Below, one piece after another: positions 1 through 64,000 of a stretch of 64,000 nucleotides of DNA. The stretch spans positions 53,628 to 117,627 of the forward strand of contig URHG01000001.1 of NCBI GenBank assembly GCA_900547555.1, given 5' to 3'. Made by a program: the position numbers and the translations under genes. Source of the DNA: an uncultured Porphyromonadaceae bacterium (lineage in GTDB: Bacteria; Bacteroidota; Bacteroidia; Bacteroidales; UBA11471). Position 1 is the first letter of the stretch; every line of letters starts with the position of its first letter. Under the pieces are notes generated by a model. It saw nothing but the letters and a program-made list of their open reading frames with translations. It was not told where the DNA came from and did no database searches.

Positions 1-1798
1 CAGCCGTTTGCGCACCGTAGTTGGTAGCCGTCGTCTGCTCGATTTGCAAGAATCCCGAAGCTACGATGTTATGTATCTCATTGAATGTCTGGTTATACAC
101 CAAGCGATTCTCGGTATAGAGATAAAGTTGCTCGTTCGAGGCATCGGAACTGCGGTTGTACCAGTCGTTGGCCAAATTGGGATCGCTCGTACTGATCCAA
201 GGCACACCCGTTACTTCGTTGGGAAGATACTTTTTCGTACGTTTGCTATCGGCGGTAAGAGCTACCGTACCGTAATAATTCAACATCGGCAATATCTGGT
301 AGTGAAGCTGGAAACTGAGACGGGTAGAGTACGAGTCAAGTCGGTTTACCGCTTCATTGACCATAGCGACCGGGTTGTAATTACGGTTATCGATAAAGGT
401 CTCTCCGAAATCTTCATACGGAGAGAAATAGGTATTGGTGCGGGCCGATCCGTCGGAGGTCATGAAGTAAGGACTTTCCTGAGGCATCTTATTGATGGCC
501 ATACCACGCGGATTGGAAGGTTCTTTATCGTTAACCTTTTCTGACCAATTGGAATTACGGATATTATACGTAAACGAGAACTCCGAAGTGATATCCAATT
601 TCTTGGAGAATCGGTAGTTCATATTGAAACGGGTCGAGAAACGTTGCACGTCGGCCCCGATCGTCGTACCGTTTTCTTTCAGATAACCCAAAGAGAGACG
701 ATAGGTAGCCTTGTCGCCACCACCCGACATAGAGAACGAATTATCGACCGTGTAACCGAGACGCGATACCTCATCGAGCCAGTCGGTATCGACATTGTAC
801 TCGTTGAAGAGCAACGACTGGGGATTGAAGTTGATCTCATCGCTATTCAAAAGATCCAAATATGTTTGGGCATTAGTGCTCGAATAGCCTAAGTCGTTGA
901 TCGAATTCCAAAGAGCATCTTGCATCAACGAGACATATTGCGCAGCATTCAAGAGCGGGTAAGTGTTCGCCTCTTTTTTCACCTCGGCACTGGTATTGAA
1001 AGTGAAAGAGATTTTACCCTTAGCACCTTTTTTGGTATTGATGACCAACACACCATTGGCACCTTTGGTACCCCACATGGCCGTAGCCTGAGCGTCCTTC
1101 AATACCTCGATCGACTCGATGTCGGCCGGAGATATATCAAGCAACTGGGAATAATCATCGGTCGAAGCCGAAGCGAAATCGAAATCGTCATCGATACTTA
1201 CCGGGAACGGAACACCATTGACAACGATCAAAGGATCGGCGTTACCATTAAGGGTCTGCGTACCACGAATACGAATGGTACTGTTCGAACCGGGATCGGC
1301 ACCCGTAACGATGTCGACATTGGAAAGGGCTCCTTGCAAGGCCTCGGCCACCGAGGTAACCGGAGCGGTTTCAAGGCCTTCCATGCTCATACGTTGCACG
1401 GCACCGAGCTCTTCACGAGGGGTAAGACCCATTTGGTTTCTCTCTACCCGTTTAGCCGAAACGCTGACTTCGTCGAGCTCGTGGCTATCTTCGGAAAGGG
1501 AGGCATTCAAGACCTTTTGTCCGGTATATTTTACGGTATAGGTCTGCATACCGATAAACGAGAAATTAATTACGAGATTTTGCTCGTCGGGTATTTTGAT
1601 ACGGTACTCGCCGTTGGCATCGACAAGCACGCTGGCCAAAGTACGTTCATCTTTGTTCTGCACAAAAACGCTGGCTCCGGCAAGAGGTTCGCCTGAGGCT
1701 TTCTCCAATACCTTACCGGTCAAAACCGTTTGCGCCGCCATAGCCTGAGAGACAACAAAAGCGACCAACAACAGGTATATTTTCCGTGTTATTTTCAT
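1..1798 (-). CDS. SusC/RagA-family TonB-dependent outer-membrane transporter, N-terminal ~599 codons (3' part lies beyond the left edge)
   Basis: Missing from the ORF track because the frame stays open to position 1. My translation of the minus strand from ATG 1798..1796 gives MKITRKIYLLLVAFVVSQAMAAQTVLTGKVLEKASGEPLAGASVFVQNKDERTL (signal peptide plus carboxypeptidase-regulatory-like domain). Plug-like IRIRGTQTLNGNADPLIVVNGVPF and IESIEVLKDAQATAMWGTKGANGVLVINTKKG follow. It starts 26 nt after the FAS1 gene stop. Confidence 0.9.
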   Translation of the reverse strand, partial: MKITRKIYLLLVAFVVSQAMAAQTVLTGKVLEKASGEPLAGASVFVQNKDERTLASVLVDANGEYRIKIPDEQNLVINFSFIGMQTYTVKYTGQKVLNASLSEDSHELDEVSVSAKRVERNQMGLTPREELGAVQRMSMEGLETAPVTSVAEALQGALSNVDIVTGADPGSNSTIRIRGTQTLNGNADPLIVVNGVPFPVSIDDDFDFASASTDDYSQLLDISPADIESIEVLKDAQATAMWGTKGANGVLVINTKKGAKGKISFTFNTSAEVKKEANTYPLLNAAQYVSLMQDALWNSINDLGYSSTNAQTYLDLLNSDEINFNPQSLLFNEYNVDTDWLDEVSRLGYTVDNSFSMSGGGDKATYRLSLGYLKENGTTIGADVQRFSTRFNMNYRFSKKLDITSEFSFTYNIRNSNWSEKVNDKEPSNPRGMAINKMPQESPYFMTSDGSARTNTYFSPYEDFGETFIDNRNYNPVAMVNEAVNRLDSYSTRLSFQLHYQILPMLNYYGTVALTADSKRTKKYLPNEVTGVPWISTSDPNLANDWYNRSSDASNEQLYLYTENRLVYNQTFNEIHNIVASGFLQIEQTTATNYGAQTA

Positions 1799-1823
1799 AG
1801 CGTGTATTTACTTGTTTATTATT

Positions 1824-4265
1824 TTATTGCACAGTAGAAGTATTATCGTCGCCGAAATCGAGATAACTATCGATTATATATACGGCGCAATCGGCATAGA
1901 TATAGGGGAAAGAATTGACGACTTTCACCTTCCGGCCTTTGCTGTCGGTAAGTTGCAAGTGCGTACCCATGTCATCGAGCTGTATCGAAGTATACTCTCC
2001 CTCGGTATTGGTTTTGGTCTTGAACGTGTACAATGTACGGGTTCCCATACCGTCGCCGGGGAAAGGATAGTCGATGAGGCGGCTGCGCTCTACCGAAACG
2101 AAAAGGTTAGGCATATAACGGTTGAAAAGATTGTTACGCCCGTTCGTAATGATTCTATCTGCCCAAGCGTCTACAACAGCCTGATTGGAAAGAGCAAAAA
2201 CAATATACCGAGGTACCGTCGTACCTCCACCGTCATGAGCCTTTATCGTTTCATATACTTGAAGGCGACCCGTCGAATCGTTGAGAGAGCCAGCAATACC
2301 GGTCTGGTAAAAGTTACGTGTACCGGCAGAGGTTTCCAAAAATTCCCAGGGAAGTTGAGACTGATTGGGAGAAATTTCTTCAAAAGATCTTTCTTCGGGC
2401 ATAAGAGCGGTTGCCGATCTTTCTCCATTAAGAGAGAAAACACGACCGTTGCGTACCTCGGGCAAATCTCCGGTCATATCGGTAACGGTTATCATGTCGT
2501 TGTTGTCTTGTGCTCCTTGAAAACCGTAATGCGAATTGTATTTCGCCGTAGAGAAAATGCTGTCGCCTTTTTGATAGAGATAGTTGAACGTACCGTATGT
2601 CGTACGATAAATTTTCTCATCGCTACCAACTACTTCGATCATATTATCGCAAACCTGACTGCGGACGATACGAGCAGAAGCCGCCATTCCGAGCGACACG
2701 GTCGCTTCACCGTCGGAATAGGTAATGTCTTCATATCCGTACTTATTGGGTTGCGCATTTTCATAAATCAATGTTTCGGAATTACCGTCACCGACTTGCG
2801 TATTTTTCAGCATATCATCGGAAGGATAGAATGCATAGAAATTCTGCGTCGTAGCCGTGTAAAGGTCGAGAGCTCCTGAACGCGTCATCAACAAGAGGAA
2901 CATATTGTACTTGGGATTCATGAATGCCGGTGCCGTAACATAAGAAAAATACTTAGGCACCGAAACCAAATTGCTCACCCCGTACAAAGTGCCATTGGAA
3001 CAAAATGCTTTTGTAATCACATCAGATGCAGGATCGATGGTTATGGGGGTATAACTTACCGCCGTTACCGCATTTCCTTTGGGAATTTCACTGGGAAGCA
3101 GCGGCCCTGCCGATGCCCAAAGTCTGTGCGTGGCAACTTGCTCGCCCATCAAAGCAAGCAGAGGGGTAAACTTGACCGAATCCCAATTATTCACCCCGTA
3201 ATAAGGCTCCCAATAAGTCGTATAGAAAGACTCCATTGCCTGATTGCTCGGAGCGAATACAGTGAGGGTATTGGAAGACAACGGGCCCAAAAGCGTAGCT
3301 TCTACATCGGAAGTCGACTCGCCAGAGATAGTAGCAAGAGAAGTCCTTTCATAAGCGATGGAAGGAAGACCGGTCGACTGATAGAGAAATGCCGAGTCGC
3401 GATTGTTATAATTCAACGACAAATACTCATTATAAGTAAGATCTTTTAAACGATCATATGCGTATGCAAAAGTCGAGAAGTTATCGTCGGCAGCAATAGC
3501 CTGATAAATAGTTTTAAGCGGCTCTACAACATCGTCGAGAACGTACAGATAACCGTTATCGGTAATGATGCTGTATTCTTTTACTCCGGCATTGGACACT
3601 CTGAAATAAGGTTCGTTTCCGGCAACCCAATTATCGCCTTGCCACAAACCCGTACCGTAGAAATAATCATAGTTCACCGCACCGGTAGATCCGCTCGAAC
3701 CGTGATTGTTGTACCAACCGTAAAGATTGGGAGTAAAGACGGGGATATACTTCTCTTGATGAAGCACTTCCACTTCTTTACCTTTCGAAGGATCTTCGAT
3801 CATCTCGTTTGCATCACGACTGCGGGTACGATACTTAAAATAAAGACCCACATAATCGTCATCGGCCGTAGTTCCATCGGGACGATACTCCATGAAACGA
3901 TCGGCATTGAAACTGTAATAAAGCAAATGATAGGTAACCATATTGCTTAATTCGTCGGCAGGCACGTCATTGACCGAGCTGTAACCGTGACGAGCAAAAT
4001 ACTTTTGGAATGCTTCATCATCGGGAGCAAAAATCGTTGCGAGACCTTTTCCGCGTACCAAATCTTCATAACCTACTTTTTGAACAGCAGCCAGGAAGTT
4101 GGTGAAATTGCCTCTACTTTCCAAATAATCCCACGCATTTCCCACCGAAACAGATGTTGCATGACGATCATTGTCGTAATACTTGTCCATTTCATTACAG
4201 GAAACGAAGAATAGCAGAAACGCTGAGGCTAAAAGACTAGTCCATTTTTTCATAATACTTCGCAT
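1824..4265 (-). CDS. Multi-fasciclin (FAS1) domain surface lipoprotein, PUL-associated
   Basis: 813-aa ORF with a lipoprotein-type signal (LLFFVSC). It has repeated FAS1-like signatures: LATIFAPDDEAF, LTVFAPSNQAMESF, FYAFYPSDDML and YIVFALSNQAV. An alternative start MKKW lies at 4253. It sits directly upstream of susC on the same strand. Confidence 0.75.
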   Translation of the reverse strand: MRSIMKKWTSLLASAFLLFFVSCNEMDKYYDNDRHATSVSVGNAWDYLESRGNFTNFLAAVQKVGYEDLVRGKGLATIFAPDDEAFQKYFARHGYSSVNDVPADELSNMVTYHLLYYSFNADRFMEYRPDGTTADDDYVGLYFKYRTRSRDANEMIEDPSKGKEVEVLHQEKYIPVFTPNLYGWYNNHGSSGSTGAVNYDYFYGTGLWQGDNWVAGNEPYFRVSNAGVKEYSIITDNGYLYVLDDVVEPLKTIYQAIAADDNFSTFAYAYDRLKDLTYNEYLSLNYNNRDSAFLYQSTGLPSIAYERTSLATISGESTSDVEATLLGPLSSNTLTVFAPSNQAMESFYTTYWEPYYGVNNWDSVKFTPLLALMGEQVATHRLWASAGPLLPSEIPKGNAVTAVSYTPITIDPASDVITKAFCSNGTLYGVSNLVSVPKYFSYVTAPAFMNPKYNMFLLLMTRSGALDLYTATTQNFYAFYPSDDMLKNTQVGDGNSETLIYENAQPNKYGYEDITYSDGEATVSLGMAASARIVRSQVCDNMIEVVGSDEKIYRTTYGTFNYLYQKGDSIFSTAKYNSHYGFQGAQDNNDMITVTDMTGDLPEVRNGRVFSLNGERSATALMPEERSFEEISPNQSQLPWEFLETSAGTRNFYQTGIAGSLNDSTGRLQVYETIKAHDGGGTTVPRYIVFALSNQAVVDAWADRIITNGRNNLFNRYMPNLFVSVERSRLIDYPFPGDGMGTRTLYTFKTKTNTEGEYTSIQLDDMGTHLQLTDSKGRKVKVVNSFPYIYADCAVYIIDSYLDFGDDNTSTVQ

Positions 4266-4315
4266 GTTTTTTCCGTATGTAGTTTAATTATCTCTCAAAA
4301 TCAAGAAAAGAAATG

Positions 4316-6472
4316 TTATGGCATAGGTTGCAAACCTTCCCATCGTACGTCCCAATTCCCGTCTTTGGGGAATCCGGGATTCTCGCCCTCGCTACCGTCC
4401 CAACCGGCACACATCATAGCGACCGAAGTGAGAAGGCCTCCGTTTCCGGGCAGATAAACGCGCAATCGGGTATCTTGGTAATTGTGTCCGTTGGGCAAAT
4501 AAGTATTGGTGCGTTTATCCATAAGCAAGGCCCCTACGGCCTTCTCGGTATCTCCCAGACGGGCCGCATCCATTGCCGTCATAGCAAAATCCCAACCCCA
4601 GGTTTTTCCCCAGTTCCAGTTATCCCATACCCAGTCAAGCGTATTCTGCATGATGTCCTCACGTACCAATGGACACTTGGGCAAAATACCGTAAGCACCA
4701 AGTACCGCCATGTGATCGGAGGTAAAACGTATGTCCTTATAGGTATCGGTAGCTGTCTCGGCAGCCAGATAGAGACCGTCTTGGTAAGCCAACGGGGAAA
4801 GTTTATCGAGCATCTCGTCCCATTGAAGATTACGTTCCAGGCCCAAACGTTCGCGCCATTTCTGCGCTACGCTGATGGCATAATGCCAATAAGAAAGTTC
4901 GAAAGGAGGATTTACTGTATCGGCAGCACGCAAAGTCTCTTGTGCAGGAATAGCACCTTTGAGAACAAAGCGGCCTTCGAGTTCGTCATAAGTAGCGAAA
5001 GAATACATAAATTCGGCCGTAGCAGCGACGAGATCTTTATATTTGTCGAGAACTTCCCGACTGGGATTCGCCCGGTACAACAACTCGGCCATATAAATGA
5101 AATGAGGTTGTTGCCAAATAAGGAACGAACCCACTTTGGAAGGTGCTTCGACCGCCGAAGGATCGGTCATCTTCATCCAACGAGCACCCTTGAATCCTTG
5201 ACGCTCGGCAATGGCGCAAGCATTTACATAGGCCGAGTCTTTATACCACGCAAGGCTCTTTTCGAGCAATTCGGGACGTCCCCACAATGCAAAATGTACG
5301 GCATGCCACCAATGCATTTCGAGATGGAACTTTCCAAACCATGTATTATAGGTAAGACCCGATTCCTGAGGAGGAACCGAACCGGCACATTGTATAGCCA
5401 TGAGGTATTGCGAAAGAACAACACGACGCTCCAACTCTTTGGCACGAGGATCTTTGCAATGTGAGAAATCTATGACACCGCCTCGCGACCAAAAATTGTT
5501 CCAATAACGGGTGGCACTGGCAAGAACGGTCTCAAACGAAGATTTTCCACCGGCCGGTTCTCCCGAGGTGAAAGCACACGTAAACGACAAAGTATCGCCC
5601 GATTGCGGAGTCAACACATAATAATGGGCTTCTTTTTGAGTCAGTTTGGCATCACCTTCCCAGCAAAGACGTACATAATAGGTCGTCTCATCGAGCTGAC
5701 GTTTAAAGGTTGCCGAGTGCGCATCTTCGGCCACTATGGTCGTTTTATGCTTATCGGGCTTTGTCCAGTCGCAAGCATCATCGGCATGTTTTCCGGTAGG
5801 ATACGGGAAGCGCAACTTCACCCCGACTTGTCCTGTTGCAAGCAACGGAGAAACAACCTGCGCACCGATTTCATCATTGAGGCTATCGCAGGCGGTAACG
5901 ACAGAAACCGGCTGACCGTCGACATCGAAGCGGCTGAGTATCTGGCCGTCCCACAAATCGAGTTCCTGATCGATACCCGACAATTCATCGATTTTTACGG
6001 GAGATCCGTTTTTATGCGTCAACTCCAAACCAACAGCTCCCAAATGAAGACGATGCGGATTCACCCGATACCAGTTGGCGGCTTCACGGGGGCGACCGGC
6101 TTCATTAAACTGCACGGCATAAAGCTCTTCATGTCCGCGACCGAAATCATACGCTTTCAAGGTCTCTTCAAAACGGTAATTTTCGGGATTGGCAAACGAA
6201 TGCCAGCCCCATTGGGACTGCGTACCCAGGGGCACGCCGGCACTATATGATTCGGGATAAGTCTGTAACCCGGTTACATCGACTGTATAAGCAAATTCGC
6301 CATTACCTACCGAAAGGGAGGATAATTCATTGAATTCGGTATTCTTCGGGTGATTTCTCTGCACGACCTGTTCTCTGTTGATCGGCTCGTTTTTTTCACT
6401 CTCACAAGAGGAGAAAAAAAGACACACAGAAAGAACTAAGCACAAAAATAGCATTCTTTTCATGGTATACAT
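4316..6472 (-). CDS. Putative glycoside-hydrolase-like lipoprotein, family not assigned (possibly an (alpha/alpha)6 six-hairpin fold)
   Basis: 718-aa ORF with a signal peptide and lipobox (FFSSC). The Trp/aromatic-rich C-terminal half (FHLEMHWWHAVHFALWG, WGWDFAMTAMDAARLG, LPGNGGLL) reminds me of GH95/GH65-type catalytic barrels. I cannot place it in a CAZy family by eye. A possible alternative start is M4 at 6463. Confidence 0.55.
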   Translation of the reverse strand: MYTMKRMLFLCLVLSVCLFFSSCESEKNEPINREQVVQRNHPKNTEFNELSSLSVGNGEFAYTVDVTGLQTYPESYSAGVPLGTQSQWGWHSFANPENYRFEETLKAYDFGRGHEELYAVQFNEAGRPREAANWYRVNPHRLHLGAVGLELTHKNGSPVKIDELSGIDQELDLWDGQILSRFDVDGQPVSVVTACDSLNDEIGAQVVSPLLATGQVGVKLRFPYPTGKHADDACDWTKPDKHKTTIVAEDAHSATFKRQLDETTYYVRLCWEGDAKLTQKEAHYYVLTPQSGDTLSFTCAFTSGEPAGGKSSFETVLASATRYWNNFWSRGGVIDFSHCKDPRAKELERRVVLSQYLMAIQCAGSVPPQESGLTYNTWFGKFHLEMHWWHAVHFALWGRPELLEKSLAWYKDSAYVNACAIAERQGFKGARWMKMTDPSAVEAPSKVGSFLIWQQPHFIYMAELLYRANPSREVLDKYKDLVAATAEFMYSFATYDELEGRFVLKGAIPAQETLRAADTVNPPFELSYWHYAISVAQKWRERLGLERNLQWDEMLDKLSPLAYQDGLYLAAETATDTYKDIRFTSDHMAVLGAYGILPKCPLVREDIMQNTLDWVWDNWNWGKTWGWDFAMTAMDAARLGDTEKAVGALLMDKRTNTYLPNGHNYQDTRLRVYLPGNGGLLTSVAMMCAGWDGSEGENPGFPKDGNWDVRWEGLQPMP

Positions 6473-6485
6473 CTGTTTATCTTTA

Positions 6486-6493
6486 CAAAGATA
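6486..6493 (-). promoter_or_regulatory. Candidate Bacteroides-type -7 box (TATCTTTG) for the GH-like/FAS1/susC unit
   Basis: It matches the TAnnTTTG consensus on the minus strand, 14-23 nt upstream of the two candidate ATGs. The call rests on motif match only. Confidence 0.35.
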
Positions 6494-6790
6494 GAGCCTA
6501 TTTCATGCGAGCATACTGCGCAAAATGACCCTATTACTAATTATTTTGTCTTTTAAGTGTTATAAATCAGCACATAAAAATTTATACGGGGCAAAAGTAG
6601 AGGTGAAAAGAGTTTTCAAAGCTCTATATTTTGCCCTTTTTCATACAAAAATTGGTTTTAGCCGACAGAAATATATATTCTTTACGGACCGCGTGGACTT
6701 TTCGGGCAGATTTTGTTCACAGCGACTCTCGACAAAGCCCTATTACCACAAAGATACGCAATAATAGAACATAAAAGGCAAGAAAAAACG

Positions 6791-6827
6791 AAAATCCACC
6801 TCGGCATTGGGTCGAGGTGGATTTTTT
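6791..6827 (-). terminator. Rho-independent terminator after GH28
   Basis: AATCCACCTCG (6793-6803) pairs with CGAGGTGGATT (6813-6823). On the minus strand a T-run follows. Confidence 0.7.
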
Positions 6828-6846
6828 AATCGAGTGAACTAACCGT

Positions 6847-8286
6847 TCAGAGAGCAGGAGATTTCACAACCTGACCGTTGATTTTCAAATTATTGAAACG
6901 AACGTCTTTGACTCCGCCTTTGATAAAGATTCCGTCTTGGGGATTGGCTGTGCCTTTCTTCACATTGTTGAACTCGCAGTTATCAACCTGAATGTTATAT
7001 ACATTATCAGATCCTTCGAGACCTACATAGTAAACGCCGAGGTTACTACCCTCGCAGGTAATGTTCTCGCAGAGAACGTTGCGCACCGTCGGGGGGAAAT
7101 TGCGGTCGCATATTTCGCGGTTTTCGTATTGCAAATTGATACGAAGAACGGCTTCACGACACACTCCCACTTTTATATTGCGCACAAACACATTTTCTAT
7201 GACACCGCCCCGGCAATTACTGGTTTTGATACGAATCACACGATCGAGATTGGGACTGTCCATTTCACAATTTTCCACATAGAGGTTTTTGTATCCGCCG
7301 GAAATTTCACTACCGATGACTACGCCCCCGTGTCCATCATACATTTTGCAATTGCGTACAATGATATTCTGGCTGGGAACTCCCCATGTACGACCGTCGC
7401 GATTACGACCGCTCTTGATGGCGATACAGTCGTCTCCCGTATCGAAAACGCAATTTTCGATAATTACACCGTCGCACGACTCGGGATCACAACCGTCGCC
7501 GTTCGGACCACGATTGATAAAATGCACACCGCGCACAATAAGATTCGTACAGAAAAGCGGGTGAAGTGTCCAGAAAGGAGAATTCTGCATCGTTACTCCT
7601 TCTACCAACACTTTATCGCAACGATACAGGTTCACGAGTTGGGGACGCATACCGTCTTGCACGGTCATCAGACGTTTGTAGATAGGCTCACCGGATTCGC
7701 CCCAAGCCAACAACTTGGCACGACCACCGCAGTTTTGTCCTATCATTCCTTCTTTCCAACCGTACTTTTTCGCACCACACATAGGCCACCATGTCTCCAT
7801 AGAACCTTGTCCGTCGATAATACCTTTACCTGTGATCGCCAAATTGGTCTCACCGTAAGCATATATCAAAGGGCGCATATTATAGCAATCCACTCCTTCC
7901 CAACGGGTAAGAACAGCCGGCATATACAGTTCGGGATTTGTATCGAACTTCAATACGGCACCTTCTTCAAGGTGGAAATTGACATTGCTTTTCAGTGTAA
8001 TAGGGCCGGTATAGAAAGTTCCTTTGGGCACAATTACCGTACCCCCGCCAGCTTGGTTACATGTAACGATAGCCAGATTGATGGCATCGTGGCAAGGAGC
8101 CTCCGGCATATCGGGTTTCGCACCGAAATCGGTAATGTTGTACGTTCTTTTCGGGAAGGAAGTTTTTTCAATCGACTTTTCGAGTTTAGAAGCCTGTTTC
8201 CATGCATCCTTAGAAGAAATCTGCGCCGAAATCAAGGCAGGAACCAAGAAAGCACACAAAAGGAACAAGTTTTTTTTCATACGCAT
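6847..8286 (-). CDS. GH28 family (exo-)polygalacturonase / rhamnogalacturonan galacturonohydrolase
   Basis: 479-aa ORF with a signal peptide and GH28 signature blocks NGDGCDP, GDDCIAIKSG, GHGGVVIGSE and RIKT. Confidence 0.9.
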   Translation of the reverse strand: MRMKKNLFLLCAFLVPALISAQISSKDAWKQASKLEKSIEKTSFPKRTYNITDFGAKPDMPEAPCHDAINLAIVTCNQAGGGTVIVPKGTFYTGPITLKSNVNFHLEEGAVLKFDTNPELYMPAVLTRWEGVDCYNMRPLIYAYGETNLAITGKGIIDGQGSMETWWPMCGAKKYGWKEGMIGQNCGGRAKLLAWGESGEPIYKRLMTVQDGMRPQLVNLYRCDKVLVEGVTMQNSPFWTLHPLFCTNLIVRGVHFINRGPNGDGCDPESCDGVIIENCVFDTGDDCIAIKSGRNRDGRTWGVPSQNIIVRNCKMYDGHGGVVIGSEISGGYKNLYVENCEMDSPNLDRVIRIKTSNCRGGVIENVFVRNIKVGVCREAVLRINLQYENREICDRNFPPTVRNVLCENITCEGSNLGVYYVGLEGSDNVYNIQVDNCEFNNVKKGTANPQDGIFIKGGVKDVRFNNLKINGQVVKSPAL

Positions 8287-8358
8287 AAATTTATTAGATT
8301 TTTAAATATCGAATCCGCCTATCCCACCCCAAGAGGAAGAACAAGCGGATTCAGTTTT

Positions 8359-9672
8359 TTAATTTTTGTTTACGACGATACGGTCGTATTGTTGTTCGGC
8401 TTTTATTTCGGTATATTTAGGAGCGTCCATCATCTCGACCAATGCACGCAAGACCGGCCCCTCACCCATCGGATCGTTCTTCAACTGAGGACGATTATAA
8501 TAATAGGTAAGAGAAGGCATGATACCCGTTCCTGCACAGATGGCTTCGAGATCGCCTTTTTCCGAAATTTTACTGAGAATGCCTTTGAGACCCTGCTCGG
8601 CTACATAGATGAAATCTTTATGTATCCAGCCTTCTTTCACGCCTCGGGCAATGGCAAAAGTAAACATGGCCGTACCGGTAACCTCATCATACGAATCGGT
8701 CTTATCGAGCAACTGATGCCACAACCCGTTTTCTCCTTGATAACGGCAAACGCCGCTTACCTGCTGACGGAAATTCTCCAAAAGAGCTTCACGCTGGGGA
8801 TAATCTTCGGGCAAGCGGGAAAGCAAATCGGCCTGAGCCATCAATACCCATCCGTTGGCACGCGACCAATGGGCAACTCCATGTTCATCGGTATCGGTAT
8901 GATAACAATGGTAATAGATTTGTTTCTCGGGACACCACAGATACTTATTGTATTGCAACACCTGATTGGCCGCATCATCGAAATATTTCATGTCGCCCGT
9001 CATTTCACCCATACGGCAAAGGAACGAAACCGCCATGAACAAGTCATCGGCCCAAACGGTATTCTCATGCGGCCAAATGCGTGCAATCGTTCCGTCGATG
9101 AGACGAGGCTCGGCATAGTTGAGATGATCGGCCGTTTCATCGATATAAGCCTGAAAAGCTTTGTCGGGACTCGGCAGATGCATTTGCAAATCGATCAACG
9201 AGGCTCCCATAGGCCCGTTATCGTCGAGCCTCTTACCCCGGAAAATCATGTGCCAGCTTATTTTACGGACGGCCATCCAACCGCTTTCTTCAAGAGCTTT
9301 ATCGAATTTCTTTTTAAAAAATTCGAGATTCCCTTCATTGAACACAAAATCCATGTTCTTACGCACATACTCTTCATACTTCTTATCGCCGAGTTTATCG
9401 GCAAGTTCGAGCATGGCGATATGCAAAACGCCATTGGTATAATGCCAATCGTTATACTTACAACCTACTTTGATAGGTTCGGTATACTTACGTTTCTTTA
9501 CCGTAGGGTAAGTTTCACCGGTTTCGGTGTTTTTAAACTGATACGTGGTACTTGCCACTATACGGTCGGCCATGGCAAGGGCGGCATCTTTGGCCGTGCG
9601 TTTCTTGGCCGGAGCGGCCGAAGCAAACACACCTACAAAGAGGGCGAAAGCCAATAAGGTCATTTTTCTCAT
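8359..9672 (-). CDS. GH105 (Glyco_hydro_88 fold) unsaturated rhamnogalacturonyl/galacturonyl hydrolase, copy a
   Basis: 437-aa ORF with a signal peptide. YteR/YesR-like blocks are present: DDNGPMG, TVWADDLFM, HWSRANGW and GTAMFTFAIARG. Confidence 0.85.
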   Translation of the reverse strand: MRKMTLLAFALFVGVFASAAPAKKRTAKDAALAMADRIVASTTYQFKNTETGETYPTVKKRKYTEPIKVGCKYNDWHYTNGVLHIAMLELADKLGDKKYEEYVRKNMDFVFNEGNLEFFKKKFDKALEESGWMAVRKISWHMIFRGKRLDDNGPMGASLIDLQMHLPSPDKAFQAYIDETADHLNYAEPRLIDGTIARIWPHENTVWADDLFMAVSFLCRMGEMTGDMKYFDDAANQVLQYNKYLWCPEKQIYYHCYHTDTDEHGVAHWSRANGWVLMAQADLLSRLPEDYPQREALLENFRQQVSGVCRYQGENGLWHQLLDKTDSYDEVTGTAMFTFAIARGVKEGWIHKDFIYVAEQGLKGILSKISEKGDLEAICAGTGIMPSLTYYYNRPQLKNDPMGEGPVLRALVEMMDAPKYTEIKAEQQYDRIVVNKN

Positions 9673-9700
9673 AAAAACAGAACTTCTATTGTACTTTTAA

Positions 9701-10510
9701 TTATTTGGGAAGGTTGAAAGTTACACTCAATTCTTTCATCTGCTCGGCACTCATACCATCGGGTTCAAAACCCATAGATTTGGCATCGATATAGATTTGA
9801 GCCGATTTGCTCAACACATCGACCTGATCGAATGCGTCCATAATATCTTCACCGACTGCACATACACCGTGTTTTTCCCACAGTACTACATCATAATCGT
9901 CGAGCTCTTTGATCGTAGCTTCGGCCAACTCCACCGAACTGGGCATTTTATAAGGAATAATACCCAAACCTCTCGGACAGAATGCTTTGGTCTCGGGTAT
10001 CATACTCCACAAAAGATTGGTAAGCACATCTTTTTCAAGGAATTTCGGAGCATGGCTCATAGCCACCAATTCGATCGGGTGAGTATGCAAAGAGGCTTTG
10101 TAAGTAGAGCCGCGTCCTATAAGCAGGTTATGCATCGACAAGTGAGCCGGCAGTTCCGAGGTTGGTTTCACGAGATTGTCGGCAATGATTTCATAGCTGG
10201 CACAATCGTCGAGAATGCGTATTACCGAACCGTTCTCCATCGGCCAACGGGCAAGGTCGCGCATGCGCTTATTGGTTCCTTTACAGAAGAAATAGCACCC
10301 TTTGATATTGGGCAATGTCGTTCCTATGGAAGTTACAGGTCCGATAGCAGGCATTTTACGGATTTCGTCATCGACCAACTCGGTAATATTGATAGTTATG
10401 TTACCGCCATTACGTTCGGCCCAACCTTTTTGCCACAAATATCCAGCTACTTCGGCGACTTTTTCCACCTCGCGAGCCAATGCGGGGCGTCCTTCTAATA
10501 TTGATTTCAT
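9701..10510 (-). CDS. rhaD: Rhamnulose-1-phosphate aldolase
   Basis: 269 aa. GWAERNGGNIT and the class II aldolase His cluster (SLHTHP) match E. coli RhaD, and the length matches too. Confidence 0.9.
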   Translation of the reverse strand: MKSILEGRPALAREVEKVAEVAGYLWQKGWAERNGGNITINITELVDDEIRKMPAIGPVTSIGTTLPNIKGCYFFCKGTNKRMRDLARWPMENGSVIRILDDCASYEIIADNLVKPTSELPAHLSMHNLLIGRGSTYKASLHTHPIELVAMSHAPKFLEKDVLTNLLWSMIPETKAFCPRGLGIIPYKMPSSVELAEATIKELDDYDVVLWEKHGVCAVGEDIMDAFDQVDVLSKSAQIYIDAKSMGFEPDGMSAEQMKELSVTFNLPK

Positions 10511-10542
10511 TGTATTCTGTTTTTTAATTTTTGATATGTGAA

Positions 10543-11580
10543 TTATTTAAGCAGTTCGGGTATAAACGTCGAAACGATAAGTACGACAATACCCAACATC
10601 AGAACGGCAATAGTCTGTCGCGAACACCCCTTCCACTCTTTCAATATGATACCCCATACGTTGGAAAATACGACATTGAGAGCCATGAGTATACAGAAAG
10701 CAAGCGTGGTAAGCGTAGGAGACTCCGTCAGGAATCCTTTTCCCAAAGAGAGTCCGAAAAATTGACTATACCACAAAACGCCGGCCAATGCACAGAACAA
10801 CAGGTTATTGCCCCAAACGGCAGACTTCTTATAGTCTCCCCACGTCTTGTTTTTTTGATTTTGGTAGAAACAGTAAACCGCATTGGTTACAAATCCACCC
10901 AACGTAACCAACAAGGTAGCCGGCAGAGTTCTGTACATATCGGACGTAAGTGAACCGAAGTTGATGTCTTTTCCAAATTCCAAACCTACATTGAAGCAGC
11001 CGCTCATAAAACCGGCAAGCAATGCTATGGAAAGACCCTTGGGAAAATTAAAATCCTTTACAGCAGCTTTCTTTTCTTCCTCCGAGAGAGAGGCCGATTT
11101 CATACCGCCGGCAACACCTATGATAGCGATACCCGCCAGCGTTACGACCACACCCAAAATGACAGCAAAAGTAAGCGATTGCAAAGCATTCATTTCGGGG
11201 AAAAACAGGTTCAGCAAGACAGGGCCCATAATCGTTCCCAATCCGGCACATGTTCCTAAGGCGATCGATTGCCCCAAAGCCACACCCAAATAACGCATCG
11301 AGAGACCGAATGTAAGACCTCCGACACCCCAAAGCGCGCCAAAGATGAGGGTCATGCTTATATCGAAAGAGTTCTCGGCTGTGAAAAGATCGGTCAACGA
11401 GTGCCCTTCGGGTACAGCCAAGAGCGCTCCCAAAAAGGGAAAAATCAACCAAGCGAATACACCTTGCACGATCCAATACGACTCCCAACTCCAATCTTTG
11501 ATACGATTGATGGGGACATAACAACTCGATTGGCAAAAGGCGCCAACGGCTATGATCAATAATCCTATTAAGATTTCCAT
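10543..11580 (-). CDS. rhaT: L-rhamnose/H+ symporter
   Basis: 345 aa and polytopic. KDWSWESYW, MRYLG, WYSQFF and LKEW blocks are collinear with E. coli RhaT (344 aa). Confidence 0.9.
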   Translation of the reverse strand: MEILIGLLIIAVGAFCQSSCYVPINRIKDWSWESYWIVQGVFAWLIFPFLGALLAVPEGHSLTDLFTAENSFDISMTLIFGALWGVGGLTFGLSMRYLGVALGQSIALGTCAGLGTIMGPVLLNLFFPEMNALQSLTFAVILGVVVTLAGIAIIGVAGGMKSASLSEEEKKAAVKDFNFPKGLSIALLAGFMSGCFNVGLEFGKDINFGSLTSDMYRTLPATLLVTLGGFVTNAVYCFYQNQKNKTWGDYKKSAVWGNNLLFCALAGVLWYSQFFGLSLGKGFLTESPTLTTLAFCILMALNVVFSNVWGIILKEWKGCSRQTIAVLMLGIVVLIVSTFIPELLK

Positions 11581-11656
11581 ATCATTTTATATGACTAAAA
11601 AGGTTTGTGACGAAACCAATCTCCGCCATAAACCTTTTTATTACTGTAAGTACTTT

Positions 11657-12907
11657 TTATCTTTTAGAGGTAACTTCTCTCTCGTATTTTTCCACTTCGG
11701 GAATGAAGTCTTCTCCCACAGGCACGTTGTTTTTGAGACAGAACATATCCCAAACAGCGTTCCAAGGCATAGCTTTCGCTTCTTCGAGCAGAGCGAGACG
11801 TTGGAAACCTTTGTCTTCAGCTTCGTATTTGCGCAAAGTAGCCAACGGTTCCAACAAAGCACGGAGGATAGATTTCTGTGCCGCACGCGTACCGATCACA
11901 TAAGCGCCGATACGATTGATCGAAGCATCGAAATAGTCCAAAGCGATATGTACGCGATCCATAGCATCGCAACGTACAAGTTCCTGGAAGAGTTCGACCG
12001 TAGAATCGTCCATGATGGTTACGTGGTCGGAGTCCCAGCGGATAGGACGGCTCACGTGGAGAATCAATTCGGGCACGAACAACAACATCGACGACACTTT
12101 ATCGGCTGCCACTTCGGTCGGGTGATAGTGCCCGGTATCGATCGTCAGCAAGGTTTGATTCTTGGTAGCATATCCTACACAGAATTCATTGGAACCGACG
12201 GTATAATATTCCAAACCGATACCGAATACTTTCGATTCCAAACCGGTCTTCATGTGATCGTATTTCACCGAGAAGATTTCGTCCAGACTTTGCTCGAACA
12301 AGCTACGGTAATACATACGATTTACGGTGATATCTTTGCTACCATCGTGTACCCACAAGTTCATGATACAGGGATCTCCCTGACGTTTACCCATCTCTTC
12401 GGCAATAGCACGACAACGTTTGGTATGCTCAATCCAGAAATCACGGATTCCTTTGTCGGGATTCGAGAGAGAAAGATTGCCCGATTTCGGATGTGAAAAA
12501 GAAGATGAGTTGAAGTCGAGTTTGATACCGAGATCGGCAGCCCATTGCATCCAGCTTTCAAAGTGAGCCGGTTCGCATTGATCGCGATCGACGAATTTAC
12601 CGCCGAAATCACCATAAATCTCATGCAAATTGACACGATGTTTAGAAGGGATCAACGACATAGCCTCAACAAGATCGGCACGTACTTCGTCGATATTACG
12701 AGCCTTTCCGGGATAGTTACCGGTCGTCTGGATACCACCGGACAAGGCACTGCCCGACTCGAATCCCACGACATCGTCGGTTTGCCAGCAGTGCAGCGAT
12801 ATTTGAACTTTTTGGAGTTTATCCAATACTTCATCGGTATTTACGCCGATGGCAGCATAACGCTCTTTGGCTATTTCATACGCTTTAAGAACAAGATTTT
12901 CTTTCAT
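11657..12907 (-). CDS. rhaA: L-rhamnose isomerase
   Basis: 416 aa. SLHCWQTDDV, HRVNLH and TGHYHPTE are typical RhaA blocks, and the length matches E. coli RhaA. Confidence 0.93.
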   Translation of the reverse strand: MKENLVLKAYEIAKERYAAIGVNTDEVLDKLQKVQISLHCWQTDDVVGFESGSALSGGIQTTGNYPGKARNIDEVRADLVEAMSLIPSKHRVNLHEIYGDFGGKFVDRDQCEPAHFESWMQWAADLGIKLDFNSSSFSHPKSGNLSLSNPDKGIRDFWIEHTKRCRAIAEEMGKRQGDPCIMNLWVHDGSKDITVNRMYYRSLFEQSLDEIFSVKYDHMKTGLESKVFGIGLEYYTVGSNEFCVGYATKNQTLLTIDTGHYHPTEVAADKVSSMLLFVPELILHVSRPIRWDSDHVTIMDDSTVELFQELVRCDAMDRVHIALDYFDASINRIGAYVIGTRAAQKSILRALLEPLATLRKYEAEDKGFQRLALLEEAKAMPWNAVWDMFCLKNNVPVGEDFIPEVEKYEREVTSKR

Positions 12908-12936
12908 GACTTTATATTTTATGGTTAATTTTCTAT

Positions 12937-14418
12937 TTAAATATCTTCACGATACACCGAAAGATAACGACGATAAGCCTCGTCCCATACCTCTTTATCC
13001 CGAGGCGTAAACTCGGCAAGTTCTATCGAATCGGCAATAATGGCACGCATAGCTGCAATATCGTTTACATCGCCGGCAGCTTTGGCCTGCAACATGATGT
13101 TACCGATAGCTGTACCCTCGGAAGGCCCGGCAGAAACCGGTACTCCTACGGCATTGCAGGTGTTTTGGTTGAGAAGATTGTTCCGCGAACCACCGCCTAT
13201 GACGTGCAGACGTTCGATGGTAAACGGTGCCATCTCCTGCAAGTATCCGAAAACCTGACGGTAACGCAATGGCAGACTCTCGAAGATACAACGGGTCAGC
13301 TCGCCATGCGTCTGAGGCTCCACCTGACCGGTCGTACGACAATAACGGCGTATGGCATCGATCATCGAAGGAGGATTGGCGAAACTGAGAGAGTCGGGAT
13401 TGATAATGCTGCGGAATGCAGGTGCAGCTTCGGCGGCGGCAATCAACTCGGGATAGGAATAGTCATTCCCCGCAGCCGCCCATTCGCGGCGACACTGTTC
13501 AAGCAGCCACATACCGCAAATATTCTTCAAGAAACGGGTCGTTCCTTCGACTCCGCCCTCGTTGGTAAAATTCTTTTCAAAACTGTCTTTATTGATAATG
13601 GCATCTTTTACTTCGATACCCATCAACGACCATGTTCCCGAACTAAGGTAAGCAAAACGTTCGTTTCGAGCAGGAACCGCAGCAACGGCCGAGGCCGTAT
13701 CATGGCCGGCAACTGCTATAACGGGAACGACACCCAAACCGGTCAATTTCTGTACCTCGGGGGTCAACGTGCCCACCACCTCCCCGGGATAGACAAACTT
13801 GGCGAATTGTTCTTTTTTCACTCCTACGACATCGAGTAACTCTTGTTCAAACTCCTTGGTACGGGGATTGAGAATTTGCGACGTCGAGGCGATCGTATAT
13901 TCGGTTACCATCTTACCCGTGAGCATATAACTGAGTGCATCGGGAATAAAGAGTATTTTATCGGCTGCTTCAAGTGCCGAACAATGATTGCGATGTAAAG
14001 TGGACAACTGGAATAAGGAATTGAAATTCATCACCTGAATTCCCGTCAACTCATATACCCGTTCCCGAGGTATGTGCGTGAAATACTCTTCGGGAGCACC
14101 GACCGTGTGCGGGTCGCGATAACAATAGGGATTACGTAAAAATGCACCATCTTTTCCTACCATCACAAAATCGACCCCCCATGTATCAATACCGATCGAC
14201 TCGATGGCGATACCTTCTTGGGCTATTTTTTTCAGGCCTTTGATGATTTCGAGATAAAGGGCGTAAATATCCCAATAACAATGTCCTCCGGTTTCTATAA
14301 TAGGATTTGCAAAACGGGTTACTTCTTTCATTTCCATCTTTCCATCGGAAAGAGTACCCAAAATCGTACGGCCGCTGGTAGCCCCTAAATCCACAGCAAA
14401 AAAGTGGTGTGTTTTCAT
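12937..14418 (-). CDS. rhaB: Rhamnulokinase (FGGY family)
   Basis: 493 aa. The N-terminal FAVDLGATSGR phosphate loop and the FGGY C-terminal block HVIGGGSRN match, as does the length of E. coli RhaB. Confidence 0.9.
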   Translation of the reverse strand: MKTHHFFAVDLGATSGRTILGTLSDGKMEMKEVTRFANPIIETGGHCYWDIYALYLEIIKGLKKIAQEGIAIESIGIDTWGVDFVMVGKDGAFLRNPYCYRDPHTVGAPEEYFTHIPRERVYELTGIQVMNFNSLFQLSTLHRNHCSALEAADKILFIPDALSYMLTGKMVTEYTIASTSQILNPRTKEFEQELLDVVGVKKEQFAKFVYPGEVVGTLTPEVQKLTGLGVVPVIAVAGHDTASAVAAVPARNERFAYLSSGTWSLMGIEVKDAIINKDSFEKNFTNEGGVEGTTRFLKNICGMWLLEQCRREWAAAGNDYSYPELIAAAEAAPAFRSIINPDSLSFANPPSMIDAIRRYCRTTGQVEPQTHGELTRCIFESLPLRYRQVFGYLQEMAPFTIERLHVIGGGSRNNLLNQNTCNAVGVPVSAGPSEGTAIGNIMLQAKAAGDVNDIAAMRAIIADSIELAEFTPRDKEVWDEAYRRYLSVYREDI

Positions 14419-14483
14419 GTATATTTTGCTCTATTTATTTTCAATATATCTATCAAATCCGATACATCGGTTTTTTAGCGATA

Positions 14484-14491
14484 CAAAAATA
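14484..14491 (-). promoter_or_regulatory. Candidate -7 box (TATTTTTG) for the rha operon
   Basis: TAnnTTTG match 66 nt upstream of the rhaB ATG. A second match (TATCTTTG) lies at 14548-14555. Motif match only. Confidence 0.3.
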
Positions 14492-14576
14492 AGTCTTTCA
14501 TTTCTCGCCACAGGTAGAGATTTTGACAGAAAAACTATTCCGATTGACAAAGATAATAAAATCATGGAACTAAAAA

Positions 14577-14607
14577 AATAATGACCGTATAAAATACGGC
14601 CATTATT
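14577..14607 (-). terminator. Terminator after the GH106 gene
   Basis: AATAATGACCGTAT-AAA-ATACGGCCATTATT forms a 14-bp stem with 1 mismatch. On the minus strand TTTTTTTAG follows. Confidence 0.65.
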
Positions 14608-14632
14608 CTACATGTTGGTAAGGAGGAAATTG

Positions 14633-17443
14633 TCAAAATTGATTTTTCAAATTTACCGGCACGAGATGTACGGGGCCTAAAAGACCGCTGGGAATAACTT
14701 CCCAATGACCGAACTTACCTTTCTTATACCCCAAATTATTGATATTGGCGTCTTTGAAGCGTCTCCATTCGATACCCCGACGATCGTATTCGGCAATACT
14801 ATTGGCCGGGAGATTGGTAACTTCTATATCGATCCGGTTTGTACCAGGACGAAGATAACGCTTTACCATCGTATAGAAAGGCACCGACCAAAGGGTATCT
14901 ACCACCGTACCGTTCACCGTAACACGAGCACTCTCCCGCACATCACCGAGATCGAGAATCCACTCATCGCATGGTATATCGGGTAAATCAAACGTAATGG
15001 AATAGGTTGCCGAACCCCGATTGACCGAAGCCTCGGGTATCGGAAGCGATGTCCACGAGCCAAGCGTATCGATCGTAAATGTTCCCGGTATGGCCGGTTC
15101 ACTTTCGGTAAAAGCCAATGACCACCCGTTATCGAGAGACAGGCTCACGGGTTGTTTCGTATAGTAAGGCCAAGCATCACCGGACACATTTTCATCGTAC
15201 ACACAAACGATAGCCGACTCTCCCGAACGCAACTGCAAATAATACTGTAATTTGCCATCGTGAAGACGTGTCCGGGCCATTCCCGAACGACCCGAAACCG
15301 GATCGTAAATAGCAACGGATTTTCCTGCGACCGCCGGAGTTATCCACCCCTCGACACCCTTATTTTGCAATGAAGCAATGAAATAGTGATGCCCCTTATC
15401 ATTTTCACGCCGGATATAATGCGCACCGTAACGGGTCTTCACATCTTCGGGTTCCACACCTGTCATTTCCAACACCTTTGCATAATCACAACCGGTAATG
15501 ATGCGCCCCTTGCCGTATTCCGACACTTGCTCGGCCGTAAAATCACCGGCATCGGGCAGGGTCGAAAGCTGCGTCTTAAATGCTTTTCGGCGTTTCTCGA
15601 CAGAAGCGAAGCCGGGAACATCTTGGGGATAATTATCCACAAATATCAATGTGGCCCCTTGTCGTGCCAACGCAAGGAGGTGTTTGAGGACATCATCGGG
15701 CATCATCTTGACGGCCGGCAATATAATGGCCTTATAATGAGTACCTCCCGTCGTTACCAGCTGTCCGTCGCGATATTTTGTTTTACGCAAAAAATCATCG
15801 GAAATATAATCGACATCATACCCCGAATTGGTAATCTGCGCAATCACGTCGATGAAATGAGGCGCACGCTTCGCCATTTTATGGATATCGAATGCAAGCC
15901 CGAGCGATCCTTGCTGTTCATACCAAATATCATACAAAGGCAAGTAGACGAGAAAGTCATTGTCGGGTTTTCCCATCTGCAAGAACGACTGGCAACGGGT
16001 GATATACGAGAACAATCCGGAGGCATCGCGCCATATCGTATTGGTCGGCGACATATTTATCGTCGCATAAAAGAGCCAGCCCGGCCACTCGGCATCACGA
16101 GGTGAATAGGGTGTCCCATGAAAAAACATGTGATTGACTCCCGCCGAGAACATGAGATCGAGATCGGGCTTACACTGCGACAATGATGTGCGGAAATGTT
16201 CGGTAAGCCATGTGAATGTCTCGGAAGATACATAAGTTTTTCCCGATATATGCGCCCCGGAAGAAGCATATTTGAGCATGGAAAAATCGGAGTCATTGTC
16301 TTTCTTGACCGAATCTCGGCGCAAACCTTTGATGCCGAAATCGGTAATACCGAAACCTTCACACTCGGGAATATCGACCATCGCATAAAGATCGATGAGA
16401 TTTCCGGGTGAACCATGCGCCTGATTACGTACAAGACTTTTGTGCTTATGCGCCCAGTCTTTCCATTGTTGCGTAAAATTTTCTTTCAACAATTCGGCAA
16501 TAGTTTCCCGATAATCAGTAATAAGGCGAGCCCGTATATCGCTTTTTTCGCCTGTCAGTTCCAGCAAATGATTTTCGAGTTTATACCCCCGACGACGGGC
16601 GAATTGCTCGAAAAAATCGGGAGTCCAATCGGCACCGTACACTTCATACGAGTCATTGAAAAAAGTCTCGGGTGCAGGAGCTCCGGAAGAGGCAAAAGCC
16701 CGATCGAAACGAGAAAAATAATTAGCTACCGCTTTCTTGGAGAAATGGTTCATCACATATCCTTCCCCACCGGGAGCCGCCCGTTTTACCTTTTGAAACG
16801 TTTTTCCCAAAAACGCCGCAACGAGTTTCCACTCCTTACCCTCGGGAGCCGTCCAGTTCAACTCTCCGGTTTCCTTATCGACACGGGAAGTAAGATTCAA
16901 AACTTTCCCGTCGGAAGAATAAGCCATCAGACGCAAAAGTTTAGCAACAGGTTTCTGTTTTTTATCGGTTACGACAACCGGTTCGGAAAGCCGACTACCT
17001 CCATCGAGCGTATATTTCAAAAAAATCACTTTGCTGGCGGCATCTTCGAGTGAAACCTCCGGACCACCGAACGGCCATCCAGTACCGTTATTCATATCGA
17101 TATCCAAGCCCAAACGTTTACCTTCCTCGCAAACAAACGAATACATCTGCATCCACCGGGGCGATAAATACTCTATGTCATTGGCTTCATTATTTTTTAC
17201 ACCGTAAATAGGTGTTATTTCAAGTGTTCCCAATCCGGTACGGGCATAATCGGTCATATTGGCCGTAAGGATGGCCGAGTCTACCGCACTGCCCAACCAC
17301 CACCAACGGGTACCGGGTTTTGCCTCGGTCGTCGCTTCGGGCCACGCCGGTGCCTGAGCCACCGCCACAGCCGCGAGACCCATGAACAACCCGCTGCAAA
17401 TCATGCGGGAAATATTCTGTCTGATTATATACATATTCTTCAT
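14633..17443 (-). CDS. GH106-like alpha-L-rhamnosidase
   Basis: 936 aa with a signal peptide. The N-terminal PGTRWWWLGSAV and NNGTGWPFGGPEV blocks are ones I associate with GH106 rhamnosidases. It starts 12 nt after the GH2 stop. Confidence 0.75.
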   Translation of the reverse strand: MKNMYIIRQNISRMICSGLFMGLAAVAVAQAPAWPEATTEAKPGTRWWWLGSAVDSAILTANMTDYARTGLGTLEITPIYGVKNNEANDIEYLSPRWMQMYSFVCEEGKRLGLDIDMNNGTGWPFGGPEVSLEDAASKVIFLKYTLDGGSRLSEPVVVTDKKQKPVAKLLRLMAYSSDGKVLNLTSRVDKETGELNWTAPEGKEWKLVAAFLGKTFQKVKRAAPGGEGYVMNHFSKKAVANYFSRFDRAFASSGAPAPETFFNDSYEVYGADWTPDFFEQFARRRGYKLENHLLELTGEKSDIRARLITDYRETIAELLKENFTQQWKDWAHKHKSLVRNQAHGSPGNLIDLYAMVDIPECEGFGITDFGIKGLRRDSVKKDNDSDFSMLKYASSGAHISGKTYVSSETFTWLTEHFRTSLSQCKPDLDLMFSAGVNHMFFHGTPYSPRDAEWPGWLFYATINMSPTNTIWRDASGLFSYITRCQSFLQMGKPDNDFLVYLPLYDIWYEQQGSLGLAFDIHKMAKRAPHFIDVIAQITNSGYDVDYISDDFLRKTKYRDGQLVTTGGTHYKAIILPAVKMMPDDVLKHLLALARQGATLIFVDNYPQDVPGFASVEKRRKAFKTQLSTLPDAGDFTAEQVSEYGKGRIITGCDYAKVLEMTGVEPEDVKTRYGAHYIRRENDKGHHYFIASLQNKGVEGWITPAVAGKSVAIYDPVSGRSGMARTRLHDGKLQYYLQLRSGESAIVCVYDENVSGDAWPYYTKQPVSLSLDNGWSLAFTESEPAIPGTFTIDTLGSWTSLPIPEASVNRGSATYSITFDLPDIPCDEWILDLGDVRESARVTVNGTVVDTLWSVPFYTMVKRYLRPGTNRIDIEVTNLPANSIAEYDRRGIEWRRFKDANINNLGYKKGKFGHWEVIPSGLLGPVHLVPVNLKNQF

Positions 17444-17455
17444 TGAAACGATCTT

Positions 17456-20338
17456 TTATTGTTTTTTTCTGAAATCGAAACCGAGGTCGAGGTGTATACC
17501 TTCATCTCCCGACTTGATACGAATCGTCCCGGGTTGGCTTTTCGGGCCATGCTGGGAAATAGGTTTAAAGCATCGTATCGCCGGTATTTCCAGCAGGAAA
17601 GATATATCGCCCGCAGGAAAAGCCGGCATCGTAAGGGCTGAGCCTTGCCGATTTTTCGGTTCTTCGGGCGTAAGCATACGCAAATAAACGCCATCGCTCA
17701 TCGAATATACCGTAAAATCCTGCTCCTTATTCTGTATCGTAGCCCAGTAAAGATTGGAATGATAACCTTTAAACTCGGGATAAATGAGATTTTCAAAACT
17801 CTCTCCTGTAATCGTATTGTTATAGGCCTTTTCCCATACTCCCATATTGGCTCCCCTCAAACGGTTTTTCCATACGCGATAAGGTCCGCCACCCAACCAA
17901 CGCATACCGGTTACACAACTTTCGGGATAACTGAATGTAATCCCCAAATTGGTGATATTATCGTAGGTGGCCGCATCATCGAGTCCGCCACCCAACCGGG
18001 AGCGATTGAGCATAAGCAGGCTCATATCGAGCAGGCCTTCGGGAGACATGCGCCAAACGATCGAATCGATATTACCGTTGTACTTCACGGCAAACACCGC
18101 CGTATCGCCGTCCATACGGGTCTGCGTGCTTTTCACGGCAGCCACCATGCCTACGGGAATAGGGCCGTTGGCAAATGAGACAGGTTGTTTCCCGCTGAGA
18201 ACACGGGTAATATATCCCGTCGACTTATCGAATGTTATCTCGACACCGCCGGCAGAAAGGGTTACATTATTGCCTTGTTCCTGACAAACAGCCGGAGACG
18301 AAACAGAAGATGCCTCGCAATGTCGTTGCCAATAATCCCGAGCATAACCGACACTCCACGTACGCGTACACATCTCCGAGCCATCGGGATTGTAGGTCGT
18401 AATTTCCAATACATCGGCATCGAAGAAATTCGAGGGAAGCTCCATAGAAGCATATCCTTGCTCACCGGGCGCGAGAGCAGGCAACTTCACAACACCCTCA
18501 CCGACTTCTTTTTGCATACCTTTTCCAGCAGAAAGCGGAGATTCGACCTTGTAGAGTTTGTAAGCCATACGACACTTATCGAGTGAAGTATAAAGATAGT
18601 CATTTGAGACTTTGAAGCGTCCGTTAAAGGAGGGGGTAACGAAAAACTTCTCGACCTGAATAGGCGCCCATATATCGCGCACGGTATAGTAACTACCCTC
18701 TTTTTCACGATAAGGACCGAGAATACCGTCGGGAGCATTGAAGCCGTCGGAGTCGAGCTCCCCATTCCGGTCGGAACGTCTCACGGCATTATCGCAAAAA
18801 TCCCACATGAATCCGCCTACAAAAAGCGGGTGAGAGGTATAGCTGTTCCAGAAATCTTCGAGTCCGGCGCCATGTCCCTGGTCATACTGTCCGTGCATGA
18901 ACTCGGTGGGCATAAAGAGTTTGTACCCGTAAGTAAAACGCGCCACACCGGTAAGATAGGCGGGATAATGATGCGTATCGAGTTCGTCGAAGTCGGCCCA
19001 CGGGTGAATCACATGGCGTTTCTGCGGATCGTAAAGGGCGAAAAGAGGATCGAGCTTCTTATTCCACCCGCCTTCGTTTCCGTTACTCCAAATGATGATA
19101 GAAGGGTGATTGACGTCCCGCGTCAACATTTCGGCCAACAGACGCGATCCGACCTGTGTATCGTAGGAATTTTGCCAACCGGCCAACTCGTCTATAAAAA
19201 ATACGCCCAAAGAATCGCACACATCGAGGAAATGGTCATCGGGTGGATAATGGCAGCGTATGGCGTTCATGTTCATCTCCTTGATGAGTTTCACATCATC
19301 GATACTTATCTGCTTGTTGGTCGTGCGACCGGCGTCGGGCCAGAAAGAATGACGATTGATTCCTTTGAGGATAACTTTCACGCCATTGACATAGAGGCCG
19401 TCTTTCGGGCGGAAATCCACAGTACGGAATCCTATACGCTGATCATAACGGTGCAATACTGTACCGTCATTCCCGCGCAGACTGACCGAAAGCACATAAA
19501 GATTAGGATCTTCGGGATTCCATGCACGCACATCGTTCCACCGTCCCGACAATGTAACGACACTGTCACCGGCCGCCGCCTGCGCTTGCAGCTTCCCGTA
19601 GAGTACCTCCCCGGTCGCCAATGACGAGAGAGTGGCATCGAGCGTATATGCCTTATCGATTCCCGACAGGAAAACCTGAGCGTCGATAGAACCGTCGGCA
19701 CGGGCATCGACCGCCAAACGGTCGATGTGGCGCATCGGTTTTATTTCGAGAAAAACAGGCCGGTAAATACCGCCGAAAAGCCACCAGTCGGCTTTACGTT
19801 CGGCATTATTGACCGATTTATTGGAAGAATGTTTCCAAACGGTAACTTCGAGTATATTTTTCTTGCCGAAAGATATAAAATCGGTTATGTCATAAGAGAA
19901 GCGATAAAATCCGCCTTGATGTTTCGGGCCTACCACTTGGCCGTTGACCGAGACCTCGGTATCGGTCATCACACCGTCGAATACCAAAGAGACCTGCTGT
20001 CCCTGATAGGCTGCGGAGACAGAAAAAGTATGGCGGTAAATGCCTTGCTCCATACTCGGATTTTTCAACCTCCGCACCATACCCGAATTCCGGTCCTTGT
20101 CCTTATACCATCTTCCGTAGGTATATTCGCCGAATCCCTGCAACTCCCATTGCGACGGGACTTCGATTTTTTTCCATTTGCCGCTGTTACGGCCTTCGGT
20201 GCAATAGAAATCCCACTTCACCGTGTTTCCGAAACCTGTACCCGACAGATATATCTTACGGGTTTCCTGCGCCCGGACAGAAGAAAAAAGGCCGGCACAA
20301 AGTGCAACTAAAAGCGTGATGAATAATCTATTTTTCAT
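17456..20338 (-). CDS. GH2 family glycosidase (beta-galactosidase/beta-glucuronidase type)
   Basis: The track ORF is 1001 aa. I trimmed it to M42 (MKNRLFITLLVALCAGLFSSVRAQ, a proper signal peptide, ATG at 20338). GH2 TIM-barrel blocks NAIRCHYPPDDHFLDVCDSLG and IIWSNGNEGG are present. The upstream extension overlaps a candidate promoter box. Confidence 0.85.
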   Translation of the reverse strand: MKNRLFITLLVALCAGLFSSVRAQETRKIYLSGTGFGNTVKWDFYCTEGRNSGKWKKIEVPSQWELQGFGEYTYGRWYKDKDRNSGMVRRLKNPSMEQGIYRHTFSVSAAYQGQQVSLVFDGVMTDTEVSVNGQVVGPKHQGGFYRFSYDITDFISFGKKNILEVTVWKHSSNKSVNNAERKADWWLFGGIYRPVFLEIKPMRHIDRLAVDARADGSIDAQVFLSGIDKAYTLDATLSSLATGEVLYGKLQAQAAAGDSVVTLSGRWNDVRAWNPEDPNLYVLSVSLRGNDGTVLHRYDQRIGFRTVDFRPKDGLYVNGVKVILKGINRHSFWPDAGRTTNKQISIDDVKLIKEMNMNAIRCHYPPDDHFLDVCDSLGVFFIDELAGWQNSYDTQVGSRLLAEMLTRDVNHPSIIIWSNGNEGGWNKKLDPLFALYDPQKRHVIHPWADFDELDTHHYPAYLTGVARFTYGYKLFMPTEFMHGQYDQGHGAGLEDFWNSYTSHPLFVGGFMWDFCDNAVRRSDRNGELDSDGFNAPDGILGPYREKEGSYYTVRDIWAPIQVEKFFVTPSFNGRFKVSNDYLYTSLDKCRMAYKLYKVESPLSAGKGMQKEVGEGVVKLPALAPGEQGYASMELPSNFFDADVLEITTYNPDGSEMCTRTWSVGYARDYWQRHCEASSVSSPAVCQEQGNNVTLSAGGVEITFDKSTGYITRVLSGKQPVSFANGPIPVGMVAAVKSTQTRMDGDTAVFAVKYNGNIDSIVWRMSPEGLLDMSLLMLNRSRLGGGLDDAATYDNITNLGITFSYPESCVTGMRWLGGGPYRVWKNRLRGANMGVWEKAYNNTITGESFENLIYPEFKGYHSNLYWATIQNKEQDFTVYSMSDGVYLRMLTPEEPKNRQGSALTMPAFPAGDISFLLEIPAIRCFKPISQHGPKSQPGTIRIKSGDEGIHLDLGFDFRKKQ

Positions 20339-20393
20339 AACTAAAAATTCTATAATCTCCGTTCGGAACATCTCTCGGAAAAAGAGAATCAGC

Positions 20394-20401
20394 CAAAGAT
20401 A
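20394..20401 (-). promoter_or_regulatory. Candidate internal -7 box (TATCTTTG) upstream of GH2
   Basis: TAnnTTTG match 56 nt upstream of the trimmed GH2 ATG, in the 176-nt CE12-GH2 gap. Confidence 0.35.
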
Positions 20402-20514
20402 CGTTTTTTCTTTCAAAAGCACGATCCCTTCCATGCAAAAACAAGATACCCGAAACTGCAAATCCCGAATACCTTGATGCGAATCGTTCCCGACAAAAGT
20501 CCGTAGGAAAAAGG

Positions 20515-21312
20515 TTATTCGAGCAATTTCTTCAATTTACAACCTTTCAGTTGCACGATTTGTCCGGCAACAACCTCGGCGTTGATACGCGCACCTTTCT
20601 CCGAGGTATGCGTCCAGTCGGCATCGGTAAAGCAGGCCTTCACCGCCTCCTGTCCCATTTCGTCGTATATATCGGCGATCAACGTATTCAGGTCGATGCA
20701 GGGAACACCTTCTTCCTCGGCCACCCGGCGAGCCCATACGGCATGAGCCGTGTCGCGCATCACCTTCCCGTTTTTCCAGCGATTGCGAGGTATCAGCGTA
20801 CAAAGCACAGGCTGTGCACCTTTTGCACGAGCATCGTCGATATACTTACGCAAATAGGCTCCATAAGTCAAGACGGTCTCTTCCCGGCCGGTCATCTCCA
20901 CGACCCCAGTCGTATCCCGGTCGTCAACTCCTTTCAGCGAAGCCCGGGGACGATTTCCCGCAAAGAGTTCTCCCCCGTCGTTATGGCCGAATTGTATAAT
21001 GACATAATCTCCTTTCCGCAACGAATCGCACACGGAATCCCACCGACCTTCGGTGATGAACGTACGACTGCTGCGGCCTCCGATGGCCCGGTTGCGGACT
21101 TCGGCCTTCGTATCATCGAAATACTCGCCGATGAAGCTGCCCCAGCCCCACTGCCCCCGGTCGCCGCGTCCCTGACCGTTTTTCACGGTCGAGTCGCCGA
21201 TCACATAAACGAGCGTCTTTTTATCTTTCTTTTCTTTCCGGGCATACGCTTCGGACACGCAGAACGACTGCACCGCCACAAGAAGCCCCAAAATAAACGC
21301 AATTTTTTTCAT
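20515..21312 (-). CDS. SGNH/CE12-type rhamnogalacturonan acetylesterase
   Basis: Trimmed to MKKIAFILGLL (ATG at 21312). SGNH blocks are present: VYVIGDSTV (block I), GGRSSRTF (II), GHNDG (III) and DWTHTSEKG (V). Confidence 0.8.
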   Translation of the reverse strand: MKKIAFILGLLVAVQSFCVSEAYARKEKKDKKTLVYVIGDSTVKNGQGRGDRGQWGWGSFIGEYFDDTKAEVRNRAIGGRSSRTFITEGRWDSVCDSLRKGDYVIIQFGHNDGGELFAGNRPRASLKGVDDRDTTGVVEMTGREETVLTYGAYLRKYIDDARAKGAQPVLCTLIPRNRWKNGKVMRDTAHAVWARRVAEEEGVPCIDLNTLIADIYDEMGQEAVKACFTDADWTHTSEKGARINAEVVAGQIVQLKGCKLKKLLE

Positions 21313-21328
21313 ATCGATAAAATTACAC

Positions 21329-21358
21329 AAAAAGGATACCTTTCGGGGTATCCTTTTT
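21329..21358 (-). terminator. Terminator-like hairpin between the PL1 and CE12 genes
   Basis: GGATACC-TTTCGG-GGTATCC is flanked by A5/T5. On the minus strand the stem is followed by TTTTTGTGTAATTTT. It ends only ~17 nt upstream of the CE12 start codon. Confidence 0.6.
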
Positions 21359-21375
21359 GCATAGAATGAGGTTTA

Positions 21376-24249
21376 TTAGTATTTCATCATACGGGCCGTA
21401 CGGGTCGTATCGTCGGCAATAACAACACAGTTATAAACACCGGCGGGCAGGTCTTCGAGACCTTTGACTTCGATCATACCGCCCGAAATGGTCAAATCGT
21501 TACTGTAAACAAGAGCACCCGACAGACTGTAAATCTCAACCTTAGCGGTTCCTATGCTCTGCGGGAGAGCCACCGTGAAGCAGTCTTTGAACGGATTTGG
21601 ATAAACAGCTACGTCTTCATTTTCCGAAGCGGTAACTTCTTCGATAGCCGTTACACCATGCTCGTACTTCGACTTGATTTCGAGTTCGGTGAGGGCTTCG
21701 TTGTAAAGCGTAACTTCATCGATAGATCCGATAAAGGGAGCATCGAAATTGATATTGACATTACCGATAACAAACGCTTCGTCTCCATCAATAGCACCGG
21801 TAGCATCACTGGCCGAGGCTTTGAGTTCACCGTCGATGTACAGAAGCAGTTTTTGATTCTCAACATCGCGCACGGCAACTACATGATGCCAGTTTCCGTC
21901 GAAATAAGAGGTTGCGGAAACCTCTGCCAAAGATTTGGTTACATCATCATCTACACCGAAATAAAGAACTCCTTTCTTATATTCGAGACCGAACCATTTA
22001 CCGGTATTTCCGTTGCTGCCCGATGCATGACTACCTTTGTGAAGGAGATAACGGCTCTGCGAGCTGTTACCGGCAGTAGACTTGAACCACAACTCATACG
22101 AGAAAGGTGCACTCTCAAATACGATTTCGTCGTACGAAGGAACGATCATACCGTCGGTCGTATTGGCAGCATCGAAAGATATGGCACCGTTGATTTTGCC
22201 TTCACCCCATACCGGAACATACGAACCGTAAGGAGTGGCATCATTGGCCATGATTTCTTCATCGGTAGGCGCATTTACAGCCATAGAACCCGATGTTTCG
22301 TCAAATGAGAAATAAGCGACTTTCGTACGCACGGGTTCTTGTCCGGTCGTGAAACTCCACACCTCTCCCTGCGTTCTGCCGTAAGTATTCTTCGCATCGA
22401 TTCTCCAATAATAGGTGGTATTCTGCTCTACGTCCATCGTATATGACTTACTACGTATCGTAGCTACGGAATCGAGCTGGTCGGGCGACGTTCCCACATA
22501 TACGTAGTAATAGGGACGGCCCGTTGTTTCGTTCGAGAATTTAAGCGTTACCGTCGTATATTCGGCAATCGTTTCACCATTAGCGGGAACAGGATCGGTC
22601 GAGAGGTCGGGTTCGCCCGGAGCACCTTTGGTGCGGAAAGAGAGCGTAGCGGGAAGCGACTCCATATCGCCGGTAAAGGTAGTCAAACGCAGCGTATAAT
22701 TTGTTTTCTCCGAGAGACCTTTTATCGTACAGGAAGTTGCATCGGTATTGATCGTATTCACGAGCTGATATTCTCCGCCCTCAGGCATCACTTCCACGCG
22801 GATTTTCGCTCCGGCAGCTTTTTCGTGGCACTCAAAAGCCACCGTAATACTGTCGGTACCCAACGACTTGGCAAGAATCTCTACCGGATACTTCAAGAAA
22901 GCAACAGGCGATGCAGGTATGCTGTTGATATAATTTTCGATATTCAGGTAACCATTGGGAGCCACCATCACGGCATCGGAAGCATCATTGGGATTCAATT
23001 CGTTAGCTTCTTCCCACCAATCGGGCATACCATCGTAATCGCTATCCACAGGCTTCGGGGCATTGTAGATATTTCCCACACCGTTTACCAATCCCAATAC
23101 TGATTCACTCGAAATAATCACGCCTTTATTTCCCAAAGAACGCAACTCATCGATGACGTATTCATCGACTTCATCCCGATCGGGCAAACAGGCACCGACA
23201 CTATCAACGACCCATTGATATGCCTCCTCGGCCGTCATCGACATCGAAGCAATAGGAGCATGAGGATGTTCCGAAGGATATTCTTCGCTTTGCAACAAGT
23301 CTTCAAACGAATCAACACGGGTCGCACGGGCGAAATCGTTCTCGTCCATATCACGACCGTTAAGGACACCATCCCTCGACATATCGGTTTTGTTTCCGCG
23401 CTGGTAAACAGTTGTCAACTGATTTCCAGAACCGACCCCATTTCCACCGGAATTCGGACCTTGGATAAAATAGTTAGACTGTACATCGGCCCAAATACGT
23501 CCTTCGGAATCACCACCGAGGTTGTAACCGCCACCGCTACCCCAGTTATACACCACATTGTTGATGTACTGGTTAAGACCTTTCACCTTATGGTTACGGG
23601 TATTATTATCGGCATAGAGATTCCGGTAAAGCGTTACCCCACCCACAGTATTGGTCGGTTGGCAAAGACCACCGGCCGAGTGAGGCAAAAGGCCTTGGCT
23701 CATAATGGTTTTTTGAATTGTGATATTTCCTACTCCACCGTTCTTACCATCGGAATTGATCGAGAAAGTCTCATCTTTTCCCCATGAAATGGAACAATGG
23801 TCAAATATCATATTGGAACCGTTGGCTATACCAGCGGCATCATTTTGTCCGCGACCACTCATTCCCATACGGATACGCAGATAACGGACGATAATATCGC
23901 TGGCTCCGGAAAACGAAGTGCGTTCTCCGTAAATGACAATACCACTACCGGGAGCCGTCTGCCCGGCAATTGTCAGATTCTTGGAAAACACAAGAGGACT
24001 TTTAATTCGAATTACACCTGCTACATCAAAAACAACAATGCGATTAGGTTGACTGACAGCATCACGTAAAGATCCCTTTCCCGAGTCATTGAGATTGGTT
24101 ACATGGTACACTGTCGGATTTTCTCCAGCGCGCGCACCTCGTGCAAAACGGCCGTAACCTTCCGCTCCCGGGAATGCAATCAGCTCATCGGCCACCGCCC
24201 CGGCAAGGCAAGCAAATGCCATACAAAATGTTAGTAAAATTCTTTTCAT
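21376..24249 (-). CDS. PL1-type pectate lyase with FN3-like and LamG/ConA-like modules and a T9SS C-terminal sorting domain
   Basis: 957 aa. The N-terminus AFPGAEGYGRFARGARAG..VYHVTNLNDSGKGSLRDAV..IAGQTAPG..VRYLRIRMG is pectate-lyase-like. A Ca-binding-like DSDYDGMPDWWE motif follows. The C-terminus VAVYPNPFKDCFTV...GVYNCVVIADD is a Por/T9SS tail. Confidence 0.8.
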   Translation of the reverse strand: MKRILLTFCMAFACLAGAVADELIAFPGAEGYGRFARGARAGENPTVYHVTNLNDSGKGSLRDAVSQPNRIVVFDVAGVIRIKSPLVFSKNLTIAGQTAPGSGIVIYGERTSFSGASDIIVRYLRIRMGMSGRGQNDAAGIANGSNMIFDHCSISWGKDETFSINSDGKNGGVGNITIQKTIMSQGLLPHSAGGLCQPTNTVGGVTLYRNLYADNNTRNHKVKGLNQYINNVVYNWGSGGGYNLGGDSEGRIWADVQSNYFIQGPNSGGNGVGSGNQLTTVYQRGNKTDMSRDGVLNGRDMDENDFARATRVDSFEDLLQSEEYPSEHPHAPIASMSMTAEEAYQWVVDSVGACLPDRDEVDEYVIDELRSLGNKGVIISSESVLGLVNGVGNIYNAPKPVDSDYDGMPDWWEEANELNPNDASDAVMVAPNGYLNIENYINSIPASPVAFLKYPVEILAKSLGTDSITVAFECHEKAAGAKIRVEVMPEGGEYQLVNTINTDATSCTIKGLSEKTNYTLRLTTFTGDMESLPATLSFRTKGAPGEPDLSTDPVPANGETIAEYTTVTLKFSNETTGRPYYYVYVGTSPDQLDSVATIRSKSYTMDVEQNTTYYWRIDAKNTYGRTQGEVWSFTTGQEPVRTKVAYFSFDETSGSMAVNAPTDEEIMANDATPYGSYVPVWGEGKINGAISFDAANTTDGMIVPSYDEIVFESAPFSYELWFKSTAGNSSQSRYLLHKGSHASGSNGNTGKWFGLEYKKGVLYFGVDDDVTKSLAEVSATSYFDGNWHHVVAVRDVENQKLLLYIDGELKASASDATGAIDGDEAFVIGNVNINFDAPFIGSIDEVTLYNEALTELEIKSKYEHGVTAIEEVTASENEDVAVYPNPFKDCFTVALPQSIGTAKVEIYSLSGALVYSNDLTISGGMIEVKGLEDLPAGVYNCVVIADDTTRTARMMKY

Positions 24250-24557
24250 GTGTATAAGTTATTTTAGGTTTATAACATCTCAAATACAAATAATCCCCGA
24301 CACTCTCCCTTTTTCCGGAGAAAATGTCCGATGAAGGCAATTCTTATGACGGATAAAATGAAAATTCAAAGGATTGTTTTCATGGTACATCAAAGAATAC
24401 GAGGCATTAGGGGTTACAAATAAACAAAATATTGCCTCTCGACTGACTGCAAATATTGATAGATAAACTTCCTTAAATGATTTTATCGAATTATCGAACC
24501 TTCTATTATTCCGAAATGTCGAGTATCGAAAAGCACAAACGAAACAAGTATTTTCAA

Positions 24558-25786
24558 GAGATTCCTCACATACGTTCGGAATGACGCGCATGTCATTTTG
24601 GCGACCGCAGAGAGGAAGAATCTCTTACCAAAGTACACGTCATTCTGAGGGGTATTGACCCCGAAGAATCTCGTTCATAAATGGATTGGGATTCCTCACA
24701 TGCGTTCGGAATGACATTTAGGTTACAGCCCTAAAAAGCATCCGTCATTCTGAATGAAACGAAGTGAAATGAAGAATCTCAACCAATAAAGAGTTGGGGC
24801 TTCCTCACACTCAGCCCTTCGGTTCGGAATGCACGTATGTCATTCTGAGACGCGAAGTGTCGAAGAATCTCCTGCCAAATAGGGCGTATGGTATGAGATC
24901 TCTCACATGCGTTCGAGATGACAGTAATGTCATTCTGACGACCGCAGGGAGGAAGAATCTCTTGGATAGGAACATTGAGGGAGAGATGCTACACTACCGT
25001 TCAGCACAACAAGGTATTCTTTTTGGGATTCCTCGCGTACGCTCGGAATGACATTTGGGTTGCCGTTCTCAAAGTATCTGTCATTCTGAATGGAACGAAG
25101 TGTAATGAAGAATCTCTACCAATAGAGCGTGAGAGATTCCTCGTCGGCCTTACGCCCTCGCTCGGAATGACATTCGACAGTCATACGGAGCAGTCGAAGT
25201 ATCTCCGACTCGTAACATTCTATCACTCTACGCGCAAATGCCAATTTCATGTAGGCGAAGGCGTGCCCGCATTTATCGGGCTGCCGGGAGCAAGGGAGAA
25301 GACGGAAAGAGGGCGAGGACTGTTTGAGCGGAGCGAGTTCCGCAGCACCCGTCGGCGACCGATGCGGAAGGCAGGAATACCCGATAACCGGCGGGCGACC
25401 TTTCTGGGTTACTTCTTTGCGGCGGGAAAGAAGTAACAGACAACTGTCATTCTGAACATAGCGTGAGCGGAGTGAAGAATCCCAAACAAAAAGCATGAGA
25501 TTCCTCACATGCGTTCGGAATGACATTTGGGTTGCCGTTCTCAAAGTATCTGTCATTCTGAATAGAACAAAGTGTAATGAAGAATCTCAACCAATAAAGA
25601 GTCAAGGATTCCTCACACTCAGCCTATCGGCTTCGGTTCGGAATGCACGTATGTCATTCTGACGACCGTAAGGGAGGAAGAATCTCTTGGATAGGAGCGT
25701 TGAGGGTGAGATGCTTCACTGCCGTTCAGCATGACAAGGTATTCTTTTTGGGATTCCTCAATGCGTTTGGAATGAAATCGGAATGA
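24558..25786. repeat. Array 1 of a REP/BIME-like imperfect-palindrome family (~20 copies, alternating orientation)
   Basis: The forward form is GAGATTCCTCACATGCGTTCGGAATGAC (24558-24585, 24688-24715, 25497-25524). The reverse form is GTCATTCTGA-N11-17-GAAGAATCTC (24592-24624, 24744-24780, 25080-25116, 25552-25588). There is no credible ORF. Confidence 0.9.
25228..25445 (+). repeat. ~220-bp structured repeat ('element B'), copy 1
   Basis: It aligns by eye with 37754-37980 and with the reverse complement of 31625-31852. It contains GCCCGC-AT-TTATCGGG ... CCCGATAA-N-GCGGGC long-range pairing and the hairpin GTTACTTCTTT-GCGGCGGG-AAAGAAGTAAC (25408-25437). The 5' ~40 nt are more diverged than in the other copies. 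Confidence 0.85.
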
Positions 25787-25794
25787 GAACAAAA

Positions 25795-25822
25795 AAGAGG
25801 GGCGCTTTAAAGTGCCCCTCTT
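25795..25822 (-). terminator. Terminator after the T9SS-cargo gene
   Basis: AAGAGGGGC-GCTTTAAAGT-GCCCCTCTT. On the minus strand TTTTTTG follows. Confidence 0.7.
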
Positions 25823-25845
25823 CTATATTATTAACAATCGTGAGA

Positions 25846-28155
25846 TTACTCAACGATGAGTTTTTGCGTATAAGCTTTGTCGGCCGTCGTTACGCGAACA
25901 TAATAGATACCGGCTTGCAAATCCGAAACATCGAGCGTCAAAGTCGATTCAGCGGTAGCAACCGATTTCACCAACTGAGCAGCCGAGTTGTACACAGCCA
26001 CATTTGCCACTTCACCGGCAGCTACGGCAATCGTAACGTTTCCACCCCGAGCAGGATTGGGATATACCTGCAAGTTGCTATTGTCGGCATCTACGCTTTC
26101 GATAGCATCGGGTTCTGCCTCACCATTACCGGCTTTCGTACATTTGGCCACCAACTTGTATTGAGCAGGAGCAATAACGGTCGTTACATTTTCGCCTTTG
26201 ATCGGATCATATTCCGTTTTGGTCTCAGCAGGAACTTTCACAGATTTCAATTCGAACGTTGCGCCATTGAAAGCATCGTCTACGATCAAATTGAAACAGG
26301 TCTCATCGGTTACGCCATCAACGTAGCTTCTGAGGGTATCAGCTTGCATGAGGACGATTTCATCGCCTTCGGCTACTGACCATTTGTCGCGCGGAGCAAG
26401 TTTGATGTTGATCTTTGCTTCTGTTCCTGCTTCGGTATCGCTGTAAACGCGGATTTCATTTTCAACCATTACTACGTCGTGTTTATCTTTGTCGATGATT
26501 TCGAACTCGATATTTGCACCGTTGTAGAGGAGCAAATTAGCGGCCGTACCGGCGGTTCTTTCGAAAATGGTATTTCCTTGTTGTTCCGTACTTACAGGTC
26601 CATTGCTTTTACCTGTTTTATAAGATATTTTAGCAAATGACGCATCAATCCGCAAGGTATCTACGGCATCGCTACCGGGCTGCATCGTACCATAGAGAGC
26701 GGTGTGGCCACCGATCGTTCCGAACCCGCCGATTGTTCCGGTCGGGCGACAAGTTACCGTATTGTTGCTCGACACTTTATTTTGTCCCGTAGCCGTCGTA
26801 TTTTGAGGATCGGGGTTATTGAAGAGCACGCGGCCTTCCCATACTTCTACACCCAAGAATATTTGATTTTCATTCGAAGTAATATAGTAGGTTCCTTTTC
26901 CTTCCTTGATAAGACCGACACCACATTCTCTATAAGGACCCCAACCCGTATCATTGGCACCTTTTACACTAGCTGTAAATACACCATCGAGATAACCATC
27001 TGCATCATCGCCGAAAAGAATTACCCCCTGAGGATTTGAAGCCTTATAATATCCTCTCATCGCAGAAGTCTTTTTCATATTTAAACTTTTCACATGCAAA
27101 AGAGCTACATTGGGAGCACCCCCAGCCGACTCAAATGCAATAGAAACGTCTTCACCTATCGTAACATCACTATTGGAAAGATCATAGAACAAACTATCGA
27201 TAAGATTTCCGTTTTTAGCTTTGTTCAACCACACATTGTAAAGCAAAGAGTCCCCCTCGGTTTTAGCATAAAATGCTTTCGAGGCAGCAGTTCCTTTTGC
27301 CGACTCCGCCGGGAAAATTATACCGCTAAAATCAGACTCGCTGTCATCAGATTTCAAAATATTGAATTTGCCAGTAAATCCCGAGAAATCGGCAGGATGA
27401 GTATTTTTTGAACCAGACAAGAATACACGTTCACCCCGAGAATAAACATTTATAGTACCGTTTCCGGTAACATAAATATTGGTATCACTCGTCATATAGG
27501 TATAACGAGAGGGATAAAGATTCCACGTAGAACCGTCGGTAATGTTGACATCGGCACCGAAAGCAGCATAGTCGCTGCCCATACTACCTAAATCGACAGT
27601 ACCCTCACCGTCAATAGTAACTTTCTTACCGAAAACAGTCGTAGCAATAGACGATTTCGACTTACGAGCTACCGTACCGCCTTTTATAACGGTTCCGCCG
27701 GGCAAGTTATTTACAACATCGGTGTAGAGCGTTCCGTCGCCAAACTTAATCAAAGCGGCATCGGGTGCTGCGGCAGCCGCATTGAAAGCTACCGTTTCCG
27801 ACTCGGGACTGAACGTATACGTAACTTTGGAGTTATCGACTTGGATTCCGCCGAGTTCCAATCCGGTTCCTACCGTAATCGTGGGAGAATCGGTATTCAT
27901 ACCGAAGTCGGGATTGGTGAGAACGTTATACACCTCGTCATTGAACAATGCGATATTGCCACTCACGAATGATTGAGAATTCGGATCATCGGGATTCTCA
28001 TCAACCCCGATCCAAGTCTGGAAAGTCGTGGTCCACGGGAACAGCAACCCTTCCGCGTCCATATCATTCACTGCTGCCCATTTCTGAGTAGTAGTTTGCG
28101 CAGACATACCTGCCGAAGCAAGAACAGCCGCTACTAAAAAAGTAATTTTCTTCAT
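25846..28155 (-). CDS. Secreted protein of unknown function with a T9SS C-terminal sorting domain (G/T/N/V-rich, possibly beta-helical)
   Basis: 769 aa with a signal peptide (MKKITFLVAAVLASAGMSAQ). The C-terminus LQVYPNPARGGNVTI...AGIYYVRVTTADKAYTQKLIVE is a Por/T9SS tail. I recognise no catalytic motif. It has its own terminator at 25795-25822. Confidence 0.7.
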   Translation of the reverse strand: MKKITFLVAAVLASAGMSAQTTTQKWAAVNDMDAEGLLFPWTTTFQTWIGVDENPDDPNSQSFVSGNIALFNDEVYNVLTNPDFGMNTDSPTITVGTGLELGGIQVDNSKVTYTFSPESETVAFNAAAAAPDAALIKFGDGTLYTDVVNNLPGGTVIKGGTVARKSKSSIATTVFGKKVTIDGEGTVDLGSMGSDYAAFGADVNITDGSTWNLYPSRYTYMTSDTNIYVTGNGTINVYSRGERVFLSGSKNTHPADFSGFTGKFNILKSDDSESDFSGIIFPAESAKGTAASKAFYAKTEGDSLLYNVWLNKAKNGNLIDSLFYDLSNSDVTIGEDVSIAFESAGGAPNVALLHVKSLNMKKTSAMRGYYKASNPQGVILFGDDADGYLDGVFTASVKGANDTGWGPYRECGVGLIKEGKGTYYITSNENQIFLGVEVWEGRVLFNNPDPQNTTATGQNKVSSNNTVTCRPTGTIGGFGTIGGHTALYGTMQPGSDAVDTLRIDASFAKISYKTGKSNGPVSTEQQGNTIFERTAGTAANLLLYNGANIEFEIIDKDKHDVVMVENEIRVYSDTEAGTEAKINIKLAPRDKWSVAEGDEIVLMQADTLRSYVDGVTDETCFNLIVDDAFNGATFELKSVKVPAETKTEYDPIKGENVTTVIAPAQYKLVAKCTKAGNGEAEPDAIESVDADNSNLQVYPNPARGGNVTIAVAAGEVANVAVYNSAAQLVKSVATAESTLTLDVSDLQAGIYYVRVTTADKAYTQKLIVE

Positions 28156-28234
28156 GATACTTTTGGTATTAGTTAAGTTATACTTGAATAAAAATATCTA
28201 TCAATATGATTTAGGTTTTTTCCAATAGGCAAAG

Positions 28235-28270
28235 AAAAGAGTTATTTCAGTGTGTTGAAATAACTCTTTT
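28235..28270. terminator. Bidirectional-looking terminator after GH105b
   Basis: AAAAGAGTTATTTCA-GTGTGT-TGAAATAACTCTTTT is a perfect 15-bp stem with A/T runs on both sides. Confidence 0.65.
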
Positions 28271-28329
28271 GATATTAAAACTGTTTTTTTTGGCAGTAGA
28301 CCCCTATTCCAAAAAAAATTTAGGATTTT

Positions 28330-29529
28330 TTACCGCTTGCGGGTGGGACGCGCCCCATGCGCGGCCTCGTATTTCTCGAGTTGTATGCAACCCATAATAA
28401 ACGGTCCGGTCGCTTTGGCGTCGTTATCGCGCATACGCTCGTGGATATAGTAATCGAACGAACCATCACGATACTTGCTGCCGCCCAATCCGCCCACGGC
28501 GCAACAACGGGTAAGCGTCCACGTCTTGTCGGGATTTTTCTTGAGCAACTCTTTGCGCAGCCCCTCGTAAGCCTTCTGCGCCACTCCGATATAGGAAGAG
28601 TCGATGTAACCTTTATTTACCGCCTTGGCGTAGGCATACATAAACTGCGACGTAACGGAAGCCTCGGGGAAATTGCCTTCACGGTCGATCTGGTCGAGAA
28701 CCTGATACCAAAGGCCGTCCTTGTCCTGATACTCGGGCAGCGTAACGGCCATGCCCTTGATTATCGTGATGAGATCGGCACGACGGGGGTGATTTTCGGG
28801 CACATAATCGAGCACATCGACCAGCGCCATGAACCACCAGCCCATGCTGCGTCCCCAGAAATTGGGCGAATGGCCGGTCGTAGGATCGGCCCAACGCTGA
28901 TTGCGGCTCTCGTCGTAAGCGTGGAAATAGAGCCCCGTGCGGTTGTCGAAGGTACGGCGGGCACAGATAAGGAACTGCTTCACGGCATCGTCGATCAACT
29001 CGGGCTTGTCGAAAGTCGCTCCGTAACGGGCCAGAAAAGGCGAAGCCATATAGAGGCCGTCGAGCCATATCTGGTAAGGATAGATGAGTTTATGCCAAAA
29101 CGCACCTTCATGGGTACGGGGCTGGCGTGCCAACTGACGGACAAGAACGTCCATCGCTTTTTTGTACTTGGGATCGCCCGTCTCGGCATAGACATCGAAA
29201 AGCACTTTCCCCGAGTTGATGAAATCGAGATTGTAATCGGCCATCTCATAGAGGTGGATTTCGCCCTTATCATTGATAAGGGTATCGGCCCACTCGGCCA
29301 CGTAATCGTAATACTTGCGGTCGCCGGTGTAATGCCACATGTCGAGCATGGCGCAACAGCCCACGCCCTGAGCATAACCGAAGAAGAGACGTTTACCGTG
29401 ATCGAGCTGCCAAGCCTCGGGTGCGCGCTTCATCTCCGACTCGGCAAACTCGACCGACATTTTCTGAGCCGAAAGGGCAAGCGAACATGCGCAACAGGCC
29501 GCAACGGCAAAAGAGGTTTTCCAATTCAT
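28330..29529 (-). CDS. GH105 unsaturated rhamnogalacturonyl hydrolase (YteR/YesR-like), copy b
   Basis: 399 aa with a signal peptide. HEGAFWHKLIYPYQIWLDGLYMASPF, FWGRSMGWW and SVTSQFMYAYAKA are typical GH105 blocks. Confidence 0.88.
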   Translation of the reverse strand: MNWKTSFAVAACCACSLALSAQKMSVEFAESEMKRAPEAWQLDHGKRLFFGYAQGVGCCAMLDMWHYTGDRKYYDYVAEWADTLINDKGEIHLYEMADYNLDFINSGKVLFDVYAETGDPKYKKAMDVLVRQLARQPRTHEGAFWHKLIYPYQIWLDGLYMASPFLARYGATFDKPELIDDAVKQFLICARRTFDNRTGLYFHAYDESRNQRWADPTTGHSPNFWGRSMGWWFMALVDVLDYVPENHPRRADLITIIKGMAVTLPEYQDKDGLWYQVLDQIDREGNFPEASVTSQFMYAYAKAVNKGYIDSSYIGVAQKAYEGLRKELLKKNPDKTWTLTRCCAVGGLGGSKYRDGSFDYYIHERMRDNDAKATGPFIMGCIQLEKYEAAHGARPTRKR

Positions 29530-29552
29530 GTTTTTCTTGTTTTTATGTGTAT

Positions 29553-31085
29553 TTACAATTTCCAGTTATCGGTACGGAACGGTGTCGCCGGCAATCCTTC
29601 CCGGTTGTAGAAATTGACCCGGAAAAACTTATCCCACCCGTAACGCACCGCCACGGGCGACGACACTCGGGGCGACGATACTTCGACCTTGTCGCCTCTG
29701 ATAACGGCCTCTGCCGGATAGAACACACCATCGTCGCCGGCTATGACAAAGCCTTTGAGGGGTTGCCCTTTGGAGTCGAGCCCCGACCCCGTATAATCGA
29801 ACGACAACTCGGCTACGCCTCCCTTCACCGACATGCTCTTATACACAGGTCCCATATACGGCACATCGATGCCGTAATCGTGCGACAAGGCCCAGTATGC
29901 GAGACGCTCTCCGGGAATGACTTTGTTGCGAGGGTGAATGTTGGTCGAGTCGCCCGCATCGGTAATAACAGCCATACCGGTATTTTTCACCGTCTGCCAT
30001 GTGCGCAGTTGCCCTTCGCGCAGGGTCGGCGATTGTTTGCGATAGGGCGCTATCTGCACGAAATAGAAAGGGAAATCGCCTTGTTTCCACTCGGTCCGCC
30101 AACTGCGGATAAGATTGGTAAACACCATCTGGTAATCGGCCGCCCGACTGTCGTTGCTCTCGCCCTGATACCAGATAACGCCTTTGATGGTATAAGGCAA
30201 TATGGGGTTGATCATGCCGTTCCAGAGGGTCGACATACGCAGATTGTCGTTGAGCTTCTTTGCTTTGGCGGGAGCTTTCAGTACGGTATCGGGATTGATG
30301 GCTTTGGCCGTTCTATAAGCGGCCATTTCCCGCTCATACCGCTTTTTCTCGGCCGGAGCATTCTCGATAATGCTTTTTTGCTCCGCCCGTAAATTGTCGT
30401 AGTAAACACCCTGCATGGCCTCTTTCTTGGTCCACGACTCGGCATGAGTGCCGCCCCACGTCGACTGTATAAGCCCTACGGGGCGGTGTATTTCATTATG
30501 TATCTTGCGGCCGAAAATAAATCCGACGGCCGAAAAACGGGCAGCGGTCGCCGGGGTACAAACTTCCCACACGCCGATGCAATCATCAGTGGGAGCATCG
30601 GGTGCCAACTGGTGTTCGACCCTGAAAAAACGGATCTCGGGATAGTCGGCGTTCCGCAACTCCTCCTTGACGGTGGTCATGGCGTTTTTCCACCGGCTGG
30701 TCGTATCGCGGTCTACGGGAAACTCCATATTGGATTGCCCCGAACAAAGCCACACTTCCCCGATAAGGACATTCTTTATCTCGACGGTATTACGACCTTT
30801 CACGGTCAGTGATACGGGATCGGACGAAGCGACCGGCGTAGCGACTTCGACTTGCCAACTGCTGTCGGCAGCGGCGACGGTCTTCTGTTTTTTGCGACTC
30901 CACGAAACAGAGACGGTGATTTTTTCACCGGGCGCGGCTTTTCCCCAAATACGGGCACGGGTATTCTGTTGCAACACCATATTATCGGACAAAACGGCCG
31001 GGAGTTTTACGTCGGCTTTTGCTCCCGAAAACGAAAGTAAAAAGAAAAACAGAGCGAGAGAAAATGTGATTGCAGGTGCTTTCAT
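29553..31085 (-). CDS. SASA-family (sialate O-acetylesterase-like) carbohydrate esterase
   Basis: 510 aa with a signal peptide. GEVWLCSGQSNMEF and GVIWYQGESN blocks are present. It is the first gene of a two-gene unit with GH105b (23-nt gap). Confidence 0.8.
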   Translation of the reverse strand: MKAPAITFSLALFFFLLSFSGAKADVKLPAVLSDNMVLQQNTRARIWGKAAPGEKITVSVSWSRKKQKTVAAADSSWQVEVATPVASSDPVSLTVKGRNTVEIKNVLIGEVWLCSGQSNMEFPVDRDTTSRWKNAMTTVKEELRNADYPEIRFFRVEHQLAPDAPTDDCIGVWEVCTPATAARFSAVGFIFGRKIHNEIHRPVGLIQSTWGGTHAESWTKKEAMQGVYYDNLRAEQKSIIENAPAEKKRYEREMAAYRTAKAINPDTVLKAPAKAKKLNDNLRMSTLWNGMINPILPYTIKGVIWYQGESNDSRAADYQMVFTNLIRSWRTEWKQGDFPFYFVQIAPYRKQSPTLREGQLRTWQTVKNTGMAVITDAGDSTNIHPRNKVIPGERLAYWALSHDYGIDVPYMGPVYKSMSVKGGVAELSFDYTGSGLDSKGQPLKGFVIAGDDGVFYPAEAVIRGDKVEVSSPRVSSPVAVRYGWDKFFRVNFYNREGLPATPFRTDNWKL

Positions 31086-31164
31086 CGGTATTTCTTAAAT
31101 TAATGTCTGCAACCGAAAGGAAGGATAAAAACGAAATCCTACCCCAGCCTGTCGGCAGACAAGG

Positions 31165-31172
31165 CAAAGGTA
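31165..31172 (-). promoter_or_regulatory. Candidate -7 box (TACCTTTG) for the SASA esterase-GH105b unit
   Basis: TAnnTTTG match 80 nt upstream of the ATG at 31085, between the gene and array 2. Confidence 0.35.
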
Positions 31173-31257
31173 GGTATTTCCTTATAAATTACCAAACGGC
31201 TGTCCTTTGCGGTAAATAGGTCTGATAACATCTCGTACAAAACGCGCCATTCGGCGT

Positions 31258-32304
31258 GAGATTCTTCGGGGTTAACACCCCCTCAGAATGACACTCCTGT
31301 CATCTCGAACGAAAGTGAGAGATCTTATACGAAATGCACTATTTGGCAGGAGATTCTTCGACACTTCGCGTCTCAGAATGACATCACATTGCAGGGACAG
31401 TACCACATGTCAAAAGATTCTTCCTTCCTGCGGTCGACAGAATGACATACGTGTCATTCCGAACCGACGCCAAGCCGAGTGCCGTGCAGAACATTTCTGT
31501 TCATGCACAGCCGAGGCGCGAAGGAGGAAAACATAGTTAACCGAAGCGATAGGCTGAGTGTGAGGAATCCCCGACTCTCTATTGGTTGAGATTCTTCATT
31601 ACACTTCGTTTCATTCAGAATGACAGTTGTCTGTTACTTCTTTCCCGCCGCAAAGAAGTAACCAAGAAAGGTCGCCCGCTTGTTATCGGGTATTCCCGCC
31701 CTCTGCTTCGGTCGCTGTCGGGGGCTGCGGAACTCGCTCCGCTCAAACACTCCTCGCCCTCTTTCCGCCTTCTCCCTCGCTCCCGGCAGCCCGATAAATG
31801 CGGACATGCTTGTGCTCCATGCAATTGGCGTTTGTTCGTAAAGCGACAAGGCATCACCGGTCGGAGGTGTTCCTCTGTTACTCAAATGTCATTTCGAACC
31901 GAGGTCGAAGACCGAGTGTGAGGAATCCCAATCTATTTATGTGGGGTATAGATTCTTCATTTCGCTTGCGCTGCATTCAGAATGATAGCGTTTTGGTGAT
32001 AGCCTAATGTCATTCCGAACGCATGTGAGGAATCTCATGCCATACACGCACTTCGTAGGAGATTCTTCGACGCTCCGCATCTCAGAATGACATCGTACTG
32101 GTAGGGCAGTACTGTATGGAAAGAGAATCTTCACTTCACTGACGTTCCGTTCAGAATGACAATTGTACTGCAACGGCAGCATTGTGTGGCAAGGGATTCT
32201 TCCTCCCTGCGGTTGTCAGAATGACATACGTTTTTAGGGTAAGATTTTTCACTATTGTTCAGAATGACAATTATGTGGTATGAGGGAATGCGCTTCGTTC
32301 GGAA
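31258..32304. repeat. Array 2 of the same palindrome family (~13 copies), overall inverted relative to arrays 1, 3 and 4
   Basis: Examples are GAGATTCTTCGGGGTTAACACCCCCTCAGAATGAC starting at 31258 and, further on, GTCATTCCGAACGCATGTGAGGAATCTC. The array ends 9 nt from the queF stop codon. Confidence 0.9.
31625..31852 (-). repeat. Element B, copy 2 (reverse orientation)
   Basis: The reverse complement reads ...GCCTTGTCGCTTTACGAACAAACGCCAATTGCATGG...GTCCGCATTTATCGGG...CCCGATAACAAGCGGGCG...GGTTACTTCTTTGCGGCGGGAAAGAAGTAACAGACAACT. Confidence 0.88.
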
Positions 32305-32312
32305 AAGTAAGT

Positions 32313-33227
32313 TTACTGACGGGGCGATTTTATGGCAAGGCGGTCGAAGCGGACAATATGCGGACAAAAACGGTCGATAAGTTCTTTCCTGCTGGCTCTC
32401 ACGGGATTGATGTCGATACCGCCCCGACGTGTGTAAAAGGCCATGACCAGCAATTTCTCGGGCGAAAAATGCGATTGTAAGGCTTCATAAATCATTTCGA
32501 CCACCTCTTCATGGAAATGGTTCTCATCGCGGAAAGAGACGATATACCGCAGCAAGGCATCGACCGAGGGCAATCGGTCGCCCCGCATGTGGAGGTAAAG
32601 ATCGCCCCAGTCGGGCTGGGACGTTATCTTACAACGGCTGCGCAGCAGATCGGTCATACCCGTCAGTACACCGCTACCGGTGCGGTTGTCGTGCAGCAGA
32701 TCGACATCTTCCTTGTAAGACGCGAGCGGGGCGGACGAGAGTTCATCGACGCCCCAATACGCCCATTCTACCGGCGGTTCGCATACACAGCCCGGCGATG
32801 TTACCGTATGTCGCGCGGCTTCACGAGGCGTTTCCGCAACGACTTCGACCCGGGTTTCGAGCAGAGCCGAGAGGTCGTGTGCTATCGTGGCCGACAAGAA
32901 ACCGGCTACTTCGGCGGTCGTAGCCCCGCAATGGGACATGTTGAATGCATTCAAGTATAGTTTCAGCGATTTGCTTTCGACAATATAACGGCTTTCGCAG
33001 GGATAGAGCAGTCGCATGATGAAGTTGACCGGCGCACCGACATCGGTGAGTGCGCTCACTTCGTATGCGTTCCACAGGTCGAAACCGGTGAACGGCAAAT
33101 GAGCTTCGTCGATGTGATGAGCCGTCCGGTTTCCGGCACGGTCCACACGGACAAGAATATCAGGAGAATAACGATCGGGATAAGCCACTTGGCGACCTAA
33201 AACGTGATGCGTCGAATTGGAGTTCAT
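32313..33227 (-). CDS. queF: NADPH-dependent 7-cyano-7-deazaguanine (preQ0) reductase, bimodular type
   Basis: 304 aa, collinear with E. coli QueF. Matching blocks are ESKSLKLYLNAFN, ITSQPDWGDL, LLRYIVSFRDENHFHE and YTRRGGIDINP. Confidence 0.9.
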   Translation of the reverse strand: MNSNSTHHVLGRQVAYPDRYSPDILVRVDRAGNRTAHHIDEAHLPFTGFDLWNAYEVSALTDVGAPVNFIMRLLYPCESRYIVESKSLKLYLNAFNMSHCGATTAEVAGFLSATIAHDLSALLETRVEVVAETPREAARHTVTSPGCVCEPPVEWAYWGVDELSSAPLASYKEDVDLLHDNRTGSGVLTGMTDLLRSRCKITSQPDWGDLYLHMRGDRLPSVDALLRYIVSFRDENHFHEEVVEMIYEALQSHFSPEKLLVMAFYTRRGGIDINPVRASRKELIDRFCPHIVRFDRLAIKSPRQ

Positions 33228-33238
33228 AGGCGGTATTT

Positions 33239-34459
33239 TTAAGGCAGGAGCAACGAACTGTCTCCATAACTGAGAAATCGGAAATCGTGCGCCAGTGCAT
33301 AGTCATAGACCTCGTGCCAACGGTCGCCGATAAGTGCCGACACGAGCAGCAGCAACGTGCTGCGCGGCTGGTGGAAATTGGTAACGAGCCCTTGCACGAT
33401 GTGCCAACGATAACCCGGAACGATGATGATGCGGGTTGCCGATACGAGCCGGTCGAGATTCCGACGGTCGAGATAGTCGACGAGAGCGAGCAAGGCCTCC
33501 CGGGGGGAGACGTCGGGCGTACCGTCATAGGGTTGCCACTGCTCCACAACGAGCCGGTCGGCTGTTGCTTCGGGGTCATGTACGAGCGTACGTCCCATAT
33601 AGTAAAGGCTTTCGAGCGTACGCACCGACGTGGTACCTACGGCAATGATGCGCCGGGTCGTGGAGGCAAGAGCCGACAGTGTCTCACGGGAAACCGAGAT
33701 ATACTCGGTATGCATCTCGTGGCCGGCGATGGTTTTGCTTTTTACCGGCTTGAATGTCCCTGCCCCGACATGCAAGGTAAGTTCGAGACGGGGGATTCCT
33801 TTTTTCTGCAAAGCCGTAAAGACTTCGGGCGTGAAGTGCAGGCCGGCCGTAGGAGCGGCGACCGAGCCTTCGACATGGGAATAGACCGTCTGATACGTCT
33901 CTTTGTCGCTCTCTTCGGTCGCCCGGTTGAGATAAGGCGGTATGGGCAGTTCGCCGAAGGCTTCGAGCAGGGAGGCAAAGGTAATGCCCTCGTTGTCCCA
34001 CGAGAAACGTATTTCGTGAGTCTCGCTGTCGGTGTGGTCCTGCCGTTCGGCATGGAGGGTTACTTCCCGTCCTTCGACCGACAGAGTTCGGGACAGCCGT
34101 CCGGTTTTCCATTTACGCAAGTTCCCCACCAAGCAACGCCATACGCAGCTTTCCGTCGCTTGGAACGACATCAGGTAGTCGCACGGATCCAGCGGTTCGA
34201 GACAGAAAATCTCGATGAGCGCGCCGGTCTCTTTCCGGAAATGCAGACGGGCCTGAATCACACGGGTGTTGTTACACACGAGCAGAGAATCGTCCGGCAG
34301 CAATTCGGGCAATCGGTTGAATGTCGATTCCGAAATCTGTCCGCTTCTATAAAACAGCAATTTCGATGCGTCGCGACGGGCGAGAGGATATTTGGCGATT
34401 CGTTCGTCGGGCAACGGGTAGTCATACTCGTCGATGCGGATATCTTGTGGTTTTTGCAT
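33239..34459 (-). CDS. queA: S-adenosylmethionine:tRNA ribosyltransferase-isomerase
   Basis: The track ORF begins at a non-ATG codon. I trimmed it to the ATG giving MQKPQDIRIDEYDYPLPDERIAKYPL. CNNTRVIQARL, AAPTAGLHFT and VGAGTF are QueA blocks. Confidence 0.92.
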   Translation of the reverse strand: MQKPQDIRIDEYDYPLPDERIAKYPLARRDASKLLFYRSGQISESTFNRLPELLPDDSLLVCNNTRVIQARLHFRKETGALIEIFCLEPLDPCDYLMSFQATESCVWRCLVGNLRKWKTGRLSRTLSVEGREVTLHAERQDHTDSETHEIRFSWDNEGITFASLLEAFGELPIPPYLNRATEESDKETYQTVYSHVEGSVAAPTAGLHFTPEVFTALQKKGIPRLELTLHVGAGTFKPVKSKTIAGHEMHTEYISVSRETLSALASTTRRIIAVGTTSVRTLESLYYMGRTLVHDPEATADRLVVEQWQPYDGTPDVSPREALLALVDYLDRRNLDRLVSATRIIIVPGYRWHIVQGLVTNFHQPRSTLLLLVSALIGDRWHEVYDYALAHDFRFLSYGDSSLLLP

Positions 34460-34512
34460 ATACAATGTTGAATATCTCTGCAAAAATAAGCATCTTTGTG
34501 CTATAAAACCGA

Positions 34513-35592
34513 ATGATTATGGTAAAAGTAGGAGATAAAGTGCGCTTCCTCAACGCTGTGGGCGGAGGAATCGTGCGCCGCATAGACCACGACGTGGTAC
34601 TCGTCGAGGAGGAAGACGGATTCGAGACACCGGTACTTGCCCGCGAATGTGTCGTCATAGAGAGCGGACGCAAACAGGATAACGGTGTCGTCCCGACCGA
34701 TAAGCAGGAAATCGCCCGGCACGCGGCGAGACCGGTCGTTCCCCGACCGGCAGACGATGACGACGAACCCGAACTGCCGCTCGTTGAGACCCGGAAGGGT
34801 GAACGAATCAGCCTCTATTTGGCGTTCGTTCCCGAATCGTGCAGTCGGTTGGGTTCGACGACATTCGATGCTTATCTCATCAACGACAGTAATTATTACC
34901 TCGATTATCTGTATGCCGGCTCGGACGAGACGGGCGAGTGGACGATGTACAGCCGGGGAACGGTGGAACCCAATGTACAGGTGCATCTCGAAAGTTTCGG
35001 TCAGGACTCGGTCAACCGTTTTGGGCGTATCTCGGTGCAAGCCGTTGCTTACAAACGCGGGAAATCCTATGTCTGCAAAGAACCTGTCTCGACTGTTTTA
35101 CGCATCGATCCCGTGAAATTTTATAAATTACACACTTTCGGCACGAGTGAATTTTTCGAGGAGAAAGCGTGGGTGCTCCCGCTTGTCGAGAACGATCTTC
35201 CCGTCATGGATATTCCGGTCGACGCCAAGTCGCTCGAAAGAGCCATGCAGGAAAAGACCGTGCCGCAGCCGCAAACTCCCAAGCCCGCCCGGCACAAGCA
35301 GCCCAAAGAAGGCCCGGTCGAGGTCGACTTGCACATACACGAGTTGGTCGATACGACCGCCGGAATGAGCAACGCCGATATGCTGCAATTGCAGTTGCAG
35401 ACATTTCGCGATACGCTCGACCGATACAAGGGAGAGAAAGGCCGGAAAATCGTGTTTATTCACGGTAAAGGCGACGGCGTGTTGCGCCGAGCCATACTCG
35501 AAGAGTTGCAACGGAAATACAAAAATTACGAGTATCAGGACGCCTCGTTCCGGGAATACGGTTTCGGGGCGACGCAGGTAACGATACGTTAG
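34513..35592 (+). CDS. DUF2027-like protein with a C-terminal Smr (small MutS-related) domain
   Basis: 359 aa. The C-terminus VDLHIHELV...KIVFIHGKGDGVLRRAILEEL is the Smr signature. Confidence 0.75.
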   Translation: MIMVKVGDKVRFLNAVGGGIVRRIDHDVVLVEEEDGFETPVLARECVVIESGRKQDNGVVPTDKQEIARHAARPVVPRPADDDDEPELPLVETRKGERISLYLAFVPESCSRLGSTTFDAYLINDSNYYLDYLYAGSDETGEWTMYSRGTVEPNVQVHLESFGQDSVNRFGRISVQAVAYKRGKSYVCKEPVSTVLRIDPVKFYKLHTFGTSEFFEEKAWVLPLVENDLPVMDIPVDAKSLERAMQEKTVPQPQTPKPARHKQPKEGPVEVDLHIHELVDTTAGMSNADMLQLQLQTFRDTLDRYKGEKGRKIVFIHGKGDGVLRRAILEELQRKYKNYEYQDASFREYGFGATQVTIR

Positions 35593-35694
35593 GAAGCGTT
35601 TCGGCCGACGCAGGGCGATGCGACCGTCGTACTCACGAATGCGGGCGCGGCATGAAATCTTGCATCGGCAGAAGAAAATAACTGCGGAATGTCG

Positions 35695-35702
35695 TATATT
35701 TG
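35695..35702 (+). promoter_or_regulatory. Candidate -7 box (TATATTTG) for hisS
   Basis: TAnnTTTG match 31 nt upstream of ATG 35733. It overlaps the TTG start used by the ORF track. Confidence 0.45.
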
Positions 35703-35732
35703 CAATATCATCTTACATATCGAAAAAATTAC

Positions 35733-37097
35733 ATGGCAACAAAACCTTCCATACCCAAAGGAACCAGAGACTTTTCGCCCGAGGAGATGGCGAAACGCAA
35801 CTATATTTTCAACACGATACGCGAAGTATTTCACCTTTTCGGCTTCCAGCAGATAGAGACGCCCGCTATGGAAAATCTCTCCACGCTCATGGGGAAATAC
35901 GGCGAAGAGGGAGACAAATTGCTTTTCAAGGTATTGAACTCGGGCGATTTCCTTTCCGATGTTTCCGACGAGGAACTGACGGAGCGGAATACCAACCGGC
36001 TGGCATCGAAATTTTGCGAGAAAGGTTTGCGCTACGACCTTACCGTGCCGTTTGCCCGCTTCGTGGTGATGCACCGGGGAGAGCTTTCATTCCCTTTCAA
36101 ACGCTACCAGATACAACCCGTATGGCGGGCCGACCGGCCGCAGAAGGGACGCTACCGCGAGTTTTTCCAATGCGATGCCGATGTTGTCGGGTCGGACTCC
36201 CTGCTGAACGAAGTCGAACTGTTGCGCCTTGTCGATGAGGTGTTCTCCCGATTCGGCATACGGGTGGCCGTGAAACTCAACAATCGGAAAATACTCGGCG
36301 GCATTGCCGAAATCATCGGTGCACCCGAGAAAATCGTCGATATTACCGTTGCCATCGATAAACTCGATAAAATAGGTCTCGACAACGTCAATGCGGAATT
36401 GCGCGAAAAAGGCCTCGATGAGACGGCTGTCGCCCGGTTGCAACCCATTATCCTGCTGCAAGGCGATAACCGTGAGAAACTCGCCACATTGCGCACGCAA
36501 CTGGCTGCATCGGAAATCGGAATAAAAGGGATAGAAGAGCTGGAATATATTCTCGATAAGATAGAGAAATCGCCCTTGAAAGCGACACTCGAAATAGACC
36601 TGACACTGGCGCGCGGCCTCAACTACTACACGGGTGCCATCGTAGAGGTGAAAGCACTCGATGTAACGATAGGCAGCATTACCGGCGGCGGCCGTTACGA
36701 CAACCTGACGGGCGTATTCGGCATGCCGGGTGTTTCGGGCGTGGGTATCTCGTTCGGCGCCGATCGTATTTACGACGTACTCAACCAGCTCGATTTGTAC
36801 CCGTCGGACTCACTGTATTCCACCCAGATATTGTTTGTCAACTTCGGAGAAAAAGAGGCGGAGGCCTGCCTCGATTATACGGCCCGCTTGCGGGCATCGG
36901 GTATCCGTGTCGAACTTTACCCCGAGACAGGAAAGCTCAAAAAACAGATGGGTTATGCCGATGCCAAAAAGATTCCTTTCGTTGCCCTTGTGGGTGAAGA
37001 TGAAATTTCGTCGGGAAAAATTACCGTCAAAGACATGTCGGCGGGTACACAGGAGCAGTTATCGATAGAAGAAATCGTTTCCCGCTTGAAACCATGA
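35733..37097 (+). CDS. hisS: Histidine--tRNA ligase
   Basis: Trimmed to [14 protein letters not shown] (ATG at 35733). The track start at 35700 is TTG and overlaps a TATATTTG promoter box. Class II motifs are present: FRYERPQ-like [18 protein letters not shown] and GGGRYDNL. Confidence 0.93.
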
Positions 37098-37615
37098 ATT
37101 TAAAAATGGAAAAAGAACTGGTTATCGCTCCGGCTTCCGAATCGGACATACCCGAAATACGGCTCATGGCCCGAGAGACTTTTTACCCGACCTATCGGGA
37201 TATTTTGTCGCCCGAGCAGCTCGATTACATGTATGAGTGGATGTACTCCGAAGAAAGCCTGCTGCAACAGATGCACACGGGGCATCGGTTCTTTATTGCC
37301 CGAGACGGTTCGGGTAACGGGGTGGGATATGTTTCAATCGAACAACAGGGCGAACGATTGGTGCATTTGCAAAAAATCTATGTCCGTCCCGACAAGCAGA
37401 AACTTCATGTAGGGAGATCATTGATGGAAAAAGCATTCGATGAAGCGAAGAAACTATTCCCCGACGGACACGGTCGGGTGGAGCTGAATGTCAACAGAAA
37501 AAATCCGGCGCTCTCTTTTTATCGGCACATGGGTATGACTATTGCTTCAAGCGGTGATTTCGACATAGGAAACGGATATTTCATGAATGATTACATCATA
37601 GCGATCGATTTTTGA
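37094..37615 (+). CDS. GNAT family N-acetyltransferase
   Basis: 173 aa. The acetyl-CoA motif A-like [22 protein letters not shown] is present. Its ATG overlaps the hisS stop (ATGA). Confidence 0.8.
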
Positions 37616-37631
37616 ATGGCCTGTTTTATAA

Positions 37632-37667
37632 AGCGAGGGCTGTATCAGTTTCGATACAGCCCTCGCT
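37632..37667 (+). terminator. Terminator after hisS-GNAT
   Basis: AGCGAGGGCTGTATC-AGTTTC-GATACAGCCCTCGCT is a perfect 15-bp stem followed by CGCTTTTG. Confidence 0.7.
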
Positions 37668-37703
37668 CGCTTTTGCCATTGGAGGAAAAACATGCAACAC
37701 TCG

Positions 37704-38332
37704 TTGACATTCTGACGACCGTAGGAAGGAAGTATTCCTTGTCGAATGGTGCTGCCTTGTCGCTTTACGAACAAATTCCAATTGCATGGGACAGCAAGAT
37801 GCCCGCATTTATCGGGCCGCACGGAGCGAGGGAGAAGGTGGGAAGAGGGCGAGGACTGTTTGAGCGTAGCGAGTTCCGCAGCCCCGACGACGACCGAAGC
37901 GGAGGGCGGGAATACCCGATAACAAGCGGGCGACCTTTCTTGGTAACTTCTTTGCGGCGGGAAAGAAGTTACAGACAACTGTCATTCTGAACGGAACATC
38001 AGTGTAGTGAAGAATCTCTTTCCATATAGTGCCGCCCTACCAACGCTATGTCATTCTGAGATGCGGAGCGTCGAAGAATCTCTTACAAAGTGCGCGTATG
38101 GCATGAGATCCTCATTTGCATTCAAGATGACAGCAGAGATTCCTCGTCAGGCTTGTGCCCTCGCTCGGAATGACATCGCATGTCATTCTGAATGCAGCGT
38201 AAGCGAAATGAAGAATCTCTACCAAAGAACGAAAAAAGAGAGATTCCTCGCATGTGCTCGGAATGACATTGGAGTTAGGGTGGAGATAGCAGTTTGTAAA
38301 TGATGAGATTCCTTATATATGATCGGAATGAC
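37704..38332. repeat. Array 3 of the same palindrome family (~8 copies)
   Basis: Examples are GTCATTCTGAACGGAACATCAGTGTAGTGAAGAATCTC (37981-38018), then GAGATTCCTCGCATGTGCTCGGAATGAC and GAGATTCCTTATATATGATCGGAATGAC near 38240-38332. It lies between the convergent GNAT and GT2 genes. Confidence 0.9.
37754..37980 (+). repeat. Element B, copy 3
   Basis: GCCTTGTCGCTTTACGAACAAATTCCAATTGCATGG...GCCCGCATTTATCGGG (37801-37816) pairs with CCCGATAA/GCGGGC (37915-37931). The terminal hairpin GTAACTTCTTT-GCGGCGGG-AAAGAAGTTAC lies at 37943-37972. Confidence 0.88.
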
Positions 38333-38405
38333 GAACCATGAATACCAAAGAATTTTTCAATGCCCGTAATTGGTGAATTTTATTCTTTCGTCTTACTTTT
38401 TTGTT

Positions 38406-39311
38406 TCATCGGGTTTGCTTCATACGATGATCGAGTCGACAAAGGTAACCCAACTTATAAAAATCAAATGCGCGTAGTTTGGGGTGTTCTCCCAATAAAT
38501 TACGTTTCAGCGATTTTTCGAAGATAGCGAAAAGAAATCTTATCAGAGGTTGCAATCCGGCTCGTTTACACCGTTGCTGTATGTCGAGAATGCGCACATG
38601 TCCTCCCATAAGATTTCGGTAGAGGCAGGCGTTGAGGAGACCTGTTTCCGTTTTTTTCAAAAACGTTTCACTACTATCGAAAATATCGTGAAAAACGGGA
38701 TTGTCGATGTAGCGCATGGCAATGCCCTCCGCTTGTAAATCTTTCCCGTATAGCGTATCTTCGTGGCCGTAGGAGGTCAGTTTTTCATGGAAACGTACAC
38801 GCTCGAATACCGAGCGGGGAATCAGGCAACTGAAACCCGAAAAATGGGTATAAGGGCTCTTGTTTCGTTCGGCGGCCGAGTGTTCTTCCCGAGCCAGTGC
38901 GTAGATATAACGCAAGTTTGCTTTTCCCTCAGCTCCGGTTTTGCCGGGAACACGGAATTTTATCGTACCTCCGATGACGGAGTGGGGTTGTGCTGCATTT
39001 ATATACCGTTCGATGAAATGGCTATCACAAGGCATCAAGTCGCTGTCGAGAAACAGGAAGTATTCGTATCGGGCTTGTGATGCCAGATAATTTCTGTTGT
39101 GAGCTAAACCTCTGTTTTCGGGAAGTTCGATAAAGCGGCAGTTGGGGCATGCGTTTATGGTACGGTTTCCGATTTTACTTGTCTCGTCGGTAGAGCCGTC
39201 ATCACAGACGATGATTTCATAAGGGATATGCAGAGCCTCCGCTTGGTCGGAAAGTACTTGAACGAAAGCAGAGCAATCGAAGTTATAGGTGGGAATCAGA
39301 ATGGAAAGCAT
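38406..39311 (-). CDS. Family 2 glycosyltransferase
   Basis: 301 aa. The N-terminus LSILIPTYN...VCDDGSTD and a later LDSD (DXD) are typical GT2. It starts 11 nt after the OmpA-family gene stop. Confidence 0.8.
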   Translation of the reverse strand: MLSILIPTYNFDCSAFVQVLSDQAEALHIPYEIIVCDDGSTDETSKIGNRTINACPNCRFIELPENRGLAHNRNYLASQARYEYFLFLDSDLMPCDSHFIERYINAAQPHSVIGGTIKFRVPGKTGAEGKANLRYIYALAREEHSAAERNKSPYTHFSGFSCLIPRSVFERVRFHEKLTSYGHEDTLYGKDLQAEGIAMRYIDNPVFHDIFDSSETFLKKTETGLLNACLYRNLMGGHVRILDIQQRCKRAGLQPLIRFLFAIFEKSLKRNLLGEHPKLRAFDFYKLGYLCRLDHRMKQTR

Positions 39312-39322
39312 ACATGCGGGAA

Positions 39323-41299
39323 TTACATCAGTCGGTAATTGGTATCGAGCACACGAAATTCGGTACGGCGGTTCAGAGCATTGGCTATTTCCTGCTGCTC
39401 GGGTGGTAGGGCGAGTATATACTCTTCGGTCAACACATCGCCTTCTTTGAACATCGGATACTCGCGGGCCTGTTTTCGTGTAATGGTACGGGGAAGCGAC
39501 TCTCCGTATCCTTTGGGTGTCAGGCGGTCGGCCGCAACACCGTGTTGTATGAGATAATCGACGACCGCTTTGGCTCGTCGTTCCGAGAGTCGGAGATTAT
39601 AGTCATCGTTTCCTTTCATATCGGTATGTGCGCCCAATTCGATGGATACATTGGGATTGTCTTCGAGCATTTGGATAATTTCATTCAAGGCGGCAGCCGA
39701 TTCGGGGGTAACATCGGCACGATCGAATTCGTAAAACACGTTTTCCACGATGACCGGTTTATTGATAGCGGCCAAGATAAAGTCGAGACCGTAGGTTTCG
39801 TTGCGTTCTTCGGCATCGCTGGTAAATTCTCCCCGGGAGTTGAGAAAACCTTTGCAGCCGGCCATCATGACATAATCTATACCCAGATCGAGCCGGAACT
39901 TGTAAGAGCCGTCTTCTCGGGAATAGGCTTTCTGATTCGACCCGTCTTTTCCGACGATGCGTATGATGGCATTAGGAATGGGTTCTTCGTCCTGATCCAT
40001 TACCAATCCTGTAATCCATACTTCGATGAGAGAAAGTTCAAAGCTGTACAGATGATCGTATCCTCGGGCGTCGTTACGGTTGGAACTGAAAAATCCCGCT
40101 TCTCGACCTGTTTCGAAAGTAATTCCGAAATCATCTCCCGGCGAGTTGATGGGGTATCCGAGGTTTTCTATTTTCCATACGCCGAATTCGTTCATCGTAG
40201 CTTTGAAAAGGTCGAGTCCTCCCATACCGGGGTGGCCGTCCGAGGCAAAATAAAGTGTACTGTCCGATTTTATGTAGGGGAACATTTCATCTCCCGGCGT
40301 ATTGATTTGTACACCGAGATTTTCGACTCCCGACCCCCTTTCGGTGAGGTCTATGCGCCATATATCTTTCCCTCCGTATCCCCCCGGCATGTCCGATACG
40401 AAGTAGAGGTATTTTCCGTCGGGCGAAACAGCCGGGTGTGCGTATGCCGATAAGGTATCTCCGGTAATTTGAAATAGTTGCGGTGCACTCCATTGCGCAT
40501 CGTTTCGAGACGATGTACATATTTCGACCGATGTGTTTACTCCATCTTCATGGCGGGCTCGCGTAAGATACATGGTATTTCCGTCGGGAGAGAACGAGAT
40601 GATGCCTTCGTCATGTTCGGTATTGACACCGCCCTCGGCCAGTTCGGGGCGTTGCCAAGCCCCCTTCTCATCCTTCTTGGAGAAGAATATATCGTTGTTT
40701 TTCAGTCCGGTAATATCGTTTTTTTTATCTCCCGAAGCTTTGTCGTTGGTGGAGCAGAAATAGAGTATGTCATTGGCGCTCCCCAAGAACATGGGGGCAC
40801 ATTCGCTGCGGCGTGAGTTAAAAAGATCAGCACGTTTCACAATGTAGCGAGTAGGATTGGCTTTCCATTCGGCAGCTGCATCGCAACCTCGTATTCCGTT
40901 CTCGCTCATACGGTCTCCGGGTTTCAGTTCGAGAAAGGCTTCATAGTTTTTTTTTGCGTCTTTGTACTTTCCCTGCATTTGTTGGGCGCGGGCCAGATAG
41001 AATAGTGCCATGCTGTCGGGGTAGTGGTAACGGACTGCGTTTTGGTAACCTGCGGCCGACCGAGGTGCGGCATTGAGGCGGCGATAACATTCCCCGATAC
41101 GGAAAGCGATTTGCCCCCGTTTGGCCCGTTCTTTGGCCGGTGTCTTGTTATAGACTTTCCGATATGTAGTTGCTGCGGCAAAATATTCACCCCGTTCGTA
41201 TTGGGCATGAGCCGTACTTAGTTTGGCTCCGCAACCGTAGAGAAGCGATAGTAATCCGATCGAAAAAATAAGCGATAAATAATGCCTCATTCCTGCCAT
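39323..41299 (-). CDS. OmpA-family protein with TPR, PD40/TolB-like beta-propeller repeats and a C-terminal OmpA peptidoglycan-binding domain
   Basis: 658 aa with a lipoprotein-like signal (LLYGC). SPDG-type PD40 repeats are present. The C-terminus NVFYEFDRADV...ELGAHTDMKGNDDYNLRLSERRAKAVVDYL is an OmpA_C domain. Confidence 0.85.
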   Translation of the reverse strand: MAGMRHYLSLIFSIGLLSLLYGCGAKLSTAHAQYERGEYFAAATTYRKVYNKTPAKERAKRGQIAFRIGECYRRLNAAPRSAAGYQNAVRYHYPDSMALFYLARAQQMQGKYKDAKKNYEAFLELKPGDRMSENGIRGCDAAAEWKANPTRYIVKRADLFNSRRSECAPMFLGSANDILYFCSTNDKASGDKKNDITGLKNNDIFFSKKDEKGAWQRPELAEGGVNTEHDEGIISFSPDGNTMYLTRARHEDGVNTSVEICTSSRNDAQWSAPQLFQITGDTLSAYAHPAVSPDGKYLYFVSDMPGGYGGKDIWRIDLTERGSGVENLGVQINTPGDEMFPYIKSDSTLYFASDGHPGMGGLDLFKATMNEFGVWKIENLGYPINSPGDDFGITFETGREAGFFSSNRNDARGYDHLYSFELSLIEVWITGLVMDQDEEPIPNAIIRIVGKDGSNQKAYSREDGSYKFRLDLGIDYVMMAGCKGFLNSRGEFTSDAEERNETYGLDFILAAINKPVIVENVFYEFDRADVTPESAAALNEIIQMLEDNPNVSIELGAHTDMKGNDDYNLRLSERRAKAVVDYLIQHGVAADRLTPKGYGESLPRTITRKQAREYPMFKEGDVLTEEYILALPPEQQEIANALNRRTEFRVLDTNYRLM

Positions 41300-41321
41300 A
41301 TACTTATGCTATAAATATACG

Positions 41322-41329
41322 CAAAAATA
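41322..41329 (-). promoter_or_regulatory. Candidate -7 box (TATTTTTG) for the OmpA-family/GT2 unit
   Basis: TAnnTTTG match 23 nt upstream of ATG 41299. Confidence 0.3.
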
Positions 41330-41407
41330 GCTGTTTTATTGTACTTGGTTACTCTCTTTCTCCATAAAAAAGCCCGGCTTAAATCGCAGGGTTTGATGCA
41401 GAAGCAA

Positions 41408-41983
41408 TTACCGAACCGATAACAGAGAGGCTCGTATGCGGCTGAGTGATTGCGGAGTCATACCGAGGTATGAGGCCAAATGTTTGAGAGGAATTTGTTG
41501 TATCAGTTCGGGCATTTTTTTCAGCAGGCACAAGTAACGTTCTTTTGCTGAGACGGCCCATAAATCGTTCCATTCCGTCTCGGCGTACATGGCGTGCTGT
41601 TCGATGAGACGGCGACCCAGATCGGCCCATGCTTGCGATTGGGAAAACAGCTCGCAGAGGCGGTGGCGGGAAATGCGGCGTGCCCGGCTTCGATTGAGCG
41701 ATTCGATAAAAAGCTTGGAAGGTTGTTCTCCTGCATATCCGGTTACCGAGAAAGCAAGGCTCCCTTCAATGGCAAACCACATGCTCATTTCTATACCGTC
41801 TTTCAACCTGTAAGCTCTCCATACGCCATGACTGACGATATATAGATCGCTGTTTACTTCGCCTTCGTTTACGATTTTCTCGTTCCGAGAAAATTCCACA
41901 GGGACACTTTCCGCCAGAAGCATATCGGCCTCCTGCTGTGTTACACCGTATTTTTGTATGAATTGTTGTACAAATTGCTCCAT
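41408..41983 (-). CDS. Crp/Fnr family transcriptional regulator
   Basis: 191 aa. It has an N-terminal cNMP-binding-like region and a C-terminal HTH (LKHLASYLGMTPQSLSRIR). Confidence 0.8.
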   Translation of the reverse strand: MEQFVQQFIQKYGVTQQEADMLLAESVPVEFSRNEKIVNEGEVNSDLYIVSHGVWRAYRLKDGIEMSMWFAIEGSLAFSVTGYAGEQPSKLFIESLNRSRARRISRHRLCELFSQSQAWADLGRRLIEQHAMYAETEWNDLWAVSAKERYLCLLKKMPELIQQIPLKHLASYLGMTPQSLSRIRASLLSVR

Positions 41984-42024
41984 AGTACGGCAAAGATAGC
42001 CATTTGTGCGGACAGAGAATATGT

Positions 42025-43407
42025 TCAGGTGTTTTTCCTTTTATGCCGGTTATCTTTCATGCGTTCCATAAAGAAAAACGAAAGAATAAAAATGAACGTA
42101 GTAAGTTCGCTGGCCGGGACCGAGAGCCAGATGCCTTTGTGTCCCAGCCATTGAGGGAGCGTAAGAAAATAAACGAGCAGGAACAGCAGACCTCTCAGCA
42201 AGGTGAAAAGTTGTGCCGGTCGGGCGCGCTCTATACTTTGCAGATAGCCGATACATACGATATTCAATGCGAAAAACAGGAATCCCGTGGCGAAGTAAGG
42301 CATACCCGACACGGCTATATGGTAGGCATTGTACCCCGGTTCGAGGAAGAGGGCGATGAGGGGATCGATGGAAAACCATACGGCAAAAGCTGCGAGCAAT
42401 CCGCAAGTTATGGCCGTGTATAGGGCCAGACGGAAGGTGTAACGTACTCTCCGAAAATCGCCTGTACCGTAGTTGTAACTGATTATGGGTTGTGCCGACT
42501 GGGCAATGGCATTGTTGATCATGAAAACCAAAGGAAAACAGTAACAGGCCACACTGAAAGCGGCTACACCATCTTCTCCCAGATAGTGGATAAACACGTA
42601 ATTTCCAACGAGCATCATGCAGGCGATCGCTACTTCGTTGAGCATGGCCGGGGTTCCGATGTTGAGCATATATCCGATATTACGTCGTGTAAGCCTCATC
42701 GAAGTACGGGAAAGTTTAATCCGGTAAAGTCGGAGCGTATAGGAATATTTTGTCGTGTAGATAATAATCATCAGCGAACCGATGACTACACCCGAGTCGA
42801 AAGCCCAAGCGGCGCCGGCGATACCCCAGCCGAGAGGTACTATAAGAATATAGTCGAGTACCAAGTTGACAAGAGCGGGAACGGCGTTGCACCACATGGC
42901 GAAGCGGGGAGAACCGTCAAGACGTATCACGAACATACCGACCTGCAACAACATATAGAATGCCATGAAGGGCAATACGCGATGCAGGTATTCGAGAACA
43001 TAGGGGAGAAGCCGTTCACTGCTGCCGAAAAGGAATGCGAGTTCCCGATCGAATACCAATCCCAATGCCGAGGCGATAAGGGTGAAAAACAAAGAAACCG
43101 AATAGGCTTGCGTTATGTTGATGTTTGCGGCTTTGACGCGTCCCCGGCTGAGGTGTACCGAGGCTACGACCGATACGCCGACACCGAACATCAACCCGAT
43201 ACCGGTTGCCAGCATGAAAAACGGGGCGACGATATTGACTGCCGCCAGTGCGTCGCTTCCTACGAAGCGGCCTACGAATATACCGTCGGTGATTGTCATC
43301 GAAGCGGCAAACAACATACCGACTATTGTCGGGATAAGCATTTGCCGGAATAGCTTCGGAATGTTTTCTTTCCCGAAGTCTATGGCATCTCTTTCATTTT
43401 TCTCCAT
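42025..43407 (-). CDS. MATE family efflux transporter
   Basis: 460 aa with about 12 TM segments. The N-terminus KLFRQMLIPTIVGMLF...TDGIFVGRFVGSDALAAVN is typical MatE. Confidence 0.88.
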   Translation of the reverse strand: MEKNERDAIDFGKENIPKLFRQMLIPTIVGMLFAASMTITDGIFVGRFVGSDALAAVNIVAPFFMLATGIGLMFGVGVSVVASVHLSRGRVKAANINITQAYSVSLFFTLIASALGLVFDRELAFLFGSSERLLPYVLEYLHRVLPFMAFYMLLQVGMFVIRLDGSPRFAMWCNAVPALVNLVLDYILIVPLGWGIAGAAWAFDSGVVIGSLMIIIYTTKYSYTLRLYRIKLSRTSMRLTRRNIGYMLNIGTPAMLNEVAIACMMLVGNYVFIHYLGEDGVAAFSVACYCFPLVFMINNAIAQSAQPIISYNYGTGDFRRVRYTFRLALYTAITCGLLAAFAVWFSIDPLIALFLEPGYNAYHIAVSGMPYFATGFLFFALNIVCIGYLQSIERARPAQLFTLLRGLLFLLVYFLTLPQWLGHKGIWLSVPASELTTFIFILSFFFMERMKDNRHKRKNT

Positions 43408-43506
43408 TGCTCAAATTGATTAAAGGAGTGCAAAGGTACGTTTTTCTTGCGCTTAAAAAATTAACCTATGATAAGAATTTACAAAGCACTTTTTGTTTCC
43501 TATGGA

Positions 43507-43932
43507 CGAGAAGTAAATGAAGATTCTTACTCGATTATTCGGGAGATTGCCACTGTCATTCAGACAACCGTAGGGAAGAAGAATCTCTTTCCATACAGTA
43601 CTGCCCTACCAACGCTATGTCATTCTGAGGAGTGAAACACCGAAGAATATCCTATGAAGTGCGCGTATGGTATGAGATCTTTCTCTTGCATTCGAGATGA
43701 CAGTAGAGATTCCTCACATACGTTCGGAATGACATTGGAAGGGTAAGGGTGGTAAAAACAAAACGGGTGCGTAATTCGCACCCGTTTTTATAGAACTCCT
43801 ACACCGACGGGTTTGGAATGACAGAGTATTCTTTTAGGGATTCCTCGTCGGGTTTATGCCCTTGCTCGGAATGGCAACGTAACGGGAGGAAAAAATTCCC
43901 GTTAGCATACAGAATGACATTCGAGAATCTTG
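43507..43932. repeat. Array 4 of the same palindrome family (~7 copies, some truncated)
   Basis: Examples are GTCATTCAGACAACCGTAGGGAAGAAGAATCTC (43555-43587), GTCATTCTGAGGAGTGAAACACCGAAGAATATC and GAGATTCCTCACATACGTTCGGAATGAC. It lies in the divergent MATE / nucleoside phosphorylase intergenic region. Confidence 0.85.
43762..43789. terminator. Orphan terminator-like hairpin inside array 4
   Basis: AACGGGTGCG-TAATT-CGCACCCGTT has an A-run upstream and TTT downstream. It is not downstream of any annotated gene, because both neighbours diverge from it. Confidence 0.4.
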
Positions 43933-44006
43933 TGCCTCAAAAAAATTCCTACATGTACATTTATAAAAGAAAAATCGGTATATTTAGCCGAATAAATATT
44001 CTCGCT

Positions 44007-44876
44007 ATGAAAACGATTCCTGCATCAGAACTTATTCTCAATTCCGACGGGTCGGTATTCCATCTGCATTTGCTTCCCGAACAATTGGCCGATAAAGTGA
44101 TATTGGTCGGAGACCCCGCCCGTGTCGATACCGTTGCATCGTACTTCGATGAGCGCGAGTGCGATGTATGCAATCGGGAGTTCCATTCGATAACGGGGCG
44201 CTATAAAGGAAAACGGATTACCGTCGTTTCGCATGGAATAGGAACCGATAATATCGATATTGTACTCAACGAACTCGATGCTTTGGCCAATATCGATCTC
44301 TCTACACGGACTGTAAAAAAAACATTACGGCAACTTACGCTGGTGCGCATCGGTACTTCGGGTGGCTTGCAGCCGCATGTTCCTATCGGAACTTATGTGG
44401 TGGCGGAGAAGTCTATCGGGTTCGATGGTGTACTCAATTTCTATGCCGGACGCGATAGTGTGAGCGATTTGGCGTTTGAGAAGGCATTTTGCGATTTTGT
44501 CGGTTGGAATCCGCAATGGGCGGCTCCCTATGTAGTTGATGCCGATGCCGATTTGGTGGCTCGTATTGCCGGCGATGAGATGGTGCGGGGAGTAACCATA
44601 TCGGCCAATGGTTTCTATGCACCGCAGGGACGCGAGTTGCGTCTCCCGCCGGCCGATCCCGATCTGAATCGTAAAATCGAAGCATTCCGTTATGAGGGAC
44701 GTATGATAACCAATTACGAAATGGAAAGCTCGGCGGTAGCCGGTCTTTCCCGCCTCATGGGGCATAAGGCCATGACGGTTTGCTGTATCATCGCCAACCG
44801 TTTGTCCGGTAAAGCCGATGCCGGTTATAAAGGTACGGTCGAGGGTCTTATCGAGCTTGTTTTGCAGCGTATCTGA
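44007..44876 (+). CDS. Nucleoside phosphorylase (PNP_UDP_1 family, uridine/purine phosphorylase-like)
   Basis: Trimmed to MKTIPASELILN (ATG at 44007), because the 63-codon upstream extension lies inside repeat array 4. Family blocks are VILVGDPARV, VVSHGIGTDN, RIGTSGG and YEMESSA. Confidence 0.8.
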   Translation: MKTIPASELILNSDGSVFHLHLLPEQLADKVILVGDPARVDTVASYFDERECDVCNREFHSITGRYKGKRITVVSHGIGTDNIDIVLNELDALANIDLSTRTVKKTLRQLTLVRIGTSGGLQPHVPIGTYVVAEKSIGFDGVLNFYAGRDSVSDLAFEKAFCDFVGWNPQWAAPYVVDADADLVARIAGDEMVRGVTISANGFYAPQGRELRLPPADPDLNRKIEAFRYEGRMITNYEMESSAVAGLSRLMGHKAMTVCCIIANRLSGKADAGYKGTVEGLIELVLQRI

Positions 44877-44951
44877 TACCGTAAACTCCTGTGTCGCGGG
44901 AGGAAAGAGCAGAGAGAATTTAACGTGTTAAAGAGAGACAGCCTGAAAAGT

Positions 44952-45326
44952 ATGAATATCGAAGATTTTAGAAACTATTGTCTTTCGTTCGACGGTGTGC
45001 ACGATAAGATGCCGTTTGGAAAAGCTGTCTCTGAATACGACCGGAACATACTGGTTTTTTATGTGGCCAACAAGTGGTTTTGCTTTGTAAACATAGATGT
45101 GTTTGATTTTTGCTGTATAAAGAGTAATACGGCACAGATTGAAGATCTGCAAAACCGATACGAAGGTATAAAACCGGGGTATCACATGAATAAGAAATAT
45201 TGGATCAGCGTGTGTTTCAATGCCGATGTGCCGGATAAAGAGATAAAAGCGTTGGTGAAACAGTCGTATGATATTGTCGTAGCCTCCTTGTCGAAAAAAG
45301 AAAAGGAGGCTTTACGCACTGTTTAA
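44952..45326 (+). CDS. MmcQ/YjbR family DNA-binding protein
   Basis: Trimmed to MNIEDFRNYCLSF. The YjbR-like pattern is present (HDKMPFG..VFYV..KPGYHMNKKYWISV). Confidence 0.7.
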   Translation: MNIEDFRNYCLSFDGVHDKMPFGKAVSEYDRNILVFYVANKWFCFVNIDVFDFCCIKSNTAQIEDLQNRYEGIKPGYHMNKKYWISVCFNADVPDKEIKALVKQSYDIVVASLSKKEKEALRTV

Positions 45327-45352
45327 GGCCGGATTTAGAGCGACGCTTCCCG

Positions 45353-45784
45353 TTAATGGAAATGGTATATCGGTGTTTGAGTGTTTTCTTGAATATTGTC
45401 GGTAGAGATGTATGTCCGGTATTCGCCGGCCGGCAAGTTGTATATTCTGAAATAGATCATAACATTCCTGTCGAAAGGATCGCTCCAACAAGCATCGCTT
45501 CCGTCGACATTTATCCATAGTTCATTACCTTGCCGTTTTACCGAAATATTTTCCACAGTTTGTGATTTCCTCAGGAAATATGTACTGTAACGACATAAAT
45601 AGGTATCGGTGGAATCATGTTGGTATTGAAATGTGAAACCGATATCGTCTGTCAGATCCATTGTTTTTATGAATTCCGTTTTTAGATCATATACAGGGAT
45701 AATTTCCGTCTCCGCATTTTCCTTTGAACAACTGCATACGACTATCGCGATCAATAAGAGATTTATCGGTTTTATGCGTTTCAT
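45353..45784 (-). CDS. Hypothetical lipoprotein
   Basis: Trimmed to MKRIKPINLLLIAIVVCSC (signal plus lipobox). I recognise no family. Confidence 0.55.
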   Translation of the reverse strand: MKRIKPINLLLIAIVVCSCSKENAETEIIPVYDLKTEFIKTMDLTDDIGFTFQYQHDSTDTYLCRYSTYFLRKSQTVENISVKRQGNELWINVDGSDACWSDPFDRNVMIYFRIYNLPAGEYRTYISTDNIQENTQTPIYHFH

Positions 45785-45860
45785 GATATTTTTTTTATTA
45801 AAACGTATTATTGGTAACAATATTGTATTGTTTTCTATGTTTTTATATATAAAAACAAAT

Positions 45861-45885
45861 GACTCTGTAAATACTTTACAGAGTC
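45861..45885 (-). terminator. Terminator after rng
   Basis: GACTCTGTAAA-TAC-TTTACAGAGTC is an 11-bp stem. On the minus strand the T-rich ATTTGTTTTTAT follows. Confidence 0.55.
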
Positions 45886-45910
45886 ATTTTCCGGGAAAAA
45901 GAGATGGCGG

Positions 45911-47482
45911 TTATTTGATTTCTATCTCTTCTTTGAGGTCTATTTCGTGGCCTTCGCTATCGTATATTTTATATTCGAGCAGGGCCAAAGACTGATTGGG
46001 AATGAGTTTGAACCGTCGGGTGTATTTGCTTTTCCACTTCCAGTAGAGGGAAAAGAATCCCTGGTTGATGTACGCTGCTATGTACGGGTGTACATGTAAG
46101 GAAAATTTCTTCACTTTGAATTTTCTCACCAGAAAAGCGATTTTGGCTTCGAGATGGTCGGTAAAGAGTATCGAAGGCGGGATCTTGCCTTTGCCGTTGC
46201 AAACGGGACAATCCTCATCGGTCATGATGTCGAGAGCGGGACGCACACGGTGGCGGGTAATCTGCATGAGGCCGAACTTGCTGAGCGGCAGAATATTGTG
46301 CCGGGCCCGGTCGCTTTCCATCAGTTCCCGCATACGGTCGTAGAGTTTCTGCCGGTTTTCGGCACTGTTCATATCGATGTAGTCGATAACGATGATACCT
46401 CCCATATCTCGTAGCCGCAACTGGCGGGCTATCTCTTCGGCCGCCGCCATATTCACCTCGAAGGCGGTGTTTTCTTGGTCGGCGTTGGGTTTGGAGCGGT
46501 TACCGCTGTTTACGTCGATGACGTGGAGTGCTTCGGTGTGTTCGATGATGAGGTAGGCTCCATTCTTGAATGAAATCGTTTTACCGAACGACGATTTGAT
46601 TTGCTTCGTAATGGCAAAGTGATCGAAGATGGGAACATCGTCGGAGTACAATTTCACGATCTCTTTGCATTCGGGTGCAATGATATTTACATAATCGTGG
46701 ATTTGCTGGAAAGTCTCTTTGTCGTTGACATAGATATTTTCGAAAGAGGGGTTGAAAATATCTCTTAACAGGCCTACGGCGCGGCCGGTCTCTTCATAGA
46801 TGAGCGACGGTGCTTTGGCTTTTTGCAGTTTTACGAGGCTCTCTTCCCAGCGTTTCACCAGCGTTTTCATTTCGTTGTCGAGTTCGGCAACGCGTTTGCC
46901 TTCGGCGACGGTACGTACGATGACACCGAAGTTTTGAGGTTTGATACTGTGGATAAGCTGGCGTAAGCGGGTTTTCTCTTCGTTCGATTTTATTTTTTGT
47001 GAGACCGATACTTTGTCGGCAAATGGAATCAGTACCAAGAATCTCCCGGCAAAAGACAACTCTGCCGTGAGGCGTGGCCCTTTGGTAGAGATGGGCTCTT
47101 TGGTGATTTGTACCAGAATTTCTTGGCCTACGGAGAGTAAATCGCCGATCGTTCCCTCTTTGTCGAGTTCCTTCTGCAATTTGAATTTGGGCAGGGAAAG
47201 CACATGTTTGCGGTCGGATAGCGACTGCTTGGTAAATTTGGCACTCGATGTGAAGAACGGGCCTAAGTCCTGATAGTGAAGAAATGCATCTTTGTCGTAA
47301 CCTATATCGATGAATGCAGCGTTCAGTCCCGGCATCAGTTTCTTGACTTTTCCCAAGTAGATATCGCCCAGTGCAAACGATATGTTGCAGGGCTCTTTTT
47401 GCAGCTCGACCAACCGCTTGTCGTTGAGCAACGCGATAGATACCTCTTTGGGTTGTACGTCTACGACTAATTCGCTTGACAC
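45911..47482 (-). CDS. rng: Ribonuclease E/G family (RNase G-like)
   Basis: 523 aa with a GTG start. The N-terminal S1 domain (GDIYLGKVKKLMPGLNAAFIDIG) and the catalytic core (VIDVNSG, GIIVIDYIDM) are collinear with E. coli Rng. Confidence 0.9.
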   Translation of the reverse strand: MSSELVVDVQPKEVSIALLNDKRLVELQKEPCNISFALGDIYLGKVKKLMPGLNAAFIDIGYDKDAFLHYQDLGPFFTSSAKFTKQSLSDRKHVLSLPKFKLQKELDKEGTIGDLLSVGQEILVQITKEPISTKGPRLTAELSFAGRFLVLIPFADKVSVSQKIKSNEEKTRLRQLIHSIKPQNFGVIVRTVAEGKRVAELDNEMKTLVKRWEESLVKLQKAKAPSLIYEETGRAVGLLRDIFNPSFENIYVNDKETFQQIHDYVNIIAPECKEIVKLYSDDVPIFDHFAITKQIKSSFGKTISFKNGAYLIIEHTEALHVIDVNSGNRSKPNADQENTAFEVNMAAAEEIARQLRLRDMGGIIVIDYIDMNSAENRQKLYDRMRELMESDRARHNILPLSKFGLMQITRHRVRPALDIMTDEDCPVCNGKGKIPPSILFTDHLEAKIAFLVRKFKVKKFSLHVHPYIAAYINQGFFSLYWKWKSKYTRRFKLIPNQSLALLEYKIYDSEGHEIDLKEEIEIK

Positions 47483-47536
47483 GTCGGGAATGTTTTGAGG
47501 TTACTTGTGGGTAACAGGGTGATGCTTAAAAGGCAA

Positions 47537-47572
47537 AAGACAAACTCTTGAACGAGTCAGGAGTCTGTCCTT
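47537..47572 (-). terminator. Imperfect hairpin between the bS22-like ORF and rng (attenuator/terminator or rng 5'-UTR structure)
   Basis: AAGACAAACTCTTGA-ACGAG-TCAGGAGTCTGTCCTT. The mismatches become G-U pairs in the minus-strand RNA. The downstream T-run is weak. Confidence 0.35.
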
Positions 47573-47606
47573 TGTTTGTTTTATTACAGCTAAGAAGGTA
47601 AAAAGT

Positions 47607-47699
47607 TTACTTTTTCTTCTTATGTCTGTTTTTTCTCAGTCTTTTTTTACGTTTGTGTGTTGCCATTTTATGGCCTTTTCTTTTTTTTCCGCTGGGCAT
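47607..47699 (-). CDS. Candidate small basic ribosomal protein (bS22-like), 30 aa
   Basis: Too short for the ORF track. My translation is MPSGKKRKGHKMATHKRKKRLRKNRHKKKK. The HK..THKRKKR.R.NRHKKK pattern matches the tiny bS22/AURKAIP1-like proteins I recall from Bacteroidota and Actinobacteria. It lies between the HU gene and rng on the same strand. Confidence 0.5.
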   Translation of the reverse strand: MPSGKKRKGHKMATHKRKKRLRKNRHKKKK

Positions 47700-47754
47700 G
47701 GTTATATGCGTTTAATATGTTAATAAAATTGATTACTTTAGAACGTTACACGGC

Positions 47755-48027
47755 TTATTTTACCTCACTCATGAAGGTTTTGGCGGGTTTGAATGCCGGG
47801 ATATTATGTTCGGGTATGATGATGGTCGTGCTTTTGGAAATATTGCGAGCGGTCTTTTGGGCTCTTCTTTTCACGATGAAACTACCGAAGCCTCTCAGGT
47901 ATACATTGTTGCCTTTGGCCAAAGATCCTTTTACCGATTCCATAAATTGTTCAACGGTGGCCAATACGATAGCTTTCTCGATTCCTGTATTTTTTGAAAT
48001 CTCGTTTACGATGTCTGCCTTAGTCAT
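47755..48027 (-). CDS. HU family DNA-binding protein
   Basis: 90 aa. MTKADIVNEISKNTG...LRGFGSF..KRRAQKTARNI is the classic HU/IHF fold signature. Confidence 0.92.
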   Translation of the reverse strand: MTKADIVNEISKNTGIEKAIVLATVEQFMESVKGSLAKGNNVYLRGFGSFIVKRRAQKTARNISKSTTIIIPEHNIPAFKPAKTFMSEVK

Positions 48028-48073
48028 TGTTTTTTGTTTTTATATTGATTAGCGTTTTTAATTTTTTGGTTTG

Positions 48074-48081
48074 CAAATATA
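48074..48081 (-). promoter_or_regulatory. Candidate -7 box (TATATTTG) for the HU gene
   Basis: TAnnTTTG match 47 nt upstream of ATG 48027. Confidence 0.4.
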
Positions 48082-48230
48082 TAGCTTTTTCTCTTTCCTG
48101 CGAACGAATTTGAAAATTTTTTCTTCTCAAATTCTGTACCTTAATTTGCAAAACGGGTGCAAATATCGGAATAATTTTTGAGATTAGCTCTTTTTAGTTC
48201 CGGAATATTTGTCGGTGAATTATACCTCTT

Positions 48231-48854
48231 TTACCGGACGAATCGTTTTCCGTTCCATGTGTAAGAGAGGGGCGTTTTTCTCAACAGCGGCGAAAGGCGT
48301 TCGTAGATTTCTTCGGGAAGATAAGTTTTGAGATCTTCCCGGGCTTGCAGAGTCTTCCCGCTGATAATGTATGAGACGGGTAGCATATCGATGAGGTCGG
48401 CGGCCTGTCGAGTCGCTTTTTTCGAGCTTTTGTTCAGGAACGTTTCTGCGGTCGGAGCCGTGAAAATTTTACCGTTCTCTATCGGTTGCCATCGGGTATC
48501 GTAAAAGGTGATGCGGCTGTCTTGTGCGGGTAGCGATACGGTGTGAATGACGGCGATGATTCCGACAGTGTCGGCTACCGGCAGCAGGGCGATTTGTATG
48601 GCCGACGAGGACGACAGTTTTACGGTAACCTGCATATCGTCGATCGTATCGATGAGAACTTCTCCTCCTAACTGATTGACTACGTGGTGGGCGACTCCCG
48701 CATTGTGAAAATCGATCAGGTCTTTACGTTGGTTTTCGTCGAGTTGCGGAATGAGTTGTGCCGGAGCCGAAATGAAATAGGCGTCTATCGTATGTCCGGC
48801 ATATATTGCTGTCACAGAGAATAGGAGCAGGGCAAGGAGTACGGTTTTTCGCAT
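48231..48854 (-). CDS. Hypothetical secreted protein (DUF3256-like, low-confidence family call)
   Basis: Trimmed to MRKTVLLALLLFSVTAIYA (signal peptide). The N-terminal ...LIPQLDENQRKDLIDF resembles what I recall of DUF3256. Confidence 0.6.
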   Translation of the reverse strand: MRKTVLLALLLFSVTAIYAGHTIDAYFISAPAQLIPQLDENQRKDLIDFHNAGVAHHVVNQLGGEVLIDTIDDMQVTVKLSSSSAIQIALLPVADTVGIIAVIHTVSLPAQDSRITFYDTRWQPIENGKIFTAPTAETFLNKSSKKATRQAADLIDMLPVSYIISGKTLQAREDLKTYLPEEIYERLSPLLRKTPLSYTWNGKRFVR

Positions 48855-48890
48855 ATTCTGATTATTAAGTCGTAACAAATATAACTAATT

Positions 48891-49790
48891 TTATCGGGTT
48901 CCCAAATAGAGGAAGTACATTCCGATGAGTACAAGCAGCAGGTCGATGGCTTTGCTGCGGATATTTTTTTCGTGGAAGAACAGTGCGCCGAAAAGGAAAC
49001 TGACGACCACGCCGCTGCGACGGGCCATCGACACGATAGAAATCATAGACCCGGGAAAGCTCAATGCATAGAAATAAATAAAATCGGCTGCCACGAGGAA
49101 AAGCGATATGAAAAAGATACTCCACCGCCAGCGGAAAGGTGTGGTTTCATTTCTCTTCTTGTACCAAATGAGAAGTATGATAAACATGATGACCATCTGG
49201 TAGTAGGTATACCATACTTGTACGACCATGCGATCGAATCCGCCCGAGATGAGATATTTGTCGTATAATGCACTGATGGCACCCGTGATAGTGGCCAGCA
49301 CGATATAGTATATCCACTTGTCGTGGCTGAACCGTATCCCTTCTTTTTTACCGGCCGAAGAAAGCATGAAAAAGGAAACGATCGAGATAATGACACCGAT
49401 CCACTGGTAGAAGTTGAGCCTTTCTCCGAAAATGAGCAATGCTCCCAACAATGTGAGAACGGGCTGGGACGCTTTGATCGTACCGGCAATCGTTATGGGC
49501 AGATGTTTCATGGCAAAATAGGCGAACGTCCATGAAGAGAGTACGATGACGGCTTTGAGCATCACATAGAGATGCGTTACGAAATCGGCCCGAGGAACGT
49601 AAAATAGCGTTCCTTCGATTAGTTCGGGATTAAAGCGGGAGAGCAGCACGGCCGGGAGGAAAAGCGCACTGCAAAATACAGTGTTCAGAAATAGTATGGG
49701 AAGGACGGCGTTGTTGTTGAGTGCCAATTTTTTGAATACTTCGTACATACCCAGCAGAGCTGCCGAGATAAAAGCGAGAATCAACCACAT
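48891..49790 (-). CDS. EamA/DMT-superfamily transporter
   Basis: 299 aa, 10 TM segments, with two EamA-like halves. Confidence 0.85.
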   Translation of the reverse strand: MWLILAFISAALLGMYEVFKKLALNNNAVLPILFLNTVFCSALFLPAVLLSRFNPELIEGTLFYVPRADFVTHLYVMLKAVIVLSSWTFAYFAMKHLPITIAGTIKASQPVLTLLGALLIFGERLNFYQWIGVIISIVSFFMLSSAGKKEGIRFSHDKWIYYIVLATITGAISALYDKYLISGGFDRMVVQVWYTYYQMVIMFIILLIWYKKRNETTPFRWRWSIFFISLFLVAADFIYFYALSFPGSMISIVSMARRSGVVVSFLFGALFFHEKNIRSKAIDLLLVLIGMYFLYLGTR

Positions 49791-49802
49791 AACAAATCTT
49801 TT

Positions 49803-50579
49803 TTATCGTAAAAACAATTCTTCGGGATAGGTAATGCCGGTCAGGAAAAGAGCGTTTCCGGGAGCTGACGTACCGGCTTTGCAACGGTCGCGGGCTTCGA
49901 TGACAGATCGGAAATCTTCGATCGATAATTTTCCCCGTCCTACTTCTACGAGAGTGCCTACGATGGCCCGTACCATATTGCGAAGGAAACGGTCGGCCGT
50001 GATTTCAAATACGAGCTCGTTTCCCGAGAGGGTCCATGCGGCGTGGGTGATGCGGCAGTTATTGGTCTTCACGTCGGTATGCAGTTTGCTGAAACTGGTG
50101 AAGTCGGTGTATTGCAACAAATGACTGGCCGCCTCGTTCATACGGTCAATATCGAGCGTCTTGCCGGCCATTGTCCAACGGTATTTCCCCTCGAATGGAT
50201 TTTTCTCGTACGAGATATAATAGCGATAGGTCCTCGACAATGCGTCGAAACGGCTGTGTGCATCGGGTTTCACCGGACGGATATGGTATATGACAATGTC
50301 CGGCGGAAGCACCCGATTGAGCCTATGCACCCACTCTCCCGCATTATCGAGGGAGTGAGGCATATCTGCGTGTGCGACCATCAGTCGGGCATGTACTCCT
50401 GCATCGGTGCGTCCGGCTCCCGTAACGGCTATGTCGCAACGCAAGAGCAGGGAAAAGGCTTTCTCTATACATGCTTGTATAGAAATGCCGTTTGGCTGAC
50501 GTTGCCAGCCGTGATAGGCTGTGCCGTCGTAGGCGAGGTAGATGAAATAACGATATGTCCTGTATCCGGTTTCGGACAT
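49803..50579 (-). CDS. truA: tRNA pseudouridine(38-40) synthase
   Basis: 258 aa. [12 protein letters not shown] and the catalytic [11 protein letters not shown] are present. Confidence 0.92.
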
Positions 50580-50585
50580 GACCGC

Positions 50586-52484
50586 TTAATCTTTTTCAAG
50601 GTAAGTATATCCGTAAAGACCGGAACGGTAGTTCGACAGGAATTCTCTACCTTCTTCGGGTGTGATTACCCCCGATTTCATCGAAGTCGTAACCCATGTT
50701 TCTACGCTGCGTACCATCTTCTTGGGATTGTATTGTACATAATCGAGAACTTCGGCTACGGTTTCTCCGTCGATGACTTGATCTACTTCATATCGGTCTT
50801 TGTAGACGCTTACATGTACGGCATTGGTATCGCCGAAAAGGTTGTGCAGGTCGCCTAAAATCTCCTGATAGGCCCCGACCAAAAATACGCCGATATAGTA
50901 CGGCTCTTTGGTGCTGAGCGCGTGTACCGGTAGGTGGTAGCTGAAATTTTTCGTAGAGATGAAGTTGTCGATTTTTCCGTCGGAGTCGCAGGTAATATCC
51001 TGTAAGGTTGCCGAGCGGTTGGGCTTTTCATCGAGTCGGCTGATGGGCATGATCGGGAAAATCTGATCGATAGCCCACGAATCGGGCAGCGACTGGAAAA
51101 GAGAGAAGTTACAGAAGTACTTATCGGGCAACATTTTGGCGATCTTCTTCAATTCCTCGGGAGCGTGTTTTATTTCATTGGCCATGTCGTAAACATCGCG
51201 GGCAATCGACCAGAAAAGCCGTTCGATTTGTGCGCGTGTGCGTAGGTCGATAAGCCCGAGACCGAAAAGGTCGAGCGCTTCTTCCCGTATTTGCAAGGCA
51301 TCGTGCCAAGTCTCGATCAGTCGCGGCTGATTGAGATTGTCCCAAGAATTGTAAAGTTCACGCACCAGTTCATGATCGTTTTCAGAGATTTCGGTGTCTT
51401 CGTCCCACTCCGGAAGTGTCGTGGTTTCGAGGACTTCAAAGATCAATACCGAGTGATGTGCCGTCAACGAACGGCCCGACTCAGTGATGATATTGGGTTG
51501 TGGGAGGTCGTTTTTGGCACAGACATCGACCAGTGTCCATATCGAGTCGTTTACGTATTCTTGTATCGAATAGTTCATACTGCTCTCGCTTGTCGACGAG
51601 CGGGTACCGTCGTAGTCGACACCCAAACCTCCGCCTATATCGACAAGTTCGATGTTGTACCCCATCTTGTAGAGTTGCACATAAAATTGCGATGCTTCGC
51701 GTAAAGCATTTTTGATGAGGCGTATTTTGGTAACTTGGCTGCCTATGTGGAAGTGAATGAGTTTGAGGCAGTCTTTCATTTTATTCTTTTCGAGTATATC
51801 GAGAGCTTCGAGCAGTTCGCTCGAATTGAGGCCGAATTTGCTGACATCTCCCCCCGAGTCTTCCCATTTTCCGCTTCCCGAACTGGCCAGTTTGATGCGA
51901 ATTCCTATGTTGGGTCTGATTTTCAACCGTTTGGCAATCGTTGCGATGAGATGCAGTTCGTTTAGTTTCTCGACAACGAGAAAAATACGACGACCCATTT
52001 TTTGTGCCAATAAAGCCAGTTCGATATAATTCTCGTCTTTGTATCCGTTGCAGATAATCAAGGAGTTCGAATCGATATTGATGGCAAGAACGGCGTGCAG
52101 TTCGGGTTTGGAGCCGGCTTCAAGACCGATATTGAATTTCTTTCCGTGACTGACGATTTCTTCTACCACAGGACTCATTTGATTGACTTTGATCGGGTAG
52201 ATGATGAAATTCTGGGCCGTGTAACCGTATTCGGTAGCAGCTTGTTTGAAGCAATTGGAGATTTTCTCGATGCGGTTATCGAGAATGTCGGGGAAGCGTA
52301 CCAGGATAGGAGCCGGAACATCTCTTACCTGTAACTCGTCCATCAGTTCTTTTAAGTCGACGGCAGCGGCTCCTTCTTTGGGGGTAACCGTTACATGCCC
52401 TTTTTCGTTGATGGAAAAATACTTTAATCCCCAGCCGGTGATGTTGTACAACTCGGCCGAATCTTCAATACGCCATTTTCTCAT
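50586..52484 (-). CDS. speA: Biosynthetic arginine decarboxylase
   Basis: 632 aa. The N-terminus WRIEDSAELYNITGWG, the PLP-lysine region YPIKVN and GGGLGVDYDG are collinear with SpeA. Confidence 0.93.
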   Translation of the reverse strand: MRKWRIEDSAELYNITGWGLKYFSINEKGHVTVTPKEGAAAVDLKELMDELQVRDVPAPILVRFPDILDNRIEKISNCFKQAATEYGYTAQNFIIYPIKVNQMSPVVEEIVSHGKKFNIGLEAGSKPELHAVLAINIDSNSLIICNGYKDENYIELALLAQKMGRRIFLVVEKLNELHLIATIAKRLKIRPNIGIRIKLASSGSGKWEDSGGDVSKFGLNSSELLEALDILEKNKMKDCLKLIHFHIGSQVTKIRLIKNALREASQFYVQLYKMGYNIELVDIGGGLGVDYDGTRSSTSESSMNYSIQEYVNDSIWTLVDVCAKNDLPQPNIITESGRSLTAHHSVLIFEVLETTTLPEWDEDTEISENDHELVRELYNSWDNLNQPRLIETWHDALQIREEALDLFGLGLIDLRTRAQIERLFWSIARDVYDMANEIKHAPEELKKIAKMLPDKYFCNFSLFQSLPDSWAIDQIFPIMPISRLDEKPNRSATLQDITCDSDGKIDNFISTKNFSYHLPVHALSTKEPYYIGVFLVGAYQEILGDLHNLFGDTNAVHVSVYKDRYEVDQVIDGETVAEVLDYVQYNPKKMVRSVETWVTTSMKSGVITPEEGREFLSNYRSGLYGYTYLEKD

Positions 52485-52694
52485 TCCGTTCTCGTATTAA
52501 ATAAAAATTCGTATTTCTAAAATGTTAAACAATCTCTTGGGTTGAAGTGTTTTGCTTTTAAAACCATGCAAAAGTAGAGATAAAAAATGAACTTCTGCAA
52601 GAAGTTGCCGAAATATTGGTTTTTTCGACTTTTTTTCTGTAAGTCGCATCTTTTTTTCATCTGAAACGGGAGTCAAATACCGATATTATTTTCT

Positions 52695-52702
52695 ATATTT
52701 GC
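52695..52702 (+). promoter_or_regulatory. Candidate -7 box (TATATTTG) for fba
   Basis: TAnnTTTG match 57 nt upstream of ATG 52759. Confidence 0.45.
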
Positions 52703-52758
52703 GAAACATAGATGTGAAAAACGAAGAGTATTCAATCTTTAAATAAAATAATTTTAGT

Positions 52759-53760
52759 ATGGTAAATTACAAAGATTTAGGCCTGGTAAATACCCGGGCA
52801 ATGTTTGCCAAAGCCATTAAAGGCGGTTATGCCGTTCCGGCATTTAACTTCAACAATATGGAGCAGTTACAGGCTATAATTCAGGCCGCCGTAGAAACCA
52901 AGTCTCCGGTGATCCTTCAAGTGTCGAAAGGCGCTCGTCAATATGCTAACCAGACCTTGTTGCGCTATATGGCCGAAGGTGCGGTGGCTTATGCCAAAGA
53001 ACTGGGGTGTGCCAAACCCGAGATCGTGTTGCATCTCGATCACGGAGACTCTTTTGAATTGTGCAAATCATGCATCGATATGGGTTTCTCCTCGGTGATG
53101 ATAGACGGTTCGCACTTGCCTTATGACGAAAATGTGGCGCTTACGAGAAAAGTGGTCGATTATGCCCACCAATTCGATGTAACAGTCGAAGGAGAGCTGG
53201 GCGTTTTAGCCGGTGTCGAAGATGAAGTGTCGGCAGAACATCATACCTATACCCGTCCCGAAGAGGTTGTCGATTTCGTGACGAAAACCGGTTGCGACAG
53301 TTTGGCAATTTCGATAGGAACGTCGCATGGTGCCAATAAATTCACACCGGCACAATGTACCCGTGATGCTCATGGTCGCTTGGTTCCTCCTCCATTGCGT
53401 TTCGATGTGCTCGAAGGCGTAGAAAAAGAATTGCCGGGCTTCCCTATCGTGCTGCACGGATCATCATCGGTTCCCCAAGAAGAAGTCGATACGATCAATA
53501 AATATGGTGGCGCATTGAAAGATGCTATCGGTATTCCCGAAGAGCAGTTGCGGAAAGCAGCAGCGTCGGCCGTATGTAAAATCAATATCGATTCCGACAG
53601 CCGTCTGGCAATGACTGCCGCCGTGCGTGAAGTTATGGCTACGAAACCGGCTGAATTCGATCCGCGTAAATATTTGGGACCGGCACGTGAAAATATGAAG
53701 AAACTCTATATTCACAAGATTGTAGACGTTCTGGGTAGCGCAGGGAAATGCGAATGTTAG
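52759..53760 (+). CDS. fba: Class II fructose-1,6-bisphosphate aldolase
   Basis: 333 aa with HLDHG, GELG, SIGTSHG and LHGSSS blocks. Confidence 0.93.
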   Translation: MVNYKDLGLVNTRAMFAKAIKGGYAVPAFNFNNMEQLQAIIQAAVETKSPVILQVSKGARQYANQTLLRYMAEGAVAYAKELGCAKPEIVLHLDHGDSFELCKSCIDMGFSSVMIDGSHLPYDENVALTRKVVDYAHQFDVTVEGELGVLAGVEDEVSAEHHTYTRPEEVVDFVTKTGCDSLAISIGTSHGANKFTPAQCTRDAHGRLVPPPLRFDVLEGVEKELPGFPIVLHGSSSVPQEEVDTINKYGGALKDAIGIPEEQLRKAAASAVCKINIDSDSRLAMTAAVREVMATKPAEFDPRKYLGPARENMKKLYIHKIVDVLGSAGKCEC

Positions 53761-53766
53761 AGTCCC

Positions 53767-53824
53767 ATTCTTACCATAGAAAAAGGGAGAGCTGAAAAGC
53801 TCTCCCTTTTTCTATGGTAAGAAT
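53767..53824. terminator. 58-nt perfect palindrome downstream of fba (26-bp stem, 6-nt loop)
   Basis: ATTCTTACCATAGAAAAAGGGAGAGC-TGAAAA-GCTCTCCCTTTTTCTATGGTAAGAAT. No clean T-run follows the outer stem. The inner part (GGGAGAGC..GCTCTCCC+TTTTT) looks like a normal terminator. Confidence 0.45.
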
Positions 53825-53870
53825 ATGAACATTTTTCTTTTTACTGCTACCATTATATTGAGATGGACAA

Positions 53871-53899
53871 AAAAGAGAGGCCCTCATGACCTCTCTTTT
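53871..53899 (-). terminator. Terminator after the TPR gene
   Basis: AAAAGAGAGG-CCCTCATGA-CCTCTCTTTT, with T/A runs on both sides. Confidence 0.6.
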
Positions 53900-53920
53900 T
53901 TATAGGTTTTTATACAAATC

Positions 53921-55660
53921 TTATTGTGAAATGATGCTGAGGAATTCTTTGGTTGCGGCGTGATTGGGGTCTATCGCCAGAATCTTGTTACACCATTCGA
54001 TCGTATTATTGAATTTGAAAGTTGCCTTTTGATCATCGGGCAAGCTAAGATATTTGTTGTATTCGGCCATGTATTCAAAGTTTGCCATATAGGTATAAGC
54101 CTCGATGAGGTCCTTCTTCAAACGATTGGCGGCAGCTGCGGTAGGAGGTGTTTCCGTATTGTTCAGATCTTGCTGAATGACTTCTATCGCTTTCTCGTAG
54201 AAAGGAATCGCGATACCGGTCTTTCTTTCAGGATCGAGCAGTGCGGTAGATGATGCTCTCCACAAGTGTCCACGATAGTCTTCGGGTGCCTTTTCTACGA
54301 CGATAGCAAAACAACTGTCGGCTTTTGTTGCTGCAATGTTGGTCATTGCCGTATCGTTAGCTTGGAAAGCTCTTGCTGCTGCCATATAATAGTAACGACC
54401 GGTGATAAAGTAATCTTGTGTTTTATCTTGTTCTGTTGCAACAAGTTGTTTGAGATAGAGATCCTGTACCTCGGCACGGCGCATATAGTTTCCTGTTTTT
54501 TGAAGACCACTCATAAGTTCTTTATAGAGTTCGAGGCGGGTCGGGTCTATTTCTACTGCTTTTTCGAGAGCGGTAATTGCTTTTTCATGCTCACCCAAAG
54601 CGAGGAGAAGTTTACCGTATTGCATGTAGTCGCGGCTGTTGAATGTTACGTTAGGAGTAGAGAACAGGGATTCTGCAGCACGTGCGGCCGATACATAGTC
54701 TTTCAACTCATAGGTGTTGTACATGATCAGACGTTTCAGCATGAGATTGTCCGGGTATGATTGGAGCAAATCTTCACACAGCGTGAGAGATTTGTCATAT
54801 TGCTTGTCATAGTAAAGAAGTGCGGCATATCGGGGACGGTCGCTCTGGAATGCATTCGGATTTTGCATGTATGTCGCATAAGCTTGGACGGCTTCGTTGA
54901 ATTTGTCGGCACGGTAATACGATTCGGCCAACTCCCGTTGTGCAATAGCCGAGTTGGGGCGCATCTGGAGCAGACGCAGCACGTTGTCGATTGCCATATC
55001 GGGATTGATACGGAAGTAGATGCCGGCAAATTTGATATAGGCTTCTACACAAGTGGTATCGTACCATTGGAATGCCAGCTCGTAGTTTTTACAAGCTTCG
55101 CCCCATTCTTCTTTTTGGGCTTCGATATCTCCTAAGAATACATAATAGGGTGCGTAGTCGGCCAATAATTTTTCGTAGTATTTATCTACGGCTTCCTGAT
55201 AGGGGAGGTTGTTGTCGTAGTAGGCTTCGACGTAAGCAAGAGCTACGGCAGGATCTTTTTTTGCATTCTTGATTTTGAAACCTGCTTTCATTTCTTTTTC
55301 TCCGGCTTTCACGGCGGCTTTTACCGATTTTTCGTCGCTACCAGCCGGTTTTCCCATGATGACTTTACCTTTACCGATGTAGTTGAGCGCAAACTCGGGA
55401 TCGGCGGCAATACCTTTTTCGAAATACATCAAGGCCGAGTCTTTACTTGTGGGGAATGCGATTTCGCCCAAATAGTAGTACGATTCGGCTTGCTTGGTCT
55501 CACTATCGTTCAACGTGCGTTCGAGTATGATTTTTGCTCGATCGGGCTGTCCCGACTTGTAGTATTCGATACCGTCGGCGTAGTTTTGTGCAATGGCCGG
55601 CGTCAATGCTCCTCCCAAGAGGAGAAGAGCTGAGGCTAACGATGTTTTGGTTTTCTGCAT
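53921..55660 (-). CDS. Tetratricopeptide-repeat protein (secreted)
   Basis: 579 aa with a signal peptide and many TPR-like A/Y/L-rich repeats. It is the last gene of the cluster downstream of tonB. Confidence 0.8.
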   Translation of the reverse strand: MQKTKTSLASALLLLGGALTPAIAQNYADGIEYYKSGQPDRAKIILERTLNDSETKQAESYYYLGEIAFPTSKDSALMYFEKGIAADPEFALNYIGKGKVIMGKPAGSDEKSVKAAVKAGEKEMKAGFKIKNAKKDPAVALAYVEAYYDNNLPYQEAVDKYYEKLLADYAPYYVFLGDIEAQKEEWGEACKNYELAFQWYDTTCVEAYIKFAGIYFRINPDMAIDNVLRLLQMRPNSAIAQRELAESYYRADKFNEAVQAYATYMQNPNAFQSDRPRYAALLYYDKQYDKSLTLCEDLLQSYPDNLMLKRLIMYNTYELKDYVSAARAAESLFSTPNVTFNSRDYMQYGKLLLALGEHEKAITALEKAVEIDPTRLELYKELMSGLQKTGNYMRRAEVQDLYLKQLVATEQDKTQDYFITGRYYYMAAARAFQANDTAMTNIAATKADSCFAIVVEKAPEDYRGHLWRASSTALLDPERKTGIAIPFYEKAIEVIQQDLNNTETPPTAAAANRLKKDLIEAYTYMANFEYMAEYNKYLSLPDDQKATFKFNNTIEWCNKILAIDPNHAATKEFLSIISQ

Positions 55661-55685
55661 AATAAATCTACTTGTGTTTTTATTG

Positions 55686-56639
55686 TTATAAGTTCTCTCT
55701 TACATTTACGACCCGAAGAGGTTGTTTGGCGGGAAGGATTCCCGATTTCAGAATGATACGCTGCCCTTTATCGGAACTGACAAAAGAGGTGAATCCATAA
55801 GGAAGACTGTTGCGGTTGGAGGTACATATCATGTATATTTCTCGACTTAACGGGTATAATTGCATGGCGAGGTAGGCTTGGAATGGTTGATAGCTGTTCC
55901 CGTTGAATGCAATGGGATCGGCACTGACGAGCATGACTTGTATGAGATCATTGAACGAGAGGTTGGTCGTGTCGCTTTGGTTGCCGATCCAGTTCGACCC
56001 GATGACTCCGATTGCATTGGGTACTTTGGATACATAGTCGATAACCCCCTCATTATCATATGTGGCTTTTATGTTACCTGTTAGTTCTTGGCCTTTATTG
56101 ATGTTTTCGATGACATACCGCACCGTACTTGAATTGGTATTGTCGAATACGACTTCCAAGTCTCCCATGCGGGATTTGGGATTGAGCTGGTCCCATTTGG
56201 TTATTTTACCTGTAAATATATCTCGCAATTGGTCGAGTGTAACAAGTGAGTCGGGGTTGTTGCGGTTAGTGATGAGCGCAACACCATCAATGGCTATCTT
56301 CGATACTTTGGGGTAGAGATTGTTAGCTTGGAGAGATTGTATTTCTTCATCTGTAAGAGAGCGGGTGGCAACGATAAGTTTTACACTATCGGCAAATAGT
56401 TCGTTAAATGCTGTTACTTCACTTGTGTATTTGGGAATGATGTTGGCTTTGGGATAGAGCCCTTCGAATACTTCTATCTCTTCTTCGATGATGGGTTTAA
56501 GCGTTTCATCTACACAGATGGTGATAACCCCCGATGTCGTAGTATTTTCTATTGTGTTCTCTTGTTTCTGCTTATTGCGATTGCAACTTGCAAGTATAAG
56601 GGCAACACCGCATAATATAAGGATAAATGCTCGCTTCAT
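55686..56639 (-). CDS. PstS-like (PBP_like_2) substrate-binding lipoprotein
   Basis: 317 aa with a lipobox (LILASC). Periplasmic phosphate-binding-like blocks are present (DGVALITNRNNP, IFTGKITKWDQL). Confidence 0.75.
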   Translation of the reverse strand: MKRAFILILCGVALILASCNRNKQKQENTIENTTTSGVITICVDETLKPIIEEEIEVFEGLYPKANIIPKYTSEVTAFNELFADSVKLIVATRSLTDEEIQSLQANNLYPKVSKIAIDGVALITNRNNPDSLVTLDQLRDIFTGKITKWDQLNPKSRMGDLEVVFDNTNSSTVRYVIENINKGQELTGNIKATYDNEGVIDYVSKVPNAIGVIGSNWIGNQSDTTNLSFNDLIQVMLVSADPIAFNGNSYQPFQAYLAMQLYPLSREIYMICTSNRNSLPYGFTSFVSSDKGQRIILKSGILPAKQPLRVVNVRENL

Positions 56640-56661
56640 ATAAGTCCCGTATTAATCTTGG

Positions 56662-56895
56662 TTATCCTTTGATAAATCGATACCCCCGGAAGATGGCATA
56701 AGCAGCGAAGACTCCGGCGAAGATATAGCGCAAGGTAGGATTGAATGTCGCTTCGAAATAGGGGGTAAAGGCTAATAGGTAAGCCATTGTAAGATATATC
56801 AGTAGCATAATGATACCGAATAAATATCCGATACGGCTTTTGGTTGCTTTGCCCGTATTCTTTTCCACTTCGTGCATATTGGTTTCTTCGTTCAT
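56662..56895 (-). CDS. Small two-TM membrane protein, unknown function
   Basis: Trimmed to MNEETNMHEV. Two hydrophobic helices are visible (YLFGIIMLLIYLTMAYLLAF and YIFAGVFAAYAIF). It stops 22 nt upstream of the PstS-like gene start. Confidence 0.45.
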   Translation of the reverse strand: MNEETNMHEVEKNTGKATKSRIGYLFGIIMLLIYLTMAYLLAFTPYFEATFNPTLRYIFAGVFAAYAIFRGYRFIKG

Positions 56896-57088
56896 TTTCT
56901 CATTATTAAAGGTCCTTGAAAATGTATCGTTTATCAGCCTTCTTTTTATAGAGGCCTCAAAGATAGCGAAATAATTTTTCTTGAAAAACAATTTGGGTGT
57001 TACTTATGTTTAAGAATTTATTCTTTCAATAAAAATGATACGTTTTTTCCTTTTCTAACCTTACAGGATTTTCAGATTGCTTATAAAA

Positions 57089-57120
57089 ATAAAAAAGGCC
57101 CCTTTGATGGAGCCTTTTTT
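57089..57120 (-). terminator. Terminator after tonB
   Basis: AGGCCCC-TTTGAT-GGAGCCT (1 mismatch) is embedded in A7...T8 runs. Confidence 0.55.
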
Positions 57121-57136
57121 ATGAGTTTTTTGAGGA

Positions 57137-57961
57137 TTAGTTCAATGTGAAGTTTACTGGAACGTTGTAGTAAACTGCAACGGCTACACCATTTTGTTTA
57201 CCGGGGTTCCAACGCGGAAGACTTTTTATCACACGCACGGCTTCTTTGTCAAGCAGTTCGTGTACACCGCGAATCACTTCGACATTCTCTACGTAACCAT
57301 CTTTATTTACGACGAAACGTACAGTAACACGGCCTTCGATACCTCTTTCTATAGCCATAGTAGGATATTCCATGTGGTCGCTGATATATTTCAGCAGGGC
57401 TTCTTCACCACCGGGGAATCCGGGCATCTGTTCTACGATGATATAAACTTCCTCTTCTTCGACTTCGGGAGCTACGAAATCTTTGAAATCGGCAATATCC
57501 TGACCATCGATTTCGTCATTACCTTTTACGTCGGCGATAGAAATTGCCACGTTGCCGCGTGCTGCCAATTCGTCTTGCGACTTGATTTCATCTTCTTCAC
57601 CGACTTCTTCATCTTTTTTGATGACGGGTGCGGTAAATTTGATCGTACTTTTCAAAGGCGGTGGCGGTGTTGTGGGCTTCATCATCGGCTGCAACTCTTC
57701 GTTGCGTTTGATTTCTGCCTCGGGCAACTTGGCCAATGTCGTTACTTCGTTTACAACGATTTTATTTTCTCTTTCAGGTGTGATGAACTTGATCAACATC
57801 GGGAGTGTGATGACCAATATCACGACTGCAATAACGATGAGTGTCGCTAAATTGTGTCGTTTGGGGGTATCGAGACGCATGTCGTATGCGCCATACTCCT
57901 TGTTGCGATCTTTGAAGATTAATTCACACCAATCTTTCGAAGTTAAATCTATTTTTGCCAT
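57137..57961 (-). CDS. tonB: Energy transducer TonB
   Basis: 274 aa. It has an N-terminal anchor, a Pro/Glu/Lys-rich linker and a C-terminal TonB_C domain (GIEGRVTVRFVVNKDGYV...PGKQNGVAVAV). Confidence 0.88.
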   Translation of the reverse strand: MAKIDLTSKDWCELIFKDRNKEYGAYDMRLDTPKRHNLATLIVIAVVILVITLPMLIKFITPERENKIVVNEVTTLAKLPEAEIKRNEELQPMMKPTTPPPPLKSTIKFTAPVIKKDEEVGEEDEIKSQDELAARGNVAISIADVKGNDEIDGQDIADFKDFVAPEVEEEEVYIIVEQMPGFPGGEEALLKYISDHMEYPTMAIERGIEGRVTVRFVVNKDGYVENVEVIRGVHELLDKEAVRVIKSLPRWNPGKQNGVAVAVYYNVPVNFTLN

Positions 57962-57987
57962 TTTTATTCGATTTTAGTGTGAATATA

Positions 57988-58647
57988 TTACATTTGATCG
58001 CGGTCGATTTGGTTGGTGAGTTCACCTTTCTTTTCATAGTTTTCCACCAACCATTCATCACCTTCGGCGATGTCGACTATTGCATATTTGTTGATGCTAC
58101 AAATGTGCATTTCGTCGAGGGCATCTACCAAGTTTTTATAGGTCGAGTCATCGGTCGCTTTGATGATGACGATAGGAGCCGTCTTGGCGTCTTTGATTTC
58201 TCCGGCGCGTTTGTTGTACTCTTCGTCAGACATCTTAGTGTCTATTTTCTCCTTTTTCAGTTCTCGTATCTTCGATACTACTTCTTGGTTGCGATAAAGC
58301 AACATGGCACGGAGTCCGTCATCATTATAAGTGGTTTCCTGCAAAGAGGTCCAGTCTTCATAATTAGGTTCTCCCGTATAGTAGTATACGCGGTTGTTAC
58401 CTCCGAGAATCAGAGTGATAGCACGTGAAGCGGCTACTTTGTCCCGTTCTTGCTCTGTCAGCGTTTTATCGTTTGACGGCATGCTGATTTCCATCGTCTG
58501 AGGTTTGCTCATAGAGGTACAGAGCATAAAGAAAGTAAGAAGCAACATGTTCATGTCGACCATAGGAGTGAAGTCGACGCGAATGTTCATTTTTTTCTGT
58601 TTACCTTTCTTCTTGCCGCCGGAGTCTTTTTGTTCTACTTCTGCCAT
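57988..58647 (-). CDS. exbD: Biopolymer transporter ExbD/TolR
   Basis: 219 aa. RVDFTPMVDMNMLLLTFFM is the ExbD TM signature. Confidence 0.88.
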   Translation of the reverse strand: MAEVEQKDSGGKKKGKQKKMNIRVDFTPMVDMNMLLLTFFMLCTSMSKPQTMEISMPSNDKTLTEQERDKVAASRAITLILGGNNRVYYYTGEPNYEDWTSLQETTYNDDGLRAMLLYRNQEVVSKIRELKKEKIDTKMSDEEYNKRAGEIKDAKTAPIVIIKATDDSTYKNLVDALDEMHICSINKYAIVDIAEGDEWLVENYEKKGELTNQIDRDQM

Positions 58648-58669
58648 AATTTCTACATTCTAACAGTTA

Positions 58670-59290
58670 TTAAAAATCGCCGGAGACACTTTTCAGCGTG
58701 GTGATCAGGTTGTAACGGTTCTCTCGTAAATCTTGTAACGACGACATTACTTTGTGTATCTCGGAATAAGGCGTGTTCTGTGCAGCCTTTATCGCAATAC
58801 GCATGTCGCGGTTGGTTTTACGTGCGGCTTTTACCCATGCTTTGAATTCGTTGGAGGGATTACCGGTCGTATCGATGGGGATACCGGTGCCCTGTTCTAC
58901 CATTACTCTCACTTGGTCATCGAAAGGCAGGTCGAGCAACGATTTCATTTGCGAAATAGGTACGCCGAAGTAATCTGATGCTTGGAAGTTGGCCAGCTCT
59001 TGGTCTGTAAATTCGTATCCGTATTCTTCTGCTACTGACTGTAACATCGGTACTCGCATACCCGGGTCGGTTCCCATGAAGATTCGACCGTTCGATTCTA
59101 CAAGAATTTGGAGAACGTTGGTTTCGGGAATTTTTATCTCGGAAACCGACGAAGGAACGGCGACTTGTACGGGTTCGGGTTCAACGAAAGTCGATGTCAG
59201 CATGAAGAAAGTAAGCAGAAGCACAGTTACGTCGCTCATCGCAGTCATGTCGATGGCGGTACTCTTCCTTTTTACTTTTACTTTTGGCAT
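58670..59290 (-). CDS. exbD: Biopolymer transporter ExbD/TolR
   Basis: 206 aa. AIDMTAMSDVTVLLLTFFM is the ExbD TM signature. Confidence 0.88.
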   Translation of the reverse strand: MPKVKVKRKSTAIDMTAMSDVTVLLLTFFMLTSTFVEPEPVQVAVPSSVSEIKIPETNVLQILVESNGRIFMGTDPGMRVPMLQSVAEEYGYEFTDQELANFQASDYFGVPISQMKSLLDLPFDDQVRVMVEQGTGIPIDTTGNPSNEFKAWVKAARKTNRDMRIAIKAAQNTPYSEIHKVMSSLQDLRENRYNLITTLKSVSGDF

Positions 59291-59316
59291 AATCTTACTG
59301 TTTCAGAAGTGGTTAA

Positions 59317-60153
59317 TTACTTGCTGTGATTAGCGGCGTAAGATTGTACGATAGAGAAACCTACTTCGTCGATAGCGTAAGTGATTTTGTCGATTTTGCT
59401 GGTGAAGAAGTTATAAGAGATAACAGCACAAGCACCGGTTGCGATACCGAAAGCGGTATTTACAAGTGCCTCGGAAATACCGGTCGAGAGGGCTACCGAG
59501 TCAGGAGCTCCGGTTGCTGTGGCAAGAGCGGCAAATGAACGGATCATACCAAGCACAGTACCGAGAAGTCCGACAAGAGTACCGAGGGTCGTCATGGTAG
59601 CGATAACGGCGAGGTTCATTTCGAGAGTAGGCAATTCGAGCGCGGTGGCTTCTTCTACTTCCTTCTGGATACTTGCCAATTTTTGTTCTTTGGTCAGTTC
59701 GGTGTTGTTTTCCATTTCGGCATATTTTTTCAAGGCCGACGTTACCACGCTACCTACCGAACCTCTTTGTTTGTCGCAATATTCTTGGGCTTTGGCCAAG
59801 TCATTGGCAGCGAGAGCTGCTTTAACGTTAGCAACGAATTTGGTGAGGCTACCTTTGCCTTTGGCGGTCATGATAGCAAATGCACGTTCGATACTCAGTA
59901 CCAATACAGTGAGCAACAAAGTTTGCAGCACAGGCACAATTATACCACCTTTGTAGATAGTTCCCAACATATTACCGGGTTTGGGCTCGGCTTTGGTGGC
60001 ATCGGTAAAGTTGTTTACATCACCCAATATAAAGGTGTAGATGCACACAGCAATGATAAAACATACTACGATTACGAGGAATGCAGATTCGATACCGCGA
60101 AATCCTTTCGATTCTTTCTTAGCTTTTTTTGCTTTGGGTTGTTTTGTCTCCAT
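59317..60153 (-). CDS. exbB: MotA/TolQ/ExbB proton-channel protein
   Basis: 278 aa. The C-terminus TLGTLVGLLGTVLGMIRSF...ISEALVNTAFGI is the ExbB signature. Confidence 0.9.
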   Translation of the reverse strand: METKQPKAKKAKKESKGFRGIESAFLVIVVCFIIAVCIYTFILGDVNNFTDATKAEPKPGNMLGTIYKGGIIVPVLQTLLLTVLVLSIERAFAIMTAKGKGSLTKFVANVKAALAANDLAKAQEYCDKQRGSVGSVVTSALKKYAEMENNTELTKEQKLASIQKEVEEATALELPTLEMNLAVIATMTTLGTLVGLLGTVLGMIRSFAALATATGAPDSVALSTGISEALVNTAFGIATGACAVISYNFFTSKIDKITYAIDEVGFSIVQSYAANHSK

Positions 60154-60556
60154 AATAAAAGAGTCTTTTGTTAGTTTGGTTTACAGTTTTTGTGAAGTTT
60201 TTATGTTCTTTTTGTGGTTTAGTCGTTCTTTTTTGCCCGTCCATGAATTGATACCTTGGCTGTTTTTCAACTTACACGAGTGATCAAAGGTCGAAACATT
60301 ATTTTTTCAATCCGTTATTTATGTAAGCAATTCCTTCTGCATGATAGTGTTACATGGTACGAGCATATCTGCATGCGATTATTCTTTTTGACATTTCTGT
60401 CGAAAACACGGGTCAAATATAGGATTTCTTTTTCAAAAGAAAAAAAATCGGATAAAAAAAGTTGGCCGAATGGTGTGATTTCGAGGGAGAGATAATGATT
60501 TTTTTGCTTTTTTGTTTTTATAATAGTAATTTGTGAAAGTGCGGCGTAAGATTTCG

Positions 60557-60564
60557 TATCTTTG
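60557..60564 (+). promoter_or_regulatory. Candidate -7 box (TATCTTTG) for the IMPase gene
   Basis: TAnnTTTG match 25 nt upstream of ATG 60589. Confidence 0.4.
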
Positions 60565-60588
60565 TTATATAATTAAGGTAATTGTGTT

Positions 60589-61425
60589 ATGGATTATGAT
60601 GTGGCAATGCTATCTGATCTGACACTCAAAGTCGTCGAGGTAGCCCGTCTTACGGGGCAGTTTTTGCGTAGCGAACGTTTGGTTTTCGACCGTTCTCGTG
60701 TTGAAGAAAAGAATCTGCATGACTATGTTTCGTATGTCGATCGGGAGTCTGAGTGCCGTTTGGTCGCTTCGCTTTCGGATTTGTTGCCGGGAGCGGGATT
60801 TATCACCGAGGAGGCGACTGTTTCTTATCGAGGAGAGGATTGTTTATGGATTATCGACCCGCTCGATGGCACGACCAATTATGTTCATGACCACTCTCCT
60901 TATGCCGTGAGTATAGCTCTTTACGGCCGATCTGCCGGATTGCTGTTAGGGGTGGTTTATGAACCTTGTCGCGACGAATGTTTTTATGCTTGGAAAGATG
61001 GCGGCGCTTATCTTAACGGTGTTCGTATATCTGTGTCTCCCGTAACGTCGATAGGAGCGGCCTATATACATCTCGGATTGCCGTATGACGCAGAGAAGTA
61101 TAGGGCTTTTTCGACGGCAATGTTGTCTCGTTTTTATGGGCATGTGGGTGGTGTGCGTATAGCGGGTTCGGCAGCTATGGATATTTGCGGTGTGGCAGCG
61201 GGGCGCACAGAGGCTTATATCGAACCTGCCTTACACCTGTGGGACGTGGCGGCCGGTATTCTCATTTTGCGTGAAGCCGGTGGTGTTGTCTCCGATTTTG
61301 AAGACTGTTCTTTACTCTGTGGGGCGGCTGCCGGTGATAGCTTGTGGGTCGACGGTTATGATGTCGTTGCAACGAATGCCGGCCTTCATGCTGATATTTT
61401 ATCGTATTTGAGGGATTGTCTCTGA
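60589..61425 (+). CDS. Inositol monophosphatase family protein (SuhB-like)
   Basis: 278 aa with WIIDPLDGTTNY and the DVAAG motif. Confidence 0.85.
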   Translation: MDYDVAMLSDLTLKVVEVARLTGQFLRSERLVFDRSRVEEKNLHDYVSYVDRESECRLVASLSDLLPGAGFITEEATVSYRGEDCLWIIDPLDGTTNYVHDHSPYAVSIALYGRSAGLLLGVVYEPCRDECFYAWKDGGAYLNGVRISVSPVTSIGAAYIHLGLPYDAEKYRAFSTAMLSRFYGHVGGVRIAGSAAMDICGVAAGRTEAYIEPALHLWDVAAGILILREAGGVVSDFEDCSLLCGAAAGDSLWVDGYDVVATNAGLHADILSYLRDCL

Positions 61426-61450
61426 CTTTACCGAGATTTTTATCAACAGA

Positions 61451-61476
61451 AAAAGGGGGCAATCAAGCCCCCTTTT
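61451..61476. terminator. Bidirectional terminator between the convergent IMPase and DUF4861 genes
   Basis: AAAAGGGGGC-AATCAA-GCCCCCTTTT is a perfect stem. Confidence 0.7.
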
Positions 61477-61493
61477 CTATGGAAATTAGAGAT

Positions 61494-62738
61494 CTATTTT
61501 TTCTTTTTCAATATTTTTACCCGACAGGGTTGTTCGATGTCTTTTTTCCACGTCTTCAAGTACTCAAACCACGCTTCGGGAGTTTTATAGCCGAACGTCT
61601 CTTTCATGGAGGTAAACGTGATGTAATAAGTCATCGACGATTGTTTCGGGGCTTGTACTTGATAGAGGTAATTGGCTTTATCGTTTATTTCGCTTACGAT
61701 ATATTTCTGTGGAAGGTATGTTCCGAGGCCGACGGTTTCTTTGGCATATTTTACCGTATCGTTCACCGGCCAGTCCGTACCCCAGCAACCGATCAGTCCT
61801 TTGTGGTCGCTATATGATTCCGAACCTTTGATGTTTTGTACGCCGGTACAGAAGACTTCGTTGCCGAGAGGTTTGCCAAAAAGCACATCTACTTGAGCGT
61901 CGCGATGGCCTCCATAGAGAGTATATCGGCAAGTCATATCGAGACGGTCGTTTCCGTATTGCCAGCCTTTCGCTTCCATTTCGGCTACGGTGCGCACGGG
62001 ACCGTAAGCCAATATGCGACCGGTGCGTTCAATGACGGGTTCGATATGTGTCGCTTTTTTCTGTTTGGCATTCCAGCCTTTCAATGCGCCTACGCCACAA
62101 CTGCCGCTTACGCGTAAAACGTCGTCGCCGAATCCTTCTGCCAGTTGTTTGTCGTCGGGATACCAGCCACTGGCTTCCACTTCGAAACCTTTGTTGAATT
62201 TGCCGTAAATATCGACGGTCTGTTTTTGGTCGAAATAAATTCTGTATGCGACGAGTTCTGACTCGAATGCCGGGCCGTGATGATAAAGGTTGTTATAGAT
62301 CTTGGTCGTTCCCGGTATGCTCAGAGCATTGATTTTGGGGTGTTTGTTCCGTTTGTTGCTTTTGTCGTAGATTTTCATGTCGGCGTACACCCGTGCTGGA
62401 TAGCGATCGGCCGGTGCTTCTTTCCCCGATACGATGACGCGCAGTTCCTTTTTGGTTTTGGCCGGCATGTCTATGAGCAGGGCTATTTCGTCTCCTTTTC
62501 CGTCGCGATCGAGATCGTCGGTTTGTGAGGCGATCTCTTTTTCTCCCTCATATACGGTTGCCGACAGTATAGGAAAGTCGCATTTGAAATCGGCGGTTTT
62601 CAGAACGACGGGATAGTCGGGTTTATTCTTCTCCCACGGATTTTCCACTTCTATGTAGAATGTTTTTTCTTGTGCCCATACTTGCGTACCGATACCTAAT
62701 GCAAGGAGGCATAGGCCGAAATGACCGAATAGTTTCAT
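61494..62738 (-). CDS. DUF4861-like secreted protein (a family usually linked to pectin/uronate loci)
   Basis: 414 aa with a signal peptide. The N-terminus FYIEVENPWEKNKPDYPVVLK resembles DUF4861 as I recall it. The family call is tentative. Confidence 0.6.
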   Translation of the reverse strand: MKLFGHFGLCLLALGIGTQVWAQEKTFYIEVENPWEKNKPDYPVVLKTADFKCDFPILSATVYEGEKEIASQTDDLDRDGKGDEIALLIDMPAKTKKELRVIVSGKEAPADRYPARVYADMKIYDKSNKRNKHPKINALSIPGTTKIYNNLYHHGPAFESELVAYRIYFDQKQTVDIYGKFNKGFEVEASGWYPDDKQLAEGFGDDVLRVSGSCGVGALKGWNAKQKKATHIEPVIERTGRILAYGPVRTVAEMEAKGWQYGNDRLDMTCRYTLYGGHRDAQVDVLFGKPLGNEVFCTGVQNIKGSESYSDHKGLIGCWGTDWPVNDTVKYAKETVGLGTYLPQKYIVSEINDKANYLYQVQAPKQSSMTYYITFTSMKETFGYKTPEAWFEYLKTWKKDIEQPCRVKILKKKK

Positions 62739-62773
62739 GGTAGATGTATTTTTTGAGTATTATGGTGATTTTA

Positions 62774-63439
62774 TCAGAAAGTAACGCTGAATACAAGTTG
62801 CCACATATTGCTTTTGTAGGAAAAGTCATTGGCCAGAATGTCGCTCCACCCATCGGTAAAAGTCTCTCTTACCGAGTTGCCCATAGGCAGCCGGTAATTG
62901 ATGGCAGCGCGCAAATGCTTGAAGAGAATAATGCCGGCGGTAAAATTCATACCTACGGCGGTCTCGTTATTGATGAGGCGCGCACCGTTCGGTTGGGGAT
63001 TTTCTTTCCCGATAATATCGTAAAGTTTATTGGATAGGTTGTCGTTTTTGATGTCGAATGTAAACGACGGTCCTACTCCTGCATAGATGCCGAGAATTTG
63101 CAACGGGTTGAATGTGAATTTCAGATATAAAGGAATGTCGAGAGAGTGTCTGAAATAGTTGGCTACGGCATAATCGTCGGTGTTGGTAAAATGTGTTCGG
63201 CGTTGCAGGTAGAGCAGAGATCCGTCGATAGAGAGACCTAACGGGAAACTTATTTCGGCCATAGGACCGATGAAAAAGCCGCAATCGTTATCGTATTTGA
63301 TATTGGAGGCGAGCCCTTTATAGGAGCTTCCCGATAGATTGATTCCTCCTTTGAGACCCCAGTTGAAATCTATGGCCTGCGCTTGTGCCGATATGCCTAA
63401 GAATACCAGCAAGCAGATGGTTTTGGTAAACTTTTTCAT
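62774..63439 (-). CDS. Outer-membrane beta-barrel (porin-family) protein
   Basis: Trimmed to MKKFTKTICLLVFLGISAQAQA. It shows an alternating beta-strand pattern and a terminal aromatic residue (VFSVTF). Confidence 0.65.
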   Translation of the reverse strand: MKKFTKTICLLVFLGISAQAQAIDFNWGLKGGINLSGSSYKGLASNIKYDNDCGFFIGPMAEISFPLGLSIDGSLLYLQRRTHFTNTDDYAVANYFRHSLDIPLYLKFTFNPLQILGIYAGVGPSFTFDIKNDNLSNKLYDIIGKENPQPNGARLINNETAVGMNFTAGIILFKHLRAAINYRLPMGNSVRETFTDGWSDILANDFSYKSNMWQLVFSVTF

Positions 63440-63603
63440 AAGATATAGTTTTGTCAAAGCAAAGATAAAGATTTCTTTACGAACTTTTTTATCCTTATTC
63501 CCGAAACCCTATATAAAAAATCGTTAATCGTCGTATTCCAATAAATTTTCCCGACAAGGAAATTTTTTAGCCGATAAAATTTTTTCAATTCAAGAAAAGA
63601 TTT

Positions 63604-63611
63604 TACCTTTG
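63604..63611 (+). promoter_or_regulatory. Candidate -7 box (TACCTTTG) for the tRNA
   Basis: TAnnTTTG match 42 nt upstream of tRNA position 1. Confidence 0.4.
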
Positions 63612-63652
63612 CCCCCGCATTCGGGAAAAGATGTTTTTCTCGTATTGGCGAT

Positions 63653-63726
63653 GGCGGGGTAGCTCAGTTGGTTAGAGCGTCGGATTCATAACCCGGAGGT
63701 CACGAGTTCAATTCTCGTCCCCGCTA
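63653..63726 (+). tRNA. tRNA with CAT anticodon (elongator tRNA-Met, or tRNA-Ile2 if lysidine-modified)
   Basis: The 74-nt cloverleaf reads GGCGGGG TA GCTC AGTTGGTTA GAGC G TCGGA TTCATAA CCCGG AGGTC ACGAG TTCAATT CTCGT CCCCGCT A. It has a G1-U72 wobble and an A31/C39 mismatch, and no encoded CCA. It is not initiator-like, since there is no C1:A72. Confidence 0.88.
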
Positions 63727-63736
63727 CTTTCATCGA

Positions 63737-63769
63737 AGGCTGTCTTAGTGTGTAAGACGGCCTTTTTTG
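63737..63769 (+). terminator. Terminator after the tRNA
   Basis: AGGCTGTCTTA-GTGTG-TAAGACGGCCT followed by TTTTTG. Confidence 0.7.
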
Positions 63770-63800
63770 TCGTATGGAATAAAGTAATACGCATTTCTCC

Positions 63801-64000
63801 ATGTTGAAATATTTTTATATTGCCATCGGAACATTGTCGTTGTCTTTGGGGGTCATCGGTATTTTTGTGCCGTTGTTACCCACGACGCCCTTTTTATTGC
63901 TTGCGGCCGCTCTTTATTTTCGTAGTTCTCCGGTGCTGTATGAGCGTTTATTGAATCATAGGTATTTAGGTTCGTATATCCGTAATTTTCGGGAGTATAG
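63801..64000 (+). CDS. YbaN (DUF454) family inner-membrane protein, N-terminal fragment running off the right edge
   Basis: Not in the ORF track. My translation from ATG 63801 is MLKYFYIAIGTLSLSLGVIGIFVPLLPTTPFLLLAAALYFRSSPVLYERLLNHRYLGSYIRNFREY, which is the DUF454 signature GxxGxxxPxLPTTPFLLLAA. Confidence 0.7.
   Translation, partial: MLKYFYIAIGTLSLSLGVIGIFVPLLPTTPFLLLAAALYFRSSPVLYERLLNHRYLGSYIRNFREY

Follow-up and report, generated by a model that had tools for sequence, protein, structure and literature searches.

What fills the 1.2-kb intergenic gap between the gene for a 769-aa T9SS-tail protein and a pectate-lyase gene in this polysaccharide-utilisation locus, and does it belong to any described type of repeat? 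An earlier note on this DNA had reported about 20 copies of an imperfect palindrome there, had likened them to the REP/BIME mosaics of enterobacteria, and knew of no formal description of the element. We followed up these points in the window, i.e. the whole 64-kb stretch of DNA that was analysed, and in collections of other genomes and metagenomes. Array 1, as we call the repeats in this gap, is probably a cluster of short Ssn-type DNA hairpin repeats, known as CGTC/TGTC-tagged REPs and as NTS/SRM hairpins, which would function in the manner proposed below.

Units and arrays in the window

The context of array 1 is as the earlier note had it. The stop codon of the 769-aa T9SS-tail protein lies just ahead of a terminator hairpin (25795-25822), and the 957-aa gene downstream encodes a protein whose N-terminus matches pectate lyase (PDB 9buj, 7e-29). 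Two ORFs run across the array (153 and 146 aa) and have no Pfam match; in another assembly, a spurious 146-aa 'gene' is annotated within array 1. Units were sought with a relaxed pattern, GTCATTCYGA-N4-30-GARGAATCTC with up to two substitutions per half, and 20 distinct ones in alternating orientation were found between 24558 and 25787. Their number is far above chance: dinucleotide shuffles predict 0.38 occurrences of the 10-mer GTCATTCYGA (shuffle maximum 3), and the window has 30. For the strict architecture GTC-S5-GA-N4-36-GA-rc(S5)-C, the window has 28 matches and ten shuffles have 0.

The forward and reverse forms previously distinguished are both real and represent two subtypes of one unit, whose general formula is (T/C)GTC-A-YNYY-GA-[mini-hairpin]-GA-RRNR-T-C. 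Type A (GTCATTCTGA..GAAGAATCTC) is 33-38 nt long and lies on the plus strand in array 1, and type B (GTCATTCCGA-ACGCATGT-GAGGAATCTC), of 28 nt or 37-43 nt, lies on the minus strand. The features of array 1 and of the rest of the window are as follows.

24558..24585, minus strand: unit of type B (GTCATTCCGAACGTATGTGAGGAATCTC)
24592..24624, plus strand: unit of type A with a degenerate 5' half (GTCATTTTGG..GAAGAATCTC), paired tag-to-tag with unit 24558..24585 across a 6-nt spacer
24639..24672, plus strand: unit of type A, inner hairpin GGGG..CCCC
24688..24715, minus strand: unit of type B
24744..24780, plus strand: unit of type A, 37 nt, ACGAAGT core
24797..24833, minus strand: unit of the long B form with degenerate ends (TGCATTCC..GGAAGCCC)
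24839..24871, plus strand: unit of type A, inner hairpin GACGCGAAGTGTC
24895..24922, minus strand: unit with compensated stem variant ATCTC/GAGAT
24929..24961, plus strand: unit of type A, core CGACCGCAGGGAGG
25025..25052, minus strand: unit of type B, inner part GCGTACGC
25080..25116, plus strand: unit of type A, 37 nt
25133..25171, minus strand: unit of the long B form, 39 nt, inner hairpin GGGCGTAAGGCC
25180..25205, plus strand: degenerate unit (GTCATACGGA..GAAGTATCTC)
25223..25445, strand not assigned: GC-rich repeat of about 225 nt, not a unit
25446..25483, plus strand: unit of type A, 38 nt
25497..25524, minus strand: unit of type B, identical to the cross-phylum 28-mer
25552..25588, plus strand: unit of type A, 37 nt
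25605..25647, minus strand: unit of the long B form with degenerate ends
25653..25686, plus strand: unit of type A, core CGACCGTAAGGGAGG
25708..25735, minus strand: unit with compensated stem variant ATGCT/AGCAT
25750..25776, minus strand: degenerate unit of type B (TTCATTCCAAACGCATTGAGGAATCCC)
25795..25822: bidirectional terminator-like hairpin of the 769-aa gene, at the upstream edge of the array and outside it
31258..32268: array 2, with type A on the minus and type B on the plus strand
31588-31858: copy of the GC-rich repeat within array 2
37748..38332: array 3, between convergent genes, with a copy of the GC-rich repeat followed by about six units
43555..43875: array 4, with about five units

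The GC-rich repeat in the middle of array 1 and the three further arrays are absent from the earlier note. This repeat ends in a hairpin (GTTACTTCTTT..AAAGAAGTAAC), after which a type A unit comes in every case, and its copies in arrays 2 and 3 share about 90% identity. When it was sought in viral contigs and other loci, all matches came from this species.

The two subtypes, ATTCT/AGAAT (A) and ATTCC/GGAAT (B), are always oppositely oriented: the window holds 16 strict ATTCT and 9 strict ATTCC units, all opposed within the arrays that contain both (arrays 1-3). Spacers between array 1 units mostly range from about 5 to 28 nt (up to 63 nt), those on the tail side measuring 13-23 nt. The alternating unit orientation, the spacers of 5-63 nt and the fact that the spacers are themselves repeated do not fit a CRISPR array, in which direct repeats of a single orientation are regularly spaced by unique sequences. 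The duplication of multi-unit modules was borne out for both pairs, 25024-25142 and 25496-25614 being 89% identical and 24946-25034 and 25671-25759 being 92% identical, which indicates that array 1 grew partly by segmental duplication. As for the proposed pairing between neighbouring copies, long imperfect hairpins can indeed form on either strand and are only moderately better than shuffles for adjacent inverted units (z -0.5 to -3.9), but instead of a clean 25-bp stem they comprise 7-10 plus 8-11 bp with mismatches.

The anatomy of the unit emerges from a larger collection of units. In a search that permitted all combinations, the outer stem covaries strongly, its half-sites being complementary in 528 of 546 pairs with 8 stem variants; of the inner closing pairs, 91 are A-T, 24 are G-C and 3 are mismatches. 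Nearly all units start their 5-bp stem with the pairs A-T and T-A. Features that had not been imposed in the collection are just as regular: the tag is TGTC (447) or CGTC (142), and GA..GA is present 551 times, as opposed to 30 times at most for any other combination in that orientation. A 3-nt tail follows (CTC in 479 units, CCC in 79). In the window, non-degenerate units begin with GTC, several degenerate ones do not, and the units end in ..AATC. In type B, two of the 9 stem positions are G.A and the loop measures 4 nt, whereas type A and the long B form have larger inner hairpins. The GA..GA dinucleotides that surround the variable mini-hairpin are candidates for tandem G.A pairs. With standard DNA parameters, single units fold at -2 to -7 kcal/mol, in most cases without improvement on shuffled sequences, compared with -8.9 for NTS. 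As thermodynamic folding of single units is thus weak and uninformative, the case for a hairpin rests on covariation.

Distribution of the units and their link to Ssn-like genes

The earlier note knew the motif from spurious small ORFs in Bacteroidota annotations, and it turns out to be far from specific to this phylum. The 28-mer GTCATTCCGAACGYATGTGAGGAATCTC is found nearly unchanged in more than 12 phyla, and units are present in hundreds of unrelated assemblies, including one complete chromosome, and in more than 120 viral contigs. A bias towards intergenic positions, which the earlier note had proposed to look for, is pronounced: of 321 units, 16% fall within long ORFs, compared with 79% of random positions. 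A BLASTN search with the array against PLSDB plasmids and INPHARED phages gave no match at 1e-5, and a full-text literature search with unit sequence strings retrieved unrelated primers only.

Among close relatives, presence is lineage-specific. No units were found in the 21-kb orthologous regions of relatives with 80-92% HisRS identity, and the spacer occupied by array 3 measures 68 bp in the 92% relative and 790 bp here. Among the relatives sampled, the family is limited to this species and its sister, suggesting fairly recent activity. The relatives are too diverged for base-precise insertion boundaries to be obtained by comparing filled with empty sites. Arrays coincide with changes in gene order: a 5.5-kb inversion in the sister species has both breakpoints within arrays, and the point of disagreement between the window and another assembly falls exactly on a repeat. 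Logan and short-read contigs of this species also stop at array edges.

In other genomes, the units are physically linked to genes for small GIY-YIG proteins. As an independent test set, we used 80 metagenome loci picked solely for an Ssn-like protein (a GIY-YIG gene of about 100 aa). A strict unit lies within 300 bp of the gene in 51 of them, on both sides in 32, and none is nearby in 29. Units are enriched 10-fold, with 2.05 per kb close to the gene and no more than 0.2 per kb at distances above 600 bp, and the commonest bracket consists of a plus-strand unit upstream and a minus-strand unit downstream, some 32-36 nt from the gene. Conversely, 108 genome blocks selected for their units contain six GIY-YIG ORFs or ORF fragments, including four genes at 120 nt or less from a unit. 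Genes this close to an identical type B 28-mer occur in one Melainabacteria, one Clostridia and one Bacteroidaceae MAG and in Dysgonomonas sp. 25 (scaffold5, about 183.8-184.2 kb). The flanking genes encode single-domain GIY-YIG proteins (PF01541, E 1e-15) of 93-100 aa, which also match the UPF0213 proteins 1zg2 and 1ywl in the PDB. One Bacteroidales example is an ssn cassette between arg genes in human-gut contigs; another Bacteroidales cassette is preceded by a tandem array with a 117-bp period and two alternating subtypes, whose copy number varies between strains.

No GIY-YIG gene was found in the 64-kb window or in about 40 kb of same- or sister-species DNA outside its span, so that the presence of a cognate nuclease in this organism is an assumption. 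No Ssn-like gene was confirmed in IMG/VR viral contigs. Other partners were considered: a DUF559 nuclease was rejected, with only 2 such genes near units, and clustering of unit-near ORFs by BLASTP returned redundant phage genes only.

Proposed function and alternative explanations

By analogy with the work on Neisseria, the repeats would act as single-stranded DNA. Exposure of one strand during conjugative entry, transformation or replication would let the hairpin form and be bound, and a single-domain GIY-YIG Ssn nuclease of about 100 aa would then cut just upstream of the tag. In other genomes, the Ssn gene is bracketed by units of this kind with their tags outward. The array was probably built from tag-to-tag pairs, each joining one type B to one type A unit, which were inserted and then multiplied through tandem or segmental duplication. 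The arrays are lineage-specific intergenic fillers downstream of terminators, and also substrates for rearrangement. For this organism, we infer that Ssn cleavage would take place, as well as the way in which units would spread and any gating of incoming DNA around the polysaccharide locus.

It is possible, though doubtful, that the GA..GA units form a distinct pan-bacterial branch of Ssn hairpins with its own nuclease clade, whose opposed subtypes would provide strand-specific gates at polysaccharide-utilisation loci (PULs) and hot spots for inversion. If so, the near-invariant 28-nt type B site in more than 12 phyla would imply frequent horizontal transfer of nuclease-site pairs, and current SRM searches would miss the branch. 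With T-A in one compensated subtype and C-G in the other, and the two strictly paired across strands, each strand could have a cleavable site of its own, and the gates would act on conjugatively transferred single-stranded DNA near the polysaccharide-utilisation loci of gut Bacteroidales.

Our preferred reading, Ssn-type repeats acting as DNA hairpins, must be weighed against others. The repeats might be orphans, relics of a past invasion that have no active partner enzyme and now serve only as substrates for recombination, inversion and assembly breaks. This idea would account for the lack of an ssn gene in the searched DNA of this species, the many degenerate units and the rearrangement breakpoints within arrays, and has a precedent in the published survey, where 19% of the genomes that carry over 200 SRMs have no SsnA homologue (PMC11893778). 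Nevertheless, many units have kept a perfect tag, stem and 3' C, the duplicated modules are 89-92% identical, and the family is limited to the species and its sister among sampled relatives, and we consider this explanation rather unlikely. A role at the RNA level, for example in stabilising 3' ends, as processing sites or attenuators, or as precursors of small RNAs, for the polysaccharide-utilisation genes nearby, could be envisaged from the location of arrays between genes of the same orientation, from the ability of REPs elsewhere in bacteria to stabilise mRNA, and from the hairpin enclosed by GA..GA, a common RNA feature. However, a strong terminator hairpin precedes the array, and orientation relative to the flanking genes varies, type A being antisense in array 1 but sense in array 2. 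Single-side stem mismatches on the tagged strand show no wobble bias (2 T.G versus 6 C.A), and the characterised Ssn enzyme binds single-stranded DNA and not RNA (PMC11893778). Rfam, in which the earlier note had thought that a described family might turn up, does not contain the unit: at the gathering threshold only a tRNA (63653-63726) passes in the window, and at E-values up to 10 there is nothing meaningful in 24200-25900. An RNA-level function in place of a DNA-level one is improbable on these grounds, and the two could coexist.

The classical REP/BIME model, in which units are recognised, cut and spread by a single-copy Y1 transposase (RAYT/TnpA_REP) that they flank, was the parallel initially drawn. 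It is in line with the intergenic siting and the alternating orientation of the subtypes, and REP-like hairpins classed as 'atypical', with CnGA as their 5' foot, have been described beside class 3 Y1 genes (Quentin 2018, PMC6006769); the core of one published example, CCGAGCCGCGACCGTAAGGGAGCGGA, resembles CTGACGACCGCAGGGAGG of units 24929-24961 and 25653-25686. Yet the tag is (T/C)GTC here and not GT[AG]G, and the expected IS200/IS605-type Y1 (RAYT-like) partner did not materialise. The 108 unit-selected genome blocks contain 0 Y1 genes, and 330 sequences (2.6 Mb) contain 5 Y1 ORFs, none adjoining units, as detected by regular expression, Pfam and a small HMM, which was derived from three class-2.1-like sequences and which class 3 enzymes may escape. 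The three viral ones among the 5 lie 3-4 kb from the pattern-matched unit in their own locus. Di Nocera et al. likewise saw no tyrosine transposase flanked by CGTC repeats (PMC3733652). This model therefore appears very unlikely. As to an assembly artefact or chance low-complexity sequence, it might be suspected from the short-read contigs of this species that end at arrays and from the point at which the window departs from another assembly, exactly at a repeat. It is nonetheless hardly credible: an independent scaffold of 280 kb aligns with the window over 8.3 kb, array 1 included, at 99.7% identity and with no large gaps, the units recur in hundreds of assemblies of unrelated origin, one of them a complete chromosome, and their counts far exceed those of shuffled controls.

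Recognising Ssn-type hairpins should help in annotating gut Bacteroidales, because their arrays break assemblies and seed spurious ORFs. The arrays also mark changes in gene order between close relatives, including at the border of the pectin-utilisation locus. The near-invariant 28-mer offers a ready test substrate for new Ssn specificities, which is of practical interest as Ssn enzymes are being developed as site-specific cutters of single-stranded DNA.

Comparison with known repeat systems

The claim of novelty for the element fails. Judged on the features described in the literature, the window repeats appear to fit the superfamily of CGTC/TGTC-tagged REPs (PMC3733652), which is one and the same as the NTS/SRM hairpins (PMC11893778). 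Ssn-related hairpins flank the genes of small GIY-YIG single-stranded DNA nucleases, and in Neisseria they are cut by these enzymes (Chenal 2025, Nat Commun 16:2388, PMC11893778). In NTS (CGTCATTCCCGCGMAVGCGGGAATCYRG), cleavage requires the three bases that precede the palindrome, and binding requires the C that directly follows it, the most critical base in this respect for SsnA (PMC11893778). GTC, ATTCC, GGAAT and C are common to NTS and to the window units. More generally, NTS/SRM and window units are hairpins of 28-50 nt with an unpaired HGTC tag, a stem that starts with ATTCC..GGAAT and a C after the palindrome, and they occur in many clustered copies. The genes are alike as well, the single-domain GIY-YIG proteins of about 94-100 aa being bracketed by inverted copies in the other genomes analysed here. 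In the published system these proteins belong to cd10448 (GIY-YIG_unchar_3; PMC11893778); the matches obtained here are to PF01541 and UPF0213. A unit lies near the gene in 64% of our loci versus 71% in the published survey, and on both sides in 40% versus 42% (PMC11893778).

The differences concern the stem interior, with GA..GA around a mini-hairpin here and a continuous CCGC/GCGG stem in NTS/SRM, the gut Bacteroidales host, and the presence of two strictly alternating subtypes. The main text of Chenal 2025 makes no mention of 'Bacteroid-' (PMC11893778). The published SRM string, HGTCWYN(0-2)YYVSBRHN(0-5)WNVSBRGN(0-2)RNCYNB, has 0 matches on either strand of the window, because GA..GA breaks its S/B/R positions, where a G+C-rich continuous stem is expected. 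This string is a search aid derived from 29 genomes and not a functional definition (PMC11893778). Since it misses the GA..GA variant, the Ssn-repeat system probably extends further than has been estimated.

CGTC REPs have an unpaired CGTC, TGTC or CCTC tag, an 8-9-bp stem beginning with A-T and T-A, a loop of 4-5 nt and a 3-nt tail that is mostly CCA, and are divided into families CGTC-1 to -4 (Di Nocera, De Gregorio, Rocco 2013, BMC Genomics 14:522, PMC3733652). Their hosts include Micavibrio, Rickettsia, Wolbachia, Chlorobi and one Bacteroidetes species (PMC3733652), groups that our genome scan with the window unit also matched. The window units share with them the tag, often TGTC, the start of the stem, the 3-nt tail and the frequent inverted dimers, and type B comes close to them with its 9 stem positions, two of which are G.A, and its 4-nt loop. 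In contrast, the tail is CTC or CCC here instead of CCA, the inner parts of type A and long B units are longer than the 4-5-nt loops, and grouped CGTC REPs are rare except in Neisseria and Wolbachia (PMC3733652), whereas arrays here comprise up to 20 units.

The dRS3 element (ATTCCC-N8-GGGAAT) is the core of NTS (PMC11893778). It has ATTCC/GGAAT in common with the window unit and differs from it in stem interior and host phylum. In Neisseria, dRS3 forms large intergenic mosaics beside surface-protein genes and has been linked to recombination. Repeat segments of 50-150 bp separate dRS3 copies in these mosaics, unlike the short spacers of array 1.

Among REPs associated with Y1 genes, the atypical hairpins with a CnGA foot were defined in Legionella, Planctomycetes and Acidobacteria, and some type A units share with them a CYGA-G...CGACCGNNAGGGAG core (PMC6006769). 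None of the REPs associated with RAYTs of subclass 2.6, 'Bacteroidetes', resembles the unit (Quentin et al., Table S1, PMC6006769). With respect to the REP/BIMEs of E. coli, the initial parallel holds for the organisation, as small palindromic units form intergenic mosaics in which two subtypes strictly alternate in the manner of Y and Z REPs, and as the gene of a partner enzyme is flanked by its own repeats. The tag, GTAG in E. coli, is different, and so is the partner, an HUH Y1 transposase (TnpA_REP) in E. coli, whereas units of the window type are associated with GIY-YIG genes in other genomes.

Array 1 and the anatomy of its unit

The repeat array described in the earlier note is confirmed at 24558-25786, with 20 recognisable copies of one unit. 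The copies exceed chance, as the window contains 30 occurrences of the 10-mer GTCATTCYGA, with 0.38 expected, and 28 of the strict pattern GTC-S5-GA-N4-36-GA-rc(S5)-C, with 0 in ten shuffles. Both module duplications claimed within array 1 were recovered, at 89% and 92% identity. The tRNA gene at 63653-63726 is the sole above-threshold Rfam match in the window, and nothing in Rfam corresponds to the unit.

Features of the arrays (window coordinates)
21376-24249, minus strand: 957-aa protein whose start lies downstream of array 1; pectate-lyase N-terminus, fn3 and laminin-G domains, T9SS tail
24558-25786: array 1, in the gap between two minus-strand genes
25223-25445: GC-rich repeat of ~225 nt, not a unit, in the middle of array 1
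25795-25822: bidirectional terminator-like hairpin
25846-28155, minus strand: 769-aa protein with T9SS sorting tail, upstream of array 1, its stop codon facing the array
31258-32268: array 2 of the unit
31588-31858: GC-rich repeat copy, array 2
37748-38332: array 3 of the unit
37748-37975: GC-rich repeat copy, array 3
43555-43875: array 4 of the unit
Type A unit: GTCATTCTGA-(13-18 nt)-GAAGAATCTC
Type B unit: GTCATTCCGA-ACGCATGT-GAGGAATCTC; longer versions have a bigger inner hairpin

The two forms quoted previously are both real, but they are two subtypes of one oriented unit rather than the forward and reverse forms of one element. One stem position sets the subtypes apart: it is T-A in type A and, by a compensated change, C-G in type B. 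The subtypes have opposite orientations in every array that holds both (16/16 strict ATTCT and 9/9 strict ATTCC units). The repeating block of array 1 is a minus-strand type B unit facing a plus-strand type A unit, tag to tag, with spacers of 5-8 or 27-28 nt on the tag side and 13-23 nt on the tail side. Such B/A pairs form long imperfect hairpins on either strand (z -0.5 to -3.9).

As the nearest-neighbour energies of single units are weak, the case for a hairpin rests on covariation and not on predicted stability. In units collected from ~230 fetched loci, with eight 5' and eight 3' half-stem variants allowed in all combinations, 528 of the 546 half-stem pairs fell on the complementary diagonal. 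Among type B 28-mers, 91 close the inner loop with an A-T pair and 24 with G-C; in 3 the closing pair is mismatched. Features that the search did not impose also recurred, namely the tag (TGTC 447, CGTC 142), the GA..GA around the inner hairpin (551 cases) and a tail that is mostly CTC. The hairpin pairing is thus under selection. Between two sister-species strains (L328 and L329, ~270-320), one unit differs by a 10-nt insertion in its inner hairpin (GTCATCCCGAACGC--AAATGAGAGATC versus GTCATCCCGAACCCGCCACAGACGGTGTGAGGGATC) and its outer stem is altered too; units therefore evolve via inner-hairpin swapping.

Arrays and rearrangements in the lineage

HisRS assigns the organism to Barnesiellaceae, close to Coprobacter. 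In relatives with HisRS identities of 92, 86, 81 and 80%, the orthologous regions of 21 kb have no units, and the array 3 site, which spans 790 bp in the window, is a 68-bp spacer with only a terminator in the 92% relative. Units are present in a sister species (~91% nucleotide identity), in which a 5.5-kb block is inverted (window 32217-37732 versus 6486-11999 of L328/L329). The block carries housekeeping genes (queF, queA, a DUF2027/Smr gene, hisS and an acetyltransferase gene), and both breakpoints lie within arrays 2 and 3. Because the unit-free relative has the gene order of the window, it was the sister lineage that underwent the inversion.

The window is also a mosaic relative to KUMA17-1, another assembly of its species: 43227-31588 matches scaffold_6 and 31834-23553 matches scaffold_12, the switch point at 31588-31834 falling within the GC-rich repeat of array 2. 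KUMA17-1 has a 789-aa gene after queF, and arabinofuranosidase genes precede its SASA esterase. Either the junction reflects genuine recombination, or one of the two assemblies is chimeric at this point. As for array 1 itself, it is reproduced in an independent 280-kb scaffold (8.3-kb alignment, 99.7% identity). Altogether, the units have spread in a lineage-specific manner, and rearrangement breakpoints lie at the arrays.

The copies of the GC-rich repeat in arrays 1-3 are ~230-270 nt long and ~90% identical, with one 1-nt indel, and each is directly followed by a type A unit. In array 3, the terminal hairpin of the repeat, GTTACTTCTTT..AAAGAAGTAAC, has one compensatory change. The repeat was found solely in loci of the window's species and of the sister species, where it is more diverged (81-84% identity); it had no match in Pfam or Rfam and was not found in IMG/VR. 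In other assemblies it has been called as 'genes' of 107-146 aa.

Distribution across bacteria

The unit is found well outside Bacteroidota. When one genome per species was scanned with a specific type B pattern, the matches listed came from Gemmatimonadota, Hydrogenedentota, Alpha-, Beta-, Gamma- and Deltaproteobacteria (including Rickettsiales and Micavibrio), Bacteroidota, Clostridia, Chlorobiota, Chloroflexota, Melainabacteria, Saccharibacteria and others, and units occur in at least 120 stretches of viral DNA in IMG/VR. The type B 28-mer is nearly invariant across the genome matches, with unrelated flanks. Units tend to lie outside coding sequence: 16% of them are within long ORFs, versus 79% of random positions.

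Several loci have their own architecture. In Betaproteobacteria bacterium UKL13-2 (L196, chromosome 1704001-1712000), a 291-bp repeat occurs eight times in tandem, each with an identical type B 28-mer, and a Rhodocyclaceae MAG (L197) has a related copy. At Rickettsiales MAG-70 loci (L130, L150, L163, L193, L194, L202, L223), the 28-mer heads a longer repeat (…GAATCTC atgcc(y)ggat…gtatgccac), and a parS-like palindrome, gcttcacgtgaagcat, often comes before it; the layout recalls Rickettsia palindromic elements. In rabbit-gut Clostridia MAGs (L142, L144, L161, L230), a second, unrelated palindromic family (CCCACCCCTCAAGGGGTGGG-like) adjoins units in the same intergenic regions. In a MAG labelled Nanoarchaeota (L227, 3326-3351), a type B unit lies within a repair gene, a 478-aa UvrC-like ORF whose product has a GIY-YIG domain; Di Nocera et al. 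described such intragenic copies for other REPs.

Candidate nuclease partners and known hairpin families

In Neisseria, ssnA is flanked by the 28-nt NTS hairpin, CGTCATTCCCGCGMAVGCGGGAATCYRG, and by related SRM hairpins. Its product, a single-domain GIY-YIG nuclease of 94 aa, binds and cleaves the hairpin only when this is single-stranded DNA (PMC11893778). Among genome blocks picked solely by the type B 28-mer, ~100-aa single-domain GIY-YIG genes lie at most 120 nt from it in a Melainabacteria MAG (with inverted copies on both sides of the gene), in a Clostridia MAG, in a Bacteroidaceae MAG and in Dysgonomonas sp. 25. Conversely, among 80 metagenome loci chosen solely for encoding a relative of these proteins, a strict unit lies within 300 bp of the Ssn-like gene in 51/80 and on both sides in 32/80, close to the published 71% and 42% for SRM/ssn (PMC11893778). 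Within 300 bp of these genes there are 2.05 units per kb, versus at most 0.2 per kb beyond 600 bp. The commonest bracket combines an upstream unit in the gene's orientation with a downstream inverted unit, ~32-36 nt from the gene. One gut Bacteroidales ssn cassette sits between arginine-biosynthesis genes; another ssn gene is preceded by a tandem array of 117-bp period with two alternating subtypes; some strains have three to four copies, another has a single one. Units are thus associated with Ssn-like genes in other genomes; the available DNA of the window's species showed no ssn gene. An Ssn enzyme of the organism would probably cut the units in ssDNA. The arrays probably grew from B/A pairs via duplication, and around the pectin locus they may influence recombination or DNA that enters the cell.

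The RAYT mechanism suggested earlier is not supported, as no Y1 transposase gene adjoins units in any locus examined. Class 3 Y1-associated 'CnGA' hairpins, CCGAGCCGCGACCGTAAGGGAGCGGA, are listed for Legionella and Solibacter (Quentin et al., PMC6006769 Table S1) and have the core CGACCGnnAGGGAG in common with some type A units (24929-24961, 25653-25686); members of this core subfamily (0-2 mismatches) are also present at loci of Chlorobiota, Clostridia and Bacteroidaceae. A second small nuclease family, DUF559 (Vsr-like endonuclease), may share unit sites: one strain carries such a gene where others carry only intergenic units (L332 7013-7411 versus L330 6175-6989), and DUF559 genes occur in two other unit-bearing loci (L200, ~380 nt from a unit, and L192).

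The analogy with BIMEs is apt, given two subtypes in alternating orientation. The claim of novelty fails, as the unit fits the families of Di Nocera et al. 2013 and Chenal et al. 2025. In the CGTC-tagged REP superfamily, the tag is often TGTC, stems start with A-T followed by T-A, the tail is short, inverted dimers are frequent and no transposase is associated; members include Neisseria dRS3, two Rickettsia RPE families and repeats of Micavibrio, Chlorobi and one Bacteroidetes species (PMC3733652). The GA..GA variant of the window escapes the published search motif, is unusually conserved across phyla and sits at rearrangement points. In NTS, cutting requires the three bases that precede the palindrome, and binding requires the C that follows it (PMC11893778). 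The window unit has GTC, ATTCC, GGAAT and C in common with NTS but differs in the stem interior, which is why the published SRM search string has 0 matches in the window. Array 1 is a gut-Bacteroidales addition to the CGTC-REP/Ssn-related hairpin family, with a distinctive GA..GA stem.

Follow-up and report, generated by a model that had tools for sequence, protein, structure and literature searches.

CBM89 is known from one characterised protein, CapCBM89 (PDB 7JVI), the N-terminal beta-helix of a GH10 xylanase encoded in a Bacteroidaceae MAG from capybara gut. It founded the CAZy family and serves its enzyme as a xylan-binding appendage (Cabral et al. 2022, PMC8810776). The substitutions Y62A and E82A altered xylan binding, and D344 is the Asp of a structural Ca2+ site (PMC8810776). 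Beta-helix surface glycan-binding proteins (SGBPs) have also been described in Bacteroides thetaiotaomicron. According to a recent preprint, BT1030 and BT1026 from the RG-II polysaccharide utilization locus (PUL) bind the HG backbone, BT4112 from the HG PUL is a predicted protein of the same kind, and BT1030 occurs in membrane fractions, is described as extracellular and impairs growth on RG-II when deleted (bioRxiv 10.64898/2026.03.13.711244).

Here, we analysed a 64,000-nucleotide stretch of the genome of an uncultured Porphyromonadaceae bacterium (contig URHG01000001.1; ‘the window’), in which a pectin locus contains a protein that had been left without an assigned function. Judged from its sequence, this protein is a stand-alone cargo of the type IX secretion system (T9SS) that belongs to the CBM89 superfamily.

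A T9SS cargo protein in a pectin locus

The target gene lies at 25846..28155 on the minus strand and is a whole ORF of 769 aa plus stop codon with an ATG start, exactly as given in the first-pass annotation. The gene is real and its dN/dS of 0.24-0.27 reveals purifying selection; 42 homologs were found in a set of 5.8 billion proteins.

A putative signal peptide (28099..28155, minus strand; residues 1-19) was recognised by inspection. The N-terminus, MKKITFLVAAVLASAGMSA followed by QTT, resembles a signal peptidase I substrate with a basic n-region, a hydrophobic core and an A-x-A-like site (MSA before the cut, Q after it). Cleavage is predicted after A19, with Q20 as the new N-terminus, and both residues are invariant in 25 target homologs. 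The signal peptide reported earlier was thereby upheld. Residues 2-17 form a helix of low confidence in the AF2 model.

At the other end, residues 697-769 (25849..26067, minus strand) constitute a type-A T9SS C-terminal sorting domain (CTD), preceded by a linker at residues 684-693 with low model confidence. Por_Secre_tail (PF18962) matched residues 697-768 (E=3.4e-14, 53 bits against a cut-off of 27) and TIGR04183 of NCBIfam matched the tail (E=1.2e-15, 57 bits against 23), in agreement with the T9SS tail noticed before. Foldseek showed structural matches of this domain to the CTDs of mirolase and T9SS substrates. The characterised SGBPs of Bacteroides are anchored as surface lipoproteins. 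This classical anchor is absent from the target, which has no lipobox Cys (Cys occurs only at 411, 469, 620 and 672) and carries the T9SS CTD instead. No component of the T9SS machinery (PorU/V/K/L/M/N, Sov) was identified among the scanned ORFs at 1824-41299 of the window; gldB is present on the contig of one distant relative. The gene adjoining the target encodes a second CTD protein.

The body of the protein is a CBM89-like beta-helix

Pfam and NCBIfam recognised only the CTD and gave no match for the body of the target. Applying Pfam to 25 homologs added nothing beyond weak PATR matches in two of them, and the target itself had none. The relationship to CBM89 was revealed by profile and structure comparisons. 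A target profile searched against the PDB matched 7jvi_A at E=1.2e-27 over query residues 184-604, and phmmer aligned the target with CapCBM89 at E=1.2e-7. When the target family was compared by hhalign with nine GH10-fused CBM89 proteins, the probability was 100% (E=4.7e-51, 422 columns, start at residue 175), and tblastn with P0067 against the target gave 29% identity over 466 aa (E=7e-23). The AF2 model is a parallel beta-helix (pLDDT 84.3, pTM 0.78). Its best PDB match in Foldseek is again 7jvi_A (E=1.2e-15, TM 0.80 normalised to 7jvi), with autotransporter passenger domains next, so that the parallel beta-helix or autotransporter-like fold guessed from the sequence agrees with the model. 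The target body is homologous to CapCBM89 and has the same fold. Both similarity to the founding module and a right-handed parallel beta-helix, as expected of a CBM89 member, were found.

The homologous module spans residues ~175-688 (26092..27633, minus strand), as delimited by profile, hhalign, Foldseek and tblastn, and consists of a beta-helix core and a C-terminal beta-sheet subdomain with clade-specific insertions at about 285-322, 505-535 and 612-630. It is preceded by an N-terminal extension (27634..28098, minus strand; residues ~20-174) of extra beta-helix coils, which was defined from the AF2 strand pattern and the family alignment. This extension is common to the stand-alone T9SS members and missing from the GH10-fused CBM89 proteins: in the family alignment, groups A, B, C and E conserve W41, F71, K137, G141 and G160, where the GH10 group has gaps. 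Compared with CapCBM89, the whole ~420-residue module is homologous and both proteins come from gut Bacteroidales, with their genes in plant-polysaccharide loci. However, identity is only ~19-29%, the target is free-standing with a T9SS tail, it has the ~155-residue N-terminal extension and the three insertions, and its gene belongs to an RG-I/pectin PUL, whereas that of CapCBM89 is part of a xylan cluster. In the CAZy sense, a CBM is a module within a carbohydrate-active enzyme; the only other recognised domain of the target is the T9SS CTD.

The first-pass annotation had drawn attention to composition and to recurring G-x-T and V-x-G-x-G segments. The protein is indeed rich in G, T, N and V (A 9.9, T 9.8, G 9.6, V 8.5 and N 6.9%), and the three peptides cited are real, found at residues 153, 179 and 227, where they form strand-turn-strand junctions between successive beta-helix coils of the AF2 model. 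Recurring G-x-G did not stand as a statistical signal, with 9 occurrences against 6.9 +/- 2.3 in shuffled sequences. The long right-handed beta-helix and the G-x-G turn motifs are shared with autotransporter passengers (EspP, IgA1 protease, EspC) and PATR, but the target lacks a beta-barrel translocator, is a T9SS substrate by its tail, and matches these passengers with low TM scores (0.11-0.29). Foldseek against viral structures (BFVD) returned only CTD and Ig-like matches and no tailspike or depolymerase.

Residues shared with CapCBM89

Alignments to 7jvi identified a putative glycan-binding patch in the target (27427..27507, minus strand), running from R217-Y218 to E242-R243, as the counterpart of region I of CapCBM89 (Y62, E82). 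The target has identical residues at four aligned positions whose importance in CapCBM89 was demonstrated by mutation, Y62=Y218, E82=E242, D344=D560 and E247=E440, and therefore possesses in the sequence alignment the region-I residues and the Ca-site Asp of CBM89. Tyr occupies the position of Y218 in 59 of 66 family sequences; at that of E242, 20 of 22 orthologs have Glu or Asp and all nine GH10 fusions have Glu; R243 is invariant throughout the family. R217, Y369, K371, S373 and D386 are further residues conserved family-wide. From the 25-residue spacing and the DSSP strand pattern of the model, Y218 and E242-R243 putatively sit on adjacent coils. The Y/E/R patch is kept family-wide irrespective of gene context; because it is conserved in every context, it is uninformative on ligand specificity, and it may be partly structural. 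The glycan-binding residues of CBM89 are kept in the pectin-locus clades and not in housekeeping paralogs. Eight further residues, all charged (K137, D146, R164, D224, D384, K398, R470 and R533), are invariant in clades A, B and E but not in the rest of the family.

A pectate lyase-like gene adjoins the target

The lyase of the locus, which has two GH105 enzymes, had been described as ‘missing’. This premise proved wrong. The adjacent gene at 21376..24249 (minus strand) encodes a 957-aa T9SS protein in which residues ~20-390 form a pectate lyase domain like that of PL1 subfamily 2, followed by fn3, Laminin_G_3 and a T9SS CTD, as assigned from PDB, NCBIfam and Pfam. The lyase domain matched PfPL1 (PDB 9BUJ, chain 9buj_A) at E=1.4e-29 with the DHCS-SW-DE motif block conserved, the PelZ model of NCBIfam matched at E=1.9e-30, and Pfam recognised fn3, Laminin_G_3 and Por_Secre_tail. 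The first Arg of the PfPL1 RTPR motif aligns with an Arg in the partner (RNHK). It is not equated with the catalytic Arg220/Arg235 of PfPL1; that published numbering and the chain indices of the HMMER alignment are irreconcilable. The substrates of characterised PL1_2 enzymes are of the HG type and not RG-I (PMC11229556). The claim that the locus lacks an RG lyase held in part: no canonical RG lyase (PL4, PL9, PL11 or PL26) was detected in the window, but a PL1_2-like lyase adjoins the target. Its presence removes the apparent paradox of a GH105 locus without lyase. The target shares the parallel beta-helix and the pectin context of PL1 subfamily 2 (PfPL1, PelZ, BT4115/4116/4119), but has no detectable sequence similarity to it; it is the neighbour at 21376-24249 that belongs there.

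Nor is the target the only unexplained protein of the locus, as had been thought. An ORF of 718 aa (4316-6472) and most of an 813-aa fasciclin protein are likewise unassigned. Sequence searches of Pfam, NCBIfam and the PDB gave no match for the former; the fold predicted for it is GH65/GH95/GH139-like, and it was rejected as a candidate for the missing lyase on this ground. Directly upstream of the target lies a GH105 gene (28330..29529, minus strand; Glyco_hydro_88, Pfam E=1.1e-110). At the edge of the window, a minus-strand frame of at least 602 aa (1..1823), beginning MKITRKIYLL and running out of the window, was identified from its N-terminal character and from synteny as the 5' part of a gene for a SusC-like TonB-dependent receptor; it is placed like SusC/SusD after the fasciclin gene in three related loci (L027-L029). 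With a SusC-like gene in the window, the locus qualifies as a PUL. The SusC/SusD setting of an SGBP is thus represented by the SusC-like ORF here and by SusC/SusD in the relatives’ loci.

Conservation and evolution of the gene pair

The gene order SASA-GH105-target-PL1/LamG/CTD-GDSL-GH2-GH106 is conserved in five of the five related species-level genomes with contigs that extend past the target (L008-L010, L015 and L003, the last being GCA_949286195), while the contigs of L011 and L012 stop at the target. Conservation in other pectin PULs, on which the first-pass annotation had made its proposal depend, was found: the gene is kept in pectin/RG-I loci of six related species-level genomes and of relatives with 24-27% identity. 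The co-occurrence with GH105 that it had suggested checking was also observed, since a GH105 gene adjoins the target in all orthologous loci and in a distant RG-I locus (L025). In all ortholog loci, the next gene after the beta-helix gene is the partner. Among the distant loci with a readable downstream gene, the beta-helix/CTD gene is directly upstream of a PL1-like/fn3/LamG/CTD gene in three of three; L025 has the helix gene and GH105 without an adjacent PL1-like gene. In the distant pairs, the helix protein is 24-27% identical to the target and the lyase domain 47-57% identical, and the PULs contain SusC/D, a fasciclin protein, a GDSL esterase, GH28 and HTCS or AraC regulators. Adjacency to GH105 and the PL1-like gene spans 84% to 24% identity and differing PUL layouts.

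Stand-alone CTD proteins make up 62 of the 82 well-matched family sequences, 42 of the 82 being drawn from the target’s own 90%-identity clusters. Most relatives in a library of 1.8 billion proteins are likewise free-standing with a T9SS tail. This suggests that enzyme fusion is a minority form of CBM89. Most distant stand-alone members whose loci were read reside in pectin/RG-I PULs, and three are paired directly with a T9SS-displayed PL1-like lyase. Elsewhere the family helix is fused to GH10, CBM4_9 or BspA-type LRR arrays, partners that are typical of accessory or adhesive modules. A paralog clade with 35% identity, which lacks the Glu, is found beside OmpA/PD40 and GT2 genes in a housekeeping context, showing that the fold is not tied to pectin. 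The public names of family members are generic labels only; one relative is annotated as ‘autotransporter-associated beta strand repeat-containing protein’. A search of the literature on T9SS cargo in pectin PULs found nothing describing this cassette.

The target evolves fast and in a mosaic manner, with a dN/dS of ~0.25 as against 0.02-0.08 for the flanking enzymes, a 3-10x difference. Its CTD is nevertheless 100% identical in L008 and L001 despite the diverged body. Such rapid mosaic change beside an unchanged CTD is consistent with exposure on the cell surface.

Proposed function

The first-pass annotation had offered two options for the target, a lyase or a binder. We lean towards the second: the target is somewhat more probably than otherwise a beta-helix protein of the CBM89 superfamily that binds polysaccharide without being catalytic, free-standing on the cell surface and not a domain of an enzyme. 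This option fits its homology to the non-catalytic, xylan-binding CBM89 with the same binding residues. It most likely has a role in holding on to pectin beside the lyase encoded by its neighbour, rather than being the ‘missing’ lyase itself.

We propose that the signal peptide would carry the protein across the inner membrane and the type-A CTD would route it through the T9SS. By analogy with Porphyromonas gingivalis cargo, and in line with established T9SS biology, the CTD would then be removed and the protein attached to the outer surface, an inferred location. There, the elongated helix may present the R217-Y218/E242-R243 patch to plant-wall polysaccharide, and a second conserved patch near Y369-Y370-K371-S373 probably also binds. 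Homology and context point to the pectic backbone (HG/RG-I) degraded by the PUL as the likeliest ligand. Next to it on the surface, the PL1_2-like lyase of the neighbouring gene, itself displayed by the T9SS, would cleave the bound pectin into unsaturated oligosaccharides, which would be imported by SusC/D and finished by GH105 (two copies), GH28, GH106, GH2 and esterases, with the released rhamnose entering the RhaTABD pathway. Functionally, the target would be a T9SS-anchored counterpart of a lipoprotein SGBP, or a ‘split’ version of the CBM89-GH10 arrangement.

The same job appears to be done by BT1030 and BT1026, as the preprint describes them. Compared by description, they and BT4112 are, like the target, non-catalytic beta-helix proteins of pectin PULs, with a fold that the authors call CBM89-like. 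Unlike the target, they are unpaired with a surface PL1-like lyase, and no surface endo-cleavage of RG-II is reported in the preprint (bioRxiv 10.64898/2026.03.13.711244). A second difference concerns the predicted attachment of the target by a T9SS CTD. BT1030, BT1026 and BT4112 are expected to be lipoprotein-anchored.

Could the target nevertheless be catalytic, an RG-I-degrading lyase or hydrolase of a new beta-helix type that uses the CBM89 scaffold? We regard this as improbable. The fold is that of PL1, PL3, PL9 and GH28, the locus has two GH105 genes while canonical RG lyases of PL4, PL9, PL11 and PL26 went undetected in the window, the characterised PL1_2 enzymes act on HG-type substrates, and D146, D224, D384, K137, R164, K398 and R470 are clade-specific invariant acidic and basic residues. 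In beta-helix pectinases, one groove is lined by an acidic Ca2+ cluster with an Arg or Lys base (lyases) or by an Asp triad (GH28). Those charged residues, however, also occur in housekeeping-context paralogs and LRR-adhesin fusions. Neither the target (E<=10) nor any of 25 homologs (E<=1) matched Pec_lyase_C, Pectate_lyase_3, Beta_helix, Glyco_hydro_28 or NosD, and none of the beta-helix families of PLs, GHs and CEs was matched by the sequences of these 25 members at E<=1. No PL or GH28 structure was among the top 50 Foldseek PDB matches, in which autotransporter passengers are closest after CBM89. For CapCBM89 itself, none of the catalytic residues or topology of GH28, GH91, PL6 or CE8 was found, and the authors concluded that it is non-catalytic (PMC8810776). 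The dN/dS ratio far above that of the locus enzymes and the lyase-like domain already encoded next door also speak against catalysis. The ‘missing lyase’ option thus received no support from family models or fold matches, and most likely the target is not that lyase, its partner lyase being encoded in the adjacent gene. A specific form of the enzyme hypothesis seems to us similarly doubtful. In it, the stand-alone T9SS CBM89 branch, with its extra N-terminal coils and own invariant Asp, Lys and Arg, would be a catalytic family in its own right, whose members cleave the RG-I backbone as lyases or hydrolases and feed the GH105 pair, while the PL1_2-like neighbour serves HG only. In a milder form of this reading, helix protein and lyase would make up an obligate two-protein, T9SS-anchored surface machine, in which the exposed helix is diversified by intragenic recombination.

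A general surface adhesin or scaffold with a ligand other than pectin is a better candidate, though still a rather unlikely one. Xylan or a different polymer of the plant wall might be its ligand, as might the PL1/LamG partner protein or the surface of a host or microbe, with the position in the locus reflecting co-regulation and not pectin binding. After CBM89, the nearest fold matches are passengers of autotransporter adhesins and proteases; BspA-type LRR arrays are fused to the helix in some relatives, and there are paralogs away from CAZyme loci. Xylan is the only ligand measured in the family, and adhesins and surface antigens typically show mosaic hypervariability. The strict adjacency to GH105 and PL1-like genes from 84% to 24% identity, on the other hand, is hard to explain without a pectin/RG-I role, and the CBM89 glycan-binding residues are retained in pectin-locus clades rather than in housekeeping paralogs. 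The sole characterised relative binds xylan and arabinoxylan, not pectin, an observation that counts against the preferred reading of a surface pectin binder, as do the housekeeping setting of the 35%-identical paralogs, the lack of an adjacent PL1-like gene in L025 and the clade-specific charged residues.

If pectin binding is true, the ligand range of the CBM89 fold widens, and gut Bacteroidales with a T9SS swap lipoprotein SGBPs for CTD-anchored beta-helix binders. Thousands of entries now named ‘hypothetical’ or ‘T9SS C-terminal target domain-containing’ would then gain an annotation.

Transcription signals around the target gene

Rfam gave no match on 24000-28400, and a scan for sigma-70 promoters, a consensus unsuited to Bacteroidota, found sites no more often than in shuffled sequences. 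No further copy or remnant of the target family was found in the window; cross-matches were confined to those between the CTD and the neighbour’s tail. The terminators described on both sides of the gene were borne out as two strong hairpins, each followed by a U-rich tract on the coding strand. The upstream one (28232..28270, minus strand) lies between the upstream GH105 gene, GH105b, and the target and has a 15-bp stem (dG -16.3 kcal/mol, z about -6.4); the downstream one (25795..25822, minus strand) is GC-rich and located 24 nt past the target stop (dG -21.6 kcal/mol, z -5.5). An isolated transcription unit, as claimed for the gene, is plausible here, where a repeat-filled spacer of 1.6 kb separates the target from the lyase-like gene downstream; in distant relatives, the distance from the helix gene to the lyase-like gene downstream is only 120-230 bp.

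A free-standing beta-helix protein of the CBM89 superfamily

The open reading frame at 25846-28155 (minus strand; ATG start, 769 aa) was recovered exactly as proposed in the first-pass annotation. Its N-terminus (MKKITFLVAAVLASAGMSA|Q) resembles a signal-peptidase-I signal, in which A19 and Q20 do not vary among 25 homologs, and no lipobox cysteine was found in the protein. A type-A T9SS C-terminal sorting domain (CTD) was located at residues 697-768 (PF18962, E=3.4e-14; TIGR04183, E=1.2e-15), besides which Pfam and NCBIfam matched nothing in the protein body. The T9SS tail claimed earlier was thereby confirmed and the signal peptide supported. The hairpins taken earlier for terminators on both sides were confirmed as well: they are strong, lie at 28232-28270 (-16.3 kcal/mol, z -6.4) and 25795-25822 (-21.6 kcal/mol, z -5.5), and each runs into a U-rich stretch of the coding strand. 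The description as rich in G/T/N/V with recurring G-x-T / V-x-G-x-G segments held in part: the quoted peptides were located (residues 153, 179 and 227), and A, T, G, V and N are abundant, but G-x-G motifs are not enriched (9 vs 6.9 +/- 2.3 in shuffled sequences).

When PDB sequences were searched with the protein alone, the one match outside the tail was 7jvi_A, labelled “Beta-helix domain” (E=1.2e-7), and a profile built from 25 homologs matched the same chain at E=1.2e-27 (query 184-604 on chain 28-391). This structure, CapCBM89, derives from a capybara-gut Bacteroidaceae MAG, where it forms the N-terminal domain (45 kDa) of a GH10 xylanase. It folds as a right-handed parallel beta-helix of 14 turns, binds both xylan and arabinoxylan, and is the founding member of CAZy family CBM89 (PMC8810776). 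The AlphaFold2 model made from the alignment (pLDDT 84.3, pTM 0.78) is all-beta with a solenoid strand pattern. Its top Foldseek match in the PDB was again 7jvi_A (E=1.2e-15, TM 0.80 normalised to 7jvi), followed by autotransporter passenger helices (EspP, IgA1 protease, EspC) and CTD structures, in agreement with the earlier guess of a parallel beta-helix or autotransporter-like fold; no polysaccharide lyase or GH28 entry was among the top 50. Profile-profile comparison with nine GH10-fused CBM89 proteins gave a probability of 100% (E=4.7e-51, 422 aligned columns), the whole CBM89 module being spanned by residues 175-688, and a GH10-fused member (P0067) could be aligned directly to the window, with 29% of 466 aa identical (E=7e-23).

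From the CBM89 homology, the fold and the tail matches, the protein therefore comprises a signal peptide (1-19), further coils as an N-terminal extension (~20-174), a module homologous to CBM89 with three insertions (~175-688), a linker and the CTD (697-769). By sequence, fold and conserved residues the protein belongs to the CBM89 superfamily and lies outside all pectinase families. A CBM in the CAZy sense is a module of an enzyme, and CapCBM89 is enzyme-fused; the protein studied here is instead free-standing, with extra coils and a T9SS anchor.

Conserved residues of the helix

In CapCBM89, the mutations Y62A and E82A alter xylan binding, E247A and E282A destroy stability, and D344 is a ligand of a structural Ca2+ (PMC8810776). 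The numbering of that paper was taken as chain index plus 2, because Y60 and E80 appear in the profile alignment with 7jvi_A. Y62, E82, E247 and D344 then correspond to Y218, E242, E440 and D560, and E282 falls on P471 and is not conserved. Conservation was scored across 67 family members aligned with MAFFT: R243 is invariant in all, and position 218 is Tyr in 59/66 sequences. Position 217 is Arg in alignment groups C, D and F and in 17/22 orthologs. Glu or Asp occupies position 242 in 20/22 orthologs, and Glu is found there in 21/22 distant stand-alone members and 9/9 GH10 fusions; the paralog clade and the LRR fusions carry other residues there. At position 560, 60/64 sequences of the other groups have Asp. 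The 25-residue spacing and the DSSP strand pattern suggest that Y218 and E242-R243 are stacked on neighbouring coils. A second polar patch, Y369-Y370-K371-x-S373 with D386, is family-wide, and K137, Y144, D146, R164, D224, Y306, D384, K398, C469, R470 and R533 are invariant only in the clade of the protein itself, the 35%-identical paralogs and the LRR fusions.

Distribution and architectures of the family

Homologs numbered 42 in a collection of 5.8 billion proteins, all unnamed or “hypothetical”. When 1.84 billion representatives were searched exhaustively with HMMER, 124 proteins matched at E<=1e-10, many of them via the CTD only. The 82 family sequences gathered that match at least 300 helix positions (42 from the protein's own 90%-identity clusters, the rest 50%-identity representatives) comprised 62 stand-alone CTD proteins, seven GH10 fusions and 13 of other types, with BspA-type LRR arrays (P0044, P0046), CBM4_9 (P0062) or a DUF6383 tail (P0068) as further fusion partners. 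An accessory binding module would be expected to show just such a pattern, with fusion to enzymes, CBMs and adhesin repeats. Public labels are generic, such as “T9SS C-terminal target domain-containing protein” (Bacteroides nordii), [quoted passage not shown] and “hypothetical protein”. P0044 and P0046 (1631-1677 aa) carry the LRR arrays N-terminally, together with Big_5 domains and the same beta-helix. In P0068/P0332 (811 aa) of Candidatus Caccoplasma merdavium, whose genus is the closest to the window, DUF6383 replaces the type-A CTD at the end of the protein.

A conserved pectin locus with a PL1-like lyase

The locus is a pectin/RG-I PUL on the minus strand. It runs from a SASA-type esterase (29553-31085) and a GH105 (28330-29529) through the beta-helix gene to a 957-aa T9SS protein (21376-24249), a GDSL/SGNH esterase (20515-21330), a GH2 (17456-20461) and a GH106 (14633-17443). 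RhaB, RhaA, RhaT and RhaD (9701-14418), a second GH105 (8359-9672) and a GH28 (6847-8286) follow, then a 718-aa protein (4316-6472), an 813-aa fasciclin protein (1824-4265) and the start of a SusC-like receptor, which begins at 1823 and is cut by the window edge (1-1823). The closest species-level genome is Candidatus Caccoplasma intestinavium, with an 84% identical ortholog; further orthologs were found in Coprobacter, Porphyromonadaceae and Bacteroidales MAGs. The order from SASA to GH106 is kept in all orthologous loci with enough flank (L001, L002, L003, L008, L009, L010, L015); L004 starts at the beta-helix gene and shows the downstream part, and in L011 and L012, which stop there, only SASA and GH105 on the upstream side are visible.

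Relatives at only 24-27% identity likewise lie in pectin/RG-I-type loci. P0048 is flanked by GH105 and GH2-GH106-GH28-RhaB, so that the suggested co-occurrence with GH105 was seen both in the ortholog loci and beside a distant relative. P0059 adjoins a GDSL esterase and a pair formed by a fasciclin and a ~700-aa unknown protein. P0049, P0063 and P0054 each lie 120-230 bp directly upstream of a 940-975-aa fn3/LamG/CTD protein, after which come a GDSL esterase (2/3), a fasciclin protein and SusC, with SusD seen in one; GH28 and regulators of the HTCS or AraC type lie close by.

The 957-aa neighbour consists of a PL1-like domain followed by fn3, Laminin_G_3 and a CTD. Its N-terminal part matches PDB 9BUJ (E=1.4e-29, residues 20-265, including the DHCS-SW-DE block), which is PfPL1, a pectin-active lyase and the first PL1 subfamily-2 structure (PMC11229556). 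The first Arg of the PfPL1 RTPR motif aligns with the Arg of RNHK in the neighbour. The NCBIfam PelZ pectate lyase model also matches (E=1.9e-30, residues 1-383), under its equivalog cut-off; the neighbour is therefore a PelZ relative and not PelZ itself. Its N-terminal domain is accordingly predicted to be a PL1 subfamily-2-like pectate lyase. Downstream of the beta-helix gene, this partner is conserved in the ortholog loci and in three distant PULs; in the distant ones its PL1-like part is 47-57% identical to the window copy. Most CBM89 relatives are stand-alone T9SS proteins and often form a pair with a PL1-like lyase in pectin PULs, an arrangement on which our literature search found no paper.

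Pfam does not recognise the PL1-like domain, which may explain why a locus with two GH105 enzymes but no RG lyase was described earlier. Dedicated RG lyases (PL4, PL9, PL11, PL26) were indeed not seen in the window, but the PL1_2-like domain adjoining the beta-helix gene would give the unsaturated products for GH105 a source. Characterised PL1_2 enzymes act on homogalacturonan (HG)-type substrates (PMC11229556). The beta-helix protein itself had been put forward as the missing lyase or binder; its CBM89 homology points to a binder, and it has no PL or GH28 match.

Evolution and proposed role

The protein is under purifying selection, with dN/dS of 0.27, 0.24 and 0.16 against L008, L001 and L010, respectively, compared with 0.02-0.09 for the flanking SASA, GH105, SGNH and GH2 genes and 0.09-0.15 for the PL1-like partner. 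Within a PUL that is otherwise conserved, the gene and, less markedly, its partner form an island of fast evolution. In the comparison with L008, identity is 96-98% at residues 152-251 (dS about 0-0.05), 56-58% at residues 302-409 (dS 1.9-2.9) and 100% in the CTD, with dS of 0.26-0.31 in flanking genes. The mosaic dS and constant CTD suggest segment exchange by intragenic recombination between alleles of an exposed protein, with the export signal held constant.

We hypothesize that the protein is exported by Sec and translocated by the T9SS via its CTD, which, by analogy with established T9SS biology, would be removed upon surface attachment. The helix would bind pectic polysaccharide via the conserved Arg-Tyr / Glu-Arg patch, and the co-encoded, T9SS-displayed PL1-like lyase would cut the captured pectin. 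The products would enter through SusC/D and be finished in the periplasm and cytoplasm by the enzymes of the locus. Surface glycan-binding proteins typically have a lipoprotein anchor; the beta-helix protein could work like one, although it lacks such an anchor. [quoted passage not shown]

The protein could alternatively be a new enzyme on the CBM89 scaffold, which we consider improbable. [quoted passage not shown] The mosaic divergence, too, is more in keeping with a surface binder or antigen than with an enzyme under tight constraint, though not decisively. An adhesin or scaffold with a ligand other than pectin is easier to envisage, given the LRR fusions and a 35%-identical paralog clade in a housekeeping neighbourhood, after OmpA/PD40 and GT2 genes; with distant relatives still in pectin-type loci, it seems rather unlikely, and pectin binding is the reading we prefer.

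The paralog directly follows the OmpA/PD40 and GT2 genes in L005-L007, L013 and L014. At the counterpart site in the window (37100-38400, by GT2 at 38406-39311 and OmpA/PD40 at 39323-41299) only repeat elements are present, and tblastn detected no paralog or remnant.

Other features of the locus

The beta-helix protein had been called the only unexplained protein of the locus, which does not hold: the lipoprotein-like 718-aa protein has no Pfam, NCBIfam or PDB sequence match either, despite >8,000 homologs at 66-70% identity across Bacteroidota. Its AlphaFold2 model, of moderate quality (pLDDT 68.8, pTM 0.75), combines a beta-sandwich with an (alpha/alpha)6 barrel and best matches GH65, GH95 and GH139 enzymes (E down to 6e-16). 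A lyase was set aside on account of this predicted fold, and the protein is probably an uncharacterised glycosidase, from a family found in RG-I PULs. The fasciclin protein accompanies it, and the pair is also found in L026. The fasciclin protein itself has one fasciclin domain and ~700 residues without assignment, and precedes the SusC-like gene. A ~730-760-aa fasciclin protein has the same place in three distant PULs, L027-L029; among them SusD is seen in L027 alone, and in L029 no Pfam hit is recorded for the gene that comes after the fasciclin gene. From this recurring position, it may be another surface binding component.

The window contains a dispersed intergenic repeat, a short palindrome (core GTCATTCYGARCG, paired with GAGGAATCYC / GAGATTCTTC), with 22 matches vs 0.28 expected, at 24550-25770, 31280-32270, 37980-38270 and 43720. 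No Rfam match was found for it. It fills the 1.6-kb spacer between the beta-helix and lyase-like genes, which is only 0.5-0.9 kb in orthologous loci, and yields spurious ORFs on both strands.

Follow-up and report, generated by a model that had tools for sequence, protein, structure and literature searches.

The closest described relatives of the element reported here are the REP, BIME and REPIN sequences, high-copy extragenic hairpins of alternating orientation whose inverted doublets make longer hairpins, which carry a tetranucleotide foot 5' of a small hairpin, lack terminal inverted repeats (TIRs) and target-site duplications (TSDs), and fold in a strand-specific manner. A REP is a palindrome of 20-40 nt, REP families are lineage-specific, and a GT[AG]G tag is canonical for the group. 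The RAYT-like Y1 genes of Bacteroidetes subclass 2.6 have "atypical" hairpins on their flanks, the hairpins flanking class 3 Y1 genes have a CnGA foot and contain internal GA pairs, and REP insertions that keep reading frames open were reported for subclass 2.4 (Quentin et al., 2018; PMC6006769). None of the hairpin sequences listed in that study equals those of our element.

The element (element B) was found in a 64-kb stretch of DNA, analysed as a whole and referred to below as the window. It shares with REP, BIME and REPIN sequences the extragenic, high-copy hairpins in alternating orientation, the inverted doublets, the foot (CTGA or CCGA in the short units of the arrays, TTGA or CTGA in the tip of the element), the lack of TIRs and of a clear TSD, and the strand-specific folding. 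It differs from them in having no canonical GT[AG]G tag, in its length (185-245 nt), in its several helices, in internal loops that are conserved, in a tip that is identical across phyla, and in that no RAYT gene was seen beside any copy. We give about an even chance to the reading that element B is a non-autonomous, non-coding interspersed hairpin repeat of the REP/REPIN/BIME kind.

The anatomy was established on copy 3 (37737-37980, nhmmer span), which lies on the plus strand together with all of the features listed here. The element is a core of ~185 nt (about 225-245 nt with the 5' extension), folding on one strand, and contains the following modules: (i) an outer helix, in which the arm GCCCGC-AT-TTATCGGG (37801-37816) pairs with CCCGATAA-CAA-GCGGGC (37915-37931) over 6 + 8 bp and encloses ~100 nt; (ii) a left, purine-rich internal loop, CCGCACGGAGCGAGGGAGAAGGTGGGAAGA (37817-37846), corresponding to the GAGYARCGCAG loop of proteobacterial relatives; (iii) a conserved apical module (37847-37884) with the closing pairs GGGC/GCCC around GAGGACTGTTTGAGCGTAGCGAGTTCCGCA, including the 20-nt tip CTGTTTGAGCGTAGCGAGTT (37856-37875) and within it a GCG-N-AGC mini-hairpin (37864-37870); (iv) a right internal loop, CGACGACGACCGAAGCGGAGGGCGGGAATA (37885-37914), which is the segment that varies among the window copies; (v) a pyrimidine run, CCTTTCTT (37934-37941); and (vi) a 3' hairpin (37943-37972) with the 11-bp stem GTAACTTCTTT / AAAGAAGTTAC and the loop GCGGCGGG. 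The 5' arm of this hairpin is pyrimidine and mirrored by the preceding run, its 3' arm is purine, and the hairpin marks the 3' end of the unit that is gained and lost. The 5' extension (37737-37800), delimited by the nhmmer span and alignments, is common to copies 1 and 2 and to one metagenomic locus (L144); the main gut subfamily has a different 5' segment in its place.

The sequences and coordinates given for 37754-37980 in the first-pass annotation proved correct throughout, including the interrupted outer helix, the perfect 11-bp hairpin with its loop and the three variable segments of the enclosed domain. Its remark that the hairpin is not a simple terminator also holds, as the AT-rich stem is followed by AGACAAC and not by a T-run; the terminator of the gene upstream of copy 3 lies at 37626-37676. 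The folding energy of copy 3 is -79.7 kcal/mol on the plus strand (z = -2.4) and -66.8 kcal/mol on the minus strand (z = -0.9). The outer helix and the 3' hairpin are both kept in 44 further unique metagenome copies and are therefore beyond chance.

The window holds exactly three copies of the element (nhmmer E-values from 1e-84 to 1e-87), all within 13 kb. Copy 1 occupies 25201-25445 on the plus strand, with its tip at 25320-25339 and its 3' hairpin at 25408-25437, and copy 2 occupies 31625-31869 on the minus strand (tip, 31731-31750; hairpin, 31633-31662). Probes of 17 and 22 nt derived from the element had zero occurrences in shuffled sequence. The intergenic regions that hold the three copies measure 0.8-1.6 kb and are crowded with short REP-like hairpin units, of which the window contains 28, in alternating orientation, in four intergenic arrays. 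The array around copy 3 extends from 37695 to 38276 with units on both strands, and comparable arrays are located at 24546-25760, 31260-32231 and 43552-43877. The short units are of two types, GTCATTCTGA..GAAGAATC and GTCATTCCGA..GAGGAATC. In every copy a unit of the type that reads TGTCATTCTGA...GAAGAATC beside copy 3 (plus strand, 37980-38016) is found 7-9 nt downstream of the element. The neighbouring genes of the window are ordinary for Bacteroidota (T9SS-tailed proteins, GH88, QueF/QueA, HisRS, GNAT and GT2), each of the three copies is oriented differently towards the genes that flank it, and the open reading frames that overlap the element match no Pfam family.

When metagenomes were scanned with non-helical sequence as the anchor, 41 loci were recovered, mostly from the human gut; these yielded 45 unique copies of about 90-95% identity (44 of them alignable), with up to five copies in 14.6 kb. 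These copies bear on the compensatory A-T to T-A swap that the first-pass annotation had read as evidence of conserved pairing in the 3' hairpin. The swap itself is real, since copies 1 and 2 read GTTAC...GTAAC and copy 3 reads GTAAC...GTTAC around the same loop; the clean covariation is not borne out. At this third pair of the hairpin the 44 alignable copies have A-T in 21 cases, T.T in 19, T-A in four and A.A in none (Fisher p = 0.11), and the position is polymorphic and frequently mismatched. With T.T in 43% of the subfamily copies, a single swap is weak evidence. Elsewhere in the outer helix, the closing stem and the hairpin, none of the 44 copies has a double change; all changes there are single and include G.T on the plus strand. 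The first-pass annotation had made its structural reading depend on covariation beyond the one pair, and inside the subfamily there is none. The structure is rescued by comparisons across phyla, in which the closing stem covaries and the 3' hairpin changes its sequence yet stays a hairpin.

For these comparisons the family was defined by the tip CTGTTTGAGCG-N-AGCGAGTT, a covarying closing stem and a downstream hairpin with a pyrimidine run and a purine arm. The window copies carry both defining features, the tip with its closing stem and the downstream hairpin. The central 23-mer, TGTTTGAGCG-N-AGCGAGTTCCGC, for which the chance expectation is about 0.07 in 596 Gb, was found exactly at more than 116 genome loci among the matches listed, in phyla that include Bacteroidota, Bacillota, Patescibacteria, Nitrospirota, Pseudomonadota and Campylobacterota. 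Its carriers comprise Bacteroidaceae, Prevotellaceae and Parabacteroides among the Bacteroidota, as well as Lachnospiraceae, Eubacteriales, Acidaminococcaceae, Saccharibacteria and other Patescibacteria (CPR bacteria), Nitrospirales, Sulfurimonas, Oligoflexia, a Poribacteria-like MAG and many Gamma- and Betaproteobacteria; isolates are represented by Zooshikella, Iodobacter, Stenotrophomonas rhizophila and Pseudobutyrivibrio. In all, 20-30 bases of the hairpin tip are identical in at least eight bacterial phyla.

Among these matches the 23-mer always lies at the tip of a long hairpin. Within each copy the two arms of this hairpin are complementary, and between lineages their sequences are unrelated. 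At the four pairs that close the core, GC, CG, UA and AU all occur at high frequency across lineages. The covariation score of this closing stem is 0.424, compared with 0.189 in shuffles (0/500 reached 0.424) and at most 0.236 in slid controls. The 50-nt flanks pair with -39.7 kcal/mol as against -20.9 kcal/mol after shuffling, and in 69 of 77 copies the margin over the shuffles is greater than 10 kcal/mol. When a profile built from the gut subfamily is aligned with copies from Proteobacteria and other groups, the match starts at the core and includes the 3' hairpin (E-values from 1e-15 to 1e-8), and the resemblance thus extends beyond the probe. Members from Proteobacteria and Nitrospirales have outer stems, an internal loop that is symmetric and bears GAGYARCGCAG on either side, and the apical module, followed by a pyrimidine run and a hairpin; the version present in the window is a purine-rich variant of this architecture. 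The 3' pyrimidine/purine hairpin is retained in many of the cross-phylum copies.

We found no description of this family in the literature, where searches with keywords and sequence strings were carried out and the strings returned unrelated primers only. The first-pass annotation had allowed for membership of a known Rfam family, and the element matches none in Rfam 15: the whole window gave tRNA only at the gathering score, the region 37600-38350 gave only chance-level matches, outside the element, at E <= 10, and 17 diverse family loci gave only an SSU rRNA fragment. The pattern was likewise absent from an E. coli collection, and from a phage collection and 2.9 million viral contigs. A plasmid collection contained six weak matches only, in unannotated intergenic DNA of chromid, megaplasmid or chromosome-like records.

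The centre of the tip could be delimited from copies that were not constrained by the probe. Variants such as CTGTCTGAGCG (with a CTGA foot), GCGCGTAGCGCG (in which the stem is longer by one pair) and GCGTTAGC occur, and in Ralstonia and Parabacteroides the loop is shortened to CTGTTTGAGCGAAGCGAGTT and closed by unrelated stems. From these variants it follows that the centre is a mini-hairpin, GCG-N-AGC or GCG-NN-AGC, in which the loop base is free and which has GA on both flanks. The short REP-like units of the window share this centre (GA-GCG-N-AGC-GA), preceded by CTGA or CCGA, and the conserved tip is itself a REP-like unit, composed of a (T/C)TGA foot, the GCG-N-AGC mini-hairpin and GAG.

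The sequences GCGNAGC and GCGNNAGC form extraordinarily stable DNA mini-hairpins at single-stranded DNA (ssDNA) priming sites and hairpin promoters, and the class is known from the phage G4 origin, the ssiA site of RSF1010 and the hairpin promoters of phage N4 (PMC13037366). The tip has exactly this motif with a free middle base, and its natural variants lengthen the stem or take the form with a 4-nt loop. Together with the strand-biased folding, this would suit an ssDNA signal, such as an entry site for a primase or primosome, or a hairpin promoter. We nevertheless regard such a function as very improbable, as the known sites are single-copy features of phages and plasmids, whereas element B is a chromosomal repeat on a much larger scaffold, with tens of chromosomal copies that have no obvious need for it, no match in the viral and phage sequences and only the chromosome-like matches among plasmids.

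The second conserved part of the element is its 3' module. The 5' arm of the 3' hairpin invariably consists of pyrimidines and its 3' arm of purines, and a pyrimidine run with GG after it precedes the hairpin. For asymmetric tracts, the upstream run is matched more closely by the mirrored 5' arm than by a direct repeat of that arm in 24 cases against two, with 13 ties; counted by independent lineage the ratio is about 15 to two, with small margins. One example is TTCTCTCTTT-GG-TTG-CTTTCTCTCTG of a Prevotellaceae MAG. Our first statistic, a comparison of parallel and antiparallel runs, was dropped as uninformative because most tracts are symmetric. Judged from the sequence, the pyrimidine run at 37934-37941 could supply the third strand in a Y*R-Y triplex, and a mirror repeat of this kind would fit the parallel pyrimidine motif. 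The arrangement recalls the triple helices of MALAT1 and the PAN ENE, and H-DNA, in that a pyrimidine run adjoins a hairpin with a 5' arm that mirrors the run and a 3' arm of purines, and in that the two pyrimidine tracts co-vary between lineages, although many of the tracts are symmetric and hence uninformative. The putative triplex of element B differs in its very short linker (GG and a basal helix of 4-5 bp). We know of no bacterial precedent for such a triple-helix 3' cap.

Folding, promoter signals and gene context bear on whether the element acts as RNA or as DNA. The strand carrying the core in sense is the more stable one in 78 of 85 copies (mean difference, -9.6 kcal/mol; p = 5.5e-14), and with the shared core left out the difference is -3.4 kcal/mol (56 versus 20 copies; p = 6.8e-8). 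The counts of G.U pairs in the flanking stems are nearly equal for the two strands (153 and 146). The candidate ncRNA of the first-pass annotation keeps its basis in a non-coding sequence (no Pfam match) with a conserved, strand-biased structure; signals of an ncRNA gene, that is a promoter and a terminator, are absent. Within 250 nt upstream of 42 Bacteroidota copies, the motif TAnnTTTG has no recurrent position on either strand, and no conserved promoter is evident in the proteobacterial alignment. According to rough ORF heuristics, the copies avoid divergent promoter regions (2/48 copies) and lie in 19 convergent contexts, and in co-directional contexts they are antisense in 18 cases and sense in nine. 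The orientation of the element is independent of the neighbouring genes.

The multi-helix layout with its conserved internal loops, kept from Pseudomonadota to Bacteroidota, exceeds what is known of REPs and MITEs and speaks against a REP reading; it is what a functional RNA would look like. The element might accordingly be a structured ncRNA, or a mobile element with an active RNA comparable to transposon-encoded guide or bridge RNAs, whose long hairpin would offer the tip to a partner, either protein or RNA, and whose 3' end would be protected by a U*A-U/C+*G-C triple helix. The architecture shared across phyla (outer stems, GAGYARCGCAG loop, apical module and 3' hairpin), the strongly covarying closing stem, the better folding of one strand, the covariation of the mirror repeat, which is compatible with a triplex, and a 3' hairpin that is no terminator all agree with this proposal. 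We consider it rather unlikely, though, in view of the missing promoter motif and terminator, the occurrence in both orientations with a surplus of antisense copies, the antisense copy within a gene of Saccharibacteria described below, the absence of a conserved neighbouring protein, and the high copy number with its assembly breaks. A search by eye only for the guide complementarity of a bridge-RNA-like molecule gave nothing beyond 6-mers. On the whole, the evidence favours a repeat at the DNA level, folding in single-stranded form, while the multi-helix design keeps a functional RNA in play.

As regards the behaviour of the element as DNA, every subfamily copy is flanked by a reversed GAGATTCCTC...CGGAATGAC unit and by a GTCATTCTGA...GAAGAATC unit of varying subtype. 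The two flanking units are nearly complementary, which places the element at the apex of a REPIN-like hairpin; doublets of REP-like units without the element also occur. In five assemblies the short-read contigs bearing the GNAT gene end inside the element, 256-301 nt past GNAT, as expected for a repeat. Related strains hold copy 3 at the same GNAT/GT2 locus, and the neighbouring short units turn over.

This stability, the constant location within arrays of alternating REP-like units and the enrichment downstream of genes (19 convergent and only two divergent contexts) could indicate a host-domesticated structural module of BIME-like arrays, acting in cis on DNA or mRNA and comparable to the conserved motifs found between the REPs in E. 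coli BIMEs. Such a module might bind nucleoid proteins or gyrase, shield upstream mRNA from 3' exonucleases or insulate convergent genes. We find this improbable: lineage-specific host factors hardly explain a tip that is identical across phyla, the orientation of the element is independent of the upstream gene, and near-identical strains differ in whether they carry the element.

Such a difference was observed at one orthologous locus, which has two copies of the element in L143 (about 790 nt extra) and none in L137. The flanks of these two loci are 99.0% identical over 1.9 kb and 98.3% identical over 2.3 kb, and the junctions lie after CGCCCT on the left and at the foot of the 3' hairpin on the right. 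This is the sole orthologous pair of a filled and an empty site; two other candidates for empty sites (L142 and L158) were rejected, as wider alignment identified them as paralogous unoccupied doublets. The spacer to the right of the element also differs between the two states (CGGAAACGC versus AGAACGA), and replacement by recombination between REP doublets is therefore as possible as transposition.

The first-pass annotation had named a structured MITE as its second candidate. Element B resembles MITEs and other palindromic elements (Correia/NEMIS, RUP and RPE) in being small, non-coding, multi-copy, hairpin-forming and polymorphic for presence or absence, and at the L143/L137 pair it behaves as a discrete unit of gain and loss. 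Terminal repeats are absent and a clear target duplication was not seen, so that it is no MITE in the strict sense. The 5' end, ACCCTTAATGG... or, in the window, TTGTCGCTTTACG..., is not complementary to ...AAAGAAGTTAC. Comparison of the filled and the empty site revealed no direct repeat at the junctions and no clear TSD, the sequences GAAAAATG upstream and AGAACGA downstream bearing only a loose resemblance to the empty-site spacer. No related autonomous IS was found at 118 loci, and the centre of the element is conserved while its arms vary, the reverse of a MITE.

In common with the palindrome-associated elements (PATEs) derived from IS200/IS605, which transpose as ssDNA by "peel and paste", element B has no TIR and no clear TSD, ends at a hairpin, folds better on one strand and has precise polymorphic boundaries. 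In element B the 3' hairpin abuts the right boundary, and at the small number of sites available the left flank ends in CCCTY. Unlike PATEs, it has no established left-end hairpin or conserved target tetranucleotide (a candidate 5' hairpin, GGCSGG-N21-CCCGCC, is possible but in competition with the outer helix), no TnpA or TnpB gene nearby and no similarity to the IS605-orfB and HEARO models of Rfam. Neither the window nor 167 loci contained a Y1, GIY-YIG or other transposase, including in regular-expression scans for HUH-Y1 and GIY-YIG, and the 118 family loci have no shared neighbouring protein. No transposase was located beside a high-copy variant from Bacteroidaceae, and a suspected adjacent multi-copy gene in a Bacteroidaceae MAG proved to be ordinary genes.

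Rickettsia palindromic elements (RPEs) insert in frame into genes. A comparable case was found in six Saccharibacteria genomes, in which a family copy lies in frame within an IleRS-like gene, antisense to the core, between the catalytic and the anticodon-binding Pfam domains of the protein. This copy is 95-100% conserved, compared with 87-93% for the flanking coding sequence, a difference partly forced by the selection of the locus. An insertion of DNA fits this in-frame, antisense copy better than an RNA gene does.

Returning to the repeat of REP/REPIN type, its copies would multiply at the DNA level. The likeliest route would be through a folded ssDNA and a trans-acting HUH/Y1 enzyme (RAYT-like or similar to TnpA of IS200) that recognises the tip, an enzyme whose existence we purely infer; homologous recombination or gene conversion between near-identical REP doublets may contribute too. 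Effects on the cell, such as protection of RNA 3' ends or pausing of replication or transcription at the triplex-capable hairpin, would be secondary. We judge the chances that element B is a new, unusually large and unusually widespread hairpin repeat of this type to be about balanced. Its surprising parts are the cross-phylum tip and the mirror-repeat 3' module. A bolder possibility, which we put forward tentatively, is that the element represents an undescribed pan-bacterial class, a mobile RNA or ssDNA module with a conserved 20-nt docking tip, arms conserved for pairing only and a triplex-capped 3' end. The tip, as a GNA mini-hairpin with tandem G.A pairs and U-rich strands, would then dock an enzyme that is widespread or travels horizontally. 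If this were true, a single mobilisation system, active from CPR bacteria to Proteobacteria, would have generated both the ubiquitous short GTCATTCYGAGCG-N-AGCGARGAATC hairpins and the larger element.

As a rule, interspersed hairpin repeats are restricted to single lineages; here the same tip and fold occur in at least eight phyla, including the tiny genomes of CPR bacteria. The mirror-repeat 3' module, if confirmed, would be a rare bacterial case of a conserved intramolecular triplex. Should the tip be recognised by one enzyme family or host factor, this would provide a mechanism for the common "GTCATTC.GAGCG.AGCGA.GAATC" hairpins, would explain frequent assembly breaks and spurious open reading frames in gut Bacteroidota, and would constitute a new, testable ssDNA or RNA recognition motif.

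Short hairpin units, 28 in total, are arranged in alternating orientation in four arrays of the window (24546-25760, 31260-32231, 37695-38276 and 43552-43877), all of which are intergenic. Two forms of the unit were distinguished: (i) GTCATTCTGA-inner hairpin-GAAGAATC and (ii) GTCATTCCGA-...-GAGGAATC. The inner stems covary from unit to unit, e.g., GATGC-GGA-GCGTC vs. GGTGT-GAA-ACACC at the same locus of a related strain, and strains differ in the short-unit content of their arrays, as shown by comparison of locus L166 with the window. Directly past the stop codon of the GNAT gene lies a GC-rich hairpin of 20 bp with a trailing TTTT (37626-37676); it is separate from element B and is likely the intrinsic terminator of this gene. 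A comparable hairpin (25795-25825) was found after the gene ending at position 25846. Rfam matched the window at a single place, a tRNA gene (63653-63726; 68 bits).

The extra DNA of locus L143 (5640-6760), compared with the orthologous locus L137 (5010-5480), has the layout A2-spacer-B-A1...A2-spacer-B-A1, where A1 and A2 are short REP-like units flanking element B (B), and its two A2-spacer-B junctions are identical to each other. This repeated layout and the identical junctions suggest segmental duplication or conversion of whole blocks, each composed of a REP doublet plus element B, rather than two independent insertions.

Element B is a practical source of assembly breaks. Five independent short-read contigs encoding the GNAT protein of the window (L160-L164) stop 256-301 nt past the GNAT stop codon, with ends mapping within element B (window about 37871-37916), and several Bacteroidaceae MAG contigs likewise start or stop within their own family copy.

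Second family copies within a locus, found at L030 (2939-3077, minus strand), L053 (629-769, minus strand), L023 (7637-7680), L076 (3585-3624) and L081 (5186-5226), carry tip variants that reveal the free positions of the tip: GCGCGTAGCGCG, whose stem has one extra base pair, GCGTTAGC, with a 4-nt loop, and CTGTCTGAGCG, with a CTGA foot. Plasmid NZ_OY725754 of Parabacteroides distasonis (L118) carries two inverted family copies (1106-1188, minus strand; 1470-1552, plus strand) enclosing a tiny hydrophobic ORF annotated as a "smalltalk protein," with an HU-family gene on one side of the pair and an amidase gene on the other. Further inverted pairs occur in a gammaproteobacterial MAG (L040 and L051) and in Sulfurimonas (L067).

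In six Saccharibacteria genomes (L090, L009, L013, L048, L063 and L073), a stop-free family copy lies in frame within an IleRS-like gene (in L090: gene 231-4004, plus strand; element core 2988-3010, minus strand). The copy, translated as ...TAELAALKQSS..., is inserted between the Pfam domains tRNA-synt_1 (18-836) and Anticodon_1 (953-1095) of the 1251-1258 aa product, and shares 95-100% identity across the six genomes vs. 87-93% for the flanking coding sequence.

In Nitrosomonadales, Gallionella and Sideroxydans (L030 about 4590-4625, L077 and L084), long hairpins of the type ..TGGGCAC-NNNN-GTGCCCA.. lie 50-70 nt upstream of the betaproteobacterial family copies, and the outer arms of these hairpins covary from genome to genome; lineage-specific REP-like hairpins may accompany the family in other phyla too.
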